A DNA stretch of 57,224 nucleotides from a virus. Its lineage: Duplodnaviria; Caudoviricetes. Positions within the stretch are counted from its first letter, which is position 1. Each line of letters opens with the position of its first letter. Positions 1 to 57,224 of this stretch are shown piece after piece. The notes under the pieces are model-generated. The model was not told where the DNA came from, ran no database searches, and saw only the letters and a program-made list of their open reading frames with translations. The DNA lies in IMG/VR virus record IMGVR_UViG_3300027365_000015, positions 1 to 57,224 of that record, one strand, 5' to 3'. Made by a program: the position numbers and the translations under genes.

Positions 1-127
1 TGATAACCGTCGAAGGGCAGAACGCCCACGGCAGCAGGAACGCTCTTTAACAATGAATAGCCCAGCCGCCCGTAGGGGATTGCATCTTCGAGAGGTCGCT
101 GGGAGCGCGGGAGCTGCGCAAGTGCCA
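1..127. repeat. Direct repeat identical to 54628-54754 (start of early-left leader)
   Basis: Base-by-base match from tgataaccgt to gcaagtgcca. Confidence 0.97.
41..53 (+). promoter_or_regulatory. nut boxA antitermination element
   Basis: CGCTCTTTAACAA matches the lambdoid/rrn boxA consensus, just downstream of the pL-like promoter seen in the other copy. Confidence 0.8.
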
Positions 128-137
128 CTTAATGCCT

Positions 138-255
138 CCGCCTGGGCTGAGAATGCAGGCGGCATCGGGATAGGCATCGCGCCTCTGAGGGTATGCAGTC
201 GAGCGAGCGGAAGGCCGCTCAAGGCCGGTTGCGGATCCGGTGTCTATCCCGATGC
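138..255 (+). ncRNA. Candidate structured RNA element 1 (GGCTGAGAAT-loop hairpin plus 15-bp closed multibranch)
   Basis: 162-176 gcatcgggataggca pairs with 241-255 tgtctatcccgatgc; inner hairpins gagcgg/ccgctc and ccgg/ccgg; upstream hairpin ccgcctg/caggcgg. Confidence 0.55.
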
Positions 256-274
256 ACAACGATAGGAGAGCACG

Positions 275-487
275 ATGAACACATGGCCAGGCGGTTATCG
301 CCACGCAATGAGCCAGAGCGAGCACGCGGCATGGAACGCAGACAATTACCCCGGAACACTGCAGCTCTGTTGTGACTGCGACGAGCCTACGGGTCGCTGC
401 GAGGAAGACAGCATTTACGCAGATGAAGACGGCGAGCATGGGCCGCTCTGCGAAGAATGCTGGGAGAGCATCAAGCCGAGCGAATAA
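275..487 (+). CDS. Small Cys-rich (CxxC x2) phage protein
   Basis: AGGAG RBS; CCDC and CEEC motifs. Confidence 0.7.
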   Translation: MNTWPGGYRHAMSQSEHAAWNADNYPGTLQLCCDCDEPTGRCEEDSIYADEDGEHGPLCEECWESIKPSE

Positions 488-520
488 CCCACACCGCGCC
501 CCGGGCGTAGAGGAGGAGAG

Positions 521-1069
521 ATGGAAACCGCAATCGCAGAATCATGTCGCCCGAGAATCGCGAGACGGGCCACTGAAAGACTCCGCCGCTGGCGTCGTGC
601 TCGCCTTGAGCGCCGCGTTTACCGGCTGCTGGATCGACTCGAGGGCGACAGCAACATCGTCGGTCACATCCGGCGCGAGATGCCGGAAAGCGACGACGAG
701 ATGCAGAACATGATGCGGGCTCACCTGATCCGTATGGGTCAGCTATTCGCCGCTGAGGGTCACAGCGGATTTTCCGCCAGTTATGCGCTCGCCGCCTTGG
801 AGAAATTGCTTAATTTCGAGCCGCTGGGACCGCTGACAGGCGAGCCGGACGAGTGGACATGGCTCGACTATGGCGACGAGATGAAGGCCCAGAACAAGCG
901 GTGCGGCCACGTGTTCATGCGTGAGAACGGCACGGCCTACGACAGTGAAGGGCGCATATTTCGCGAGCCAGGTGGTGCGTGCTTCACCAGTAAAGGAAGC
1001 GCCGTAGACATCACCTTTCCCTACACGCCGACGCGGGAGTATGTAGACGTTCCCGCCGATCGCGACTGA
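521..1069 (+). CDS. Conserved phage hypothetical protein (GHSGFSA motif)
   Basis: GAGGAG RBS; GHSGFSA...PLGPLTG...QNKRC pattern familiar from phage early regions. Confidence 0.75.
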   Translation: METAIAESCRPRIARRATERLRRWRRARLERRVYRLLDRLEGDSNIVGHIRREMPESDDEMQNMMRAHLIRMGQLFAAEGHSGFSASYALAALEKLLNFEPLGPLTGEPDEWTWLDYGDEMKAQNKRCGHVFMRENGTAYDSEGRIFREPGGACFTSKGSAVDITFPYTPTREYVDVPADRD

Positions 1070-1209
1070 GCACACCGCAGCCCCGCTGCGCAGTGCGGAT
1101 AGCCTGCCATCGCAAGCGGTTGAGAAGGCGCGGGGACTGCGAGAGTGCCAACCATTTTGCTGGCGTTAGCAATATGGTCGCGATCCGCTGCGTAGTGCGG
1201 TAGACAGCC

Positions 1210-1455
1210 TGCCCGTTCGGCTGAGAATAGAGCGGGCATCGGAGAGGGCTGAATGCGCAGGCTGATGCGCAATCAATGACGTAGGCCAAGCATCCTGTAG
1301 TTCGCAAGATTGCAGGCTCCGCGCCGGGGACGGCGTCATATAAAACATCTTCAAGCGGCTTGGTAGGAACCATCAGAACCGTTCGCGCGCGTCATTGATG
1401 CAAAAGCCGGAGATCAGCACCGGCCAGCCCTCTCCGATGCGGCAATCACCGCATC
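1210..1455 (+). ncRNA. Candidate cloverleaf/kissing-loop structured RNA element 2
   Basis: Perfect 16-bp stem 1236-1251/1425-1440; hairpin tgcgca-ggctga-tgcgca; 10-bp stem atcaatgacg/cgtcattgat; gccgg-agatcagca-ccggc; loops GCTGAT/ATCAGC are complementary. Confidence 0.65.
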
Positions 1456-1553
1456 ACACAACCATTCACTCGATTAGATGATGAGGGGTGTGTTGTTTCT
1501 GATAGCCGGCGCTGGCAGCGGCCAATCTGCCAGCACGAATAATCCCTGCCTTG

Positions 1554-1575
1554 CCCTCTCCGGAGGGCTTTTTTC
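1554..1575 (+). terminator. Intrinsic terminator in the leader
   Basis: gccctc-tccg-gagggc followed by a T-run. Confidence 0.7.
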
Positions 1576-1666
1576 TGAGAGCACTCCCGTTGATCCAGGC
1601 CGATCCCAGCACGGCTGAGCCCCCGTGTGCGTGAGTGTTCCCAAAAACAAACAAACAGGAGGTTTT

Positions 1667-1927
1667 ATGAAAAACGCAGATATGCCGGCAATGCCACAGC
1701 AGCGCAAGTGGCAGGACGACATGGAGGCTCACGTAGCCAATCCGCATTCCGGTGCACCTCCCATCGAAGGGTCCGGCCTTACCAAGCGAGAGCACATCGC
1801 CGCCATGGCGATGCAGGGGTTGCTGGCATCAGACGAGGGTGGCGGATTGAGCAGGGATACCTGCGTGAAGCTGGCGGTCGATCACGCCGACATGAAGCTC
1901 GAGCGCGAGCTAAGGGAGTGGCAATGA
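1667..1927 (+). CDS. Conserved phage early protein (GLTKRE-AAMAMQG family)
   Basis: AGGAGG RBS; recognisable motif. Confidence 0.75.
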   Translation: MKNADMPAMPQQRKWQDDMEAHVANPHSGAPPIEGSGLTKREHIAAMAMQGLLASDEGGGLSRDTCVKLAVDHADMKLERELREWQ

Positions 1928-2091
1928 ACGTATTCCGTGAATCAGCCCTGTGGCTGGTCGGCATGCTACCCCAGCCCGCACCTGAGTGGGCGGTCGGCGC
2001 AGCGGTCATGCTCGGTATCTGGCTGGTCTTTGCGGCCATGCTGGCAGCCAGCGGGGCGATGGCCTGGCTGCTGAGCCGGAGGTCCGCATGA
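1924..2091 (+). CDS. Small membrane protein
   Basis: ATGA coupling; hydrophobic segment. Confidence 0.6.
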   Translation: MNVFRESALWLVGMLPQPAPEWAVGAAVMLGIWLVFAAMLAASGAMAWLLSRRSA

Positions 2092-2258
2092 GCCTCGAGT
2101 GCGCATACCAAACACTAATCAACAAACTGCTGGCAGACCGAGACAGCGCTGAGGACGTGGCGATGATCGACAAACAGGTCTACCGGCTGCGCATCGAGCG
2201 CGTTCCCACCGAAAAAATACCGGAGGTCGTTGATGAACATCTCAACACGACAGCATGA
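2088..2258 (+). CDS. Hypothetical protein
   Basis: GGAGG RBS, ATGA coupling. Confidence 0.55.
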   Translation: MSLECAYQTLINKLLADRDSAEDVAMIDKQVYRLRIERVPTEKIPEVVDEHLNTTA

Positions 2259-2544
2259 GTTGCTAGCCGAGATTCAGCGGCTGGCGATTGCCTCTGTGCC
2301 CGAGCAGACAGGGCAATTGGGCTCTCATGAGGTTCGCACGTTCGCTGATGACGGAGTGTGGAGCGTTGTCAGCGCATACAACGCCAGCAACGCAACGCTT
2401 TATCACTCATACGTCAGTATCGAGGCCGACGGGGCAGAAATGCCGAATCCGCAGGCTGGGCCTGGCGCCCCAAGCACGCTCAGCGAGCAGCGCGACCAAC
2501 TCGCCCAATGGATTGCCGCCAACCGCAAGCAGGAGGCCGCATGA
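2233..2544 (+). CDS. Hypothetical protein, homologous to 55738-56016
   Basis: Shared C-terminus LxEQRDQLAxWIAANRKQEAA. Confidence 0.7.
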   Translation: MNISTRQHELLAEIQRLAIASVPEQTGQLGSHEVRTFADDGVWSVVSAYNASNATLYHSYVSIEADGAEMPNPQAGPGAPSTLSEQRDQLAQWIAANRKQEAA

Positions 2545-2816
2545 AGTCCACCACCATCGATCCCCGCTGCGTCCTGACGCCTCGCGCCCAACGGGCCTAT
2601 GACGCTGTGCAGGATGGTAACTCCGACGCCATGCAGTCGTTCGCCGAGCATCTGTCTGAGGAAGGCCTGTTGGGTGCCGGCTCAGCCGAGCTGCCTATCG
2701 AACTCACCGTTGGCCATCTGGTGGAACGCTATATCCAGACCGCAGACGGCACCGCCGAACTGAAAGCCTGGGCCATGGCCGTCGCCGACGAACCCGCCGC
2801 TGACCTCGCGGCATGA
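2541..2816 (+). CDS. Hypothetical protein
   Basis: AGGAGG RBS, ATGA coupling, MKSTTIDP start. Confidence 0.65.
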   Translation: MKSTTIDPRCVLTPRAQRAYDAVQDGNSDAMQSFAEHLSEEGLLGAGSAELPIELTVGHLVERYIQTADGTAELKAWAMAVADEPAADLAA

Positions 2817-2892
2817 AAAAGGCCCTGACCAGTGTGGAGCTGGGCAGTGCCGGATGATCCGAGTCCAAACGAATCACCGAGGAGCATACCTC

Positions 2893-3687
2893 ATGTCTCA
2901 GGACAATGAACACCTAGCGCTGTGGCAGCAGGTGGAAAAGACACCAACCGATGCGGTGAAGCCAGCCAAAGTCAATGGCCAGCAGATTACGGCAATCGAC
3001 ACCATGCACATGGTCAAGCTGGCCACCAAGCTGTTCGGCCCCCAGGGAATCGGCTGGGGATATCGCATCGACGTGGACCGTTTCGACCAGGGGGCACCGG
3101 TGCTGCTCAAGGAGCAGGTCATCGGCCATGAGCAGACCCACACCTGCCAAATGACCCTCTGGTATCTATGGAACGGCGAGCGTGGCGAGGTTACCCACTT
3201 CGGCCACACCCGCGCCGTCTACATGACCAGCAAGGGGCAGTTCATCACCGACAACGAGGCGCCCAAGAAGTCGGTCACCGATGCGATGAAGAAGTGCCTG
3301 TCACAGCTCGGCTTCGCCGCTGACATATACACCGGCCTGTTCGACGACATGGGCTACCGGGCACTACGCGAAACCGAGACGCGCCTGGAAAAAGCCGAGG
3401 ACTTCGACGCCGAGCTCGAAAAGTACCGCGCCGACTATCAAGCCTGGCTCGAGCGCGAATGCGACACCCTGCGCCACAAGATCCCCCACCCCAAGAGCAT
3501 TGATCTGGCTGCCAGCACAATGCTCGAACGCATCAGTGACCGAGCCAGCATGGCACGCGTCGATCCCGCTAAGGGCATCGAGTGGATCAATAAGGCCCGC
3601 GATGAAGGCATCGAGCGCGTAAAAGCTGAGCGCGCCGCCAAACAGCAACAGCAACAGCAACAGCAGGAGGAAGCTACCCATGGATAA
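2893..3687 (+). CDS. Rad52/Sak-like single-strand annealing protein
   Basis: FGPQGIGWG and APKKSVTDAMKKCLSQLGFAADIY motifs; upstream of SSB. Confidence 0.75.
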   Translation: MSQDNEHLALWQQVEKTPTDAVKPAKVNGQQITAIDTMHMVKLATKLFGPQGIGWGYRIDVDRFDQGAPVLLKEQVIGHEQTHTCQMTLWYLWNGERGEVTHFGHTRAVYMTSKGQFITDNEAPKKSVTDAMKKCLSQLGFAADIYTGLFDDMGYRALRETETRLEKAEDFDAELEKYRADYQAWLERECDTLRHKIPHPKSIDLAASTMLERISDRASMARVDPAKGIEWINKARDEGIERVKAERAAKQQQQQQQQEEATHG

Positions 3688-4744
3688 CGCAGCCGAGAAA
3701 CAAGAAGTCGCTCAACCCTATGCCACCGAACTTGTGGAACTCAATCGCGTAGAAGCAGCCCTTGCCGAGCTGCGCGCCAAGTACGGCACGGTGCCCGATT
3801 TCACCAACAAGACAGGCTATGAGAAAGGCAAAAAGGGCATTCGGGAGCTGACTAGCTACCGCACCAGCACCGACAAGCTACGGCTGTCCATCACGGAGCC
3901 GCACCGAAAATTCATTGATCGCGTGAACAGCTACGGCAAAGACTTGATCGGCAAGATCGAAGCCATCGAGAAGCCATTGAAGGCCGCCAAGAAAGAGGTA
4001 GACGAGGCGGAAAAGCGCAAGGCTGAGGAACGCATCGCCCGGCTTCAAGAACGCCTAGCCAAGGAAGTGACCTCGTTTCTCGACACGGCCGTCGGCCTCG
4101 ACTCCAACGGCCTGGCCGACCTGATCGAGGCTGCCGAGGCCGTGGATGTAGAGGGCTACTTCGATATCACGAAGGAAGCCGAGGACGAGCGCGCCAGGGT
4201 GATTCGTGAACTGACCAACATGCACGCCGCCACTCTGGAGCGCGAGCGTCTGGCGGCAGAACAGGAAGAGCTCGAGGCCCAGCGCCGCAAGATGCAGGAG
4301 GAAGCAGAGCGCCGTGCTGCCGAGCAAAAGGAGCTTGAGGAGCTTCGCCGCTTCAAGGCCGAGCAGGAAGCCGCCAAGGCAAGCCAGGACGCCGAACGCG
4401 AGCGAATCCGCCAGGAGGAGGAAGCCAAGGCAAAGGCCGAGGCCGAGCGCAAGGCGCGCGAGGAGGGACCGGCGCCGGCCGAGAATGAGCCGGCCATCCA
4501 AAGCCACAGCCCAAGCGCGGGCGAGCCCGGCTACCGGAAGCCACTCGACACCAGCCGCATCACTCAAGCCGCCGACAACTTCAAGCGCGGTAGCGACATC
4601 GCCCGGCCGGACACGGTCGAGATCACTCGCAAGGAATACGACCGCCTGCTGGTGGCTGAGGCCAAACTCGACGCCCTCGAAGCTGCCGGCGTGGACAACT
4701 GGGCCGGCTACGACGACGCCATGGCCCATCTCGAGGCCGCCTGA
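3680..4744 (+). CDS. Coiled-coil recombination-module protein with a small C-terminal GVDNW domain
   Basis: Long E/K/R/A helical content; lies between annealase and SSB. Confidence 0.6.
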
Positions 4745-4800
4745 CCACCCACTCGGGGCCCTGCCGGGCCCCGCCACACGAATTGCACAAGGAGGCCCGC

Positions 4801-5307
4801 ATGGCACGCGGCGTCAACAAGGTCATTCTGATCGGCAACCTGGGTGACGCGCCGGAAGTCCGCGCCATGCCCAGCGGTACGCCGGTCGCGAAGCTGCGAG
4901 TCGCCACTACCGATAGCTGGACAGATCGGCAAAGCGGCAACCGCCAGGAACGTACCGAATGGCATACCGTCATCCTGTTCGACAAGCAGGCCGAGGTCGC
5001 CCAGCGGTACCTGGCCAAAGGCTCCAAGGTCTACGTCGAAGGGAAGCTCCAGACACGTAAGTGGCAGGGGCAAGACGGCCAGGACCGCTATGCCACCGAG
5101 GTGCGCGGGCTCAATATGCAAATGCTGGATGCTCGCCAAGGGGGGCAGCAGGGCCCGGGGCAGTCATCAGGCCAACAAGGCAGCCACGGCGCCCCTCAGG
5201 GCGGCCAGCAAGGAACTCAGCAGCAGCCCAGCCAGGGACAAGGAAGCTACGGCGCCCCCGACCCGGGTAGCTTCGACGACTTCGATGACGAGATCCCTTT
5301 TGACTGA
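4801..5307 (+). CDS. ssb: Single-stranded DNA-binding protein
   Basis: [15 protein letters not shown]...TEWH...acidic DDEIPF tail. Confidence 0.97.
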
Positions 5308-5341
5308 CGCCTGACCGGGGCGCACCCAAGTACCGGCAGCC

Positions 5342-5368
5342 AACCCGCCCGCCATTCGGCGGGTTTTT
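5342..5368 (+). terminator. Intrinsic terminator after ssb
   Basis: GC hairpin ccgcc/ggcgg followed by a T-run. Confidence 0.65.
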
Positions 5369-5387
5369 CCTTCCAGGAGACAGTTTC

Positions 5388-5780
5388 ATGAAATCACTGA
5401 TCGTCACCGCCATCGCCGCGTCGCTCACTGTCCTCGCGGGGTGCTCATCCGATGCCGACGTGGCATCGCGCAACCTGTCGAAAGCGGCGGACATGTTCGA
5501 GATCGAGCGCCGCGTCGTGTTCTACAACGGCATCACCAACGAGTACATGCTGACCATTCAGGGGCGCTGCTCTATCGCCGACCAGGGCAATCAGCTCGAG
5601 GTGACCTGCAAGACGGGTCCGGAGCAGTACAAAAAGCACTTCCTCGGGCTCAGCGACAACGTGACGTACTTCGCCGAGCAGCTGCGTCAGGCAGACGTCA
5701 GCACCTATCGCTATCGGGTGATCTTCAAGCCCGAGTCGCTGGTACCCAACGTTGATCTCGAGACCAGCGCCGGCTCCTGA
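5388..5780 (+). CDS. Conserved phage lipoprotein
   Basis: Lipobox LAGC; ADVASRNLSKAAD-FE-RR-VFYNGIT motif. Confidence 0.8.
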   Translation: MKSLIVTAIAASLTVLAGCSSDADVASRNLSKAADMFEIERRVVFYNGITNEYMLTIQGRCSIADQGNQLEVTCKTGPEQYKKHFLGLSDNVTYFAEQLRQADVSTYRYRVIFKPESLVPNVDLETSAGS

Positions 5781-5842
5781 GCCATCATGGAATCCTTTAC
5801 CACTGCCCGCCACATGGCGGGCTTTTCGATTCTGGAGAGAGC

Positions 5843-6031
5843 ATGACTATCACAACCACGATTCAGTGCGACGCCTTCTCCTGCAGCCGAGAGCATGAGC
5901 TTAACGACGACAGCGATGGCGCCATTGAGTCTTCAGGCTGGGTCACTGACCCGCGCTACGGGCATCAGCATTACTGCCCCAAGTGCTGGCCGAAAGTGAA
6001 GCAGGAACTGGAGGAAGACGACGATGAGTGA
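5843..6031 (+). CDS. Small Zn-binding protein
   Basis: CD..C and HYCPKC motifs; GGAG RBS. Confidence 0.65.
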   Translation: MTITTTIQCDAFSCSREHELNDDSDGAIESSGWVTDPRYGHQHYCPKCWPKVKQELEEDDDE

Positions 6032-7181
6032 CTTGAAGCCCTGCCCCTTCTGCGGCAGCGACGACACCTTCGTTGAGCGCGGAACCCTCAGCAGCTGCTT
6101 CGTCCAGTGCGACCAGTGCCAGGCGAAAGGCCCGGATACCTGCCCCGAAGACGAGCGAGATCTCGAGCTGGAAGAAGAGAACGAATGGGACCCAGGTGAG
6201 GCCGCCGCCCGCCGCCTCTGGAACCGCCGCACTCCACCAGAAGGCATGGTCATGGTGCCCCGGGAGATTACCGCCGAGACAGGCCACAAGGCGGGGATGA
6301 TCGGCGATTTCAAGGAGTCGGCTGAGGTGATGTGCTCCGAATGCGGCGCGGACGACCCGGACCCTGAGTGTGGCGAATGCGATGGGCTGTTCTTCTACCA
6401 GCAGGAGGTGACGGTCAGCTGGCCGACCCTCAAGGCGATCCATAAGCGCATCGTCGAACTATCGGAGGACCAGAATCATGAGCCAGACACACACTATCGT
6501 CGTCCGATTCCCCGAGGGGATCGTGCCGCGATACAGCGCCGCCACGGAATTCCAGGGCGGCCAGGTGGTGGCCGTGGACTTCGACGGCAATCGCCTGGCC
6601 ATCGCCCAGGAGCTGGAGGAAGTGCTGGACAAGCTGCTCCACCAGCTGAGCATCAACGACGACGAAGGGCTGTTCGAGCATGCGGACCTGGTGGTGCAGG
6701 CCCGGGATGTTCTGGAAAGAGCCGGGAGGGCGCGCCAATGAAGCTGCACAAGACAAGCCGAATCATCGGCGACGACGAGAACAATACCCGCCTGATCAAG
6801 GTGGTGGATGGCGATACAGAGGGCGCCGCCGAGGTGAAGGCCTTCGGCGAGCTGTCTGCCGAGGTGGTCGAGGGCGAGATGGCGGGACGCACCATCGAGG
6901 CCTTCGCCTGGCTGGAGAGAGCGCCCAAGGGCCACGAGATCAACGTCACCGAGAAACGCTCAGGGCTTCGCCTGGTGCGAATCCCGATCCTCACCGACCA
7001 GGGCGAATGGTTCCAGCTCGACGACGACCTGTTCAAGAAGATGCTGCCGACGCTCATGGAGGGCTGCAAGACAGCCGCCTTCCACCGCTTCCAGGAGGCC
7101 AGCGAGGAGCGCCTGGCAGAGATGTTCAAGCACATGGACAAGACGCCACCGCTGGAGCATTCAGGAAAGCTGACCGCATGA
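6024..7181 (+). CDS. Lar-family restriction-alleviation-like Zn-ribbon protein whose frame runs on into a downstream gene
   Basis: MSDLKPCPFCG...CDQC..GP...A.RLWNRR; no stop until 7181. Confidence 0.6.
   Translation: MSDLKPCPFCGSDDTFVERGTLSSCFVQCDQCQAKGPDTCPEDERDLELEEENEWDPGEAAARRLWNRRTPPEGMVMVPREITAETGHKAGMIGDFKESAEVMCSECGADDPDPECGECDGLFFYQQEVTVSWPTLKAIHKRIVELSEDQNHEPDTHYRRPIPRGDRAAIQRRHGIPGRPGGGRGLRRQSPGHRPGAGGSAGQAAPPAEHQRRRRAVRACGPGGAGPGCSGKSREGAPMKLHKTSRIIGDDENNTRLIKVVDGDTEGAAEVKAFGELSAEVVEGEMAGRTIEAFAWLERAPKGHEINVTEKRSGLRLVRIPILTDQGEWFQLDDDLFKKMLPTLMEGCKTAAFHRFQEASEERLAEMFKHMDKTPPLEHSGKLTA
6478..6741 (+). CDS. Hypothetical protein nested in an alternate frame
   Basis: GGAGG RBS; globular-looking translation, while the overlapping frame is low-complexity. 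Confidence 0.7.
   Translation: MSQTHTIVVRFPEGIVPRYSAATEFQGGQVVAVDFDGNRLAIAQELEEVLDKLLHQLSINDDEGLFEHADLVVQARDVLERAGRARQ
6738..7181 (+). CDS. Hypothetical protein (own start MKLHK)
   Basis: GGAGG RBS and ATGA coupling to 6478-6741. Confidence 0.65.
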   Translation: MKLHKTSRIIGDDENNTRLIKVVDGDTEGAAEVKAFGELSAEVVEGEMAGRTIEAFAWLERAPKGHEINVTEKRSGLRLVRIPILTDQGEWFQLDDDLFKKMLPTLMEGCKTAAFHRFQEASEERLAEMFKHMDKTPPLEHSGKLTA

Positions 7182-7242
7182 AACGCAGCAGTAACGACTG
7201 ACCAGGCCACCCAGAGCGGTGGCCTTTTTGATGGAGACTCGC

Positions 7243-9740
7243 ATGGAGTACCGAGAATTTCTGGAAGGCAAGATCAAGCTGTCGGAGATGCACGGCTTCG
7301 GCTGCGAGCCCGACGAGATCAACCCGATACTCAAGCCTCACCAGCGTGACATCGTGCAATGGGCCGTGCGTGGCGGGAAGCGCGCCATCTTCGCCGCTTT
7401 CGGCCTGGGAAAGTCGGTCATTCAGATCGAGACGCTACGGATCCTTGGCGAGAAGCTGGGCGGAGGCAAGCTGCTGATCGTCTGCCCCTGGGCGTTCGCC
7501 AGGAGTTCAAGCGCGACGGCCGCATGCTCGATGTCGAGTTTGATTTCATCCGCACCAATGCCGAGATCGACGGTCCCGGCTTCTACCTGACCAATTACGA
7601 ATCGGTCAGGGACGGCAAACTCGATCCCAACTTGTTCGATGCGGTGAGCCTCGACGAAGCCTCGGTGCTGCGCAGCTTCGGCAGCAAGACCTACCAGACC
7701 TTCCTGACGCTGTTCGACCGGGTGCCGTTCAAGTTTGTGGCCACCGCCACGCCCTCGCCGAACCGCTATAAGGAGCTGATTCACTACGCCGGCTTCCTTG
7801 GGATCATGGATACCGGCCAGGCGCTGACCCGGTTTTTCCAGCGCGACAGCCAGAAGGCCAACAACCTCACGCTCTACAAGCACAAGGAGCGTGAGTTCTG
7901 GCTGTGGCTCAACTCCTGGTCGGTGTTCGTGCAGCGCCCATCAGACCTCGGCCACGACGACACCGGCTACGACCTGCCGCCGATGAAGGTGTTCTACCAC
8001 GAGGTGCCGGTGGACTACAGCGAGGCCGGTACCGACAACTGGGGCCAGGGCATGTTGTTCCAGGATGCAGCCCTGAGCCTTCAGGACGCCAGCCGCGAGA
8101 AGCGCGACAGCCTCGACGGCCGTGTCGCCAAGATGCGCGAGATCCTCGACGCCAATCCAGGCGACAGCTTTCTTCTTTGGCATGACCTCGAGGCCGAACG
8201 CCATGCCATTCAGAAAGCGGTACCCGAATCGAAAGCCGTCTACGGCTCGCAGGACCTGGAAGACCGCGAGCAGCGCATCATCGACTTCTCCGACGGCAAG
8301 TTCCAATACCTCAGCGCCAAGCCGGTGATCGCCGGCTCGGGCTGCAACTTCCAGCGCCATTGCCACAAGGCGATCTTTGTCGGCGTGGGGTACAAGTTCA
8401 ACGATTTCATTCAAGCCGTGCACAGGGTCTACCGCTTCCTGCAAACCGAGCAGGTGGAGATTCACATCATCTATGCCGAGAGCGAGCAGGAGATCCTGGC
8501 CGCGCTCAAGCAGAAGTGGATTCAGCACGACGACATGGTGAGCAAGATGACCGAGATCATTAAGCAGCATGGGCTGGGCAGCCTGAGCATGGCCGACATT
8601 CTGAAGCGCTCCATCGGAACCGAGCGCATCGAGGCCAGCGGCGAGCACTTCACCGTGGCCAACAACGACTGCGTGGAGGAGTGCCGGCTGATGGAGGAGA
8701 ACAGCGTGGACCTGATCCACACCTCCATCCCGTTCAGCAACCACTATGAGTACACGCCGAGCTACAACGACTTCGGCCACACCGATGACAATGACCACTT
8801 CTGGGCGCAGATGGACTTCCTCGCCCCGGAGCTTTTGCGCGTGCTCAAGCCCGGCCGCATCGCCGCGATTCACGTCAAGGACCGGATCCTGTTCGGCAAC
8901 GTCACTGGCGCCGGCGCGCCCACGGTCAGTCCCTTCCACGCCGAGTGCATCTTCCACTATCGCAAGCACGGCTTCGACTACATGGGCATGATCACGGTCG
9001 TGACCGATGTGGTGAGGGAGAACAACCAGACCTATCGCCTCGGCTGGTCCGAGCAGTGCAAGGACGGCACTAAGATGGGCGTCGGTTCGCCGGAATACAT
9101 CATCATCTTGCGCAAACCCCAGACCGATCGCTCCAAGGGCTATGCCGACGAGCGCGTCACCAAATCGAAGGAGGAGTACAGCCGGGCGCAATGGCAGGTG
9201 GACGCTCACGCCTTCTGGCGCTCAAGCGGCAACCGCATGCTCTCCCCGGAGGAGATGGCTCAGCTCGGCCCCGACCAGCTTGCCAAGATGTTCACCACCT
9301 ACAGCCTGCACAACGTCTACGACTACGAATCGCATGTGCGGATAGGCGAGGAGTTGGATAGCCGCGGAGCGCTGCCCTCGACCTTCATGAGCCTGGCCCC
9401 GGGCAGCAGCCATCCGGACGTCTGGCATGACGTGAACCGCATGCTGACCCTCAACGGCAGCCAGACGCAGCGAGGTCTTCAGAACCACGTTTGCCCGCTT
9501 CAGTTCGACATCGTGGACCGCATCATCAACCGCTATTCCAACCCAGGCGAAACGGTCTTCGATCCGTTCGGCGGATTGTTCACCGTGCCGTATCGGGCCA
9601 TCAAGCTCGGCCGCAAGGGGCGGGCCAGCGAGTTGAATCCCAGCTACTTCATGGATGGCGTGCGGTACCTCGAGGCGGCAGAGCGCGAGGTCTCGATGCC
9701 CTCCTTGTTCGACACCCTGGAAGACGAAGAAGCCGCCTAG
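7243..9740 (+). pseudogene. SNF2-like helicase / N6-N4 DNA methyltransferase fusion with a 1-nt frameshift
   Basis: GLGKS Walker A in one frame; LDEAS, TATPSPN, SIPF and FDPFGG in another; frames join if CCCC at 7485-7488 had one more C (LIVCPLGVRQEF). Confidence 0.8.
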
Positions 9741-9767
9741 CCAGGCGGCATTTTTATGGAGAGCCCT

Positions 9768-10181
9768 ATGGCGCGTAGCAAGCACAAGCGCAAGGTGAGC
9801 GGGAAGAAACACAAGATCTATCAGGACCGGTCTCGCCGCCTGGCCAGCCTGCTGGTCTGGCATGGCGTCGGTCACCCAGGCGATGACGATGATTATGTCG
9901 GCGGCATCCGCTGGCCGCGCCACCTGCTCAGCGCGCAAGACGTTGACCGAATCACCAGGTGGGCACTGGCGACACCCAACCGTTGGTGGTGCAGGGCCAC
10001 GGTCATGTGCGTGGCCGATGACGGCACCAGCTACCAGGAGGCGGCCGAGTCCGAAACATTGCAGGCTTGCGTGGCCAACGAGGTCAGCCACTGGCGCATG
10101 GGGCTCATGGAAGACGCCAAGGCACGCTGCAACCCTAGGCATATCATCGCCGAGAAATTCGAGACGGGAGTCATCGCATGA
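9768..10181 (+). CDS. Hypothetical protein
   Basis: GGAG RBS; basic N-terminus. Confidence 0.65.
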   Translation: MARSKHKRKVSGKKHKIYQDRSRRLASLLVWHGVGHPGDDDDYVGGIRWPRHLLSAQDVDRITRWALATPNRWWCRATVMCVADDGTSYQEAAESETLQACVANEVSHWRMGLMEDAKARCNPRHIIAEKFETGVIA

Positions 10182-10519
10182 ACACATCTGCACCGGTCGC
10201 CCCGGCCGACACGATCAAGGACACCATGAAGCGCGCCGGCTGCCCGCTCTCCATCGATCAACAGATGGTGCTCGCCGGCAGCCTGGCCGTCTACGACGAG
10301 AAGGACCACATCCAGGACCAGCTGTGCGCCCGGATCGAGGAGCTGCAGGCGGACAAGGATGAGCTGATACGGCAGCTCGACCAGGTCGAAGCCGAGAACG
10401 CCCGCATGCGCGACGCCATCCGGCGCGCCAGGATCTATGCCGGTGACAACCTGCCGGCGGCGCCTGGCCTGACGGTAGTGGGCATGCTCGAAGATGCACT
10501 GAGGGAGGGCGCGAGATGA
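10178..10519 (+). CDS. Hypothetical coiled-coil protein
   Basis: ATGA coupling. Confidence 0.65.
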   Translation: MNTSAPVAPADTIKDTMKRAGCPLSIDQQMVLAGSLAVYDEKDHIQDQLCARIEELQADKDELIRQLDQVEAENARMRDAIRRARIYAGDNLPAAPGLTVVGMLEDALREGAR

Positions 10520-11127
10520 CCCAGGACAACGGGATGGATGCCAGCCCCAGCTGGCAGGAGCTGCAAGCCGAGAACGCCAGGCTGAGGGATGCGCTGGACC
10601 ACATCCAGCGAACGGCTGACAACAGTCGCACGATGACAAGGCGCCTCGCCTTCATCTCCGAGCGCGCCTCCATGGCGCTGAACGGAGAGGCATACGAAAC
10701 CGGCGCCATCGATCTTCCCAAGCAGCGCACCCCGACGCCGGCGCAATGGGAGTTGCGCTACCGGCACCTGAAGAAAGAGCGGGACGGCTTGGCGGCGCGC
10801 TATACCGCACTGGCCGATGAGGTTCGCACCTTGATTCAGGATTCTGACGGCCTTGCCGGCTACCACCTCAACGGCGAAGTGGCTTGCTGGAGCGAGCTGG
10901 AGGCCGGGCACCTCCTGGGCGAGCCAGACGATGCCGGAGCGTCCTGCCTGCATCGCCATGACACCGCATTTCTAGGTGACTTGGCCATGCAGCTGGATCA
11001 AGAGGGTGACGAGCTTCTGAAAGACGAATGCTCGCGAGCCAGAGGAAGGGCCAGAAAGTCCGCCGCCACCGTCCTGGCGAACGTGGTCAATAAGCGCCTG
11101 ACAGAGGAGGGCCAAGATGGCGAATAA
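10516..11127 (+). CDS. Hypothetical protein
   Basis: ATGA coupling; GLAGYHLNGEVA-W-EL phage motif. Confidence 0.65.
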   Translation: MTQDNGMDASPSWQELQAENARLRDALDHIQRTADNSRTMTRRLAFISERASMALNGEAYETGAIDLPKQRTPTPAQWELRYRHLKKERDGLAARYTALADEVRTLIQDSDGLAGYHLNGEVACWSELEAGHLLGEPDDAGASCLHRHDTAFLGDLAMQLDQEGDELLKDECSRARGRARKSAATVLANVVNKRLTEEGQDGE

Positions 11128-11302
11128 TCGACTGCTCCCCCTGCCGGAACTGGAAAAGAAGGTGGGCTTCAAGCACGCGAAGATCTACCGCCTGATTCGC
11201 TCCGGCGAGTTTCCGACCGGCAAGATGATCCAGGGCAAGCGCCTCTGGCTTGAGCGCGAGATAGACGAGTGGATCGAGCGTCAGTGGGCTTCCGCTTCCT
11301 GA
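11117..11302 (+). CDS. AlpA-family excisionase/regulator
   Basis: LL.LPEL..KVG.....IYRLI..GEFP...W..EIDEWI; convergent with the integrase. Confidence 0.9.
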   Translation: MANNRLLPLPELEKKVGFKHAKIYRLIRSGEFPTGKMIQGKRLWLEREIDEWIERQWASAS

Positions 11303-12477
11303 CCTCGCAGGCTATCCACGTAATCCCCCCACCACTGCAGCATCTCCCGCCGCTCCTTCATGTACTTCGCGTGGTTGTAAGAGCCCCGCGTCCTGTCCTT
11401 CGGCACGTGCGCCAGCTGCCGCTCGATGGCATCCTCGCGCCACCCGTACTCGTTCATCAGCGTGGACGCGGTGGCGCGGAAGCCGTGGGTGGCGAAGGCC
11501 CCTCCCCCGAACCCCATCCGAGTCAGCGCGGTGTTGATCGTCGTGTGATGAATCGGCTTGTTGGGGTGCTTCATCCCGGGCACCATCAGTTCCCCGCCGC
11601 CCGAATACGTCTTCAGCTCCTCCAATACCCTTATCGCCTGGCTCGACAGCGGTACCGCATGGTCGCGCTTGCGCTTCATGTTCTGGCGCGGAATGCGCCA
11701 GATCTTCGCCTCGAAGTCCACGTCCTCCCAGCGACCGCGGCGCATTTCCACCCCGCGCACCATGGTGAACAACAACAGCTCGATGGCCAGCTGCGTGCTC
11801 CGGTACCCGCCATAGATCGGGATCTGCCCCAGCAGGAATCGCAGTTGCTTCTCGGTGAGCGCTACGGCGTGCTTGACCTCGCCGCGGGTCACCGCGCCCT
11901 TGACGTGCTCGGCCGGGTCATCCTTGGCGCGCAGAGTCAGGATCGCGAAGCGGAAGATGTTGCTGATCCACATGCGCACGTTGATGGCGATGGTCGGCGC
12001 CCCGCGCTTCTCGATGCGCCGCATGATCTCCAGGATCTCCGGCGCTGTGACATCGCGCAGCGCCAGCCGGCCCAGGGTCGGGAGTATCTCCTCGTCGAGC
12101 CCGTGGCGCACCTGGTCGCGGTAGTAGTCCGACCAGTTGGGCGAGCGCTCGACAAACCACTCCTCGGCAATGAGCCCGAAGGTGTTGTCCTGGTGCAGCT
12201 TCTCTTCGCGCTTCAGGCGCGCCTCCTCGTCCTTGGGATGGGCACCCTGGGCAATCAGCTTGCGCGCCCACTCGCGGCGCTCGCGGGCCTCTGCCAAGCT
12301 GGTGGAGGGGTACTCGCCGACGGTCCACATGGTCGGCTTGCCGTGGAGGCGATAACGCAGGCGCCAGTACTTGGCGCCGTTGGGCCTCACCTCGAGGCAC
12401 AGGCCGTGGGCGTCGGCGATACGATAGAGCTTCTCGCGGGGCTTGGCCTTGCGGGCCCTGGTGTCAGATAGCGGCAT
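11281..12477 (-). CDS. int: P4-like tyrosine integrase
   Basis: Arm-binding N-terminus (DAHGL.LEV.PNGAKYWRLRY); R...HGFR...LAH...Y catalytic residues. Confidence 0.97.
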   Translation of the reverse strand: MPLSDTRARKAKPREKLYRIADAHGLCLEVRPNGAKYWRLRYRLHGKPTMWTVGEYPSTSLAEARERREWARKLIAQGAHPKDEEARLKREEKLHQDNTFGLIAEEWFVERSPNWSDYYRDQVRHGLDEEILPTLGRLALRDVTAPEILEIMRRIEKRGAPTIAINVRMWISNIFRFAILTLRAKDDPAEHVKGAVTRGEVKHAVALTEKQLRFLLGQIPIYGGYRSTQLAIELLLFTMVRGVEMRRGRWEDVDFEAKIWRIPRQNMKRKRDHAVPLSSQAIRVLEELKTYSGGGELMVPGMKHPNKPIHHTTINTALTRMGFGGGAFATHGFRATASTLMNEYGWREDAIERQLAHVPKDRTRGSYNHAKYMKERREMLQWWGDYVDSLRGQEAEAH

Positions 12478-12480
12478 GGC

Positions 12481-12730
12481 GTGTGAGTAACGGTGGAGGT
12501 ACTCACAATCGTACTCACAAAAAGCGGAGATTGGGAAGGAAGAATAGAGAAAGGAGGAGAGGGAGAGGAGAGGTGCCCCGCCGCTGCGACGGGGCTTCGA
12601 ATCAGGGAGTAGAAAGCAGTACCGGGTGTTCGCTGTTATCGATCATCAGCACGTTTTTCAACTCAACCTCCTGATTTCATTAAGTGTCGAGTCGAAGTAG
12701 CTCCGATCTTACTCACAATCGTACTCACAA
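12481..12730. other. attP-like site with arm repeats and a trpG/pabA-like core
   Basis: TACTCACAATCGTACTCACAA at 12500-12520 and 12710-12730, inverted half at 12481-12489; IHF-like AATCAGGAGGTTG; core on - reads TTG AAA AAC GTG CTG ATG ATC GAT AAC. Confidence 0.8.
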
Positions 12731-12831
12731 CCGACATTTCAACCTCGAACGCGCCCTTGCGGGAAAACCCGATTGTAACGCGGGCGGCCGCCGCTGTCTC
12801 AGGGTGGCGACTCGCCCGCGGCCCACGGCAC

Positions 12832-13308
12832 TTAGGCGGCCTCGCTCGCCTCGACCCCCTGGGCGATCAGCTCAGATAGATCGTGGCGCGCTGCCTCGAT
12901 CCAGTGAATGCACTCCGACATGGCGTCCCCGGTGATATGCATCGCCTCGTCATCCGCATCATGGCAGGACGACTCGATAACCCTGAGCGCCGCCACCACG
13001 CAGCCGAGCCGGCAGCAGACGTAGTCGTCTAGCAACCGCTCGTGGTCGGAGACCGGCGAAGCGACCAGCGGCAGAGAGACGGAAACATCAGTCAGCAGCT
13101 CTCGGCTGGTCTGGGCTGGGTGGCCGTGGATCATCTTCGTTGCGACCACGATGGCCTCGATATGAAGGCCTAGCTGCCGAAGCGACATGTCGAGGATCGG
13201 ATGGTGCTCCCGGCCGTGAAGGCGGCGCGCGCCCTGAAGAAGTCGCGTTGCCGCATCGACGCGATTGGCAATGTCGGTCAGCCCTGCAGTATTAGCGGTC
13301 GTCTTCAT
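12832..13308 (-). CDS. Hypothetical protein
   Basis: Start MKTTAN, ATGA-coupled to ant. Confidence 0.6.
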   Translation of the reverse strand: MKTTANTAGLTDIANRVDAATRLLQGARRLHGREHHPILDMSLRQLGLHIEAIVVATKMIHGHPAQTSRELLTDVSVSLPLVASPVSDHERLLDDYVCCRLGCVVAALRVIESSCHDADDEAMHITGDAMSECIHWIEAARHDLSELIAQGVEASEAA

Positions 13309-14039
13309 GCTGCGTCCCCCCTCTCTTGCTCCCAGAGCTTCTGAAGGCGGATCAGGCCTTTGCCCGTCACCAGCGCCGTGATGTTCTCCTGCAAGCCTTT
13401 CTCGGGATGCTCCCAGTGCCCCACCTTCACATCCATCAGCCCGGATTCGATCTTCGACTGGTAGGGCTCGTTGCGGCGGTTGACCCAGCCATGATGGCGA
13501 AGAAAGGAAAACAGCCGCGTGCGGCCGGTGCCGATCGTCTTGGCGGCCTGTCCCACGGTGATGGCGTCGTGTGATATTTCGACCTGATTGGCGAACGCCA
13601 CCTTGGGCGCCGCCTCCTGCAGCGCCCTCTCCTGCCGCTCGAGGCGTTCGGCTTGATCGGCGGCCAGGCGAAGCGCCTCGGCCATGCTCTGAGGGAGCTG
13701 GGGTGCCGCCTCTTTGGCCCGACGCTCGCACTCGATGAAGTACTGGCGAGCCTGCTTGCCCTTCTCGTTGCGCTCGACCATGGACAGCTCCTTGGCCATG
13801 TCGAGAGAGAGGTGGTATTCGGTGCTTGGGCGGCCGCCAGAGCTTTCTCCCAGAACCGGGAGAAAGTCTTGCCCCTCGACGAATCCGTACTGCTGGATGC
13901 GATCTTGCATCCAGGTGGTGAACCGCTTACCCACCTCCAGGAAGTCGTGGAGATCGCGGGCGTTGACGGTCTCGATGGTCTGGCCGCCGATGGAAGCGGT
14001 GCCAATGGCGATGATGGCGGTGGTGGTGCTATTCTTCAT
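13305..14039 (-). CDS. ant: Antirepressor (AntA/AntB N-domain plus KilA-C)
   Basis: VNARDLH.FLEV...F..W...RI..YGF; MAKELSMVERNEKGKQARQYFI; EALRLAAD; VTGKG. Confidence 0.92.
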   Translation of the reverse strand: MKNSTTTAIIAIGTASIGGQTIETVNARDLHDFLEVGKRFTTWMQDRIQQYGFVEGQDFLPVLGESSGGRPSTEYHLSLDMAKELSMVERNEKGKQARQYFIECERRAKEAAPQLPQSMAEALRLAADQAERLERQERALQEAAPKVAFANQVEISHDAITVGQAAKTIGTGRTRLFSFLRHHGWVNRRNEPYQSKIESGLMDVKVGHWEHPEKGLQENITALVTGKGLIRLQKLWEQERGDAA

Positions 14040-14112
14040 GTCGTCACCTTTCGTGGAAGTTGGGTTGACAATCGAGGCCTCTGGGGTTGCCGCCCCGGGG
14101 GCTTCTTCTGTT

Positions 14113-14277
14113 TCACTTCTTGCCGCCTTTCCTTTCATTCTCCTGCTCCTGCTGACGCTGCGCTTCCAGGTAATGCACGATCTGAGAGTTTATTGACCTG
14201 TGCTCCTCACAGGCCCTCCCTTTGATCCATTCAGCCAGCTCCCATGGGATCCTGACTTGTGTCCTGTAGCTCTTCAT
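14113..14277 (-). CDS. Arc-like ribbon-helix-helix repressor (54 aa, not in the ORF track)
   Basis: MKSYRTQVRIPWELAEWIKGRACEEHRSINSQIVHYLE. Confidence 0.8.
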   Translation of the reverse strand: MKSYRTQVRIPWELAEWIKGRACEEHRSINSQIVHYLEAQRQQEQENERKGGKK

Positions 14278-14321
14278 TGTCGCCGTCTCCGTAGCTTTGC
14301 GTTGGTGGCGTCACTTTATTC

Positions 14322-14364
14322 AGTGACACATCTGTCACTATACTGCACTGCCTTGCAGTGTCAA
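14322..14364 (-). promoter_or_regulatory. Pant-like promoter and palindromic operator
   Basis: TTGACA-16-TATAGT on -; palindrome AGTGACA-catc-TGTCACT. Confidence 0.65.
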
Positions 14365-14373
14365 GCTAGTGAC

Positions 14374-14625
14374 ATGACAAAAGATACCTATCGATCCCAG
14401 TTCCGGCTGCCTTGGCCGCTCTATGAGCAGCTCAAGGCCGCCTCTGAAGAGAGCGGCCGCAGCTTGAACGCGGAGCTTGTCGCTCGGCTACAAGAAAGCT
14501 TCGACGAACCCCAGGAGGGCGGGGTTGTGCTGGACAAGGAGACGGAGGATCGTCTGCTGGCCAGGCTGCTCGCAAGAATAGCGGAGCGACGGATTCTAGA
14601 AGACCAGGGCGAGGACGAAAGGTAG
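14374..14625 (+). CDS. Arc/Mnt-family repressor
   Basis: QFRLP..L...LKAA.EESGRSLNAELVARL; divergent from arc-ant as in P22 immI. Confidence 0.88.
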   Translation: MTKDTYRSQFRLPWPLYEQLKAASEESGRSLNAELVARLQESFDEPQEGGVVLDKETEDRLLARLLARIAERRILEDQGEDER

Positions 14626-14689
14626 GCCCTCGCATACCTCCTGGCTATTGCGCTACCTTTGGCGAAGCAACTGGAACAAGGAAAATTGC

Positions 14690-15334
14690 ATGAGGGTCAT
14701 CGCCGTCACAGTCCTGGCCGCAGCCCTGGCGGGATGCGCCGGCGCCAAGTTCAAGCAGAACATGGAGACCTCTGGCGCGCGTCTGGACGAGCTCAGCCAG
14801 TACCAGCTCCGCAACGTCTCGCTGACCCCCTCCGACCATCCGCGAGCCGATCAGGCAATGTCTTATTGTGGCGGCGGCTTTGTCAGCGTCCGGGCAAACG
14901 TCCTCGAGAAGATGGAGGAGGAGCTTTCCGGTAGATCCACCAGCACCTCGCCCATCCTGGTGGCCAAGAGGAAAATGGAGGACGCCGAGGAGTGGCTGTC
15001 GAGCTGCGCTCAGCGTTACGGGGTGCTCATGTGGGCCATGATGGAGGGGCCAGGAACCGCCCAGCCCCTAAAGACCTCGGAGTGGCTGCGTCAGAATAGG
15101 AGCGCCCTTCTGAGTTTTCGGCTTGCATCAAGCAACCTCCGCCAACACCAGGCGAAGATGCGCGGCCTGCAGACCGCCATCGGCATGGGGCTCATGTCGG
15201 GCAGCTTGAACTACGGGAATCCACCCCGCTACCAGTACATCAACCCCTACATGCGCAGCGACGGCACCATGGTGGAAGGGCATCTTCGAACCACCCCAAA
15301 CGACTACTGCTTCGACAACCTGAACGGGTGCTGA
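14690..15334 (+). CDS. Moron lipoprotein
   Basis: Lipobox LAGC; C-terminal YMRSDGT.V.GH.R motif. Confidence 0.7.
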   Translation: MRVIAVTVLAAALAGCAGAKFKQNMETSGARLDELSQYQLRNVSLTPSDHPRADQAMSYCGGGFVSVRANVLEKMEEELSGRSTSTSPILVAKRKMEDAEEWLSSCAQRYGVLMWAMMEGPGTAQPLKTSEWLRQNRSALLSFRLASSNLRQHQAKMRGLQTAIGMGLMSGSLNYGNPPRYQYINPYMRSDGTMVEGHLRTTPNDYCFDNLNGC

Positions 15335-15335
15335 C

Positions 15336-15701
15336 ATGCCGCACCGCGTCGCCTACATGCTGCACTTCTCCGAGGAGGAGAAGCGGAAGATTCGTCGCCT
15401 CCACTCCCTGGAGCACTACCGCAAGCCGTGGGCGATCACGGCTGGCATCGGCACCACCCTCCTGGTGTTCGCCTCGCAAGGCGTGCTGTATGCCCAGCCT
15501 CATCTCTACCACTACATTGCGACCTACGGCTGCCTGCCGGCCGGGTTGGCGGCAGGCGTCGCGGCTTACCACCTGATTGCCCGCCATGTCGATCAGCAGC
15601 TACGGTGTCGCTGGGACCCGCTCTACTACCAGAGATCCGGGAGGTCGCTGGCGACCGTCGAGCTCCAGCGAGGGGAGCTCGAGGCTACCGACGAGCCCTG
15701 A
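15336..15701 (+). CDS. Two-TM membrane moron protein
   Basis: Two hydrophobic segments. Confidence 0.6.
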   Translation: MPHRVAYMLHFSEEEKRKIRRLHSLEHYRKPWAITAGIGTTLLVFASQGVLYAQPHLYHYIATYGCLPAGLAAGVAAYHLIARHVDQQLRCRWDPLYYQRSGRSLATVELQRGELEATDEP

Positions 15702-18700
15702 TCATTCGATCTCGTCATAGCGACGGTTGAAGTCGTCGATCCAGCGCTGCATCTGGTTTTCAACCATCTCGGTCCGGCGGCGCCTGGCCTCATCAGAGAG
15801 CGTCTCGGTCTCCTCGATGCGGTCGCGACGCTTGCGCAGGTCGCTGAGGCGCTTCTCCAGGTCGGTCGCGCGATTGAACAGCCGAAGCTGCTGCTGGTGG
15901 TCTCGCCGGTAGTCGATTCGCTCACGGCCTCGCAGCGAATCCGCTTCATTGGCGATCTGGCCCAGCTCGTCGCGGCGCTCGTAGAAACGCTGCATATCGC
16001 CATATTCGCTGACGTCGCTCATGAAGCGGCCGGCAAACGGCACTCGGTAGCGCTCTACCTCTTCGCCGGTGGCGGTTCGCTTGGCGAAGTCCGCCGACTT
16101 CTCCACGAAGCCCCAGGCGCCGCCACCGTAATAGTTCACCAGGTGCTGCATCACGTCCGGGCTGACGTCGATTGCCCCGCTGATGTTGTCGGTACCGCCG
16201 GTGAACTCGTTGAGGAACCTCGCAAAGCCCTGATAAGCCTCGGGTGTCGAACGGAAAGAGCGGGAGCTATCGGGCGTCGGCGTGCCGAACGGGAAATCCT
16301 CGCGGTAGATCGGGCGCCCCGAGAAACTCTCGTTGACGCCGATCTGCGTAATCGAGCGAAAGATCGTCGGCGTCAGGTTCTTGAGGAACAGCGAGTGCGC
16401 CTCGTCGGAGTCTTCAAAGCCGATGGGCGAGAAGCTGCCGGCCACGGCCAGCACCAGGTTCTTGGCCGCCTCGGTGGCATCCTCGGTGCCGGCGACCACC
16501 GCCTCGGCGTGGGTGCCCACCACCGAGAAGACGTTGTAGCCGTAAGGCAGCGGGATCTTGATGTAGTCGTCGGGCTCGCCGCCCCACAGACTGCTCATGA
16601 AGATCAGGCTGCGCTCCTTCTCGTAATCCGGGATCTTGTCCCAGAACAGAGCGCCGTCTTCATCTTCTTCAGAGGCCCAGCGGTTGAGCATGCCAAGCAT
16701 GAAGGCGCCGGTGGCCATGCCCATTCCCATCTTCTGCGCCAGATTCATGCGCGCCCACACGTTCATCCGGCTCTTTCCCTCGGGGGCGTTCTTCACCGTG
16801 ACCATGGTGCGGGCGAAGTTCATGGTGCCTTGAATGGAAGCGTTGGCGAACATGTAGGCAGCGTTCAGCGCGGTCCCGGCCTCGCCGCGGCGATTGAAGT
16901 TGACCGTCATATTCTTGGCCAGGCTGGCCGCCTTCTTCCGCGAGATGCCGGCGCGCCGGGCGTTGGCGTAGGCGGAGAGGCGCACCGCATTCTCCACGGC
17001 GCCGTTCATGTTCTCCACGAAGTCGGCGGTCTTCTTGCGCGCCTTGAGCATGTGGGAGAGCGTGGTGCCGTCGGCCCGGCGAATCATCGACTGGATCTCC
17101 TTCGCCTGGGCGTTGAGGTCCTTCATATCGAAGTAGCCGGTCTTGGCGCCGTCCTCCTGGAACTCACGGAACCACTGGTCCCACTCGCGGCTGCCGTCGT
17201 TCTTGCCATCCCTGCCGGCCAGGCCGCGCCAGGCGGCGCGCATTGCCGGGCCAATGTCGCGGGCGGTCTGGCGCACGATCGCCTCGCCCTTGATCTTGCC
17301 GTCGTCGCGGGTCTGCTCGGCGCTCAGGTTGAGCAGCGCGGTCTGCACGTCACGGGCGAAGTTGGTCAGCATGAACTCGGGGTTGTAGCTGGTCACCAGT
17401 GACGACATGACGCGCGTGACGGCGCCGGCGGCGCGGACCAGGGTGTTGTTGTTCTCCGGGCCCACGTTGCGCATGGCGTTCATCAGGCGCTCGTCGTGGA
17501 TCTTGAGGTAGTAGGTCCGACCGGCGCGCTTGGCCTTGAAGTAGCGGTCGTTGCCGGCCATATTGACCGGTCGCTCCTGCACCTCGATGCGCACTTGCCC
17601 CGTCTCTGGGTCGGTGACCCGGGTCGGCGTGCGCTGGGTATCGGGGTTGTCGTCGGTGAACACCTCCCACAGCGCCGGGTTCGGGTTGTCGGTCACCAGG
17701 GAGAGCAGCGATTGCGCCACCTCATTCTTGCGCCGGCGGATCAGCGACTCGTTGACGTCCACGATCACCTGGGACGATGGCGAGTCGGCCAGCGACTTAC
17801 GGCCGGCGGCGATGCGCGACTCCCGCCCGCTGACCTCGAAGCCGCGGCCGGTGCGCGGCCGCCCCGGCTCGTCGGCGGCATTGCCCTTGAGCGGCACGTA
17901 GTACTGCCAGGCGGACTCCCAGGCATCCACCACCGCATCATCCTCGAGGCCGCCCTCGCGGATCGCCTCGCGGCGCAGTCGGGTCATGTCGTAGACAAAC
18001 TGGGACAGGCGGTCGTATTCGGCCTGCTTGCCCGAGTTGGCGACCCGCTCGATGATCTCGGCGGCCTGGGTGTTGGTCATGCCGGAGCCGCCATCCTGCA
18101 TCTCAGGGTCGTCCGGGTTGCGCTCGGCGATTGTCGCGTTGCGCTCCGGCGCGTGGCGGGCGTAGAGATAGTCGTCGAGGTCGGCCTGGCTTATCTTGGC
18201 CTTGGCCAGACCTTCTGCCAGCGGCTCGACATACTGCTCCTGCAGCTGACGCAGGTCATACTCCACCTTGCCGTGGAATAGCTCCTCGGCCAGGTAGGCG
18301 TCGGCTTCCTCCTCGATGTCGCGGCCGGTGCGGCGGATCGACTCTTCGAGGATCTTCAGCGGGCGCATCTTGTCGGCCATCTTGCGCAGCGCCGTATCCA
18401 CCAAGGACTCATCCGGCATGGCGAAGCCGGTGCTGTCCGTACTGCTGAACTTGCCGCCGACGGTGCCTGGCTGACTGGCGAGGCTGAAGCGCACCTCGCC
18501 CACGCCGCGGTCGGGCTCGCGGTACATGGCCTCGCTGATCTCGTAGTCCTTGTTGCGGCCCTTGTTCTCCACGAAGCCGAAGCGGCGATAGAACTCGCGC
18601 AGGCGCTTCACGTTGCCACCAAAGTCTCTGGACGGCGTCAACGCCAGGATGCGCCCGGAGGCGTCCGCCCAGTCGGTCAGGCGACGCATCACCGCAGAGC

Positions 18701-21700
18701 CGGTGCCCTGCTCGCGCCCCGGGGCCACGATGCGCGACAACGTCACACGCTGGTCACTCCCTGCCAGGTCGAGCTTGAGGCCGGGAAACTCCTCGCGCAG
18801 CTGGGCGGCCAGATCCTGAGGCGACAATTCAGCCTGCCGCTCGGCGAAGCTGTAGCGGTTTCCGGCATCGCTGTTATCGCGTGTGGCCTGCTGTCGGCGC
18901 AGCCAGCGACGAGCTTGGTCGCCCATGACCAGAATGTCGGCGGTTCGCCACTGGATGCCCGGGAATAGCTTGCGCAGTAGGCGGCGGATCGTGGACTTGA
19001 TGCGCTGGCTCAGCTTAGGCCGGCCGTTGCTGTCCTCGATGTAGTGGGCCACCAGCTCCTCGGCCAGGGTGATCTTGCCCTTGCGGGTGGTCACGTCGAT
19101 GAAGGGGTAGGCCTGCTGAATGTCCTCGATGTTGCGCCGCCCCGGCTCTGAGCGGGTGTGGCTCTGGTAGATCTCCATCATCAACGGCTCGAGCTCTTCG
19201 CCGAGCATTCCGCGAATGCCGTAATGACCCACGCCCTCGTGGACCGCCTTGCGCACGCCGTCAGCCTCGTCGATGAGGTTGTCGGCGACGATCATCGGTG
19301 CACCGGTATCGGGGTTGTAGACGCCGCTGACTCGCCCCCCCTCGACGCCCTGCAGGGCCATGATTAGCTGCACACCGACCGGCAGCTCCGATGCGGACTG
19401 AACCACCTCGACAACCGACAGCTCTGGGTGACCCGCCAGGCGAGCGCGGATCGCTTCGGCGCGCGGCCCTGCTGGTGATTCATCCGCAAAAGCAAACAAA
19501 GGGTCCTGACCGCGAGCGGTGGCCTGGTCGGCAGGAAGATCACTGCCGGCCAGTGCAAAGTCGTCGGCCTCACGGTCGGCGGCGGCGCGCTGCTCCTGCT
19601 CGCGCAGCTGGGTGGACTCGGCCTGTTGCGCCTGCTGGGTGGCCTGCTCACGCCTGGCAAGATCCTGCTCGGTGTAAGACTCGAGGAGCGGAGATTCGGC
19701 TACGTCCTGGGTTTCTTCAGCCCCTTCGGCAGGATCAGCTTCTCGCCGCTGGGCAGGCTCTCGTTCGCCTTCGCTAGAGCGTCCTGAAACATCGGTCTCA
19801 GGTGCTCGTTGCTCTTCTGGGTCTGCTGGGTTTTGTCTGAATCCTTCACGTATCGCGTCCTCGCTGGTGGTGCTGTCTTCGAATAGCGCGCCATTTCGGG
19901 CGGTCTCGGCGCGCCGCCGCGCATCCTGAGCCACGAAGCCAAGCGCTGCCTCTAGGCTGGCACGCGATCGCATATTGGTGTTGATCAGGATAGCCAGTTC
20001 GGCGGTGAGTTCCGATACCGGCTCGCTGAAGGCATCGGCCTGACCGATCAGCTCGCGAATAGGTGCCCCGCCGCGGCGCGAGGCGCGAACCAGGCGCACC
20101 GCCTCATTGATGGTGCTGATGATGTCGAGTGCTTCCTGATTGCCGGTCTCGCGCGCCATGGCAAGATCCGGGGCCGCGGCCTGCAGGGCGCCGGCCAGGT
20201 TTCGCATCTGGTCGCCTTGCTCGGTGACCAGCTCCACCATATCCGGCTCGGCATAGGCCTTGGCGAACAAGGCACGGCTCATGCGCTGCCCCAGCTCCGG
20301 GGCGGCCTGTCCCTGTCGGGTGGTGTAGCGCGCTGCCTCGTTGTTACCCAGTCGGCCCACGAAGGAGCGCTGGAAGTCGCGATTGCTGGCTGCTAGCGGG
20401 TCGCCGCTCTGGTCCGGGTTCCAGGCCTGGAGTTCATCAGCGGTAAGTGTGTCGGCATCAGCCATGGCCTGCTCGTAGCCGGTCATGCCGGCCACCTGGC
20501 TCTCGTTGGAACGGCGGGCAAACTCGGCGCGATCAATCTTGCTGGCTCGCTCTCGTACCAGCACTGGGCGGCGCATGCCTTCGATGTCAGCCTCGATACC
20601 ACGCTCCTGGGCCTGGCGGCGAACGAAATCGCGGTACGCCTGGGCGTGCTCGCCGCCCTCACGGTAGGCGGTGGCGATGGCCATGGTGCGCCCATTGCCA
20701 GACTCCACCACGCCATCCTTGCCGATGATCGGGGCTCCGGTACCGGCATCGGGGCTGCTGCCGAGGCGCTCGGGATTTAGCCGCGCGGCGATATTGCGCA
20801 CCTGCACCTGGCTGTTGGCGTTAGTGCGATCGCGCGGCTGCAGTTCGGTGGGGAATTGTGGATTGACCTGTCCGTCGGAGCGGTTGGATGGGGTGAGGTC
20901 GGCCAGGTCCACCACGCGGAAACGGGTTTCCACCGGGGTGTTGTCCGGCAGGTAGGCGGTTTCGCGCTGGGCCTGTGGCACGACCTCGGCTGCGCTCTGT
21001 TCTTGCTCCTGCGGCCCCACCTCTTCGGGGGAGTTCGCCGGCTCCGTAGCCCCGCTGGCGGCCTGCTGACCCATCGCGAACGGCGCGCGGGTATTGCCCT
21101 CTCGAACCCACTGACGAAAGTCGTCAATCGAGGTCTCGGCGATGTCGCCCAGCCCTTGCCAGTTCTCGTCATAGCTGGACAGGTACGCCTGCCGGGCCTC
21201 CTCGAGAGAGTCATACCCCATCAGGGTCTTGGTCTCGTCGAAGCTGCCCTCTTCGTTCACCTGGTCCACGACGAACACGCGAGACGAGGCTGGGTTGTCG
21301 CCCACAAAGACATCGAGGTTGTCACCGTCGGCACCCTCGGTGCCCTTCAGATCACCGTAATGGCCACCCATGCGATTGGCCCACTCAGTGCCGTCCGGGG
21401 CGGTGCCACGGCGTGTCGATCCCTTGGGATTCTCGATAGCGATCTCGAAGCCGTTGAGCCGAACCTTGCCCTTTCGGTAGTTGCCGGCCTCGGCCTGTGC
21501 GGGGGTTGGCTCGGTGTCGGTCTCGGCAGCGGCTCGCTCGACATCGCCCGGGGAGGGAGGAGTTTCCGACATCGCCGCGCCCTGCTCTTCCCAAGCCTGA
21601 TCCACTTCGGCAGCGGTGTAGTTGGCGTTGCGGTAAGCCATCGGGTCGGGATCGGCATCTGGGCCCTGCTCTACGGCCGCCCGCTCGTTGATTCGCCCAA

Positions 21701-23207
21701 CGGCATCGGAGAATCGCTGGGATGCAGCGCCCAGCCGCTGGCGGACCTGTTCAATGGATTCTTCGTCGCCGCGGCTGCGGGCTAGCGTCTCTTCCTCCAG
21801 CGCGGAAGACACCTCCTCGCTGACGGCATCCAGATCGGCCACGGCTTCGGTATCACCCTGCTCCTCGGCAGCGGCTCGCAGCGCCTTGAACGCATCGCCA
21901 TAAGTGATCGAGTCGCGCGCCTCACGCTCTGCGGACGACAGCTCGAAGCGCGGCCGCCGGATGAGGTCGGATGCCGCACCGACGGCTTCCTCGTTGGCCT
22001 GCAGGGCTTCTGGCGATGGCGCCTGGTTCGTATCGCTGGATTGCGATGATTTGGCCTGTGTGCTCCCGCTGCGGTTGCCAGCCGCCTCGGCGGTCGCTGT
22101 GCCCAAGCGCACGGCACCGCCGGTCGGGCCGCCAATGATGGCGCCGCCGGCAGCGCGCCGGCCAGCCGTTACCGGGTCCCAGCCCTGCTCGGTACCGACC
22201 GACTCGCCGGCATACTCGATACCGCCTTCCTGGATCGCTTCGGTGGTGGCCTCGGTGACGCCCGCGCGGCCTACGGCGCCAGGGATCTGGCTGGCCCGGG
22301 AAACGGCATTTTTGCCACCCGGGAGGATCCTGCCCAGCGCGAACCGATCCAGCAGCACGGAAGCCGCGGCGGTCGGCCCGGCAACGGCGTAATCGCGCCC
22401 TTCGGGCATGCCCTCGCGACCATCATTCCCGACGCGGGCTTCGCCGATCTCTTGCGTACGGGACGCCAGGTAGGCAGGCAGGTTGATCACCAGCCCGGCC
22501 ATGTCGGCCAGGGCGGCGGGACCCTGCTCGGCGGCGGCACCGGCGAGCGTCTCGATGCTGGGTTCGTCGAGTGCGCGATCGATGGTGTAGTTCGGCTGGT
22601 ACCCGAGCCCCACATCCTCCACAGCCTGGCCGGCAGCAGTCAGTCCGGTGTCGGTGTCCTCCGGCTTTGCGCGAGCTGTGAAGTCCAGCCCGTAGCCGCC
22701 CAGCTCGAGATCGGGCTCGTAGCCACGCGCGCGCATCGCCTCGGATTCGCCCCCGATCACCCCGGGATTAAAGCCACCCAGGTGGTCGGAGATCATCTTC
22801 TCGCCCATCTCGGCCATGTTGCCGATGAACTGCGCGGCATTGCCGGCCAGGTCGAGGCCGCGCTCACCTGCATTGCGCAGCGCATTGCTCGCCAGCCCCG
22901 GCGGCTCTGCCTCGGATTGAGCCCCCGGTATCGCCAGGCCGGTTTCATCCTGAGGCGAGCTCTGCATGGCAAAGCCGCCGCCAGTGTCACTTCCGCCGCG
23001 ATCGCCGAATACATCTGCCTCGGTCTGGGTGAAAAACTTGCCCTGCACTTCATCGAGCAGATCGGCGGGGACGTTGGGCTCCACGACACGACGGAAGAAC
23101 TCGCCGCGAACCGCTTGGCGGGTCTGCCAATCAGCGGACTGGAAGTCCTCGTCGCTGGAAATATCTGACCACTTGGGGGTGCTGTTGCGCTGGCTGGCGG
23201 CGTTCAC
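15702..23207 (-). CDS. Large polyvalent virion/ejected protein (InPase-like, DdrB-ParB-like, zincin MPTase, GNAT, LPD38-like)
   Basis: AGNYRKG..IENPKGS.R..HYG...GADGD..DVFVG; LQPRDR...GAPI..DGVVESGNGR; HEGVGH; GTGS...FYRRFGF; VNFNR.G...KIPLPYG. Confidence 0.85.
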   Translation of the reverse strand: MNAASQRNSTPKWSDISSDEDFQSADWQTRQAVRGEFFRRVVEPNVPADLLDEVQGKFFTQTEADVFGDRGGSDTGGGFAMQSSPQDETGLAIPGAQSEAEPPGLASNALRNAGERGLDLAGNAAQFIGNMAEMGEKMISDHLGGFNPGVIGGESEAMRARGYEPDLELGGYGLDFTARAKPEDTDTGLTAAGQAVEDVGLGYQPNYTIDRALDEPSIETLAGAAAEQGPAALADMAGLVINLPAYLASRTQEIGEARVGNDGREGMPEGRDYAVAGPTAAASVLLDRFALGRILPGGKNAVSRASQIPGAVGRAGVTEATTEAIQEGGIEYAGESVGTEQGWDPVTAGRRAAGGAIIGGPTGGAVRLGTATAEAAGNRSGSTQAKSSQSSDTNQAPSPEALQANEEAVGAASDLIRRPRFELSSAEREARDSITYGDAFKALRAAAEEQGDTEAVADLDAVSEEVSSALEEETLARSRGDEESIEQVRQRLGAASQRFSDAVGRINERAAVEQGPDADPDPMAYRNANYTAAEVDQAWEEQGAAMSETPPSPGDVERAAAETDTEPTPAQAEAGNYRKGKVRLNGFEIAIENPKGSTRRGTAPDGTEWANRMGGHYGDLKGTEGADGDNLDVFVGDNPASSRVFVVDQVNEEGSFDETKTLMGYDSLEEARQAYLSSYDENWQGLGDIAETSIDDFRQWVREGNTRAPFAMGQQAASGATEPANSPEEVGPQEQEQSAAEVVPQAQRETAYLPDNTPVETRFRVVDLADLTPSNRSDGQVNPQFPTELQPRDRTNANSQVQVRNIAARLNPERLGSSPDAGTGAPIIGKDGVVESGNGRTMAIATAYREGGEHAQAYRDFVRRQAQERGIEADIEGMRRPVLVRERASKIDRAEFARRSNESQVAGMTGYEQAMADADTLTADELQAWNPDQSGDPLAASNRDFQRSFVGRLGNNEAARYTTRQGQAAPELGQRMSRALFAKAYAEPDMVELVTEQGDQMRNLAGALQAAAPDLAMARETGNQEALDIISTINEAVRLVRASRRGGAPIRELIGQADAFSEPVSELTAELAILINTNMRSRASLEAALGFVAQDARRRAETARNGALFEDSTTSEDAIREGFRQNPADPEEQRAPETDVSGRSSEGEREPAQRREADPAEGAEETQDVAESPLLESYTEQDLARREQATQQAQQAESTQLREQEQRAAADREADDFALAGSDLPADQATARGQDPLFAFADESPAGPRAEAIRARLAGHPELSVVEVVQSASELPVGVQLIMALQGVEGGRVSGVYNPDTGAPMIVADNLIDEADGVRKAVHEGVGHYGIRGMLGEELEPLMMEIYQSHTRSEPGRRNIEDIQQAYPFIDVTTRKGKITLAEELVAHYIEDSNGRPKLSQRIKSTIRRLLRKLFPGIQWRTADILVMGDQARRWLRRQQATRDNSDAGNRYSFAERQAELSPQDLAAQLREEFPGLKLDLAGSDQRVTLSRIVAPGREQGTGSAVMRRLTDWADASGRILALTPSRDFGGNVKRLREFYRRFGFVENKGRNKDYEISEAMYREPDRGVGEVRFSLASQPGTVGGKFSSTDSTGFAMPDESLVDTALRKMADKMRPLKILEESIRRTGRDIEEEADAYLAEELFHGKVEYDLRQLQEQYVEPLAEGLAKAKISQADLDDYLYARHAPERNATIAERNPDDPEMQDGGSGMTNTQAAEIIERVANSGKQAEYDRLSQFVYDMTRLRREAIREGGLEDDAVVDAWESAWQYYVPLKGNAADEPGRPRTGRGFEVSGRESRIAAGRKSLADSPSSQVIVDVNESLIRRRKNEVAQSLLSLVTDNPNPALWEVFTDDNPDTQRTPTRVTDPETGQVRIEVQERPVNMAGNDRYFKAKRAGRTYYLKIHDERLMNAMRNVGPENNNTLVRAAGAVTRVMSSLVTSYNPEFMLTNFARDVQTALLNLSAEQTRDDGKIKGEAIVRQTARDIGPAMRAAWRGLAGRDGKNDGSREWDQWFREFQEDGAKTGYFDMKDLNAQAKEIQSMIRRADGTTLSHMLKARKKTADFVENMNGAVENAVRLSAYANARRAGISRKKAASLAKNMTVNFNRRGEAGTALNAAYMFANASIQGTMNFARTMVTVKNAPEGKSRMNVWARMNLAQKMGMGMATGAFMLGMLNRWASEEDEDGALFWDKIPDYEKERSLIFMSSLWGGEPDDYIKIPLPYGYNVFSVVGTHAEAVVAGTEDATEAAKNLVLAVAGSFSPIGFEDSDEAHSLFLKNLTPTIFRSITQIGVNESFSGRPIYREDFPFGTPTPDSSRSFRSTPEAYQGFARFLNEFTGGTDNISGAIDVSPDVMQHLVNYYGGGAWGFVEKSADFAKRTATGEEVERYRVPFAGRFMSDVSEYGDMQRFYERRDELGQIANEADSLRGRERIDYRRDHQQQLRLFNRATDLEKRLSDLRKRRDRIEETETLSDEARRRRTEMVENQMQRWIDDFNRRYDEIE

Positions 23208-23225
23208 ACGCGGCTCCTTGGCGGA

Positions 23226-24545
23226 CTAGAGGTACTTGTTGAGGATGTCGTCGGCGCTCACGGGGCCGCTCTGGCTCGGCTTCTTGGGCTCAGGGCCGGG
23301 GCGCTGGCCACGCTCAGTCTGGGTCGCTTGCCGGGGCGCTTCCGCTTTAGGGCTAGGCCGCGCCTCCTGGTCGGACGGCGCTGGGCTCGAGCCGCCAGGG
23401 GACCGAATGCCGTAGGTGCGATTTTCTTCCTTGCGGATCTCTTGCTGGAGGAATCGCAGCTCCTCCCGGGCGGCTTCGATTTCGGCATCGCTGGGAATAA
23501 TGGCCCCCTCGCCCATAATCACCTCCTCAAGGCTTTCGGCGCGGGTGCGCAGGGCGTCGATGCGGTCCTCGGAGCGCGAGTAGCTGTTATCGCGCCCGTT
23601 CTCGCGGAGCATACGCCAGGCGGTCTCACGGTCTGGAGCCAGACCGTTCTCCACCATGTACTCAATGTCCTTCTGCGTTGCCGTGGGGCGGTTCCAGTAG
23701 TTGCTCGACCCGGAGCGATCATAGGGGCTTCCAGCCCCGGGACGCACTGGCTTCACCTCGCCGGTCTGGCGGTTCACCTGGATCATGCCCAGCCGCGGAT
23801 GCTCCTCAAGATCCCAGCTCTCGGCGCTGTCGCCGCGCAGCAGGCCGAGCACCTGGCTGGCCCGCTGCTGAGCCTCGGGGCTCTGGAAGACGTTACGCAG
23901 CATGCGCATGCCCTGGGTCTGCTCGACGAGACGCTCCACCGGCACCGACATCACCAGGTCGTCGTCCTCGCGGTTGCTGCGCCCTTGCGTCATGGGGGCG
24001 TTGTAGCGGCTACCGTCCTCGCCGACCACCTCCAGCTCGAGCATCACGCTCTCGCCGTCCGGCCCCGGCACCATGCCGACCACACGCTTCTGGCCACCCT
24101 CGCCGCGATTGATCTCGGCGCCGAACATCTGGTTGAGCGCCGCCAGGCTCTCGGGGTCGTTGGCGTCCACCGGGCTCTGGGGGTCGATCACCTGCTGGGC
24201 CTGCTCGATGGAGGCGTCGGTGTCGGGGTCCAGCGCCGCCCAGTACTTGGGGTACTGGCGCAGCAGCTCGATCTCGCTCTCGTCCACCTCCATGCCGGAG
24301 CCGATCTTTCCCAGGGTGAACTGCAGCGCCTCCATGTCCTGGGCGCGCTGGGCTTCCTGCTGCTGGGCGTCGTACTGCTCGCGCTGCATATCCATGCGCT
24401 CGCGCTGCATGCCCATCCGCTCCTGCTGCATCTCCATCTGCTGGTCGGCGCGCTCGTCGGCGCGCTGGCCACGCTGATAGCGGTCCATCAGCCCGAAGCC
24501 CTGAGCGAAGCCGTCGGCCAGGCCGCGTGTGTCGAGTCCTGCCAT
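23226..24545 (-). CDS. Putative DNA-ejection/internal virion protein
   Basis: G-F..GF N-terminus, Q/E/R-rich helix, gene position. Confidence 0.6.
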   Translation of the reverse strand: MAGLDTRGLADGFAQGFGLMDRYQRGQRADERADQQMEMQQERMGMQRERMDMQREQYDAQQQEAQRAQDMEALQFTLGKIGSGMEVDESEIELLRQYPKYWAALDPDTDASIEQAQQVIDPQSPVDANDPESLAALNQMFGAEINRGEGGQKRVVGMVPGPDGESVMLELEVVGEDGSRYNAPMTQGRSNREDDDLVMSVPVERLVEQTQGMRMLRNVFQSPEAQQRASQVLGLLRGDSAESWDLEEHPRLGMIQVNRQTGEVKPVRPGAGSPYDRSGSSNYWNRPTATQKDIEYMVENGLAPDRETAWRMLRENGRDNSYSRSEDRIDALRTRAESLEEVIMGEGAIIPSDAEIEAAREELRFLQQEIRKEENRTYGIRSPGGSSPAPSDQEARPSPKAEAPRQATQTERGQRPGPEPKKPSQSGPVSADDILNKYL

Positions 24546-24554
24546 GGTGATCTC

Positions 24555-24794
24555 CTAGAACAGTTCGCCAGCCAGCAGGCCAACGCCCGCCCCAATCGCG
24601 GCGCCCACCGGGCCACCCGCCATCATGCCGACACTCGCGCCCATGCCCACGGCGCCCGTCTTCTGCTGCTTCTCGGCCTGCTCCATCTGCTCTTCCTGCA
24701 TATTGGCCTGGCGCTGCTGGCCGGCCAGATCAGAGAGCCCTTGCATGGCCTCGCCTTCCATCTGCTGGCGAAGCCCGATCAGTCCGTAGCTCAT
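24555..24794 (-). CDS. Glycine-zipper small ejection protein
   Basis: GPVGAAIGAGVGLLAG. Confidence 0.65.
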   Translation of the reverse strand: MSYGLIGLRQQMEGEAMQGLSDLAGQQRQANMQEEQMEQAEKQQKTGAVGMGASVGMMAGGPVGAAIGAGVGLLAGELF

Positions 24795-25264
24795 TGGTTC
24801 AGTGCCTGGTCAGGGATGTTGGAGAGACCCATGCCGCCGGCGAGGATGGCCTGCTGGCGGTCGAGGGCGGAGATGCGCGCCTGGTTGCCGGCGCTGACCT
24901 GCGAGGCCTGGCGCTGCAAGCTGGTGCGGCGCTGCTCGGCCTCGGCCTGGGCGCCGGTCTGCTGGATGCCGAAGGCCTCGCGGTCCTGCTCGAGGGCCTG
25001 CTGGTTGGCATCGAAGGCCAGGCCCATGGCACCGCTGGCGTTGGCGGCAGCCGTGGACGGCGCCCCCTCGTCCTGGGCGATGTCGGACAGGGTGTCGATG
25101 TAGGGCGCGAAGCGCGCCTTCCAGTCGTTCCACTGGGCGCGATTGATCTTGCCCAGCAGCTCGGAGGCGCCCTGGTCGCCACGGAAGGCCTGGCCGGGAT
25201 CGACGCTGAGGCCGGCGGTCTGGCTCTGGGGGATGTCGAGATTGGAAAACAGGCTCTGGAACAT
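24791..25264 (-). CDS. Putative ejection protein
   Basis: A/Q-rich helical sequence; gene position. Confidence 0.55.
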   Translation of the reverse strand: MFQSLFSNLDIPQSQTAGLSVDPGQAFRGDQGASELLGKINRAQWNDWKARFAPYIDTLSDIAQDEGAPSTAAANASGAMGLAFDANQQALEQDREAFGIQQTGAQAEAEQRRTSLQRQASQVSAGNQARISALDRQQAILAGGMGLSNIPDQALNQ

Positions 25265-25273
25265 GGGGCCTCC

Positions 25274-25921
25274 CTAGGAATTCCACAGCTGGTTGGAGGT
25301 GTCGATGGCGGTCTGGTTGACGCCACCCTCCATGCCGAGGCCTGGCGTGCTGCCGCCCCAGTTGTCGAGCCCGTAGGCGGTGCCGGCGCCGGCCACCTGG
25401 CCGAGCAGCTGCAGGTTGGCACTGCGCCGGTTGAACTGGGTGGCGGCCGACTGGCGGGCATCGGCCGCCGACTGGTCGGCGAGCCCGGCGAGCCCCGCCT
25501 GAGCCTGCCCGGACTGCCCCTGGCCGATAGCCACGATGTTCTGCAGCCCCTGGACCTGCTGGTTCTCCTGCTCGAACTGGGCGCGCCCCAGGGTCTCGCC
25601 GCCGGCCTGGGCGGTATCGAGCGCCAGGCCGCTCATGGCGCCCTGATAGCGCCCGCTGGAGGGGTCGATGCCGCCCTGCTGGAGCTGCTGGCCCGCCTGG
25701 TCGGCGAGCTCGCTGCCGGCCTGTTGCTGGGCCTGCATGGTCCGGCCGCGGATGTAGCTCATCTTGCCGGCGTCAGTCATGTTGCCGACCGACTCCATAT
25801 AGGCGTCCTCGAGCGGGGCCAGGCGCTCCTGGGCAAAGTTCCACTTCTCCGCCGCCACGGCCGCCAGTTGGCGCTGCTCGGGGGTATCCTTGATCTCGTT
25901 GTCGCCGCCTCCACCGCTCAT
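25274..25921 (-). CDS. Putative ejection protein
   Basis: MSGGGG start, A/Q/G-rich. Confidence 0.6.
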   Translation of the reverse strand: MSGGGGDNEIKDTPEQRQLAAVAAEKWNFAQERLAPLEDAYMESVGNMTDAGKMSYIRGRTMQAQQQAGSELADQAGQQLQQGGIDPSSGRYQGAMSGLALDTAQAGGETLGRAQFEQENQQVQGLQNIVAIGQGQSGQAQAGLAGLADQSAADARQSAATQFNRRSANLQLLGQVAGAGTAYGLDNWGGSTPGLGMEGGVNQTAIDTSNQLWNS

Positions 25922-26382
25922 TGGCCGCCTCCTTCAAGCTCGGTCAGGTAGTCGTCGAGGCCGTCCTCGTGGAAGTGCTGGCGAATCGCCACGCTCACCT
26001 GGTTCATCCAGCTCTCGCCGCCCACCAGGTAGGCGCACTGGATCACCAGGCTGGTCAGCTGGTCGCGCAGCACGAAGGCCAGCGTCCGATGGTGCCGGTC
26101 GTCGGAGCGCTCGAGGGACACGCTGTCGCGCCAGTCCTGCAGGGCGCCGGCCATCAGCGGCCGGAGGTAGAGCTCGTGCTGGCGATAGAAGGGGTTGGCC
26201 GGCAACTCGATCAGCGCCTGCCAGAAGGCGGACATGATGGCGTCATCGCTGACCGGGCGGTCGCGATCGATCAGGTCGTCGAGGGTCTGGGAGATGCGAA
26301 ACAGGGTCTCGCAAAAAGCCACGGCGGCCGGATGATTCGGCAGCACGCGACACAGGAAGGCGTGTTCGTCTTGACGGGGCAT
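25918..26382 (-). CDS. Helical protein with a DDxxD motif (isoprenoid-synthase-like?)
   Basis: SQTLDDLIDRD; LP.NPFY motif. Confidence 0.55.
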   Translation of the reverse strand: MPRQDEHAFLCRVLPNHPAAVAFCETLFRISQTLDDLIDRDRPVSDDAIMSAFWQALIELPANPFYRQHELYLRPLMAGALQDWRDSVSLERSDDRHHRTLAFVLRDQLTSLVIQCAYLVGGESWMNQVSVAIRQHFHEDGLDDYLTELEGGGQ

Positions 26383-26446
26383 GGGCACCTCACGGTGAGC
26401 CAGTTGGAAGACAGTGTAGCAGAGTCAAGGGCGCGATTTCGCGGGT

Positions 26447-27400
26447 CTAACGCAGCATGATCAGCTTGTTGCTGTGCCCGGTGATGCCGGTGTAGGTCGG
26501 GCTCGCCAGCCACTGCAGGTGCCCCTGGTAGACCGGCAGAAACTCGCGATACACCCAGGTGCCCTCCTGATAGATCGGGCTCACTCGGTCGTAATAGCGA
26601 TAGAACCAGCTCCAGGCGGCCTGCTGGTGGTGGGTGCGGTGGCGGTACTCGCTCAGCGTGTCGTCGCTGCCGTGGCGCACCATGGAGACGTGCTTGGTGC
26701 AGAAGACGATGGCCTCGACGCTGACCCAGTAGCCGACGGTGACGAAGTTGTAGACCGGCTCCTCTACCCAGACCTGATCATAGACATAGCCACACTCGCG
26801 CCACGAGGTGTATCGGCCATCGACAAACCCGTATTCGTACCAGCATTGATAGACCCTTTCTGTCCTCAGGACTCGCCGGGTGCCGGTCTGTTTGTAGCGG
26901 ATGTCCTCGGAGTACCAGGAGTCCTGGTAGGTCACGTACTCAAAGGTCGGTGTGGCCGGGGTGTTGAGCAGGTAGTAGTGGCCGCTCAACGGCATCTTCG
27001 AGGAGCCGATGTAGTAGCGCGAGTTCTTGACGTCGGCGTAGCGGTGGTCTGAGTGAAAGGTCTGCTTGCCGCCGGCGTTATAGACCACCATGCCCCAGCC
27101 CTGGACGGGCAGCGGGTAGGCGCTCTCATAGGTGCGCCAGTAGAAGGTGCCGGTGCCACGCACGTAGAGGCGGATGCCGGTCGTGCCGTAGGCGTCCTGG
27201 GTGTAGCCGAGCAGCGCCACGTCCATGCCAGGATGGCGCGCCGCCACCACCAGCGACGCCACGCCGCGGCTTTCCAGCGGGACGACGTGATAGCCGGTCC
27301 CCAGACGGCGCGAGCCCTGCTTGCGATACACCAGGTTGTCGAAATCCTGGTCGATGGGCAGGCGGCCGAAGAAGCCTTGCGTCTCGACACCCCAGCTCAT
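26447..27400 (-). CDS. Putative tail-tip receptor-binding protein
   Basis: MSWG start and repeated WGM.VYNA.G..TF.S motif typical of genes after J-like tips; Tyr/Trp-rich. Confidence 0.6.
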   Translation of the reverse strand: MSWGVETQGFFGRLPIDQDFDNLVYRKQGSRRLGTGYHVVPLESRGVASLVVAARHPGMDVALLGYTQDAYGTTGIRLYVRGTGTFYWRTYESAYPLPVQGWGMVVYNAGGKQTFHSDHRYADVKNSRYYIGSSKMPLSGHYYLLNTPATPTFEYVTYQDSWYSEDIRYKQTGTRRVLRTERVYQCWYEYGFVDGRYTSWRECGYVYDQVWVEEPVYNFVTVGYWVSVEAIVFCTKHVSMVRHGSDDTLSEYRHRTHHQQAAWSWFYRYYDRVSPIYQEGTWVYREFLPVYQGHLQWLASPTYTGITGHSNKLIMLR

Positions 27401-27747
27401 GACACCTCCGGCATGTAGCCGAACACCACGATGCGGCTGCGGCTGCGGCGCGGCGACGCCCAGTCGGCGAGGTCGGACAGCTGCGCCTCGTCGCTGATCG
27501 CCGGCGCCCAGCTCAGGGTGCGGGTGCTGGCGTGATAGGTCAGCTTGTGGGGTACGTGGCGCATATGATGGTCGCCATCCAGCGGAATGGCCTGGACGGC
27601 GATGTCCATGGTGCCCGGGATGTCGAGCGTCACGCTGCCGCTGTCGTTTCGCCCCACCACTCGCGACAGGATGAGGGTGGTCAGCCGCGAGGATAGCTCG
27701 AAGTTGACGCCACCTTCCGGCGCCCTGACCTGGATGCCATAGCTCAT
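27397..27747 (-). CDS. Tail-tip accessory protein
   Basis: MSYGIQV....G start; follows the J-like gene. Confidence 0.65.
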   Translation of the reverse strand: MSYGIQVRAPEGGVNFELSSRLTTLILSRVVGRNDSGSVTLDIPGTMDIAVQAIPLDGDHHMRHVPHKLTYHASTRTLSWAPAISDEAQLSDLADWASPRRSRSRIVVFGYMPEVS

Positions 27748-28943
27748 AGTCTGCCGATCCTCACCCGGAGGCGGCCGTTCTCGTCGTAGACCGAGATGCG
27801 GTCGCCGCGCTGCTCCATGCGTCCGCCGGCGCCGGTGGAGTTGAGCTCGAACTCGCCGTCACGGTCGAGCCGCCAGGCCGGGCGACCGTTGTTGCCGCGC
27901 GCGGTGGAGCTCAGGTCGCCGGTCACCTGGCCGAAGCCGATGCGCAGCGAGTCCACGTCGATGGCGTCGGCGCGCAGCAGTCCCGCCACGGTGGTGATCG
28001 GGCGACCGGCATTGTCGAAGATCTTGCCGATAGTGATCGGCCCCAGCTTGCCTTCCTGGATCGAGGCGTCGCGGATCATCGCCGTGTCCATGTAGACCAC
28101 GCCATCCTCGACGATGAACGGCATGCGCTTCTGGTTGGAGTTGGGCCGGGCAATCCAGAAGCGGTCGGCGACCACGGCGAAGTCGGCGGTGGTGCCATCG
28201 TTGTACGCGCCGAAGCCGGAGATATAGCCGTTCTGGTTGAGCGTCAGGGTATACAGGTCGCCCTGCTCGGAGACGGTCTCCTGGATGCCCTGAATGCGGT
28301 CCTTGAAGGCCTTGGCCAGCTCGCTCTCGCCGATGCGACCCGACACCAGGTCGAGCACGTACTCCATGTCGGCGAGCGGCTCGGCGTAGGTGCCGCTGCC
28401 GCTGTTGGGCGGCCCCTCGACCCCGGCGGTCGAGGTGAAGGTAATCCAGTAGTAGTAACCCTTGATCGCCTCCGGGTCCTGGGGGTCGATGGCGTCGTCA
28501 CGCACCACGTCGCTGTAGAGCATGCCCGGGTCGCGGCCTACCGCCTGGGCGTTGGCGAAGTTGTCGGTCTCGCTGCGGTAGATATTGGTGTGGGCATGGT
28601 TGGCGTAGAGATCGACCGGGTTGTCCCAGGTCAGGTTGATCATGCCGTAGAAGCTGCCCTCGGCGCTGAAGCCCTCCGGGGCCGGTGGCGTGGCCAGGTT
28701 GGGCGCCGGCGGTTCGACGCCAGACGCCAGGCTGCCAGGCATGCCGGCCCGGGTGCCGTTCTTGAGCCGGCCGATGCCGCTGTCGAGCAGCTCGCGCAGG
28801 GTGATCTTCTTGTCCAGCGGGTTGCCGCGCACGCCCTCGCCGGTCTCGATGATCTCGGTCATGGCGCTGATCAGGGGGCGCAGCTCGCTCGGCGTCTTGG
28901 GTGACACCGGCGGCAGGGTGCGACGTCGTTGGGTCATGGGCAC
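27744..28943 (-). CDS. Tail-tip protein with FN3-like and J-type C-terminal (DUF1983-like) regions
   Basis: F.V.ADRF.I, PF.V..G.VY.D.A.I.DASI, VYD.NG.LRVRIG.L. Confidence 0.8.
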   Translation of the reverse strand: MPMTQRRRTLPPVSPKTPSELRPLISAMTEIIETGEGVRGNPLDKKITLRELLDSGIGRLKNGTRAGMPGSLASGVEPPAPNLATPPAPEGFSAEGSFYGMINLTWDNPVDLYANHAHTNIYRSETDNFANAQAVGRDPGMLYSDVVRDDAIDPQDPEAIKGYYYWITFTSTAGVEGPPNSGSGTYAEPLADMEYVLDLVSGRIGESELAKAFKDRIQGIQETVSEQGDLYTLTLNQNGYISGFGAYNDGTTADFAVVADRFWIARPNSNQKRMPFIVEDGVVYMDTAMIRDASIQEGKLGPITIGKIFDNAGRPITTVAGLLRADAIDVDSLRIGFGQVTGDLSSTARGNNGRPAWRLDRDGEFELNSTGAGGRMEQRGDRISVYDENGRLRVRIGRL

Positions 28944-28963
28944 CTCACGGTGAGCCTATGGGG

Positions 28964-30589
28964 TCAGACCAGCTCGGCGGGGCTGGTGGCGATCTGTACC
29001 GAGTGTACCTCGCGCACCCCCTCGACCTCGATCTCCCAGTCTCGGCTCAGGGTGTGGCCGGCGGGCAGGCGGAACATGCCAGGGCCATCCACCTCGTGCT
29101 CGAGGATGGCGGCGCCGTCGGCGAACAGACGCAGGGTCACCGGGTAGTCACGGGCAATCACCTTGGCGCAGGTGAAGCCGGCCGCGCCGGGCGGGATCTC
29201 GTGCAGGCGCGACCGCCAGCGGTAGGTCAGCGGCTCACCGCGCCCCCAGCCGGTGATGGCCCCGCCCTGAATCAGGTAGAGGGTGTCATCCATGATGTCG
29301 TAGTAGCCGGCATCGGCCTGGACATCGTAGAACTCGACTCCTTCCCCGGGGGTGAACGAGAAACAGCCGCCGTCGTAGAAGGCGAGGTACCGGCCGTCGT
29401 AGCGGTAGGCGTGGATGGTTTCCGGCTTCAGCGCCTGCCACTGCTCGCGGCTCAGCACCTCGCGGGTGGCCACCCGGGCATCCCGTCCGGCGGCGGCCAC
29501 CAGGCCGTCCGGCGAGGCGTAGAGGGCGAACTCGCCCATATCCACCAGCGAGCGGGGCGCGATGCAGGACTGGGCCACGTCGAGCTCGATCTGGGCCATG
29601 GCATCCGGGCTCGAGCCGGACACCAGGTGCGGCTGCCCCTCGGTCACCACCACCAGGCCGGCCGCGGTCGAGGCGATGGCGACGATGTCGTCAGGAAAGG
29701 CCAGCTGGTAGCCCACCGGCCAGGCGTGAGGCAGATAGGCCTCGGAGAAGCACAGGGTGTTCTCGAAGAAGCCGGCCAGGATGCCGTTGGGCAGCGCCGT
29801 GAGGCCGACCATGCGCGGATCCGGCATGTCCCACTCGGTGGACGGCAGTGCGCGCCCCAGTGACTCGCTCGGCACGCTATCGACGTACTGCCCCACCCCG
29901 GGCGCCAGGTCGGCGACGAACTGGTAGATGCCGGAGGACTCCACGCGGTACAGCCGCTTGATCTCGATGTTGGTCGCCGCGCTCGGGACACCGGGCAGGC
30001 TGACCACCACCTCGCCACCCTCCGGCGCGTCATCCACCATGTCCCAGCGCACGACGGCCGGGCTCGGCTCGCTGGGCGCGCCTTCCTCGCCGTAGCCGCT
30101 GATCAGTGTCACCACGTAGGAGGTCTCCAGCGCCGTGTCGGGCTGATCTTCCAGCGGCACCCGCCCAGTCGGCTCTTCGACGGTCGGCGATCCGGATGGG
30201 GCCGGCACGCCCAGGGCATAGCTGCTGTTGGGGTACGGCGGCGTGCCGTCCGTGGCGATGTCGATGCCGGCCATCTTCGGCACGCCGTCGCCCGTCCAGT
30301 AGATGCGGTGCCAGCGGTCATTGGCCAGCGGCGACTTCACGACGTTGACCCGCTTGCCGTTGCCCCAGGCGAACCAGAAGCCGTCGCCGTCGTTGCCGTT
30401 CGGGTACCGATAGAGCGCCGAGGGCTTGGACACGCTGGGCAGACCGGCCACCGGCGCGGGCCCCTTCTCGGGCTTCAGGGTGCCGTGGCGCAGATAGAGA
30501 TTGCGCGCCACCTGGGCGCTGTTCTCGGGCAGCAGGCGAGCGTCGAGGATCGGCAGCTCGCCGCGAAAGGCGCTGTGTTGGATCTTCAT
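28964..30589 (-). CDS. Podovirus tail nozzle/stabilization protein
   Basis: F.GE.P...RLLP N-terminus, FSE.Y.PHAWP, size and position. Confidence 0.7.
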   Translation of the reverse strand: MKIQHSAFRGELPILDARLLPENSAQVARNLYLRHGTLKPEKGPAPVAGLPSVSKPSALYRYPNGNDGDGFWFAWGNGKRVNVVKSPLANDRWHRIYWTGDGVPKMAGIDIATDGTPPYPNSSYALGVPAPSGSPTVEEPTGRVPLEDQPDTALETSYVVTLISGYGEEGAPSEPSPAVVRWDMVDDAPEGGEVVVSLPGVPSAATNIEIKRLYRVESSGIYQFVADLAPGVGQYVDSVPSESLGRALPSTEWDMPDPRMVGLTALPNGILAGFFENTLCFSEAYLPHAWPVGYQLAFPDDIVAIASTAAGLVVVTEGQPHLVSGSSPDAMAQIELDVAQSCIAPRSLVDMGEFALYASPDGLVAAAGRDARVATREVLSREQWQALKPETIHAYRYDGRYLAFYDGGCFSFTPGEGVEFYDVQADAGYYDIMDDTLYLIQGGAITGWGRGEPLTYRWRSRLHEIPPGAAGFTCAKVIARDYPVTLRLFADGAAILEHEVDGPGMFRLPAGHTLSRDWEIEVEGVREVHSVQIATSPAELV

Positions 30590-30590
30590 A

Positions 30591-31028
30591 TCAGGCCTCG
30601 ATCAGCGATGCCTGGTGAAACAGGTCATCGACCTCGGCCTCGGTCAGGCCGAGCTGGTCCGCCAGGGCGATGATGGTCGGGCTCATGCGACGGAACTCAT
30701 GGGCGTCATGCCAGGCATCGATCACCAGCGGGTCGGTAGCCGGGTCGTCCATGATGGCCTCGACCTGGCTGCGAAGCCCCGCCTGACGCAGCACGGCGCG
30801 CGCCTGAAAGCGGCTGACGACGGCGGATTCTCGCCAGTCCTTCAGTTGTTCGGCGGTCATCGGAATCTCGGGATACCCGTCGAACTCGGCGAGGGCATTG
30901 CCCTCGTCGATCCACTGCTGGACGTCGCTATAGAGCTCATTACTCACAGGAACGACGGCGCCCTTCTTCACTCGCCCGTAGTCGGCGAGGCAGACGACGC
31001 GCCCGGCAGTTTGGTCTTTGCTGAACAT
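30591..31028 (-). CDS. Tail-fibre assembly-like protein
   Basis: VSRFQAR..L...W..A.EF.R.SP...LGLT..EVDDLF. Confidence 0.7.
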   Translation of the reverse strand: MFSKDQTAGRVVCLADYGRVKKGAVVPVSNELYSDVQQWIDEGNALAEFDGYPEIPMTAEQLKDWRESAVVSRFQARAVLRQAGLRSQVEAIMDDPATDPLVIDAWHDAHEFRRMSPTIIALADQLGLTEAEVDDLFHQASLIEA

Positions 31029-32032
31029 GCGACCTCCTGGGTCAGCTGATGATGCTGCGCGGCGAGTGAGCGCAGCAGGTTGTGGGAATCGGCCCAGCGA
31101 GCATGGCCAAGCCAGGCAGCGAGGAAGAAGCGCAACGCTTGCTTGTCGCCGGCCAGGGTGTGGGCTTTGATCTTGCGTTTGGCACGGCGAACGCTGTCGC
31201 GCCTCAGCAGCTTATGGCTCGGGAATATCCTATAGCCAAGGAAGTTGACGCCGGCGCTCACCGGCGTGACCGACCACTTGCTGAAGGTCAACCCCAGGGC
31301 GTGGCGGCAGAACATCTCCAGCCAGCCGCGCAGCTCGTGGAGAAAGCCGCGGGAGCGACCCAGTATCACGATGTCGTCCATGTAGCGGGTGAAGTTAGAC
31401 ACACCCATGGTCTGCGCCAAGAAGCGGTCCACTTCGGTGCCGTAGACGTTGGCCCACAGCTGCGACGTCAGGTTGCCGATCGGCAGCCCGGTACCGGTGC
31501 GCGGCGTGAACCGCTCGATCAGCCAGGCGGTGTGCCGACAGCTAATCTTGGCGTCGATGCGCCGCCATAATGTCGGCCTGTCCACGCTGTAGAAATACTT
31601 GCTGAAGTCGGTCTTTAGGGCATAGACCGTGGCGCCATTGCGACCGAGGTGGCGCATCATCGCTTGGGTGCGAATCGCGCCACTATGCATGCCGCGCCCC
31701 TTCCTGCAGGCGTAGGCCTGGGGGAGCATGCCGGCCTCGAAGATCGGGCCGATGACGTTGCACAGCGCATGCTGGACGACGCGATCTTGAAACGGCGCGG
31801 CGGTGATCGGGCGCGGCTTGGGCTCGTAGACCCAGAACGTCCGGGGCTTGCCCGGCCGGTAGGTCTGGTCGAGGATGTCGCGCCTCAGCTTCTCCAGCCA
31901 GGCCGCCTCGTATTCCTTGAAGTTCAGATAGCCGGCGCTGCTGCGTCGGCCCCGCGCCGCCTTTTGGTAGGCGTTGCGCAGGTTGTCGGGGTCGGCGATC
32001 CTGCCGATGAGGTTCCGGTACCGCTTGCCCAA
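30968..32032 (-). CDS. DGR reverse transcriptase
   Basis: PK.R.I.A..F.DRVVQHA; GLPIGNLTSQ; RYMDD; FLGY. Confidence 0.97.
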   Translation of the reverse strand: MGKRYRNLIGRIADPDNLRNAYQKAARGRRSSAGYLNFKEYEAAWLEKLRRDILDQTYRPGKPRTFWVYEPKPRPITAAPFQDRVVQHALCNVIGPIFEAGMLPQAYACRKGRGMHSGAIRTQAMMRHLGRNGATVYALKTDFSKYFYSVDRPTLWRRIDAKISCRHTAWLIERFTPRTGTGLPIGNLTSQLWANVYGTEVDRFLAQTMGVSNFTRYMDDIVILGRSRGFLHELRGWLEMFCRHALGLTFSKWSVTPVSAGVNFLGYRIFPSHKLLRRDSVRRAKRKIKAHTLAGDKQALRFFLAAWLGHARWADSHNLLRSLAAQHHQLTQEVACSAKTKLPGASSASPTTGE

Positions 32033-32212
32033 TCCTGTTCCTTATCCGGCGTCCTGCCGGGTGCGTTGATAAAAGCCGCGCGCAGGTCTCGATATTTCAC
32101 TACGCCCTGTTTCGCGGACCGGGTCGTGTATTTCCCGAAGGAGGTAGGTGCACGGCTGACCACATTTGGTCACCCCGGGTGGCCGTGGCCATCCCGGCGG
32201 CAGGTGATTGTC

Positions 32213-32330
32213 GTCACAGACGCCGCGGGCGCCGATGTTGCTGCTGGAGTTGTCCGGCTGATTGTTCCAGTTCGAGGCGCGAGAGCCTGCGTTGGAGCCG
32301 TTGTCCCAGTTCGCGCCGAATAGCGGCGAG
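32213..32330 (-). repeat. DGR template repeat (TR)
   Basis: 118 bp, AAC-rich; differs from VR only at TR adenines. Confidence 0.97.
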
Positions 32331-32350
32331 TATCCGTGCACCACCCATGC

Positions 32351-32704
32351 TCAGCGCCTGTTCTTCTGCCAGGCGCCGACCATTCTGCCGACCTCGGCCA
32401 GATGGACCGAGGCCACCTCATGCTGATGAGGTGTAATGAGCTTATGCGCCGGCGAGGCGGCGAAGCGCAGCAGCCAGCGCAGCTCGGCGAGCGCGGCATC
32501 CACCTGGTAGACGCGGCTCACCTGGTTGGACTTGGCCGCCACATAGATCAGGCCGGGCACCGACAGCAGCGCATCGAGCAGCTTGTCGCGGTACCGGCCG
32601 TGGCGGCGCGGTAGGGTCTGGATGATCGGGTACAGGTAGGCCACCGCCTGGTCATAGCGCTCGACGATGGCCAGTGACTGCACTCTGCGTGGAGCTTCCT
32701 TCAT
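32351..32704 (-). CDS. avd: DGR accessory variability determinant
   Basis: Basic 117-aa helical protein, L..LR.LLR...EVGRMVGAW, between target and TR. Confidence 0.93.
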   Translation of the reverse strand: MKEAPRRVQSLAIVERYDQAVAYLYPIIQTLPRRHGRYRDKLLDALLSVPGLIYVAAKSNQVSRVYQVDAALAELRWLLRFAASPAHKLITPHQHEVASVHLAEVGRMVGAWQKNRR

Positions 32705-32713
32705 GTCGCGTCG

Positions 32714-34264
32714 CTATCGCTCCGCTTGCAGGTTCAGGTGGTCACAGACGCCGCGGGCGCCGAGGGTGCTGCTGGAGCCGTCCGGCCGAAAGTACCAGAA
32801 CGAGGCGCGAGAGCCTGCGTGGGAGCCGCCGTCCCAGCTCGCGCCGAAAAGCGGCGAGCGGATGGAGTGCGTGTAGATGTCGCCACGGCCGTCCGCCCAA
32901 TCGTTCCAGGTGGCGCTGCCGGTCGCCGAGGTACCGTTGATGTCGGCGCCCCACTGCCACATGACGCCGGTGATCTGCTCGCAGCCGATGTCACTGCGGT
33001 GGCCGGCCTGGTGCTGGGTGGTGCCGGGATCGGTGCCGACGGCCTGGCGCTCGACCACGCCGTAGGCGATGGAGGCGAACTCCTGATAGAACGGTAGGCG
33101 CTTGCCGGCGGCGGTGGCCAGGTCCACGGCGACCCACCAGCTCAGGTTGGCGTAGGTGCTCGACCCGTCGCCGCCGTAGGCGTCGGGAATCACCGGGACG
33201 CTGTTGGCATCGGCGATCTGCGCGCCGTTGCGCGAGTAGCCGTTCAGGCCGTACTGGGTATCCATCAGGTAGATGTCGGCCCAGATGCCGCACTTTGGGT
33301 CATGCACCATGGCCCGAGGACTGGGCGCCGATGGCAGCCAGTTCAGGTCCCACAGTGAGCGCGAGGCGATGCCGCCGTTGGCAAAAGAGTGGAACCCGCC
33401 TGCTGCGCGGGCACCCGCAGGCGCGGCGCTGTCGGCGTCTACCGCTTCGAGCGTGCCGTCGCCATGCGCATAGACGGTGTAGTCGGTGCCATTGCCCAAG
33501 GCCGGCAGGGTGACCGAGGTGCCGGCGGCGATCTCGACCAGGCTCGAGCCCACCACCAGGGCCAAGTCGGAAGCGACCTCCAGGGTGGTGGACGAGGGCG
33601 CATTCCAGGCCGGCAGGCTGCCATCAGCCTTGGCGAAAGCCGTTGGTGTGACGGCTACCGCGAAGCCTCGATAGTCCTGCTCCAGCTGGGCCAGCTGCTT
33701 GCCATCCAGGGTGTCGGCATCAAGTTCTGAGCCCTCGCCGTCCACGGTCAGCAGCTTGGCCAGCACGTCGGCGGCGGTGTAGCTGCTGGCGTCGAGCTTC
33801 TGGGCCAGGGCGTTGGTCATGGTGGTGGCGAAGTCGGGGTCGTTGTTCAGCGCCTCGGCCAGCTCGTTCAGCGTGTCCAGGGCGCCGGGCGCGGCTGCGA
33901 CCAGGGCTTCCAGCTCGCTGTCGGTATAGGCCTTGGCATCCTCGAGCAGGGTGCGCAGCGTCTGGGCGGTGATGCGCGCCTCCACCTTCTCGCCACCGGC
34001 ATGGACGATGGCATCGCCTTCGTAGCCGCGCTCCACGGTCAGGGTGTAGTTGCCGCCGCCGTCATCGGTGATGGCGGTCACCTTGACCACCTCGATGTTG
34101 CTGCCGTAGCGCGAAGCGTCGTTGAACAGGGTCATCAGGAACCAGTCGCCGCTGGCCAGCGACGCCGGCAGATGGGCGCCGTTCTTGAGGCTCAGGATGG
34201 TCTCGCCTGACGGCACGGAGGCGGCAAGGACGCCGCGGGCGTTGTTGATGAAAATCTGCGGCAT
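32714..34264 (-). CDS. DGR target tail fibre with Mtd-like C-type-lectin C-terminus
   Basis: LDTLNELA.AL.ND..FA fibre motif; W.DIYL; G.MWQWG; ends in VR ...GARGVCDH. Confidence 0.93.
   Translation of the reverse strand: MPQIFINNARGVLAASVPSGETILSLKNGAHLPASLASGDWFLMTLFNDASRYGSNIEVVKVTAITDDGGGNYTLTVERGYEGDAIVHAGGEKVEARITAQTLRTLLEDAKAYTDSELEALVAAAPGALDTLNELAEALNNDPDFATTMTNALAQKLDASSYTAADVLAKLLTVDGEGSELDADTLDGKQLAQLEQDYRGFAVAVTPTAFAKADGSLPAWNAPSSTTLEVASDLALVVGSSLVEIAAGTSVTLPALGNGTDYTVYAHGDGTLEAVDADSAAPAGARAAGGFHSFANGGIASRSLWDLNWLPSAPSPRAMVHDPKCGIWADIYLMDTQYGLNGYSRNGAQIADANSVPVIPDAYGGDGSSTYANLSWWVAVDLATAAGKRLPFYQEFASIAYGVVERQAVGTDPGTTQHQAGHRSDIGCEQITGVMWQWGADINGTSATGSATWNDWADGRGDIYTHSIRSPLFGASWDGGSHAGSRASFWYFRPDGSSSTLGARGVCDHLNLQAER
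32741..32858 (-). repeat. DGR variable repeat (VR)
   Basis: 15 mismatches to TR; GC-only GGCGCCCGCGGCG near the 3' end. Confidence 0.97.
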
Positions 34265-34267
34265 GGA

Positions 34268-34534
34268 TTACATCTCCACCACGGTGATCATGAAATCGAC
34301 CTCTTTCACTCGGCTCTGGGTGTGAATGAGGGGTGAGAACTTGTAGGTCTGCCCGTTGGCCCCGCCACGGATCCACAGCTTCACCCGGTCGGGCTCGATG
34401 CTGACCTGGGTGATCTCGATGCCGTCCGGCGCCTCGGCGTCCACGGAGACGACTTCGTCGCCCTCGGCCAGCCAGTCCGCGAACAGCAGGTCGTAGTCGA
34501 GGTGATCGTTGGGTTGCTTGCGCCAGGTCTTCAT
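34268..34534 (-). CDS. Fibre adaptor-like virion protein
   Basis: KQP.D.LDYD...W...GG..G..YK motif. Confidence 0.65.
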   Translation of the reverse strand: MKTWRKQPNDHLDYDLLFADWLAEGDEVVSVDAEAPDGIEITQVSIEPDRVKLWIRGGANGQTYKFSPLIHTQSRVKEVDFMITVVEM

Positions 34535-36192
34535 GTGATGCGGTACTCCCGGGGGCTGGCGGGAATCGCCAGGTGGCGATCGACGCGGGGAACGGTGAAG
34601 GTGCGCTGTGCGGGCGCCGGGTCGCCGGCGTTGATCTTGAAGCTGCGCGGCGGGATCGTGGCCGAGCCCGTCATGGCTACCGGCGCCATCAGCCGGACGC
34701 GCAGCGCGACCGCCTGGGACTCGGCCCCGGCGGCTACCTGGCTCGATTCCACGCTGACGATGGTGTAGATCTCCGCTTCCATGGCCACGCTGCCCGCCCC
34801 GTCGGCATCGGCGGCGGTCATGAAGGCCAGGCGCGCGGCGCCGGCGGCGGAGAGGGCCGGCTCGCCTTCGGCCTGCCCGGTCATGTAGAGCGTGGCGACG
34901 TTGTCGCCCAGCGCCTCGCTGGTAGCCACGGCCTGGCCGCTGGCCTCCTTGGCGATCAGCCGGGTGGCCGTGATGCTGGCCGCGGCGGTCGCCTCGGCCG
35001 GGCCGCGCCCGTCGCGCAGCACGGTGGGCGTCATCGGCGAGGACGCCTCACCCTCGAAGCGAAGGCTGGCGGGCACGCGGTGCAGGATCTCCAGGCGCAG
35101 GTCATCGAGCGATGCGCTGGCCTCGGCCTGATAGGTCGCCCGGGATCGCGGCTCGAAGCGCGGCACCGCGTCGGCCTCGGCAATGCCCTCGCACGGCACC
35201 GGCTCGAACAGCGGGAAGCGGCGCGCGATGGGCTCGGAGGCGAGCGCCTCGCCCAGCATTCCGCCATAGCCGTAGGCGTAGCGGGTGCCATCGCGCAGGA
35301 TGTCCGGCGAGGCGACGAACTCGGCATGCGCTCGGAACAGGAACTCGATGATCCTGACCAGGTGGCTCTGGGTGACCGACTCGGCTTCGGCCTCGGCATT
35401 GCCCGGATAGGCCGCGCGCGCCACATAGACATCGGCCGCCGAGAGCGACGACTCGGCATCGCAGTAGCTCCAGCCGAAGCCCAGGATGGCGTTCGGCGTG
35501 GCACGGCTGTGCGCCCGCACGATGGCCGGGCCGCCCGCCTGCACCTGGCGGACACGGATCTTCGTGACGTCCTGGCTGCGCGCGAAGGCCAGCGAGGCGG
35601 TGCGCATCCGCCGCGGGTCCATCGTCCGAGTGATCGGGATGTCGGGCGACGACGCTTCGGCGACGGCCTCAGCGGCGCCCTGGGCATCGATCAGTCGGGC
35701 ATGGATGACACGGTTGTCGGTGAGCCCCTCGGCCGTGGCCACCAGGCCGTCGGCCCAGCCTGTCGTACCATTGAGCGGCTCGCCGTTGAGTGGGCCGCCG
35801 TCGCGGTACTCGGGCGCCATGCGCACCAGTCGCCGCGGCTCGGGCGAAGACAGCTCGGCGAACGCCTCGGCCGGCAGGCCGTCCACCTGGCGAGCGCGAT
35901 ACGGCACCCCGGACGCCTCGGCCTCGCCCGAAGACGAGAGCGGGGCACCGGGCGTGATGCGCACCGGCTGGAAGGGCGCTACTTCGACCCGGGCCTCGGC
36001 GCTGCCATTGACCCGGGCCAGCCGCACCGGCGTGGCGCTGCCGGCGGCCTCGGCGGACGCCGCGGCCGGACTGGCATAGGCGGTACGGTCGGCGCCCGCC
36101 GACGACTGGGCGTCGGCCTCGAGCAGCCCCTCCGCCCAGACCACCGGATAGGCGCCGCCGTTGATGACGGCGCTGTTGAACGGGACCGTCAT
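34531..36192 (-). CDS. Ala-rich repetitive virion fibre protein
   Basis: Degenerate AEA.A repeats; FN...ING and LNG..LNG motifs. Confidence 0.6.
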   Translation of the reverse strand: MTVPFNSAVINGGAYPVVWAEGLLEADAQSSAGADRTAYASPAAASAEAAGSATPVRLARVNGSAEARVEVAPFQPVRITPGAPLSSSGEAEASGVPYRARQVDGLPAEAFAELSSPEPRRLVRMAPEYRDGGPLNGEPLNGTTGWADGLVATAEGLTDNRVIHARLIDAQGAAEAVAEASSPDIPITRTMDPRRMRTASLAFARSQDVTKIRVRQVQAGGPAIVRAHSRATPNAILGFGWSYCDAESSLSAADVYVARAAYPGNAEAEAESVTQSHLVRIIEFLFRAHAEFVASPDILRDGTRYAYGYGGMLGEALASEPIARRFPLFEPVPCEGIAEADAVPRFEPRSRATYQAEASASLDDLRLEILHRVPASLRFEGEASSPMTPTVLRDGRGPAEATAAASITATRLIAKEASGQAVATSEALGDNVATLYMTGQAEGEPALSAAGAARLAFMTAADADGAGSVAMEAEIYTIVSVESSQVAAGAESQAVALRVRLMAPVAMTGSATIPPRSFKINAGDPAPAQRTFTVPRVDRHLAIPASPREYRIT

Positions 36193-36205
36193 GGGTGGCC
36201 CTCAG

Positions 36206-36628
36206 TTAGCGCAGGATGGCCTTCATGCCACCGATGTCGATGCTCAGCACGTCGTTGATCTCCAGCGTCTTGGAGACGGAGAACGGCGCGTGATAGAGCA
36301 TGTTGCCGCCGGCCTGGGCGTCGAACAGGGCGTAGTGGGTCACCGTCACCGAGCCGTCGGCGATGGGCGGGAACTGCAGCAGCTTGGCGTTGGAGCACAT
36401 CTTGCCGTCGCCGCTGTCGGTGGGCGACGTCCAGCCGGAATCGATGGAGCCGCCCTTGGCCGCGTCCTGGCGCAGGTAGGAGGAGTCCGACACCTCGGTG
36501 CCGGTATTGGCGTCGGTCGGGTCACTGGTGAACAGCGCCACGTAGATGGTGGAGGGCGTCGGCAGGGAGTTGCCGCGCAGGGTGTGCTGCAGAATGCCTT
36601 CTTCCAGGTAGTCGGAGAATGCGGACAT
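36206..36628 (-). CDS. Virion fibre/collar protein
   Basis: S.YLE...YVALFT.DP...EV....Y.RQ...D...GGN.L motif. Confidence 0.7.
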   Translation of the reverse strand: MSAFSDYLEEGILQHTLRGNSLPTPSTIYVALFTSDPTDANTGTEVSDSSYLRQDAAKGGSIDSGWTSPTDSGDGKMCSNAKLLQFPPIADGSVTVTHYALFDAQAGGNMLYHAPFSVSKTLEINDVLSIDIGGMKAILR

Positions 36629-36666
36629 GTCGCGTTACCTCACGGTAAGTGGTGCGATGGATGGGG

Positions 36667-37224
36667 TCAGATGAAGCGCCGCGCCTTCACGCGGGCGCCA
36701 CCTCGGGCGTGGCCGAGTCGGGCGTGCTGCCTGGCGTCGGCCACGCCGGCCAGGAAGCGCTGTTGGTAATAGGAGGCAAGCTCGGCATTGCGCCACGGCT
36801 GCGGGAGCAGCAGCAGCCGCCACCGCGCGCCGTCGGCGATCACCTCGCCCCAGCGCGACACCACCTCCTCCGGGGGCATGTCGCCCGGTGCCGGCCGGCA
36901 GGCCAGCTGCCCATAGAGCAGCGAGCCCTCAGGGCGGCGGTCGAACTCGATCACCGTCGGCGCCGGCTGGCGGAAGCCATCGCCCTGCATACGCTCGCGC
37001 CCGTGAAGAGTCAGCGAGACGATGCGCAGCGGCTCCCCTTGCGACGCCACCACCTGCGGGTAGTCGGTGTTGGCCGCCACCACCACGGGCTCCCCGCGCT
37101 GCACCCAGGCGTCGGCCTCGGTGCACAGCTCCCGCGCCATGCGGGCCAGGGTTTCTCGGATGGTGAGCAGAGGCGCCTCGGGCACGTCCTGCACCACCTG
37201 GTTGACCAGCTCGTTCAGCGTCAT
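36667..37224 (-). CDS. Head-tail adaptor-like protein
   Basis: Position; helical N-terminus, I..GA..RL...P..W. Confidence 0.6.
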   Translation of the reverse strand: MTLNELVNQVVQDVPEAPLLTIRETLARMARELCTEADAWVQRGEPVVVAANTDYPQVVASQGEPLRIVSLTLHGRERMQGDGFRQPAPTVIEFDRRPEGSLLYGQLACRPAPGDMPPEEVVSRWGEVIADGARWRLLLLPQPWRNAELASYYQQRFLAGVADARQHARLGHARGGARVKARRFI

Positions 37225-37913
37225 GCGGACCTCTGCGGCATAGCGGAGCCGTCAGGCGCGTTGGGCGAGGTGATCGAATCGACCTGCCCTTTCCCTTGCA
37301 TCTGCTGCATGTACGCCTGGCGGTGCATCTGCGCCCGGTTCAGGTTCGCCGCGTGCTCGGCATCCTTGGAGTAGGCGCGATACAGGATGTAGTCGGTGGC
37401 CACCGGCACATAGGCGTCGTTGAGCTTGAAGGCCTCGTCGCGGATGGCGTCGAGCCCGTCGCTCGCCGGGTGCGGGGTGGGGACCGCCGAGTAGATGATC
37501 TCCAGCTTGGCGCCCTCCTTGGCCGGCGGGTAGACATAAAACCGGGTCGGGTCCAGGTCGTCGAACACATACTGCTCGACTTCTATGCTCGCCGGGTCGG
37601 AATGCCAGTTGCGCCGGGTGGAGTCGAGCGCCCGGCGCGTGGTGACCATCACGGCCATCTGGTCGCCGACGGTGTTGCGCATCACATCGATAAGGCGCAG
37701 GCCGTCGCTGGGAATCTGCTGGCGAGTTCCCTTCTCCAGCGCCACCTCGGCATTCACCGAGAAGGCATCGGGCTTGAGCTGGACGGCCGCCTGGTAGAAC
37801 TCGTTGAGCCAGCCGATCAGCTCCTCGTTCTTCCAGCGGGTGCCGGCGGCCGTCACCTCCTGCAGGACCAGCTTCGCGTTGTCGATGATCGTGCCCACGG
37901 TGGTGACGGCCAT
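37221..37913 (-). CDS. Head-tail adaptor-like protein
   Basis: RW...EL..WLN; FYVYPP; Y.LYRAYSKD. Confidence 0.65.
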   Translation of the reverse strand: MAVTTVGTIIDNAKLVLQEVTAAGTRWKNEELIGWLNEFYQAAVQLKPDAFSVNAEVALEKGTRQQIPSDGLRLIDVMRNTVGDQMAVMVTTRRALDSTRRNWHSDPASIEVEQYVFDDLDPTRFYVYPPAKEGAKLEIIYSAVPTPHPASDGLDAIRDEAFKLNDAYVPVATDYILYRAYSKDAEHAANLNRAQMHRQAYMQQMQGKGQVDSITSPNAPDGSAMPQRSA

Positions 37914-37916
37914 GGC

Positions 37917-38309
37917 TTAGACCTCCTGAAGGTCGCGCTTCTTGGCGAGCTGGGCGGTCCAGGGGAACAGCCGGCCGGTCTTGCGGTGGCGCAGCAGGCG
38001 GCCCTGGTACTTGGAGCCGCCCTCCACCGCTTCTTCGCCCTGGGTGTCGCCCTGCGTAGGGGCGGTGACGGGCTCGCCGGAAGCGGTGCCGCCATCGCTG
38101 TCGGCGGGGGCTTCCGGATCGCCCGGGCGCTCGGTGTCGCGGGCCTCGGTGACACCCTGCTCCGCCTGCGCCTCGGCGAGCTCCTGCAGCTCGGCGCGCA
38201 GCGTCTCGACGCCCTTGCGCTTATCGACATCGACGCCGAGGTGCTGCTTGCCCAGCGCCTCGAGCTGGTCCTTTGTCTCGGCGTCCTCGATCTGCTTGAT
38301 CAGTGACAT
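37917..38309 (-). CDS. Hypothetical protein
   Basis: RBS; follows the capsid gene. Confidence 0.6.
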   Translation of the reverse strand: MSLIKQIEDAETKDQLEALGKQHLGVDVDKRKGVETLRAELQELAEAQAEQGVTEARDTERPGDPEAPADSDGGTASGEPVTAPTQGDTQGEEAVEGGSKYQGRLLRHRKTGRLFPWTAQLAKKRDLQEV

Positions 38310-38340
38310 GGTGTGGTCCTCAGTTGCCTCGATAGAAGAA

Positions 38341-38360
38341 CGCCACCCCGGAGGGTGGCG
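38341..38360 (-). terminator. Terminator after the capsid gene
   Basis: cgccaccc-tccg-gggtggcg followed by TTCTTCT on -. Confidence 0.7.
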
Positions 38361-38366
38361 TCAGGC

Positions 38367-39308
38367 TCAGCCGCGCTCGGCGTAGAGATGACCCATGGCG
38401 TTCGGGTCGATGGTCTCGTAGCCGAAGACGTTCAGGCCGCGCACCAGCTTGCCGAAGTCGCTGGGGTTGGGCAGCGTCTCCATGTTGGTCATCTGGCTGG
38501 CGAAGGTGAGCGCCTTCTTGTGGCCGAAGATGACGTTGGTGGCCTTCCGGGTGGTGGTGGCGTCGGTGACCGTGGACATGTTGTTGCTGATGTACACGGT
38601 GAAGCGGTCGAGCATGCCGACCTTGCCGTTGCGGAAGGCGCTCTCGGAGTCCCCCATCACGCTGGCGTCGCGCAGGTCGGACTTCTTGAGCATGCCGTTC
38701 ATCCACGCGGGCAGCACCACGTAGCGGTCGGTGTCGGGGCAGTTCTGCTCATCGAGCACCGAGCCGCAATCGACCAGGACGTCGAGGATGTTGGCCTTGG
38801 TGATGGCCACCGGCGCGCCGGCCTCGCCCATGTCGTAGCTGCCGGACTCGGCGCCCGCGGCGGCCCCGGCGTTGGCGGCGGCGGCATCGGCGAACACGTC
38901 GCCGAGGATCACCTTGTCGATGGCGATCTTCATCTGCTGGCCGGCATCGTCGGACCAGTCGTCCATCAGCTTGATGTCCGCCTGGTAGGCGTCGATGTCG
39001 TTCACCTCGAAGGCGAAGTACTTCGCCTGATCGATGTGCAGCTCGACCTTGTCGCTGGTCGGCTTCTCGTAGTTGAGGCCGCCACCGATGACGTAGTCGT
39101 TGATGGTGATCGAGGGGGTGGTGCGGATCTGCACCGTGTCGCCCTGGTTCTTGATCTCGCCCTCGTAGAGGGTGTTGGAGATCTCGGCGAACGCGGTGGA
39201 CTTGTAGAGCTTCTCGACCAGCTTGCCCGACCATACCTCCGGGATGAACCCGGACGTGGACGAGCTGGAGTAGTCGGGATGGCTCCCGTCACGAGTCGGA
39301 CCTGCCAT
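38367..39308 (-). CDS. Major capsid protein
   Basis: FIPEVWSG; YEGEIK..GDTV.I; L.IDQ.KYF.F; RGL.VFG. Confidence 0.9.
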   Translation of the reverse strand: MAGPTRDGSHPDYSSSSTSGFIPEVWSGKLVEKLYKSTAFAEISNTLYEGEIKNQGDTVQIRTTPSITINDYVIGGGLNYEKPTSDKVELHIDQAKYFAFEVNDIDAYQADIKLMDDWSDDAGQQMKIAIDKVILGDVFADAAAANAGAAAGAESGSYDMGEAGAPVAITKANILDVLVDCGSVLDEQNCPDTDRYVVLPAWMNGMLKKSDLRDASVMGDSESAFRNGKVGMLDRFTVYISNNMSTVTDATTTRKATNVIFGHKKALTFASQMTNMETLPNPSDFGKLVRGLNVFGYETIDPNAMGHLYAERG

Positions 39309-39364
39309 GGTGTGTTACCTCTTGCTGTCGCCTCTCGGCGAGGAATCGGGAACCGCCCGCCGGG

Positions 39365-40318
39365 TCAGCGGACCCGGCCTTCTGTCTGGGCGGCGAAGAT
39401 GTCGGCTTCCAGGCGCTGGGCCTCGTCGGCGCTGTAGCGCCCGCTGTTCTTGTCCCGGTAGAACTGGCCGATCTCCGCCCGCGTCCACAGCTTCTTGCCT
39501 TGCGGCGCTTCGGTGGTGCGGGCAGTGCGGGGCTCGACTTGATCCTCAGGGACCTGCGGGCGCGGCGCCGGGGCCGCCTGGTCGAGGTAGGACTGGAAGA
39601 TGTCGGCCACCCCCTTCGCGTCCAGGGCCTGCTGAGCCTCGTTCAGCACCTGTTGGCGCTGCTTGCCGGTCTGAGGATCGAACTGCGCGAGGAACTGGTG
39701 AAACTTGGCGTCGGCGTTGATCTCGCGGAACGTCGGCACGGCCTGCTCCAGGTTCACCCAGAAGCGTGCCTGCGCGTCCTCCTGCTTCTCGGACTCGAGA
39801 CGCTCGAGGCGTTCGGACAGCTCGCGGGTGTTGCCGGTGTCGGCCTGGGGTGCCGGCGCGCGCTGGCTGACCATGCGCTCGACGAACGTGACCAGGTCCT
39901 CGCCGAACTCCTGCTTGAACTGGGCCAGCTGGTCGTCGGATACGCCGCTGTTACCGGCGGTTGGCGCCTGCTGCTCCAGCTCGGCAATCCGCCGATCCTT
40001 GTCGGCGGCCTGCTGCTTGAGTTCGTCGTTCTCCTGCCGCAGTGCCGGGATCTCGCTGTTGTACTTGCCCTGCAGGACGTTGAAGCGGTGCTGCCAATAC
40101 AGCGCGTCCTTGTCCTGGGGCTCGTCCTTGGCGGGATCACTGGCGGGTTGCGGCTTCTCCTCGGGCTTGGGCTCGTCAGGCACCGGGGGCGCGTCCTGCG
40201 GGTTTCGGGCGCCTTCCTCGGGAGCCGGGGCCGGGGCGGCCTCGGGGTTCTCGGGCTTGGGCTCGAAGTGCTGGCGGGCGGCCTCGGCTTGGGCCTGGAC
40301 GGACTTGGGTAGGGACAT
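39365..40318 (-). CDS. Scaffolding protein
   Basis: LQGKYN.E coiled coil; C-terminal I..A..EGRV. Confidence 0.75.
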   Translation of the reverse strand: MSLPKSVQAQAEAARQHFEPKPENPEAAPAPAPEEGARNPQDAPPVPDEPKPEEKPQPASDPAKDEPQDKDALYWQHRFNVLQGKYNSEIPALRQENDELKQQAADKDRRIAELEQQAPTAGNSGVSDDQLAQFKQEFGEDLVTFVERMVSQRAPAPQADTGNTRELSERLERLESEKQEDAQARFWVNLEQAVPTFREINADAKFHQFLAQFDPQTGKQRQQVLNEAQQALDAKGVADIFQSYLDQAAPAPRPQVPEDQVEPRTARTTEAPQGKKLWTRAEIGQFYRDKNSGRYSADEAQRLEADIFAAQTEGRVR

Positions 40319-40480
40319 TTCCACTCCTGTGGCGCCTCACGGCGCGACCTGTGAGCCGGCATGGCCGGGGTTCACGATTCGGGTAACGGGTTCTGGCTGC
40401 AGTCCAGAGCGCACCCACGACAAAGCCGCCCAGGGCGCACCATGAGCGGCTTTGTGGTGAGGCCGGACCGAACCCGGCGG

Positions 40481-40708
40481 CTACCTGGCGAAGCGGCTGT
40501 CGATGACCTCGCGGGCCTGGTCGAACTTCTCGATCAGCTCGGCGAGGGTGGCGGCCTGCCCCTGCAGGCGGGCCAACTCACTGGCGTCCCGGCACTGCTC
40601 CAGGCTGTCGCGGCACTGCTCCCGCTCGGCCCTGAGCAGGGCCACCAGCCGGCGCCCCTCCGGGGACTCCGCCAGCCGGGCCAGCGCCTTCCAGTCCTGC
40701 TCCTGCAT
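40481..40708 (-). CDS. Small protein between portal and scaffold
   Basis: AAGGAG RBS; RLQG.A motif. Confidence 0.65.
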   Translation of the reverse strand: MQEQDWKALARLAESPEGRRLVALLRAEREQCRDSLEQCRDASELARLQGQAATLAELIEKFDQAREVIDSRFAR

Positions 40709-42857
40709 CGTTGCTCCTTCGCGTCTCGGCGATCAGCTTGGCGATCTCGGCCAGCAGCTTCTGCGCCTCCAGGGGCGCCATCTGCCGGGCGGTCTCGGTC
40801 TCGGTCTGGGTCTGCGCCACGTCGGCCTGCACCTGGCCGGCGTCGGCGCCGTACTTCTGGGCCCGGGCCTGCTTCTCGGCGATCTCCGCCTGCGCCTTGG
40901 CCTGCTCGATCTGCGCCTGAGCCTGCTGCGCCTGCTGCTGCTGGGCCAGGTTCTGCTGCATCTGCTCCTCGGTGGGGATGAGGCCCGGCATGTCCAGCTT
41001 CTCGGCGATGCTGTCCAGCAGCTTGCGGCGACCATCGTGGCCCATGATGCCCATGTCGTAGTCGTTGGCGGTGAGCTGCAGGAACTGCTGCCGCATGGCG
41101 TGGGTCTGCTCGCGGATCAGCATGGCGGACGAGCCGCGCGCCACCACGTTGACGTCGCCCTTGATCGACTGGTCGTCGCTGAACTGCATGTTGTGCAGCC
41201 ACAGCGCGCCGATCACCCGGCGCAGCACGCCGCGGTCGATATGGCGGATGGCGTCCTTGATGCCCTTGTTGGCCGACTCCATGAGCATCGAGAGGCCGCT
41301 GGCGGTCTGGCCAGCACCGCCTGCCGTGTCGTTGCCGTAGATATAGCGCGGGATGTTGGTGGCATCGTCGGCCCGGCGCTCGAACTGGTCGTAGACCGCC
41401 AGCAGCTCGCTGGCATTGCTCTGCGGCTGGAAGAAGTTCAGGGCCCGGTTGTTGCCGGTGATGGCGCTGTCCTTGGTGCGCCAGATCTTCCACGGGTAGA
41501 TGTCGGTCGGGTCTTCCGTGGGCTGCAGGCGATCCTCGTAGACCTCCACTTGGGGGCCGGAGGAGATGGCGAGGTTGTTCACCAGCGAGCGCGCCGTGGC
41601 GTTGCACACGTCCTGAATGTCGGCCATCAGCTCGGGGATGGCCTGACCCCAGAATGAGCCCGGCACCGGCTGGAAGCTGGCCTTGTGGTAGGGCCGGCGC
41701 TCCAGCGGGTCGCGGTTGATGCGCACCCGGATGACGTGCTGGCCGATCAGGATCGCCTCGATCTCGTACTCGGCCAGCGGGTCCTCGATCTCATCGGGGT
41801 TGATGCCCCACTGCAGCAGGGTCACGCCCTGGGCGCCGCCGGAGTAGATCAGGCCGTCGATGGTGTCGCCTGGGGTCAACCACTCGTGGCCACGCCCCTC
41901 GAGCTCGGCGCGCTCGCCGTCGGTCCACAGCCAGTCGCGCAGGCCGCCCTGGCCGTACTGCTCCAGCACTCGGCGGATGGCCTCGTCGTTGTAGCCGCTG
42001 CCCTGGCCGATGCCCATCAGCTGGTTGAGCTGGCCGCGCGTGAAGCGGGCGCGCTCGATGAGGTAGGCGCCGTCGTCCACGCTGGTGGCGTCGGGGCTCG
42101 GGTAGAGGTCGAAGGGGCTCACCCGCTCGAACTCGGGACGGATGGTCTCTGTCTTGATGGGCTGCCAGCCCTCCAGCCAGGCCAGGGTCGGCACGCGGCG
42201 CAGGATGGGCGCACGCAGGAAGGCGGCCGGATAGGTGACGAAGTCGTCGATGAACGCCTCGAAGGCCTCGTCCCAGCCACCCTCGGCCAGCTGGTCCTCG
42301 ATCACGTCCTCGTGGCGCTTGGCGGCGTCGTCGGCCTTCTCCTGCACTGCCTGGCGAATCTGCTCGCGGGCCTGCTCGACCAGGGCGGCCATGTCCACCG
42401 CCTGGCCCTGCTGCTGCATCTGCTGGGCTTGGGCCTGAATCTGAGCGGCCAGCGGGCGCAGGTAGGCGTCGGGCACCTCGGCCACCGGCGTCGGGTCCAG
42501 TCCCCACGGCTTCTCGTTGGCCGGCATCATGATGTCGCGGATCCACGCGGCCGCGGCGCGGCACTTGGTGGCGGTGAGCATCATGTAGATCTCGGCCCCG
42601 CCCTCCTTGCGGATCGCGGTCAGCTTGTCCGGGTCATACTCCCCCTTGCGCCGGCGCAGGCAGTCGAGCAGGCGATACTCCACCTCCTGCTTGGCCATCT
42701 TGGCCGATTCCCAGCTGCGCCGGATGTGCGCGCCCAGGGAAGACTCCACCAGCTGGCGGCGGCGCTCCTGCTCGTCGCGGATGCGCTGGGCCTCGGCCTG
42801 CTCGTCGGCCTGCAGGTCGGCGGCGGAGCGGTATTGCAGCAGGCCGAGACTAGCCAT
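40578..42857 (-). CDS. Portal protein
   Basis: PGSFWG..IPE...D.Q; TASGLSMLM; Q-rich barrel; follows TerL. Confidence 0.88.
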   Translation of the reverse strand: MASLGLLQYRSAADLQADEQAEAQRIRDEQERRRQLVESSLGAHIRRSWESAKMAKQEVEYRLLDCLRRRKGEYDPDKLTAIRKEGGAEIYMMLTATKCRAAAAWIRDIMMPANEKPWGLDPTPVAEVPDAYLRPLAAQIQAQAQQMQQQGQAVDMAALVEQAREQIRQAVQEKADDAAKRHEDVIEDQLAEGGWDEAFEAFIDDFVTYPAAFLRAPILRRVPTLAWLEGWQPIKTETIRPEFERVSPFDLYPSPDATSVDDGAYLIERARFTRGQLNQLMGIGQGSGYNDEAIRRVLEQYGQGGLRDWLWTDGERAELEGRGHEWLTPGDTIDGLIYSGGAQGVTLLQWGINPDEIEDPLAEYEIEAILIGQHVIRVRINRDPLERRPYHKASFQPVPGSFWGQAIPELMADIQDVCNATARSLVNNLAISSGPQVEVYEDRLQPTEDPTDIYPWKIWRTKDSAITGNNRALNFFQPQSNASELLAVYDQFERRADDATNIPRYIYGNDTAGGAGQTASGLSMLMESANKGIKDAIRHIDRGVLRRVIGALWLHNMQFSDDQSIKGDVNVVARGSSAMLIREQTHAMRQQFLQLTANDYDMGIMGHDGRRKLLDSIAEKLDMPGLIPTEEQMQQNLAQQQQAQQAQAQIEQAKAQAEIAEKQARAQKYGADAGQVQADVAQTQTETETARQMAPLEAQKLLAEIAKLIAETRRSNDAGAGLEGAGPAGGVPGGAPAGGPAQGRAGAVPRQPGAVPGRQ

Positions 42858-43305
42858 TGGCGGCTCCCTTCGTCAGCGCGTCATAGAAACGGCTGTTGCG
42901 CTCCCGCTTGTTGGTCCGCATGCGCAGCACGTTGCGGCGCATCGGCCCCAGCTGGCTGAACAGGTCGCGCACGTACTGGGCCGGGTCCTTGAGGAACTCG
43001 AGCAGCTTGATGGTCAGGGTCACGCCCATGCCACCCTCGACCTCGAACTGCAGGCGCATGCCAGGCTCGGGCTTGGTGACCTTCTCCTCGATCACGATCA
43101 TGTCGATCTGGATCGGCCCCACGTCGGGGCGGAAGCGCTGCGTCTCGATGGGGATGCCCTGCTTCACCAGCTCCTCGGCGATGGCCCTGGCGCTGTCGCG
43201 CATGATGGACAGGACCTCCTCGCGGCTCAGCCCTGCCAGCTTGCTCGCGGTGCGCTGCATGCGACGCTGCAGGTCGCCGTTGGGCTCGGTGATGATCTTC
43301 GACAT
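42850..43305 (-). CDS. Hypothetical protein
   Basis: GAGG RBS; between TerL and portal. Confidence 0.65.
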   Translation of the reverse strand: MSKIITEPNGDLQRRMQRTASKLAGLSREEVLSIMRDSARAIAEELVKQGIPIETQRFRPDVGPIQIDMIVIEEKVTKPEPGMRLQFEVEGGMGVTLTIKLLEFLKDPAQYVRDLFSQLGPMRRNVLRMRTNKRERNSRFYDALTKGAANG

Positions 43306-43332
43306 GGAGTCCTCTGCCTCTCGGCGGTGGTG

Positions 43333-44943
43333 TCAGGTGTGGGCGGCCCAGCCACCGCGGCGACGACCGCCGGTGCTGGCCGGCAAGCTGCCGCGCTGGT
43401 GAACCTCGAACAGCGAGGCCCGAGCCAGGGTCTCCAGCGCCTTGGCGCCATGGGAGGCCCAGTCATGGCGCGGGGTGTCCTTGTAGACGCCGCGCTTGTC
43501 GTCCCACTCCTTGCGGAAGTTGTCGATGCACAGGATGCCGTCGTGGCACTCCTCCTCGGCGATCCAGCAGGACGGCAGGAAGTTGCGCACCGCCTGCACG
43601 CCCTCGGCGTGATTGGAGATGCGCGGCACGATCTCGAACTTGATGCCGAAACCCCGGGCCACGTCGGCGCGGCTCTTGCCGGTGCCCAGCTCGCGCACGG
43701 CCAGGTCATGGGGGCCGAAGTGGCCGCCGTAGCGGTAGCCCTTCTTGTTGAGCATGTCGGCGTAGTACTCGATGCCCTCGCCCTCGCCCTCGAGGTAGTC
43801 CACCAGGTGCACCTCGCGCCCGACGATCTGCGCGAACCAGATGGCCATGGTGTCGTTCATGCCCAGGTCCCAGCCGGTGTAGACCGGCAGGCTGGGGTTG
43901 ACCTGCACCTCGGCGGTGATGCGCTTGTGCTTGCGCAGGAAGCGCATCTGGCTGGCGTAGTAGGCACCCTCGACGCTCTGCGCGAAGGCCTCCTCGGGGA
44001 TCGAGGGGTACTCGCGCTGCATGTCGTCCTGCAGCACCTCGGCCTTCTTGGCGTACCACGCCTGCTGACCGGCGCTGGTCGGGATGCCGTGCTTGTGCTC
44101 CAGCTCCTCGAAGTACTCCAGCAGCCGGGGCGGCACCACTACGCCGGCCGGATCGAGGGTGTAGGCCGGCTCCTGCCACCACGGGAAGAAATGGAACTGG
44201 AAGTCCATCTCGGTGGGGTCGCGGCCCAGCTCCTGCAGGTGGCGGGCGGCCTCGCAGTAGTCGAAGAAGTAGCCCTCGCGCCCCTCGGCGGTGCTCTCCA
44301 GGGTGATCTGGTTGCCCAGCCCCACCGCCTCGAAGGCGCCGGTGACGATCTCCTGCGCCTTGTGCGGGTACTGGCGACAGATCTTGCCGAACTCGGAGAC
44401 GTGCAAGCGCTGCAGGGTGCCGCCCCGGTAGGAGGTGCTGACCTTGATGCTGGAGCCGTTGTCGAAGACGTAGGCCCCGGAGCCGCTCTTGTCGCTGACC
44501 GGCTTGGGGATGCGGATACCCAGCATCTTGAAGATGGAGCGCCAGGCGCTCTCGATGTTCTGGTACGCGAAGCTGATCTTGTTGCGGAAGATGTCGGTCG
44601 CGTCGTCGAGCTTGTGGCAGATGCAGCCGGCGGCGAAGTTGTCACGGAACAGGCAGTCATCCAGGGCGTCGATCATCTCGAAGGTGGTGAAGCCCAGCTG
44701 CCTGGCCTTGAGGATGATGTCGCGCACATGGCCATCCAGGTAGCGCTGCCGCTGCGCCCGGTTGGGCCGGAAGCGCCGCACCTTGCCGTTCTTGTCCTTG
44801 ATCTTGTATAGGGAGTTGAGGCGGAACCACTTGAGGGCCAGGGCCTCGACCAGGTCGGCCTGCTCGGTCAGCCGCCCCTTGGCGTGCGCGCGCAGATAGG
44901 CCTCGGCGCGCTTGACCTCGCGGGCGCGGTCACTCCTCGTCAT
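43333..44943 (-). CDS. terL: Terminase large subunit
   Basis: ILKARQLGFTT; LHVSEFG; ESTAEG; WDLG..D; HDW.SH. Confidence 0.95.
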   Translation of the reverse strand: MTRSDRAREVKRAEAYLRAHAKGRLTEQADLVEALALKWFRLNSLYKIKDKNGKVRRFRPNRAQRQRYLDGHVRDIILKARQLGFTTFEMIDALDDCLFRDNFAAGCICHKLDDATDIFRNKISFAYQNIESAWRSIFKMLGIRIPKPVSDKSGSGAYVFDNGSSIKVSTSYRGGTLQRLHVSEFGKICRQYPHKAQEIVTGAFEAVGLGNQITLESTAEGREGYFFDYCEAARHLQELGRDPTEMDFQFHFFPWWQEPAYTLDPAGVVVPPRLLEYFEELEHKHGIPTSAGQQAWYAKKAEVLQDDMQREYPSIPEEAFAQSVEGAYYASQMRFLRKHKRITAEVQVNPSLPVYTGWDLGMNDTMAIWFAQIVGREVHLVDYLEGEGEGIEYYADMLNKKGYRYGGHFGPHDLAVRELGTGKSRADVARGFGIKFEIVPRISNHAEGVQAVRNFLPSCWIAEEECHDGILCIDNFRKEWDDKRGVYKDTPRHDWASHGAKALETLARASLFEVHQRGSLPASTGGRRRGGWAAHT

Positions 44944-45502
44944 CGTCGCTCGGGGCTACCGACGCCATGAGCTCCTCGAAGGTCATGCCTTCGTCGCTCT
45001 GCTCCTCGTCCATGCCATAGGCCTGGCGCTCTAGCTTGACCACCCGATCCAGCGCCTGGGTGCCGGCGGCCATGCTCTTGCCGACGTAGTCCAGCGGCAG
45101 GCCCACCTCGGCCACGTCGCCGTTCTTGAGCTGCACCACCAGGGCGCCACGATCCAGCTGCGTCTCCAGCAGCTCGGCATACTTGCCGGCCAGGGTACGC
45201 CAGCGCTCCAGGTGCTTGCGGTGCCCCTGGACGATGGCGGCATTCAGGCTCGCCGCCTCCTCGACCAGCTCCTCGTCGCTCTTGTCGAGCACCTCGCGGG
45301 CCGCGGCGTCGAGCTGGGCGCGGGAGACCTTCTCCCGGGTGCGCTGCCGCACCGCCTGAGACAGGTCCTTCTCCCAGCCTTCCTTCTCGGCCTTGCGGCT
45401 GATCGTGGCCTTGTTCGGGCCGTGCATGTCGGAGAGCTGCTGCAGCGAGTAGCGGCCGGTCCGGTAGTCGGCCTTGATGACCTCCCAGTCGTATCGTGCC
45501 AT
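44930..45502 (-). CDS. terS: Terminase small subunit
   Basis: DWE.I..DYR.G..S HTH, A.KEGW; LERQAYG. Confidence 0.8.
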   Translation of the reverse strand: MARYDWEVIKADYRTGRYSLQQLSDMHGPNKATISRKAEKEGWEKDLSQAVRQRTREKVSRAQLDAAAREVLDKSDEELVEEAASLNAAIVQGHRKHLERWRTLAGKYAELLETQLDRGALVVQLKNGDVAEVGLPLDYVGKSMAAGTQALDRVVKLERQAYGMDEEQSDEGMTFEELMASVAPSDDDEE

Positions 45503-45679
45503 GCGCTTCACGCCACCCTTGCGGGCAGCGCCTCCAGAATGGGGCCCGGGCGTCTCACGACGAGCCGGGCGGGTGCGGGCAGCGCCTCGCGGCGTGACCC
45601 TACCGCGTGCCGTTGCGCGGTGCGGAGATACTGGGCAAGGCCCGGATCACCTCCTTATGCCTCACGGCTGCGGAATCGG

Positions 45680-45868
45680 TCAGGTGAGCGAGTCCAGCCA
45701 GCTGGACAGGATGGCTCGCATCACCTGGTCTCTGTCTGCGATGTCGTCAATGGAGCGCCGGCCGGCGATGATGTCGTCGATCAGGCTCACAGGCAGGACG
45801 TGCGCATTGCCGTCCGGTGTTGGAATGCAGAGGTGCGGCCGGTGATCGTCGAGGCGCGTCACGCTCAC
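45680..45868 (-). CDS. Hypothetical protein
   Basis: GTGA coupling to the holin gene. Confidence 0.55.
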   Translation of the reverse strand: MSVTRLDDHRPHLCIPTPDGNAHVLPVSLIDDIIAGRRSIDDIADRDQVMRAILSSWLDSLT

Positions 45869-46419
45869 TTGCGGATGCCCTTGACCAGGTCCATGAAGCC
45901 GCCGGGCTGCATGCCAAGCTGGCGGGCCTTGTCGTTGGAGCGCTGCTTGATGTTCACGCCCTGCACCGCACCCTGGGCCACGACGGACCAGATCAGCACG
46001 TCCACCACCTGAGCCAGCTGGGCCGGGTCCATGATCACCACGGCCACCAGGCCGAAGTTCACGGCGGCGAGCGACAGGGCGAGCATCCAGCCGTTGAAGG
46101 GCCGCCAGCCGGCGCGCCAGGCCGAATCGCTGCCCAGCTCGGCGCGCATCGTCTTGTTGATCTCAGTCAGCCGGGTGGTCTCGGCCTGCAGGGTCAGGCT
46201 CAGGATCTCTCGTTCGTGCTCCTGGTCGAGGCGCTTGAGGCGCTCGGCCGCCTCCGGGTCTGTCTGCACCGCCTTCGCCACCGCTTCTGGCTGCTCTGCC
46301 ACACCCAGAACGCGAGCGACGAGACCGCCCACTGCAGCACCAGCCGGACCGCCAAGAGCACCGCCAGCAGCGGGCGCCATCTTCCCCACGGTTTCCGCGA
46401 CATCGCGCCACTCCATCAC
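45865..46419 (-). CDS. Holin-like membrane protein (3TM type)
   Basis: Gly-zipper N-terminus, WRP..GW, C-terminal TMs, lysis cassette. Confidence 0.7.
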   Translation of the reverse strand: MMEWRDVAETVGKMAPAAGGALGGPAGAAVGGLVARVLGVAEQPEAVAKAVQTDPEAAERLKRLDQEHEREILSLTLQAETTRLTEINKTMRAELGSDSAWRAGWRPFNGWMLALSLAAVNFGLVAVVIMDPAQLAQVVDVLIWSVVAQGAVQGVNIKQRSNDKARQLGMQPGGFMDLVKGIRK

Positions 46420-46724
46420 TACCTCCCCTCGAGCGACGACACCCGGCTGTCTAGGCCGTCGATCCTCGATTCAATGTTGTCCAGGTCGCGGCGGGCATCG
46501 GAGCGGCGATAGTAGAGGTCGCCCCACTCGCGCAGCTCGGCGCGCAGCTCGTTGAGCAGTGCCCCCTGGCTGGCGAGACGCTCCTCCAGGACCATCGACT
46601 GCTGACCCAGCTTCACGAGTTCGGTGCCGGCCCACATGATCATCGCCACCAGCAGGACTTGGATTCCGGTCTGCATATGGCGCTCAAAGACGGACGGTTT
46701 CACGTTGCGATCCTCGGCAGCCAT
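46419..46724 (-). CDS. Single-TM coiled-coil lysis-region protein
   Basis: One TM followed by a coiled coil. Confidence 0.6.
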   Translation of the reverse strand: MAAEDRNVKPSVFERHMQTGIQVLLVAMIMWAGTELVKLGQQSMVLEERLASQGALLNELRAELREWGDLYYRRSDARRDLDNIESRIDGLDSRVSSLEGR

Positions 46725-47290
46725 CAGGCCTCCCCGTGTCGCAGCTCGAGGACGCGGCGCAGCCACCCGTAGGTGAACGCCTCCTGGCTCTCACGCTTCT
46801 CGGCCAGGCCGACGAGGAAGGCCTTGCGCATCCCGTTGATAGACTCGGCCAGCACGACCAGGCCGGGGGCGCCCCGGGTGCCGCGGTAGCCGTCCAGCGC
46901 CGCCAGCGTCTTCGGCCCCACCGCGCCATCGACCACCACGTCCGGGTAGTCGCCTTCCTGGCGGTTGAGCACGTTGAGCAGGCGCTGCAGGTCGCGACCC
47001 GGGCGGCCCGGGCCGGAGTGATAGCCGTAGTCGAACAGGTATTCGGCCAGCGGCTCGTGGAGCGGCGCGACGTCGTCCAGACGCAGGCTGTGCCAGTAGC
47101 GGTCGGCGGCGATGTCGCGGGCCAGCTCGATGGGCAGGTCGCGCATGTCGCCCCGATAGCCATACTCGCGCGCCACGGCCTCGGTCACGCCGTAGCGCGT
47201 CGGGCCGCCGCGGTCGGCAGGATGATCGACATAGCCGCCTTCGCGATCGATCAGCTCATCGATCAGCCGGCGCTGCAGGGGGTGAATCAT
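46724..47290 (-). CDS. Endolysin, glycoside hydrolase family 108
   Basis: EGGYVDHPADRGGPTRYGVT; DG.VGP.T; F.YGWL.R. Confidence 0.93.
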   Translation of the reverse strand: MIHPLQRRLIDELIDREGGYVDHPADRGGPTRYGVTEAVAREYGYRGDMRDLPIELARDIAADRYWHSLRLDDVAPLHEPLAEYLFDYGYHSGPGRPGRDLQRLLNVLNRQEGDYPDVVVDGAVGPKTLAALDGYRGTRGAPGLVVLAESINGMRKAFLVGLAEKRESQEAFTYGWLRRVLELRHGEA

Positions 47291-47411
47291 GATAGGCCTC
47301 CGGCGCCTCACGGCGTGGGAGTAGACAGGAAGGCCCCACCGGGAATCGGCAGGGCCTGATACGGAAACGCCCCGGCTCGGAAGCCAGGGCGCAATATTCG
47401 ATGTTGGGGAT

Positions 47412-47440
47412 AGACTAGCGGCTACGTGCCCACTCTGCAA
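47412..47440 (-). promoter_or_regulatory. Late pR'-like promoter
   Basis: TTGCAG-17-TAGTCT directly after the Q-like gene, followed by hairpins. Confidence 0.5.
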
Positions 47441-47441
47441 G

Positions 47442-48239
47442 CTAAGCCGCCTCCGGGATCAGCGCCGCGACCGGCCCCAGGGCCTGGCTCTCCCAGTCAT
47501 CCAGGATCGTCAGCATGCGCCGCCACACGTCCGACCAGCTCAGCCGGCCCGCTCGGCTCCAGCGATGCACGTCGATCAGCTCGCCGCGCTCCTCCTCCAG
47601 CCAGCGCTGGATACGCTTGGGCGAGTGAAGCCCCGGACGGTTGTAGGGGTAGGTCACCTGGCTGTGGTGGTAGATGGCCGCCCAGCATAGCGCCTGCAGG
47701 GTGCGCACCGAGTCCGCCGGCGGCAGCTCGTTGTGCCCCTGCCCCGGGAGCCGTTGCCGTTGCATCGCGTTGACCAGGGCGGCGTGCAGCCACTCTCGGT
47801 CCTCGGCCAGTTCCTCGGGCGTGAACGGGCCCCAGCAGTAGCGAGCCATCGCCTGCAGGTGCTGCGGCAAGCGCTCGACCGCGGCGATCACCTGGCCGCA
47901 CTCTAGGCCATGCACGATCTTCCAGTCGTTGTCGGGCAGATGACCCTCGTTGCTCGACTTGCTGACATCCTCCAGCGCCGTGCGTACCTCGGACAGACGC
48001 CGCTCCGTTCGCCTCACGGCCGCCTGCTTCTCCTCGAGGTCGGCATCGAAGGGGCCGGCATTCATCAGCGCCCGGACGTTGCGCTTGTGCGCCGCTTGCA
48101 GGCTGCGCAGCTTGGCACCGTTGCTGCCCACCTTCTCCCGAATCCGCTTCAGGCTATCGAACAGCCCGGCAATGGAGCTATCGCCACGCCGGACGTGGTA
48201 CGCCTGAAAGATCATGCTGCGCGCTGAGTCGAATCGCAT
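47442..48239 (-). CDS. Putative late antiterminator/activator (Q position)
   Basis: Between nin genes and lysis; starts SAR...AY, ends D..AL.PV. Confidence 0.6.
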   Translation of the reverse strand: MRFDSARSMIFQAYHVRRGDSSIAGLFDSLKRIREKVGSNGAKLRSLQAAHKRNVRALMNAGPFDADLEEKQAAVRRTERRLSEVRTALEDVSKSSNEGHLPDNDWKIVHGLECGQVIAAVERLPQHLQAMARYCWGPFTPEELAEDREWLHAALVNAMQRQRLPGQGHNELPPADSVRTLQALCWAAIYHHSQVTYPYNRPGLHSPKRIQRWLEEERGELIDVHRWSRAGRLSWSDVWRRMLTILDDWESQALGPVAALIPEAA

Positions 48240-48305
48240 CCTGTCGCCCCTTCCGTTGCCCTGTTGCGTTGTGTTGCGTGTTGCGTTGCCTTCGTTGCCT
48301 GTTGC

Positions 48306-48489
48306 CTAGTCCCGCTCATCCAGGTCCACCACGCTGAGGTCCTCGATCAGGTCCCGGCAGCCGGCACAGATGACCGTACCGTCGATGGCCAGCAGGAACT
48401 CGCGGCACTCGCACTCGGCGCACTGCCACAGCTCCTTCATCTCGGCGTCGCGCTGCCGGGACCTGATCGAGGTCGATCACGTCGGTCAT
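48306..48489 (-). pseudogene. Small Zn-ribbon gene with an apparent +1 frameshift
   Basis: MTDVIDLDQV then, one base shifted, RQRDAEMKELWQCAECECREF...ICAGC. Confidence 0.5.
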
Positions 48490-48689
48490 GGCATCGGCAC
48501 CCCTTCTCGCCATATCTGCGACACCCGCTCACGGGTCACCGCCGGCAGGCGTTGTTGCCAGCGGCTGAAGATATGGCCGCGCTCCACCTTGTCGCGTCCG
48601 GCCTTCATCTCCCGGGCGACGAGGCGGCACTGGCACTCGATGGTCCAGTCCGCATCGCTCATGCCCTCGGGCCTCACGCCGTACTGCAT
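48486..48689 (-). CDS. Hypothetical protein
   Basis: TGATG coupling to rusA. Confidence 0.6.
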   Translation of the reverse strand: MQYGVRPEGMSDADWTIECQCRLVAREMKAGRDKVERGHIFSRWQQRLPAVTRERVSQIWREGVPMP

Positions 48690-49063
48690 CAGGCCGCCTC
48701 GGCGATCTCGACGATCTCCACCAGGCAGCCGCCACCCCTGGCCCTCTCGCCGCGGATGATCGTCAGCTGGTCAATCTGCCCATCGTCCTGCCAAAGCCCG
48801 GAATGGGTGATGGCATCGAGCAGGCCCTTGGAGTAGTTGTCGATGTCGCGCTGGCGACGATCCGGCGGGATCAGCACCACCTTGACGGCCAGGCGGCCGG
48901 CTAGGGCTTGACCCTGCCACTGCTGCCCGATGGCCTTGACGGCATCCTCGCGGTACTGGCGACCCTTGGCGCTGATCAAGTGGCGGCCGGCCAGCTTGCC
49001 CTTGGTGGGAGCACGCCAGTAGCCGTTGACGCTCGGCGGGAATGGTAGGGTCAGCTCGATCAC
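48689..49063 (-). CDS. rusA: RusA Holliday junction resolvase
   Basis: LPFPPSVN.YWR; PPDRR.RDIDN..K.L.DA; DD.QID. Confidence 0.93.
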   Translation of the reverse strand: MIELTLPFPPSVNGYWRAPTKGKLAGRHLISAKGRQYREDAVKAIGQQWQGQALAGRLAVKVVLIPPDRRQRDIDNYSKGLLDAITHSGLWQDDGQIDQLTIIRGERARGGGCLVEIVEIAEAA

Positions 49064-49527
49064 GCAGCCTCCTTCTCATCGATGAATTGCCAGGCCTTCA
49101 TCAGCTCGGCCCGTATCTCGCCGTCGAACCGGCGAACGGCTCGGCTGATCGTGTCGCGCACGAAGCCCGGCTGCCGATCGCGCAGAGCCTTGTCGGCGTG
49201 GATTTGCTGGTGGCAATCGCGGGTGTGGCCGTAAATCGGGTCGCAGGCTGGCATCACGAAAGCATCCGGCGCTTTGAGACCGGTGCCGCCCAGCTGCCAC
49301 ATGCCGATCATGTGGTGAGCCGCGATGCCGGTGGTGGCTCCGCACACGCAGCAAGGCAGCGTGCGAACGAAGGCCAGATAGGCCTCACTGCGCCACCGGC
49401 TGTCCTTGGTCGTCTGGCGCCGCGGCGCGCTACGCTTCTCCCGTTTGCGGGACATCGGCGCCTTGGCCTTGAGTTCGCTGCGATTCTGGATTGGGGTCTT
49501 GCGCTGGATAGGGCCTGATCGCTTCAT
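49060..49527 (-). CDS. DUF968-like HNH Zn-finger protein
   Basis: RS.AYL.FVR.LPCCVCG...AHH...CH..IH. Confidence 0.75.
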   Translation of the reverse strand: MKRSGPIQRKTPIQNRSELKAKAPMSRKREKRSAPRRQTTKDSRWRSEAYLAFVRTLPCCVCGATTGIAAHHMIGMWQLGGTGLKAPDAFVMPACDPIYGHTRDCHQQIHADKALRDRQPGFVRDTISRAVRRFDGEIRAELMKAWQFIDEKEAA

Positions 49528-50183
49528 GCCAGCACCTCCCGCGACTCAATCAGCGTCAGCCTGCCGGTGTGGAATGCCCCGGTATCGATGTAGTGGACGT
49601 TGCCAAGCTGAGTGGGCGCGCCGACGATGGTGTGGCCGACCACCACCGCATCGACGCCCGCCACCGGGGTTTTGTCCTGCTGCTTGATGCGGGTGCGCCC
49701 CCAGATCAGTTGCTGTTGCAGAGACGGGCGAGTCACCTCTGACCAGTCAGCGGGCGGCTCGGCGTGAACCATGCCGATACGCTTCCCGTCTACCTTGACC
49801 TCCCTGGCATACGGCAGGTGATCTAGCGCCGCCTCAAGGATCGCCTTCACCTCGTGGGCGTTCTCGCCCATCGCCCAGGTGCCGCCGTTGATCATCCACA
49901 ACTCGTGAGGCATCCAGTCGCCGTCGTTGTCGCGCAGCATGGCGTCGTGGGCCAGCATCTCGTGGTTGCCGCGCACCCCGAAGAACCAGGGTTCGAAGGG
50001 TAGCGACAGGCAGTCGAACGAGCGGGCGCCCCGGTCGATCAGGTCGCCCACGCTGAATAGCCGATCGACAGCCTTGTCGAAGCCCACTCGACGCATCTCT
50101 GCGTCCAGCAGGTCGAGCTGGCCGTGAATATCGCCGACGAAGAAGTCGCGGCCCTGGTGGTTCTGTCCGTGTCGCTGGATCAT
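49524..50183 (-). CDS. NinI-like Ser/Thr protein phosphatase
   Basis: GDIHG, GDLIDRG, RGNHE, GHT, IDTGA. Confidence 0.93.
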   Translation of the reverse strand: MIQRHGQNHQGRDFFVGDIHGQLDLLDAEMRRVGFDKAVDRLFSVGDLIDRGARSFDCLSLPFEPWFFGVRGNHEMLAHDAMLRDNDGDWMPHELWMINGGTWAMGENAHEVKAILEAALDHLPYAREVKVDGKRIGMVHAEPPADWSEVTRPSLQQQLIWGRTRIKQQDKTPVAGVDAVVVGHTIVGAPTQLGNVHYIDTGAFHTGRLTLIESREVLA

Positions 50184-50644
50184 GCCGCCTCCTGCACTTC
50201 GCGATAGGTGTCGAACACCGCCTGGGCCTTCTCGCTCCATTGGATGCCGTTCTCGGCGCCGTAGGCGTATATCAGCTCGATCAGGTCGCTAAACTCCTTT
50301 TTCTTCAGCTTGCTTGTCCGCATTCCGAGCATGACCACTCCGCCATCCAAGCCTTGAGCCATGCGCTGATGCTTTCGCAGAGCGTTTGTGAACACGTCTT
50401 TCCAGTCCTCGGGCTCGGCCCACTCGGCCACGCCATCGATGACGAGCTGCTTCTGCCCGGCCACGTCGGAGAGCATCGGCCAGAGCTTGCGGTTCTGGCT
50501 CAGGCTGCGGATCTCGCTCGGGCGGCGCAGCACAACTTCCACGGCGCCGGCCTTGAGCGCCTTGTTCACCATCTCCCAAGCGGTCTGCATCTTGCTGCGC
50601 ACGTCGCCAAGGCCATCGATTCGGTATGTGTGTTCTTGACTCAT
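50180..50644 (-). CDS. ninB: NinB/Orf recombination protein
   Basis: RSL.QN.KLW.ML.D; EDWK; RTSK....FS.LIE.I.A.GA. Confidence 0.88.
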   Translation of the reverse strand: MSQEHTYRIDGLGDVRSKMQTAWEMVNKALKAGAVEVVLRRPSEIRSLSQNRKLWPMLSDVAGQKQLVIDGVAEWAEPEDWKDVFTNALRKHQRMAQGLDGGVVMLGMRTSKLKKKEFSDLIELIYAYGAENGIQWSEKAQAVFDTYREVQEAA

Positions 50645-50862
50645 GCCTCCGCCTCCACATCTTCAACCACATTGATTTGCATGCCGCAATCTGCTGACCC
50701 CATGACCACCGGTATTCTTTGGTAATCTGTAACATCAGCAGCCTTGTCCCATTCTGAAAAAGCTAAATAACGCTGGCAGTGATCCCGACTAGGGCAGCAT
50801 TCACCATCTGCGCGAAGATCGAATCGACCAACACAGCGTGAGATGTCATAGGGAAGTGTCAT
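50641..50862 (-). CDS. Small Cys-containing protein, lower GC
   Basis: DISRC.G...CP.R..C.RY. Confidence 0.6.
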   Translation of the reverse strand: MTLPYDISRCVGRFDLRADGECCPSRDHCQRYLAFSEWDKAADVTDYQRIPVVMGSADCGMQINVVEDVEAEA

Positions 50863-51092
50863 GCCACCTCCTCCCTGTCGTCTTCGCTGGGATGCACGGT
50901 CTCCAACACCTGGCGGCCGTAGCTGTCGTGTTTGTGGGCAACGATCATATCGTCGCCTCGGCTGATGACGCACTGCGGCCAGCCGGTCATATCAGCGAGG
51001 TACTGTGCCTCACTGATGGCGGAAGCCGGGTCGGTGAATCCGGTCATGGTGCGCTTACCAGTGCGCTCAAGATCCTGGGTAGTTAAATTCAT
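50859..51092 (-). CDS. Hypothetical protein
   Basis: AGGAGG RBS. Confidence 0.6.
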   Translation of the reverse strand: MNLTTQDLERTGKRTMTGFTDPASAISEAQYLADMTGWPQCVISRGDDMIVAHKHDSYGRQVLETVHPSEDDREEVA

Positions 51093-51100
51093 CAGGCCTC

Positions 51101-52474
51101 CTAGACGGAAAATTTGTCGGCGACAGGCGTGGCGGGTTGTTGGCGCGGGAACTCGCGCTGATAGTTCGCGATATTCTCTGGCGTCGCCGGTATTAGCCGG
51201 GACCGACTGAGATCGCACACGACGTTAACCGTCCCGACCTCGCCATCTCGCTGCTTGGCGATAATCAACTCGGCCAATCCGGGGTATTCGCAATCCGGGT
51301 TGTGCTTCGCCTCGCGGTAGATGAATAAGATCATGTCGGCGTTGTGCTCAAGGGATGCCGATTCACGCAGGTCTGACATGACTGGACGCTTGTCGACGCG
51401 CTTGGTGTTCTCGCGGTTGATCTGGGCCAGAAGGATCACTGGACAGCCAAGCTCCTTGGCGAGAATCTTTGACGCCTTGGAGACCTCGGCCATCTGCTGC
51501 TCGCGGGGAATGCTTTTGTCGTCGGGCTGGACGATTCCTGCGTGGTCAATGATCACGCAGCCCAGCTCGCCGTAATGCTCTTTCCAGCGCTTGGCGGCGG
51601 CGCGCATCTGGGTGGGGGTCAGACCAGGGCGGTCATCGATCACCAGGCCGGCCTCGCGCATGGCGGCGACACCCGCCGTGACCTGATTCCAGCCTTCTCC
51701 GTCCATCTTGTTGCGCGGGTCTTTCAGGGCATCCAGCTTGACGCCGGTATGCGAGCCCATGACGCGGTTCAGCACCTGCTCCTTGCGCATTTCGAGCTGG
51801 AACATGACGGCGGGCTTCTTCTGGCGCAGGCACGCGCTGTCGAGGATGTGCGCGGCTACCACCGTCTTGCCCATGCCGGATTCGCCGCCCACCACGATCA
51901 GATCCTCGGGGTGCATGCCACTGGTCTTGGCGTCCAACTCGGGGATGTTGAAAATCACGCCCATCGGCTCGATGTCGCCGTTGTTGCGGGCGTCCAGCTC
52001 ATCGATCCAGCCCAACAGCCAGTCCTTGACCGGCTGAACGTCGCCTGCCCGCTCGCCCATGACGCCGGCCAGCTTGGATTGGGCCTTGTCGATCAGCTCG
52101 GGGAGCTGACTGCCTGGCGTTGCGACCTGCTCGCGGACTTCATCCAGTGAGATTTGCAGGCGGCGGCGGAGGGATTTGTCGCGCACCACGTCGGCATAGT
52201 GGGGAGCGTTCTTGTAGGCCGGGGTAGTGCGGGCCATCTCTGCCAGCCCGGCCAGGCCGCCGTAGTGATCTTGGTGGTCGCTGACCAGATCATGCAGCGA
52301 CACCAGATCGACATTCCCGGCGAGGGCGAGCTGCTGGATGCCGACCCACATGGCGCGATGGTGTGCCAGGTAGAAATCCTCGGCCCTCACCTTGCCGGCG
52401 ACGGCATCGATCTGAGCCGGGTCGAGCAGGCAGGCGCCGATCAGGCTGGCTTCCGCTTCTTCGCTGAAAATCAT
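51101..52474 (-). CDS. DnaB-like replicative helicase
   Basis: EAE..LIGA.L; G.SGMGKT; LAQ.NR; SDLRES..LE..AD; IAKQR.G. Confidence 0.95.
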   Translation of the reverse strand: MIFSEEAEASLIGACLLDPAQIDAVAGKVRAEDFYLAHHRAMWVGIQQLALAGNVDLVSLHDLVSDHQDHYGGLAGLAEMARTTPAYKNAPHYADVVRDKSLRRRLQISLDEVREQVATPGSQLPELIDKAQSKLAGVMGERAGDVQPVKDWLLGWIDELDARNNGDIEPMGVIFNIPELDAKTSGMHPEDLIVVGGESGMGKTVVAAHILDSACLRQKKPAVMFQLEMRKEQVLNRVMGSHTGVKLDALKDPRNKMDGEGWNQVTAGVAAMREAGLVIDDRPGLTPTQMRAAAKRWKEHYGELGCVIIDHAGIVQPDDKSIPREQQMAEVSKASKILAKELGCPVILLAQINRENTKRVDKRPVMSDLRESASLEHNADMILFIYREAKHNPDCEYPGLAELIIAKQRDGEVGTVNVVCDLSRSRLIPATPENIANYQREFPRQQPATPVADKFSV

Positions 52475-53508
52475 ACGGCCTCCCCTTTGAAAATCTTGAC
52501 CGTGACCTGCTGCTGCGCCGCCCATGACAGTCGGCACCAGCGGAAGGCATCCTCGGCCTGCACGCGCTCGGTCTTGGCCAGGCGCCGGAATACCTCGCGA
52601 TAGAACTCGATGCCTTCCTGCTCATCGGTGAACACCGGCTTGCCGGTGGTGGCGCGCGGCTTGGTCTTGAAGTTCTCCCAAGCGGCTGCAAGCGACTGGA
52701 ATCCACGGCTGCCAGGGGTCCAGTCGTCGGCGCTGATCTTCTCGATGTGCGCCGGCAGCAGCTCATTCCAGGCGGCAACGATGGCGGCATGCGGGCAGTG
52801 CTCCGGCATCTCGTCTTCCCAGCGCTGTTGATTGAGATAGGTTGCGGGGTGCAGCTTATCGAAACCAAAAACGCCAGCGCTTAGCCGAGTCTTCACGTCC
52901 TGTGAGAGCATGTCGGCAAATTCGCTTGGCGGTCGTTCGTCAGCAGCGACCAACTTCTCAAAGACCTCTTTGGCCTTAGCCTTCCCTACCTTGGTCATGC
53001 CTGCATCCCAGAACGCTTGGAAAGCACTGTTCAGCGCATCGTGCTGATCGTTACTAATAGTCTTTCCATTACTACTAGATCTTTCCATTACTAAGGGGAC
53101 TGGTTTTCCGACAGTCGGGAAAACCGACGGTCGGAATTTCAGGCCCTCGGTGGCCCATTGCCCAAGGACCGGCTTTTCAGCCTCTCGGCGATCCACCTCA
53201 ATCGGTGTCGCATGGATAACAATGTCGGTGCCTTGCAGATGCCCCGCCTCGTCTTGATGGCTGACATAGCTTACAAGGCCAGTGCTGGCCAGGTAGGTCA
53301 TTGCCTTCCGATACTTGTCTCTACCAATTCCGAAATGCTTTTGGATCTCTTTGGACCTGACGACCCATCCTTCAGGCTTGGTTTGGAGATGAACCCAAAT
53401 CGCCATCGCATCAGTGTTCTTGATCAACTTGATCGACTCGTTGGGAAGCGTCGTATACGGAGCTTCCCGCTTCCTGAGGCGCGTTGCAGACGTTTTCTTG
53501 ATGGACAT
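52471..53508 (-). CDS. Replication initiator (O-like)
   Basis: N-terminal wHTH; F..FW...K.GK..A; HPATYLNQ.RWED. Confidence 0.8.
   Translation of the reverse strand: MSIKKTSATRLRKREAPYTTLPNESIKLIKNTDAMAIWVHLQTKPEGWVVRSKEIQKHFGIGRDKYRKAMTYLASTGLVSYVSHQDEAGHLQGTDIVIHATPIEVDRREAEKPVLGQWATEGLKFRPSVFPTVGKPVPLVMERSSSNGKTISNDQHDALNSAFQAFWDAGMTKVGKAKAKEVFEKLVAADERPPSEFADMLSQDVKTRLSAGVFGFDKLHPATYLNQQRWEDEMPEHCPHAAIVAAWNELLPAHIEKISADDWTPGSRGFQSLAAAWENFKTKPRATTGKPVFTDEQEGIEFYREVFRRLAKTERVQAEDAFRWCRLSWAAQQQVTVKIFKGEAV
53050..53180. other. Probable replication origin
   Basis: Palindromic iterons CCGACAGTCGG and CCGACGGTCGG next to AT-rich TCTTTCCATTACTA x2 inside the initiator gene. Confidence 0.6.
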
Positions 53509-53509
53509 A

Positions 53510-54193
53510 TCAGCTATCCGCCTCTCCAATCCAGTGGCCATACACGCGAGCAAGGTAGTCAACGCCCACCGATGTCACGCGGGTCTGCGTGTAGGCGTGG
53601 CCATTCCGCTCGCCAGTCTTCACGTCGAATCGCTCAGCAGCATGGTGCTTCTGGTGGGGCAGGAGATTGCCGGACTGTCGATACAGGATCTTGTCGTCGA
53701 TCATCGCCTTGATGAACGCCTTTTCCGGCACCCCAAGAATCTTGGCAGTCTCGCGGATTGACTTGGTGGTCCCGGCCTCAACATAGCGCCCGACAAACTC
53801 AACGGCGGGGCGAGCCTGCTCAATTTCGCGTTGTTGCTGCTCAATCTGATCGGCTTGATCGGCAGCGAGGCGAAGAGCGCCGGATAGTGTGGTGGGCACT
53901 TCGAAGGCGGGTTGCGCGACTTGCTGTTCCAGCTCCTGCCAGCGATCAACTAGCCGAGCAGTGAACTCGGGGGAGAGCTGGGCAACGACCACGTAGCTGT
54001 CACGCTTGTTGACGTGGTAGGTAACGCCAGGACGGCCGCCCGTGGACTTTTCCGCCATCGGCGTGAAAGTGATCAGGCCTCGATTCGCAAGGCGAGCCAT
54101 GCTGCGCTTCACTTCCTCGTGGCGAGACTCGACCACTTCCGCGATTTCGCGGCTACTCATGGTGGTCTTGCGGGTTTCGGTGATATTGCTCAT
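53510..54193 (-). CDS. Rha-family / KilA-C antirepressor-like protein
   Basis: MSSREIAE..ESRH; VVAQLSPEFTARLVDRW; ALRLAAD; TRVT..G. Confidence 0.9.
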   Translation of the reverse strand: MSNITETRKTTMSSREIAEVVESRHEEVKRSMARLANRGLITFTPMAEKSTGGRPGVTYHVNKRDSYVVVAQLSPEFTARLVDRWQELEQQVAQPAFEVPTTLSGALRLAADQADQIEQQQREIEQARPAVEFVGRYVEAGTTKSIRETAKILGVPEKAFIKAMIDDKILYRQSGNLLPHQKHHAAERFDVKTGERNGHAYTQTRVTSVGVDYLARVYGHWIGEADS

Positions 54194-54254
54194 AATTACC
54201 TCGTTGCTTGTGAACAAAAGCCCCGTACTGGTTTCCCGCCATCGGGGCTTTTCT

Positions 54255-54482
54255 TTATGCGGCCTTTGCCGCCTCCTTTTGCGCTGTAATAGCGCGCAAA
54301 TCCTTCAGCTTCATTCCTGCCATCTTAGCGATACGCCGCTCGAATTCTTGCCGACGCAGCTTGTCAGCAGGCCGCGAAGGCATGCCATGCTTCTTCCAGT
54401 AGTGGACATTCTGGCGGCTAACGCCGCACGTCCGAGCAATTTCTGATGTTCCGAGCTTGGTGATTAGCTGTTCAAGTGTCAT
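54255..54482 (-). CDS. Cro-like HTH regulator
   Basis: LG.SEIAR.CGVSRQ.V..W....MP; first gene of the pR-like operon. Confidence 0.8.
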   Translation of the reverse strand: MTLEQLITKLGTSEIARTCGVSRQNVHYWKKHGMPSRPADKLRRQEFERRIAKMAGMKLKDLRAITAQKEAAKAA

Positions 54483-54508
54483 ATGCGCATCCTCATATCT
54501 TGCCGACC

Positions 54509-54536
54509 ACTTTACACCATTTTCCCGACTTGTCAA
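54509..54536 (-). promoter_or_regulatory. pR-like promoter
   Basis: TTGACA-16-TAAAGT. Confidence 0.65.
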
Positions 54537-54599
54537 AAAAGCAAAGCCATTATGAGGCCCTTGCGTGGTGCTCCCGGTAAAATTAATTCGTAAAAGTGT

Positions 54600-54628
54600 T
54601 TGACGCGCCCGAAATCAGGTTGTACATT
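54600..54628 (+). promoter_or_regulatory. pL-like promoter
   Basis: TTGACG-17-TACATT, with boxA ~40 nt downstream. Confidence 0.7.
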
Positions 54629-54813
54629 GATAACCGTCGAAGGGCAGAACGCCCACGGCAGCAGGAACGCTCTTTAACAATGAATAGCCCAGCCGCCCGT
54701 AGGGGATTGCATCTTCGAGAGGTCGCTGGGAGCGCGGGAGCTGCGCAAGTGCCAACCATTTTGCGGACGTTAGCAATATGGTCGCGATCCGCTGCGTAGT
54801 GCGGTAGACAGCC

Positions 54814-55059
54814 TGCCCGTTCGGCTGAGAATAGAGCGGGCATCGGAGAGGGCTGAATGCGCAGGCTGATGCGCAATCAATGACGTAGGCCAAGCATCCT
54901 GTAGTTCGCAAGATTGCAGGCTCCGCGCCGGGGACGGCGTCATATAAAACATCTTCAAGCGGCTTGGTAGGAACCATCAGAACCGTTCGCGCGCGTCATT
55001 GATGCAAAAGCCGGAGATCAGCACCGGCCAGCCCTCTCCGATGCGGCAATCACCGCATC
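54814..55059 (+). ncRNA. Second copy of structured RNA element 2
   Basis: Matches 1210-1455. Confidence 0.65.
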
Positions 55060-55267
55060 ACACAACCATTCACTCGATTAGATGATGAGGGGTGTGTTGT
55101 TTCTGATAGCCGGCGCTGGCAGAGGCCAATCTGCCAGCACGAATAATCCCTGCCTTGCCCTCTCCGGAGGGCTTTTTTCTGAGAGCACTCCCGTTGATCC
55201 AGGCCGATCCCAGCACGGCTGAGCCCCCGTGCGCGTGAGTGTTCCCAAAAACAAACAGGAGAGACCA

Positions 55268-55381
55268 GTGATCGACGCAACCCAGGCATACGCCTTGCAG
55301 TTAATCGCCCTGACCGCAGCCGGACTGCTCGTCGCTGGGCTGATCGAACAATGGCTGATCAACAGGAGGAATCGAAAGTGA
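55268..55381 (+). CDS. 37-aa membrane peptide
   Basis: AGGAG RBS, GTG start, hydrophobic core, basic tail. Confidence 0.5.
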   Translation: MIDATQAYALQLIALTAAGLLVAGLIEQWLINRRNRK

Positions 55382-55569
55382 GAACAGCAGACGCCGCCCG
55401 GTTCCGGCTGGGCATCAAGCAAGAACCAATCATCACCGACGATTGCGCCAACCACATCATCACCAACGAGGCGCGGCGCAACCGTTTCCGGCTGCAGAAG
55501 TATTTGCACCGGCTGGACATGCACAACCGTGGCCAGCGCCCGCCCGTCGAGCTTTGGAGGGCGCCATGA
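55378..55569 (+). CDS. Hypothetical protein
   Basis: AGGAGG RBS, GTGA coupling. Confidence 0.55.
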   Translation: MRTADAARFRLGIKQEPIITDDCANHIITNEARRNRFRLQKYLHRLDMHNRGQRPPVELWRAP

Positions 55570-55763
55570 GCGACAGCATCAGCATAGAGGCCAAAGGCCG
55601 AGATCTTCTGCACCTGATCGACGTTGCAGACAGCACCGGCGGCGGCGATGCAGTAACGACAATTTGGCACGAGCGCCGGTTATATCGGGTGCATGTCACA
55701 TCACTAACCGAGGCCGACAAGGCCCTGGAGGCCATTAATGAAGCGCACACCGGACCAGCGTGA
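55566..55763 (+). CDS. Hypothetical protein
   Basis: GGAGG RBS, ATGA coupling. Confidence 0.55.
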   Translation: MSDSISIEAKGRDLLHLIDVADSTGGGDAVTTIWHERRLYRVHVTSLTEADKALEAINEAHTGPA

Positions 55764-56016
55764 ATTACTAAACAGCATTAGCGATCTAGTCGAGTCCGCA
55801 TCTGACAGCATCCCCAATATCGCTATCAGCCATGAGGTCACTCACCACGCTGATTTTTTCGTTAGCCGAATCCACTGCTCGGGTCTTAACGGCAATACCC
55901 AGCACTACGCGTCGTCCGCCGATTTCCCGGAACTTGAGGGGCGCCCGTCTCTTACAGAGCAGCGCGACCAGCTCGCCGACTGGATCGCCGCCAATCGCAA
56001 GCAGGAGGCCGCATGA
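55738..56016 (+). CDS. Homolog of 2233-2544
   Basis: Shared C-terminus and SHEV motif. Confidence 0.7.
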   Translation: MKRTPDQRELLNSISDLVESASDSIPNIAISHEVTHHADFFVSRIHCSGLNGNTQHYASSADFPELEGRPSLTEQRDQLADWIAANRKQEAA

Positions 56017-56381
56017 ACCAGCAGGGATATGAACGCCTTATACGCAACCACGCCTATTGGGCAGGCCGCGTTCATGAGCTGAGACAGCGAGGGGCGGATG
56101 CACTGTTCCGCTGTGACCGAGAAGACAACAGCCCCGTCGAATCCTGCATTTCCCGCGCCTACCACGAATGGCAAGGAATCAACGAGGAGGAAGGACCCTA
56201 CAACCCAATCTCCTTTGAGGAGGTGTGGCAGGAAATGATCTGCGAGGGGCGTGTATGCCGGCACTGCCAGGAGGCTCGCGAGCTCAAGGCAGAGCGCATG
56301 GTGGCATCGCGTCGACTTGGCGCCGTTCGCGCCGCCATAACGCGTGTTGGCCGGAATCTGGCAATGAAGGAGGTCGCATGA
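56013..56381 (+). CDS. Hypothetical protein (CxxC)
   Basis: ATGA coupling. Confidence 0.65.
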   Translation: MNQQGYERLIRNHAYWAGRVHELRQRGADALFRCDREDNSPVESCISRAYHEWQGINEEEGPYNPISFEEVWQEMICEGRVCRHCQEARELKAERMVASRRLGAVRAAITRVGRNLAMKEVA

Positions 56382-56617
56382 GCGCAGCCATCGACATCAA
56401 CAGTACGTCTACGTATTTCCCGCAATTCGACCCAGATGCACCGCCCACCAGGTTCGAAGCGCTGATGGAAGGTGAGTGCGAAATCTCCGCCGAGCAGTTC
56501 GTCGACTGGCTGGCTGCCGAGGATAACCGCGAGACGCTCTATCACATGGTTGTCGACCGGCTAGGTGAGAGCGACGTAAAGGCCGCCGCGAAGGTATGGG
56601 CCGCCGAGCAGGAATGA
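56378..56617 (+). CDS. Hypothetical protein
   Basis: AAGGAGG RBS, ATGA coupling. Confidence 0.65.
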   Translation: MSAAIDINSTSTYFPQFDPDAPPTRFEALMEGECEISAEQFVDWLAAEDNRETLYHMVVDRLGESDVKAAAKVWAAEQE

Positions 56618-56689
56618 AGAGGCCCTGTCCAGGGTGAGGTCTGGGCAGGGCCGGACGATCCGAACACGAATCAATTGGAGCATATCACC

Positions 56690-57224
56690 ATGAGTCAGAG
56701 CATTGCACATCACCAGGAGGCTGCGCCACCGGCAGCGCCGGCACAGTCATCCAGCCAGTCGCTGATCCCGATGATAGACAAGCTGGTGGAGCGGCCAGAC
56801 TTCGACGTTGAGAAGCTGGAGCGCCTGCTGGATATGCAGGAACGCATCATGAACCGCTCCGCCATGGAGCAGTTCAACGCCGCTATGGCGATGATGCAGG
56901 ACGAAATGCCGAGCATCGCCGAGCGTGGCAAGGCCCATAACACCAAGTACGCCACGTTCGAGGACATCAACGACGTGGCCAAGCCGATCATGAAAAAGCA
57001 CGGCTTCGCGGTCAGCTTCCGTGTCCACAACATCCAGGGCGGCATCGAGGTAACCGGTGTGCTGATGCACAAGGGAGGGCATCGCGAGGAAACCACTATG
57101 ACCCTGCCGCTAGACAACAGTGGCAGTAAGAACGCGGTGCAGGCGGTGGGGTCAAGCGTCAGCTACGGCAAGCGCTATGTGATGGCAGCGCTGCTGAACA
57201 TCACCACGCGAGGCGAGGACGACG
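56690..57224 (+). CDS. erf: ERF-family single-strand annealing protein (truncated by window end)
   Basis: KLERLLDMQER; KYATFEDI...KP....G; KNAVQAVGSSVSYGKRY; EDD. Confidence 0.88.
   Translation, partial: MSQSIAHHQEAAPPAAPAQSSSQSLIPMIDKLVERPDFDVEKLERLLDMQERIMNRSAMEQFNAAMAMMQDEMPSIAERGKAHNTKYATFEDINDVAKPIMKKHGFAVSFRVHNIQGGIEVTGVLMHKGGHREETTMTLPLDNSGSKNAVQAVGSSVSYGKRYVMAALLNITTRGEDD

Follow-up and report, generated by a model that had tools for sequence, protein, structure and literature searches.

The region at positions 1070-1655 of the window (the whole 57,224-nt stretch of IMG/VR record IMGVR_UViG_3300027365_000015 that was analysed) forms the distal, untranslated portion of the leader of an early operon, lies on the + strand and consists of conserved RNA hairpin modules. 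It holds a tRNA-shaped core (1236-1440) that, judged by its match to R1, a covariance model of 43 unrelated IMG/VR instances, belongs to a phage RNA family of very wide distribution. The fold of the core has tRNA topology: the closing stem (P1) stands in the place of the acceptor stem and is followed by a 2-nt AA linker, a 5-6 bp hairpin (HP1) acts as the D arm, an exchangeable arm occupies the place of the anticodon arm, and a 5-bp hairpin (HP2) lies against the closing stem like a T arm, with the paired loops of the two hairpins as the elbow. The features of the region and its surroundings are as follows.

41-53, + strand: boxA, CGCTCTTTAACAA, an exact 13-mer present twice in the window
138-254, + strand: upstream paralogous cassette, with a Y hairpin at 138-162 (loop GGCTGAGAATG)
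521-1069, + strand: Tad3-like (anti-Thoeris) gene (Pfam PF25185 Tad3, E 4.1e-33, 114 bits)
1078-1150, + strand: conserved block X (..ATCGCAAGCGG..GCGCGGGGACTGCGAGAGTGCCA), with blastn matches to loci L003, L038, L056 and L020
1151-1178, + strand: hairpin W, a predicted 11-bp stem with one mismatch
1210-1238, + strand: Y hairpin, 7-9 bp stem with the 11-nt loop GGCTGAGAATA (1219-1229), from alignment and local fold
1236-1440, + strand: tRNA-shaped core, from the R1 match and covariation
1436-1455, + strand: 3' hairpin GATGCGG/CCGCATC, from the local fold
1456-1534, + strand: two predicted hairpins, at about 1456-1506 and at 1511-1534
1553-1574, + strand: intrinsic terminator, GCCCTC-TCCG-GAGGGC (hairpin 1553-1568) and then T6
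1579-1640, + strand: predicted post-terminator hairpin
54732-55257, + strand: second copy of the array, 98% identity

Coding capacity and folding of the region

An earlier note on this DNA, made from the sequence alone, had seen no credible ORF across 1070-1655, and this view held. The ORF list contains only a 36-aa frame starting with GTG and a 46-aa frame starting with ATG on the + strand, together with GC-rich antisense frames, and a Pfam scan returned no family for the small ORFs at 1093-1203 and 1478-1618 or the antisense ORF at 1011-1373. The description of the region as made of stems is also justified, as it folds far better than shuffled sequence (whole region, + strand, z = -3.73 with 0/100 shuffles as good; local fold of 1203-1460, z = -5.32 with 0/200 as good). 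The - strand gives z = -3.74, so that fold energy does not choose the strand. Among cultured phages, no blastn match to 1070-1655 or to 1180-1262 was found, which indicates lineage-specific modules without a cultured relative. Contigs from RNA libraries (a marine metatranscriptome) cover 1237-1270, 1406-1435, 1436-1602 and 1664-1891 in the form of an L056-like relative; since these contigs reveal neither ends nor strand and may include carried-over DNA, they are not counted as proof of expression, and stretches lacking cover carry no information.

The tRNA-shaped core

In the closing stem, 1236-1251 is the exact reverse complement of 1425-1440, confirming the perfect 16-bp stem that had been proposed. 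HP1 (1254-1271) has a 6-bp stem and the loop GGCTGA, while HP2 (1406-1424) has a 5-bp stem and the loop AGATCAGCA. Between them lies the exchangeable arm (1272-1399), in which 1272-1281 pairs with 1390-1399; this is the 10-bp arm with a multi-hairpin insert of about 110 nt described previously, with about 108 nt of hairpins enclosed. The two hairpin loops had been called exactly complementary: this is correct for the five pairs between GCTGA (1261-1265) and TCAGC (1414-1418), and a sixth requires the closing A-T pair of HP1 to open. Model R1 matched 1242-1436 over its full length and on the + strand only (59.1 bits, E 3.9e-15), and the core shows P1, the AA linker, the HP1 loop GGCUGA and the HP2 loop AGAUCAGCA abutting the 3' strand of P1, as well as loop-loop complementarity beyond the 4 bp taken as the minimum for the family.

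Overlapping hairpins at both ends of the closing stem had also been reported, and the local fold of 1203-1460 agrees: the hairpins at 1210-1238 and 1436-1455 occupy the outer 5 bp of P1 and leave it with 11 bp, so the competition is real. No target complementary to the core loops or the arm was found in the phage; for the arm, 12 ten-mers were counted against 15 expected by chance, a count confined to the phage.

Covariation of stems and loops

Three elements are supported by covariation: the closing stem, HP1 and, as a new result, the pairing between the loops. In P1 all eight pairs examined (8/8) have changes on both sides; 95.9% of cells are paired compared to 80.5% in shuffles, none of 500 shuffles being as high, and 42 different P1 7-mers occur among 97 instances. 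The 11 G-U wobbles in HP1, compared to 3 unpaired cells, favour the + strand; in P1 itself 12 G-U wobbles barely exceed 9 A-C mismatches.

For the loops, 17 distinct confident members were used, the sole criterion being a single altered base in the HP1 loop. Of the seven members with U22>C, six carry the matching A128>G, and G128 occurs in none of the 72 members with U22 (Fisher 2.5e-8, kinship ignored). C21>U is kept as U-A in two members and as U-G in two. Single-base loop variants without compensation amount to 7/17 (C21>A in three, G23>U in three and U22>C in one). Furthermore, three members in which both loops are altered keep 4-5 bp (TGGTG/CACCA, GGTGA/TCACC and GCGA/TCGC). Together with the R1 match, the covariation of P1, HP1 and the elbow upholds a conserved, tRNA-shaped structure on the + strand.

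The cassette around the core

The core is nested in a lineage-specific cassette consisting of the Y hairpin (loop GGCUGAGAAUR), a CAUCGG...CCGAUG closure and the competing 3' hairpin. This cassette lies downstream of a perfect boxA and 113 nt upstream of the intrinsic terminator. An alignment of the Y hairpin (11 sequences) contains seven pairs, six of them with compensatory changes, and seven U-G wobbles. A search of GTDB genomes with the Y-hairpin pattern gave at least 120 matches, and those listed were all chance matches after a check of the stem. Five nucleotides of the 3' hairpin also belong to the 3' strand of P1; in L003, L038, L020, L022 and L081 the closure is, as judged by eye, followed by similar GATGC..GCATC hairpins. 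Hairpin W has a relative in L034, where by eye the stem is kept through changed pairs. For the 3' block (1456-1640), L056 was the only close relative found.

A paralogous form of the cassette stands upstream (138-254), where a CATCGG...CCGATG closing stem (163-173 with 244-254) surrounds a different cargo. It ends 12 nt before the ribosome-binding site (RBS) of the ORF at 275-487; it is without an R1 match and is not a member of the tRNA-shaped family.

Leader context and second copy

The leader has the order promoter, boxA, structured RNA, intrinsic terminator and first early gene, which bears out the location in an early leader that had been suggested. A promoter (TTGACG-17-TACATT) was identified at 54600-54628, ahead of the second copy, and the boxA at 41-53 is about 33 nt downstream of the inferred transcription start. 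The boxA 13-mer occurs twice in the window (the other at 54668-54680) with 0.35 occurrences expected. BoxA is typical of long non-coding transcripts such as 16S rRNA and CRISPR arrays, according to the part of PMC7862264 available to us. Among 97 family instances, seven have a boxA-like GCTC[AT]TTAAC within 2 kb upstream on the same strand, compared to 0/97 at any of the three control positions. Towards the end of the leader, the terminator consists of a GC-rich hairpin followed by a T run. The inner loop of the post-terminator hairpin again has GGCTGAG (1613-1619), and beyond this hairpin lie an RBS (1657-1662) and an ATG (1667).

The Tad3-like gene sits in a 1023-nt insert (121-1143) that is flanked by block X and its repeat at 78-127 and is absent from the second copy; an insert-free form joining 120 to 1144 was identified in a contig of another metagenome. 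The core adjoins anti-defence genes, including this Tad3 homologue. In both the window and L056, blastn revealed the same intergenic RBS linkers between genes that are unrelated, and many different inserts occupy 1270-1406 in environmental DNA.

The near-identical second copy that had been reported (about 99%) is present, with four differences between 1144-1653 and 54748-55257 (at 1161, 1163, 1519 and 1628, the first two of them in hairpin W); such near-identity is not evidence of selection. Two of the differences had been read as strengthening pairs, which is right for C1519A, which would add an A-U pair to hairpin 1511-1534, and for T1628C, which turns G-U into G-C in hairpin 1609-1628. T1161G does the opposite by breaking a pair in hairpin W, and four differences do not amount to a covariation test. 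Moreover, the record is a linear metagenome assembly in which 1-127 is identical to 54628-54754, and hence the copy at the far end of the assembly, the "second operon", may represent the same locus as a variant within the population. The second-copy core is at 54846-55040 (R1, 59.1 bits, E 3.9e-15) and its terminator at 55157-55172.

Distribution of the family

The 19-nt HP2 is found exactly in at least 120 IMG/VR contigs, and among the matches listed HP1 lies within 600 nt upstream of 100 of 123 HP2 occurrences. Records of cultured phages matching an 84-nt family instance number 264. R1 identified the element in the ban operon of phage P1 (69816-69921, 60 bits, 315 nt downstream of trnT in the same orientation) and, as one strong match, in the early-left leader of phage mEp460 on the transcribed strand (30976-31114, 78 bits). 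The mEp460 form is present in 586 of 5426 complete E. coli genomes (coverage of at least 80%) and is unannotated in 12/12 genomes among the matches listed. The element is not peculiar to this phage or to Halomonas and Pseudomonas prophages, as the family also occurs in P1, mEp460 and phages of Klebsiella, Escherichia and Pseudomonas. Carried by hundreds of phages (among them P1, lambdoid and Stx-type prophages and phages of Klebsiella and Pseudomonas) and by no fewer than a tenth of the complete E. coli genomes, this RNA family is absent from Rfam and from genome annotation.

Across members the arm ranges from 12 to 166 nt, one member having only a 12-nt linker, and P1 is most often 7-9 bp long (57/97 instances). 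Signals of tRNA-like processing are weak: NCCA after a 7-nt 3' strand occurs in only 11/97 instances. Some members stand beside phage tRNA clusters in the same orientation, with a same-strand tRNA gene within 500 nt at only 7/60 loci. A terminator-like site lies within 150 nt downstream of 21 of 88 instances and upstream of nine.

Relation to known RNAs

The earlier note could assign the array to no named family, and neither Rfam nor a tRNA finder claims it. At the gathering threshold, Rfam had nothing relevant for the whole window; Rfam 15 (4227 models) searched on 1-1800 at E up to 10 gave five chance-level matches, all below the gathering score. Ten other family loci had no Rfam match, and the mEp460 leader had three chance-level matches only, again below the gathering score. 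DicF, STnc100, IsrK, GOLLD, ROOL and the other prophage sRNAs and large phage RNAs of Rfam did not match 1-1800. Two candidates were rejected: tRNA (RF00005) was absent both at the gathering threshold and with E relaxed to 10, ARAGORN finding no tRNA or tmRNA genes in the window, and C4 antisense RNA (RF01695) had no match on 1-1800 at E up to 10. The c4 gene of phage P1 (48343-48419) was likewise without an R1 match. A description of the fold as a family was not found in the literature; a list of 10,006 viral RNA candidates (PMC10690425) may include the family in its supplements.

The mEp460 match is very probably a laboratory-detected RNA, as judged by length. sRNA-17 is a northern-verified RNA of 193 nt from an mEp460-type prophage of E. 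coli K1 RS218 (Sun et al. 2020, PMC7719688, available in part), and 193 nt is exactly the span in mEp460 from the first base of P1 (31112) to the point where the T run of the next terminator ends (30920). Genes that rise in an sRNA-17 deletion include yfdP and yfdR (PMC7719688); relatives of both lie downstream in the mEp460 early-left operon, and the rise fits a cis effect of the terminator. In the available part of PMC7719688, sRNA-17 is reported to have no Rfam homologue and to originate from a mobile element, as is the case for the present family, and it is regarded as an sRNA that acts by base pairing and is controlled by ArcA; there is no mention there of a tRNA-like fold or of a family extending outside enterobacteria. 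The mEp460 element differs from the present one in its 8-bp closing stem (16 bp here), its unrelated arm and the lack of the Y-hairpin cassette.

The likeness to tRNA lies in the four-way topology, in the stacking of P1 (7-9 bp in most members) on a 5-bp hairpin and in an elbow formed by loop-loop contact. Unlike tRNA, the core is without an anticodon loop or a GTTC T loop, and its elbow consists of 5-6 Watson-Crick pairs. Species 1 and 2 of phage T4 are tRNA-like stable RNAs of phage tRNA clusters. RNA1 and RNA2 of phage T5 are annotated as "tRNA-like stable RNA with unknown functions" and are likewise neighbours of phage tRNA clusters; the T5 RNA1/RNA2 region had no R1 match, which sets the core family apart from RNA1 and RNA2. 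Ponchon and Dardel reportedly engineered a tRNA scaffold for recombinant RNA, and the core resembles it as a tRNA-like frame with arbitrary inserts (12-166 nt) at the anticodon-arm place; it differs in being natural and in that its frame is not a real tRNA. As one member carries almost no insert, the frame itself seems to matter.

C4 RNA of phages P1 and P7 and CI RNA of P4 are embedded in leaders, cut out by RNase P and control their own operon. The core is similar in being a small structured RNA with tRNA-like features in the untranslated leader of a repressor-controlled operon, and it could likewise act on its own transcript.

Proposed function and alternatives

The earlier note had inferred a processed tRNA-mimic small-RNA system for immunity, an anti-defence decoy or put-like antitermination; this is partly supported, in that the structure and its place in an early leader are upheld, and processing, RNase P or RNase III cleavage and these roles are hypothetical. 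With moderate confidence we propose that this is a boxA-protected untranslated leader yielding a stable tRNA-mimic RNA, of which the core would be the working part, acting in trans. When the repressor-side early promoter fires, boxA would recruit Nus factors, and these would protect the largely untranslated transcript of 0.6-1.6 kb from Rho while the hairpin modules fold during transcription. Many transcripts would stop at the terminator (1553-1574) and give a compact RNA resistant to nucleases, of the kind of the 193-nt sRNA-17, and read-through transcripts would continue into the early genes. The conserved core rather than the exchangeable arm would do the work, as suggested by arms that can shrink to a 12-nt linker, and it would serve in trans as a tRNA mimic or scaffold, engaging a host factor that recognises tRNA shape.

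A further, speculative and rather improbable step is that the core is an RNA device for counter-defence or host takeover: a non-decoding tRNA mimic, made first from anti-defence islands after infection or induction, would occupy or mislead a host factor that recognises tRNA shape (such as a tRNA-cleaving immune nuclease or RNase P), and the arm would tune specificity or carry cargo. The fold itself is unusual, combining a tRNA outline and a covarying Watson-Crick loop-loop elbow with an anticodon arm that is an open slot. Knowledge of its role would account for the "empty" stretch that recurs in the early operons of phages and could uncover a new layer of host takeover or counter-defence at the RNA level; the element also offers a natural scaffold for RNA display. 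The window newly contributes the nested form of the element, a boxA heading a non-coding array and the direct adjacency of a Tad3-type gene.

A possible, if unlikely, alternative is cis-acting control of elongation or termination in the early operon, by a nut- or put-like RNA or by an attenuator in which the Y hairpin, the outer pairs of P1 and the 3' hairpin are alternatives. The order of the leader elements agrees with this, as do the hairpins overlapping both ends of P1, and a terminator also follows the cassette in L022, L038, L081 and L178 (by eye). The leader resembles lambda nut, rrn boxA and put regions, with boxA near the early promoter, a structured RNA next and a terminator before the early genes. 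No family indicating an N-like gene was found among the 12 window ORFs scanned, which would be in keeping with this alternative; N proteins are highly divergent. In contrast to lambda nut, the Y hairpin here has an 11-nt loop rather than a pentaloop, although boxA is present, and a boxB-like GNRA-type pentaloop was not found at the usual distance from boxA. Against cis control, put of phage HK022 has just two simple stem-loops, which adjoin the promoter, and does not need boxA. No complementarity between the terminator stem and the cassette was seen, and unlike nut and put the core family lies mostly outside leaders: it occurs far from promoters, for example behind tRNA genes halfway through the ban operon of phage P1, and beside tRNA clusters, and 90/97 instances are without an upstream boxA.

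It is doubtful that the modules are punctuation for RNA processing, in which RNase III, RNase P or RNase E would cut at the long perfect stems and the tRNA-like fold, and a polycistronic early transcript would be divided into separately stable mRNAs with protective hairpins left beside anti-defence cassettes. The early region of phage T7, where RNase III sites cut the transcript, is the model for this reading. A perfect 16-bp stem stacked on a 5-bp hairpin would suit it, sRNA-17 would begin with the first base of P1, and the cassettes lie between cistrons with their closure ending about 12 nt before a conserved RBS (244-254; L056 3370-3381). Near-invariant loops and a covarying loop-loop pairing are needless for an RNase III site, however, and many members are free-standing with their own terminator. 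A substrate of RNase P has a 12-bp acceptor/T minihelix, a single-stranded 5' leader and a 3' RCCA. P1 can extend to 16 bp here, with no CCA and no free 5' leader; a long P1 without a free 5' leader should hinder cleavage by this enzyme.

It is highly improbable that the repeated blocks are DNA-level recombination linkers for swaps of accessory genes with incidental hairpins: the Tad3 insert between block X repeats, its insert-free counterpart, the shared RBS linkers and the varied inserts at 1270-1406 are in keeping with this, but the covariation of stems and loops argues against it as the sole explanation, G-U pairs would be A-C on the other strand, and the orientation always follows transcription and the neighbouring tRNA genes.

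The early leader

The record is a linear assembly of 57,224 nt from subsurface metagenome data, and terminases of marine gammaproteobacterial phages share no more than ~52% identity with its own. The 127 nt that directly follow an early promoter near its end (54628-54754) are an exact copy of positions 1-127, and the start of the window therefore lies just past the -10 box of this promoter. With boxA next and the first early gene starting (ATG) at 1667, the array occupies the final 586 nt of the leader (1070-1655, + strand), where the earlier note had placed it. An intrinsic terminator ends at 1574.

Features of the early region
54600-54628: sigma-70-like promoter (TTGACG-17-TACATT), divergent from an other-strand Ant/Rha-type regulator gene and a small HTH gene
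41-53 and 54668-54680: perfect boxA (CGCTCTTTAACAA)
521-1069 (+): Tad3-type gene, within a 1023-nt insert that is present in the first copy only and flanked by repeats of the conserved block X
1254-1271: HP1, D-arm-like hairpin, loop GGCTGA
1272-1281 with 1390-1399: 10-bp arm enclosing ~108 nt of hairpins
1406-1424: HP2, T-arm-like hairpin, loop AGATCAGCA
3680-4744 (+), 3' of the array: T7 gp5.9-like RecBCD-inhibitor domain
6024-7181 (+), 3' of the array: Lar-like restriction-alleviation domain
7359-9740 (+), 3' of the array: DNA methylase

ORF 521-1069 carries the Pfam domain Tad3 (PF25185, type I Thoeris inhibitor) at residues 44-158 (E 4e-33). Since this homologue and the gp5.9-like, Lar-like and methylase genes lie nearby, the array heads an anti-defence early region. 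An arginine-rich N-terminal extension of 43 residues precedes the Tad3 domain.

Structure of the array

As had been noted, 1070-1655 holds no credible ORF, and no Pfam family was found for its small or antisense frames. The perfect 16-bp closing stem described earlier (stem P1, distinct from the phage of that name) pairs 1236-1251 with 1425-1440; both hairpins and the arm are readable in the sequence, and the loops GCTGA and TCAGC are indeed complementary. Folding of the region is better than that of shuffled sequences (z = -3.73; 0/100 as good), with the opposite strand folding equally well (z = -3.74), and the local fold of 1203-1460 reaches z = -5.32 (0/200 as good). There, each flanking hairpin claims a share of P1 and 11 of its 16 pairs are left, which bears out the proposed competition for the stem ends. 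The hexamer GGCTGA lies in the loops of four leader hairpins: at 145-150 and 1219-1224 (two Y hairpins), 1260-1265 (HP1) and 1613-1618 (after the terminator); judged by complementarity, the HP2 loop could be a pairing partner of each. Apart from the terminator, the structure of 1456-1640, a segment with one close relative only, is a prediction.

A family of tRNA-shaped RNAs

The 19-mer of HP2 occurs exactly in at least 120 IMG/VR contigs, with the HP1 motif no more than 600 nt upstream in 100 of 123 occurrences among the matches listed. Of 89 non-redundant instances, 74 have an arm of at most 105 nt, and the 43 with the shortest arms were aligned. Both sides of P1 have changed in all eight of its pairs in this alignment; its cells are paired in 95.9% of cases versus 80.5% in shuffles (0/500 as high), and slid controls reach 32-47%. 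Among 97 instances there are 42 distinct P1 7-mers, and at least seven of nine positions are paired in 84. HP1 has 11 G-U wobbles against three unpaired cells in the 43 sequences, which indicates the + strand. R1, the covariance model made from the alignment, matches the core at 1242-1436 and its second copy at 54846-55040 (59.1 bits, E 3.9e-15), with no further match in the window. Of the checks proposed in the earlier note, those of covariation and of Rfam gave support for P1, HP1 and the loop-loop pairing across the family and no Rfam 15 family for this RNA in the window, ten other loci or mEp460; nor did ARAGORN report a tRNA. RNA1/RNA2 of T5 were tested as candidate members and are separate from this family.

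The topology is that of tRNA, in line with the cloverleaf originally suggested: P1 stacks on the 5-bp HP2 with zero linker, a 2-nt AA linker precedes HP1 (86/97 instances), and the anticodon arm is replaced by an arm of 12 to 166 nt. P1 is most commonly 7-9 bp long (57/97); the window belongs to the subset (23/97) with at least 10 bp. Because a member with a mere 12-nt linker exists, what is essential is probably the frame and not the arm. By eye, arms are kept within sub-lineages, mEp460 and loci L099 and L188 sharing one with a compensatory change. There is little sign of tRNA-type maturation: a 7-nt 3' strand is followed by NCCA in 11/97 instances versus 1-7 at other offsets, and a same-strand tRNA gene lies within 500 nt in 7/60 loci, adjacent ones never being on the opposite strand. 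In the related contig L056 the tRNA-shaped frame occurs a second time (3196-3381), where ARAGORN finds no tRNA; the arm of this copy contains a tRNA T-arm-like segment (GGTTCGATTCC), with similar segments in L105, L203 and L020.

Loop-loop pairing

Consensus loops are present in 71 of 83 model matches, and three members altered in both loops are still complementary (TGGTG/CACCA, GGTGA/TCACC and GCGA/TCGC). IMG/VR was scanned for one-base changes of the HP1 loop, HP2 not being a condition of the search. Of 46 model matches in the scanned loci, 19 with at least 39 bits were kept, and removal of two duplicates gave 17 distinct members; among the 27 weaker ones left out are coding-like matches and a 53-nt cluster that lacks HP2.

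One-base changes of the HP1 loop among 17 distinct members
U22>C: 7 members; matching A128>G in 6 (six different HP2 stem/loop contexts), 1 uncompensated
C21>U: 4 members; U-A in 2, U-G in 2
C21>A: 3 members; uncompensated in 3/3
G23>U: 3 members; uncompensated in 3/3

G128 occurs in 0/72 members with U22 (Fisher 2.5e-8, without correction for relatedness). Given these compensatory changes (U22>C with A128>G, and the double-changed loops), the complementary loops are a conserved tertiary pairing in which single mismatches are tolerated.

Distribution and probable relation to sRNA-17

An 84-nt instance is matched by 264 cultured-phage records (Klebsiella 77, Pseudomonas 61, Escherichia 54), nearly all unannotated at the match or labelled 'hypothetical protein'.

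R1 matches in known phages
Phage P1, 69816-69921 (+): ban operon, 315 nt after trnT; overlapped by two doubtful antisense CDS
mEp460, 30976-31114: transcribed strand of the early-left leader

The putative minus-strand phage P1 genes plp and upl (69472-70041; 24472-25041 of locus L329) overlap the plus-strand match and, from their position, may be mis-annotations. Likewise, the leader RNA element of mEp460 is overlapped by gp36 and gp37 (30855-31408 of L207), which are annotated as hypothetical CDS, lie on the non-transcribed strand and are probably spurious. Of 5426 complete E. coli genomes, 586 carry the mEp460 form with terminator (at least 80% coverage); it is unannotated in 12/12 E. coli entries among the matches listed.

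sRNA-17, a 193-nt RNA of an mEp460-type prophage established by RACE and northern blot, has no Rfam homologue according to Sun et al. (PMC7719688). In mEp460, the only strong R1 match and the terminator after it together measure exactly 193 nt (31112 to 30920). The genes reported as most raised in the sRNA-17 deletion mutant are yfdP and yfdR (PMC7719688); relatives of both lie just downstream in the mEp460 early-left operon, and their rise is as expected if the deletion removed the leader terminator. We infer that sRNA-17 is the mEp460 family member.

Cassette and second copy

A lineage-specific cassette encloses the core or other cargo, both in the window and in some ten related contigs. Its Y hairpin (1210-1238) has seven pairs, six with compensatory changes, and seven U-G wobbles; the loop GGCTGAGAATR was included in the search pattern. 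A CATCGG...CCGATG closure follows, whose inner 8 bp vary in nine cassettes and are paired in 9/9, several by G-U, and which by eye is often overlapped by a GATGC..GCATC 3' hairpin. A second cassette (138-254), without a tRNA-shaped core, lies directly 5' of ORF 275-487.

Across 510 nt, four positions (1161, 1163, 1519 and 1628) distinguish the two copies of the array. Two differences would strengthen pairs as claimed, but one weakens a pair, and four are no test of selection. The exact repeat ties the record start to a site 2.6 kb short of its end, past which the copies diverge by the insert (block X at 1078-1150 / 78-127), a pattern suggestive of two population variants assembled as a circle or concatemer. 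Given the repeat and an insert-free leader in another metagenome, the copies may be variants of one locus, and their near-identity, previously taken as support from a second early operon, carries little weight.

Possible function

Seven of 97 family instances have a boxA-like motif on their own strand, no more than 2 kb upstream, and it occurs at none of three control positions; PMC7862264 describes boxA as typical of long non-coding transcripts. On the observed structure, strand, family membership, boxA, terminator and context, the early promoter would yield a long untranslated RNA shielded from Rho by boxA, its modules would fold, and many transcripts would stop at 1574 to give a stable structured RNA, whose conserved tRNA-like core would work in trans on a factor recognising the tRNA shape. 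We give this reading as a whole an even chance; weak maturation signals, the 16-bp P1 of the window and the uncompensated loop variants count against it. An element acting in cis, by antitermination or attenuation, is unlikely, punctuation for RNase processing slightly more so, and a role as DNA recombination linkers is very improbable.

Other features of the record

Rfam RF03022 (84 bits) identifies 32075-32200 (-) as the RNA of a diversity-generating retroelement; adjoining it is a 131-nt repeat pair (32200-32330 / 32728-32858, 85% identity), presumably the template and variable repeats. A single ORF of 2501 aa occupies 15702-23207 (-).
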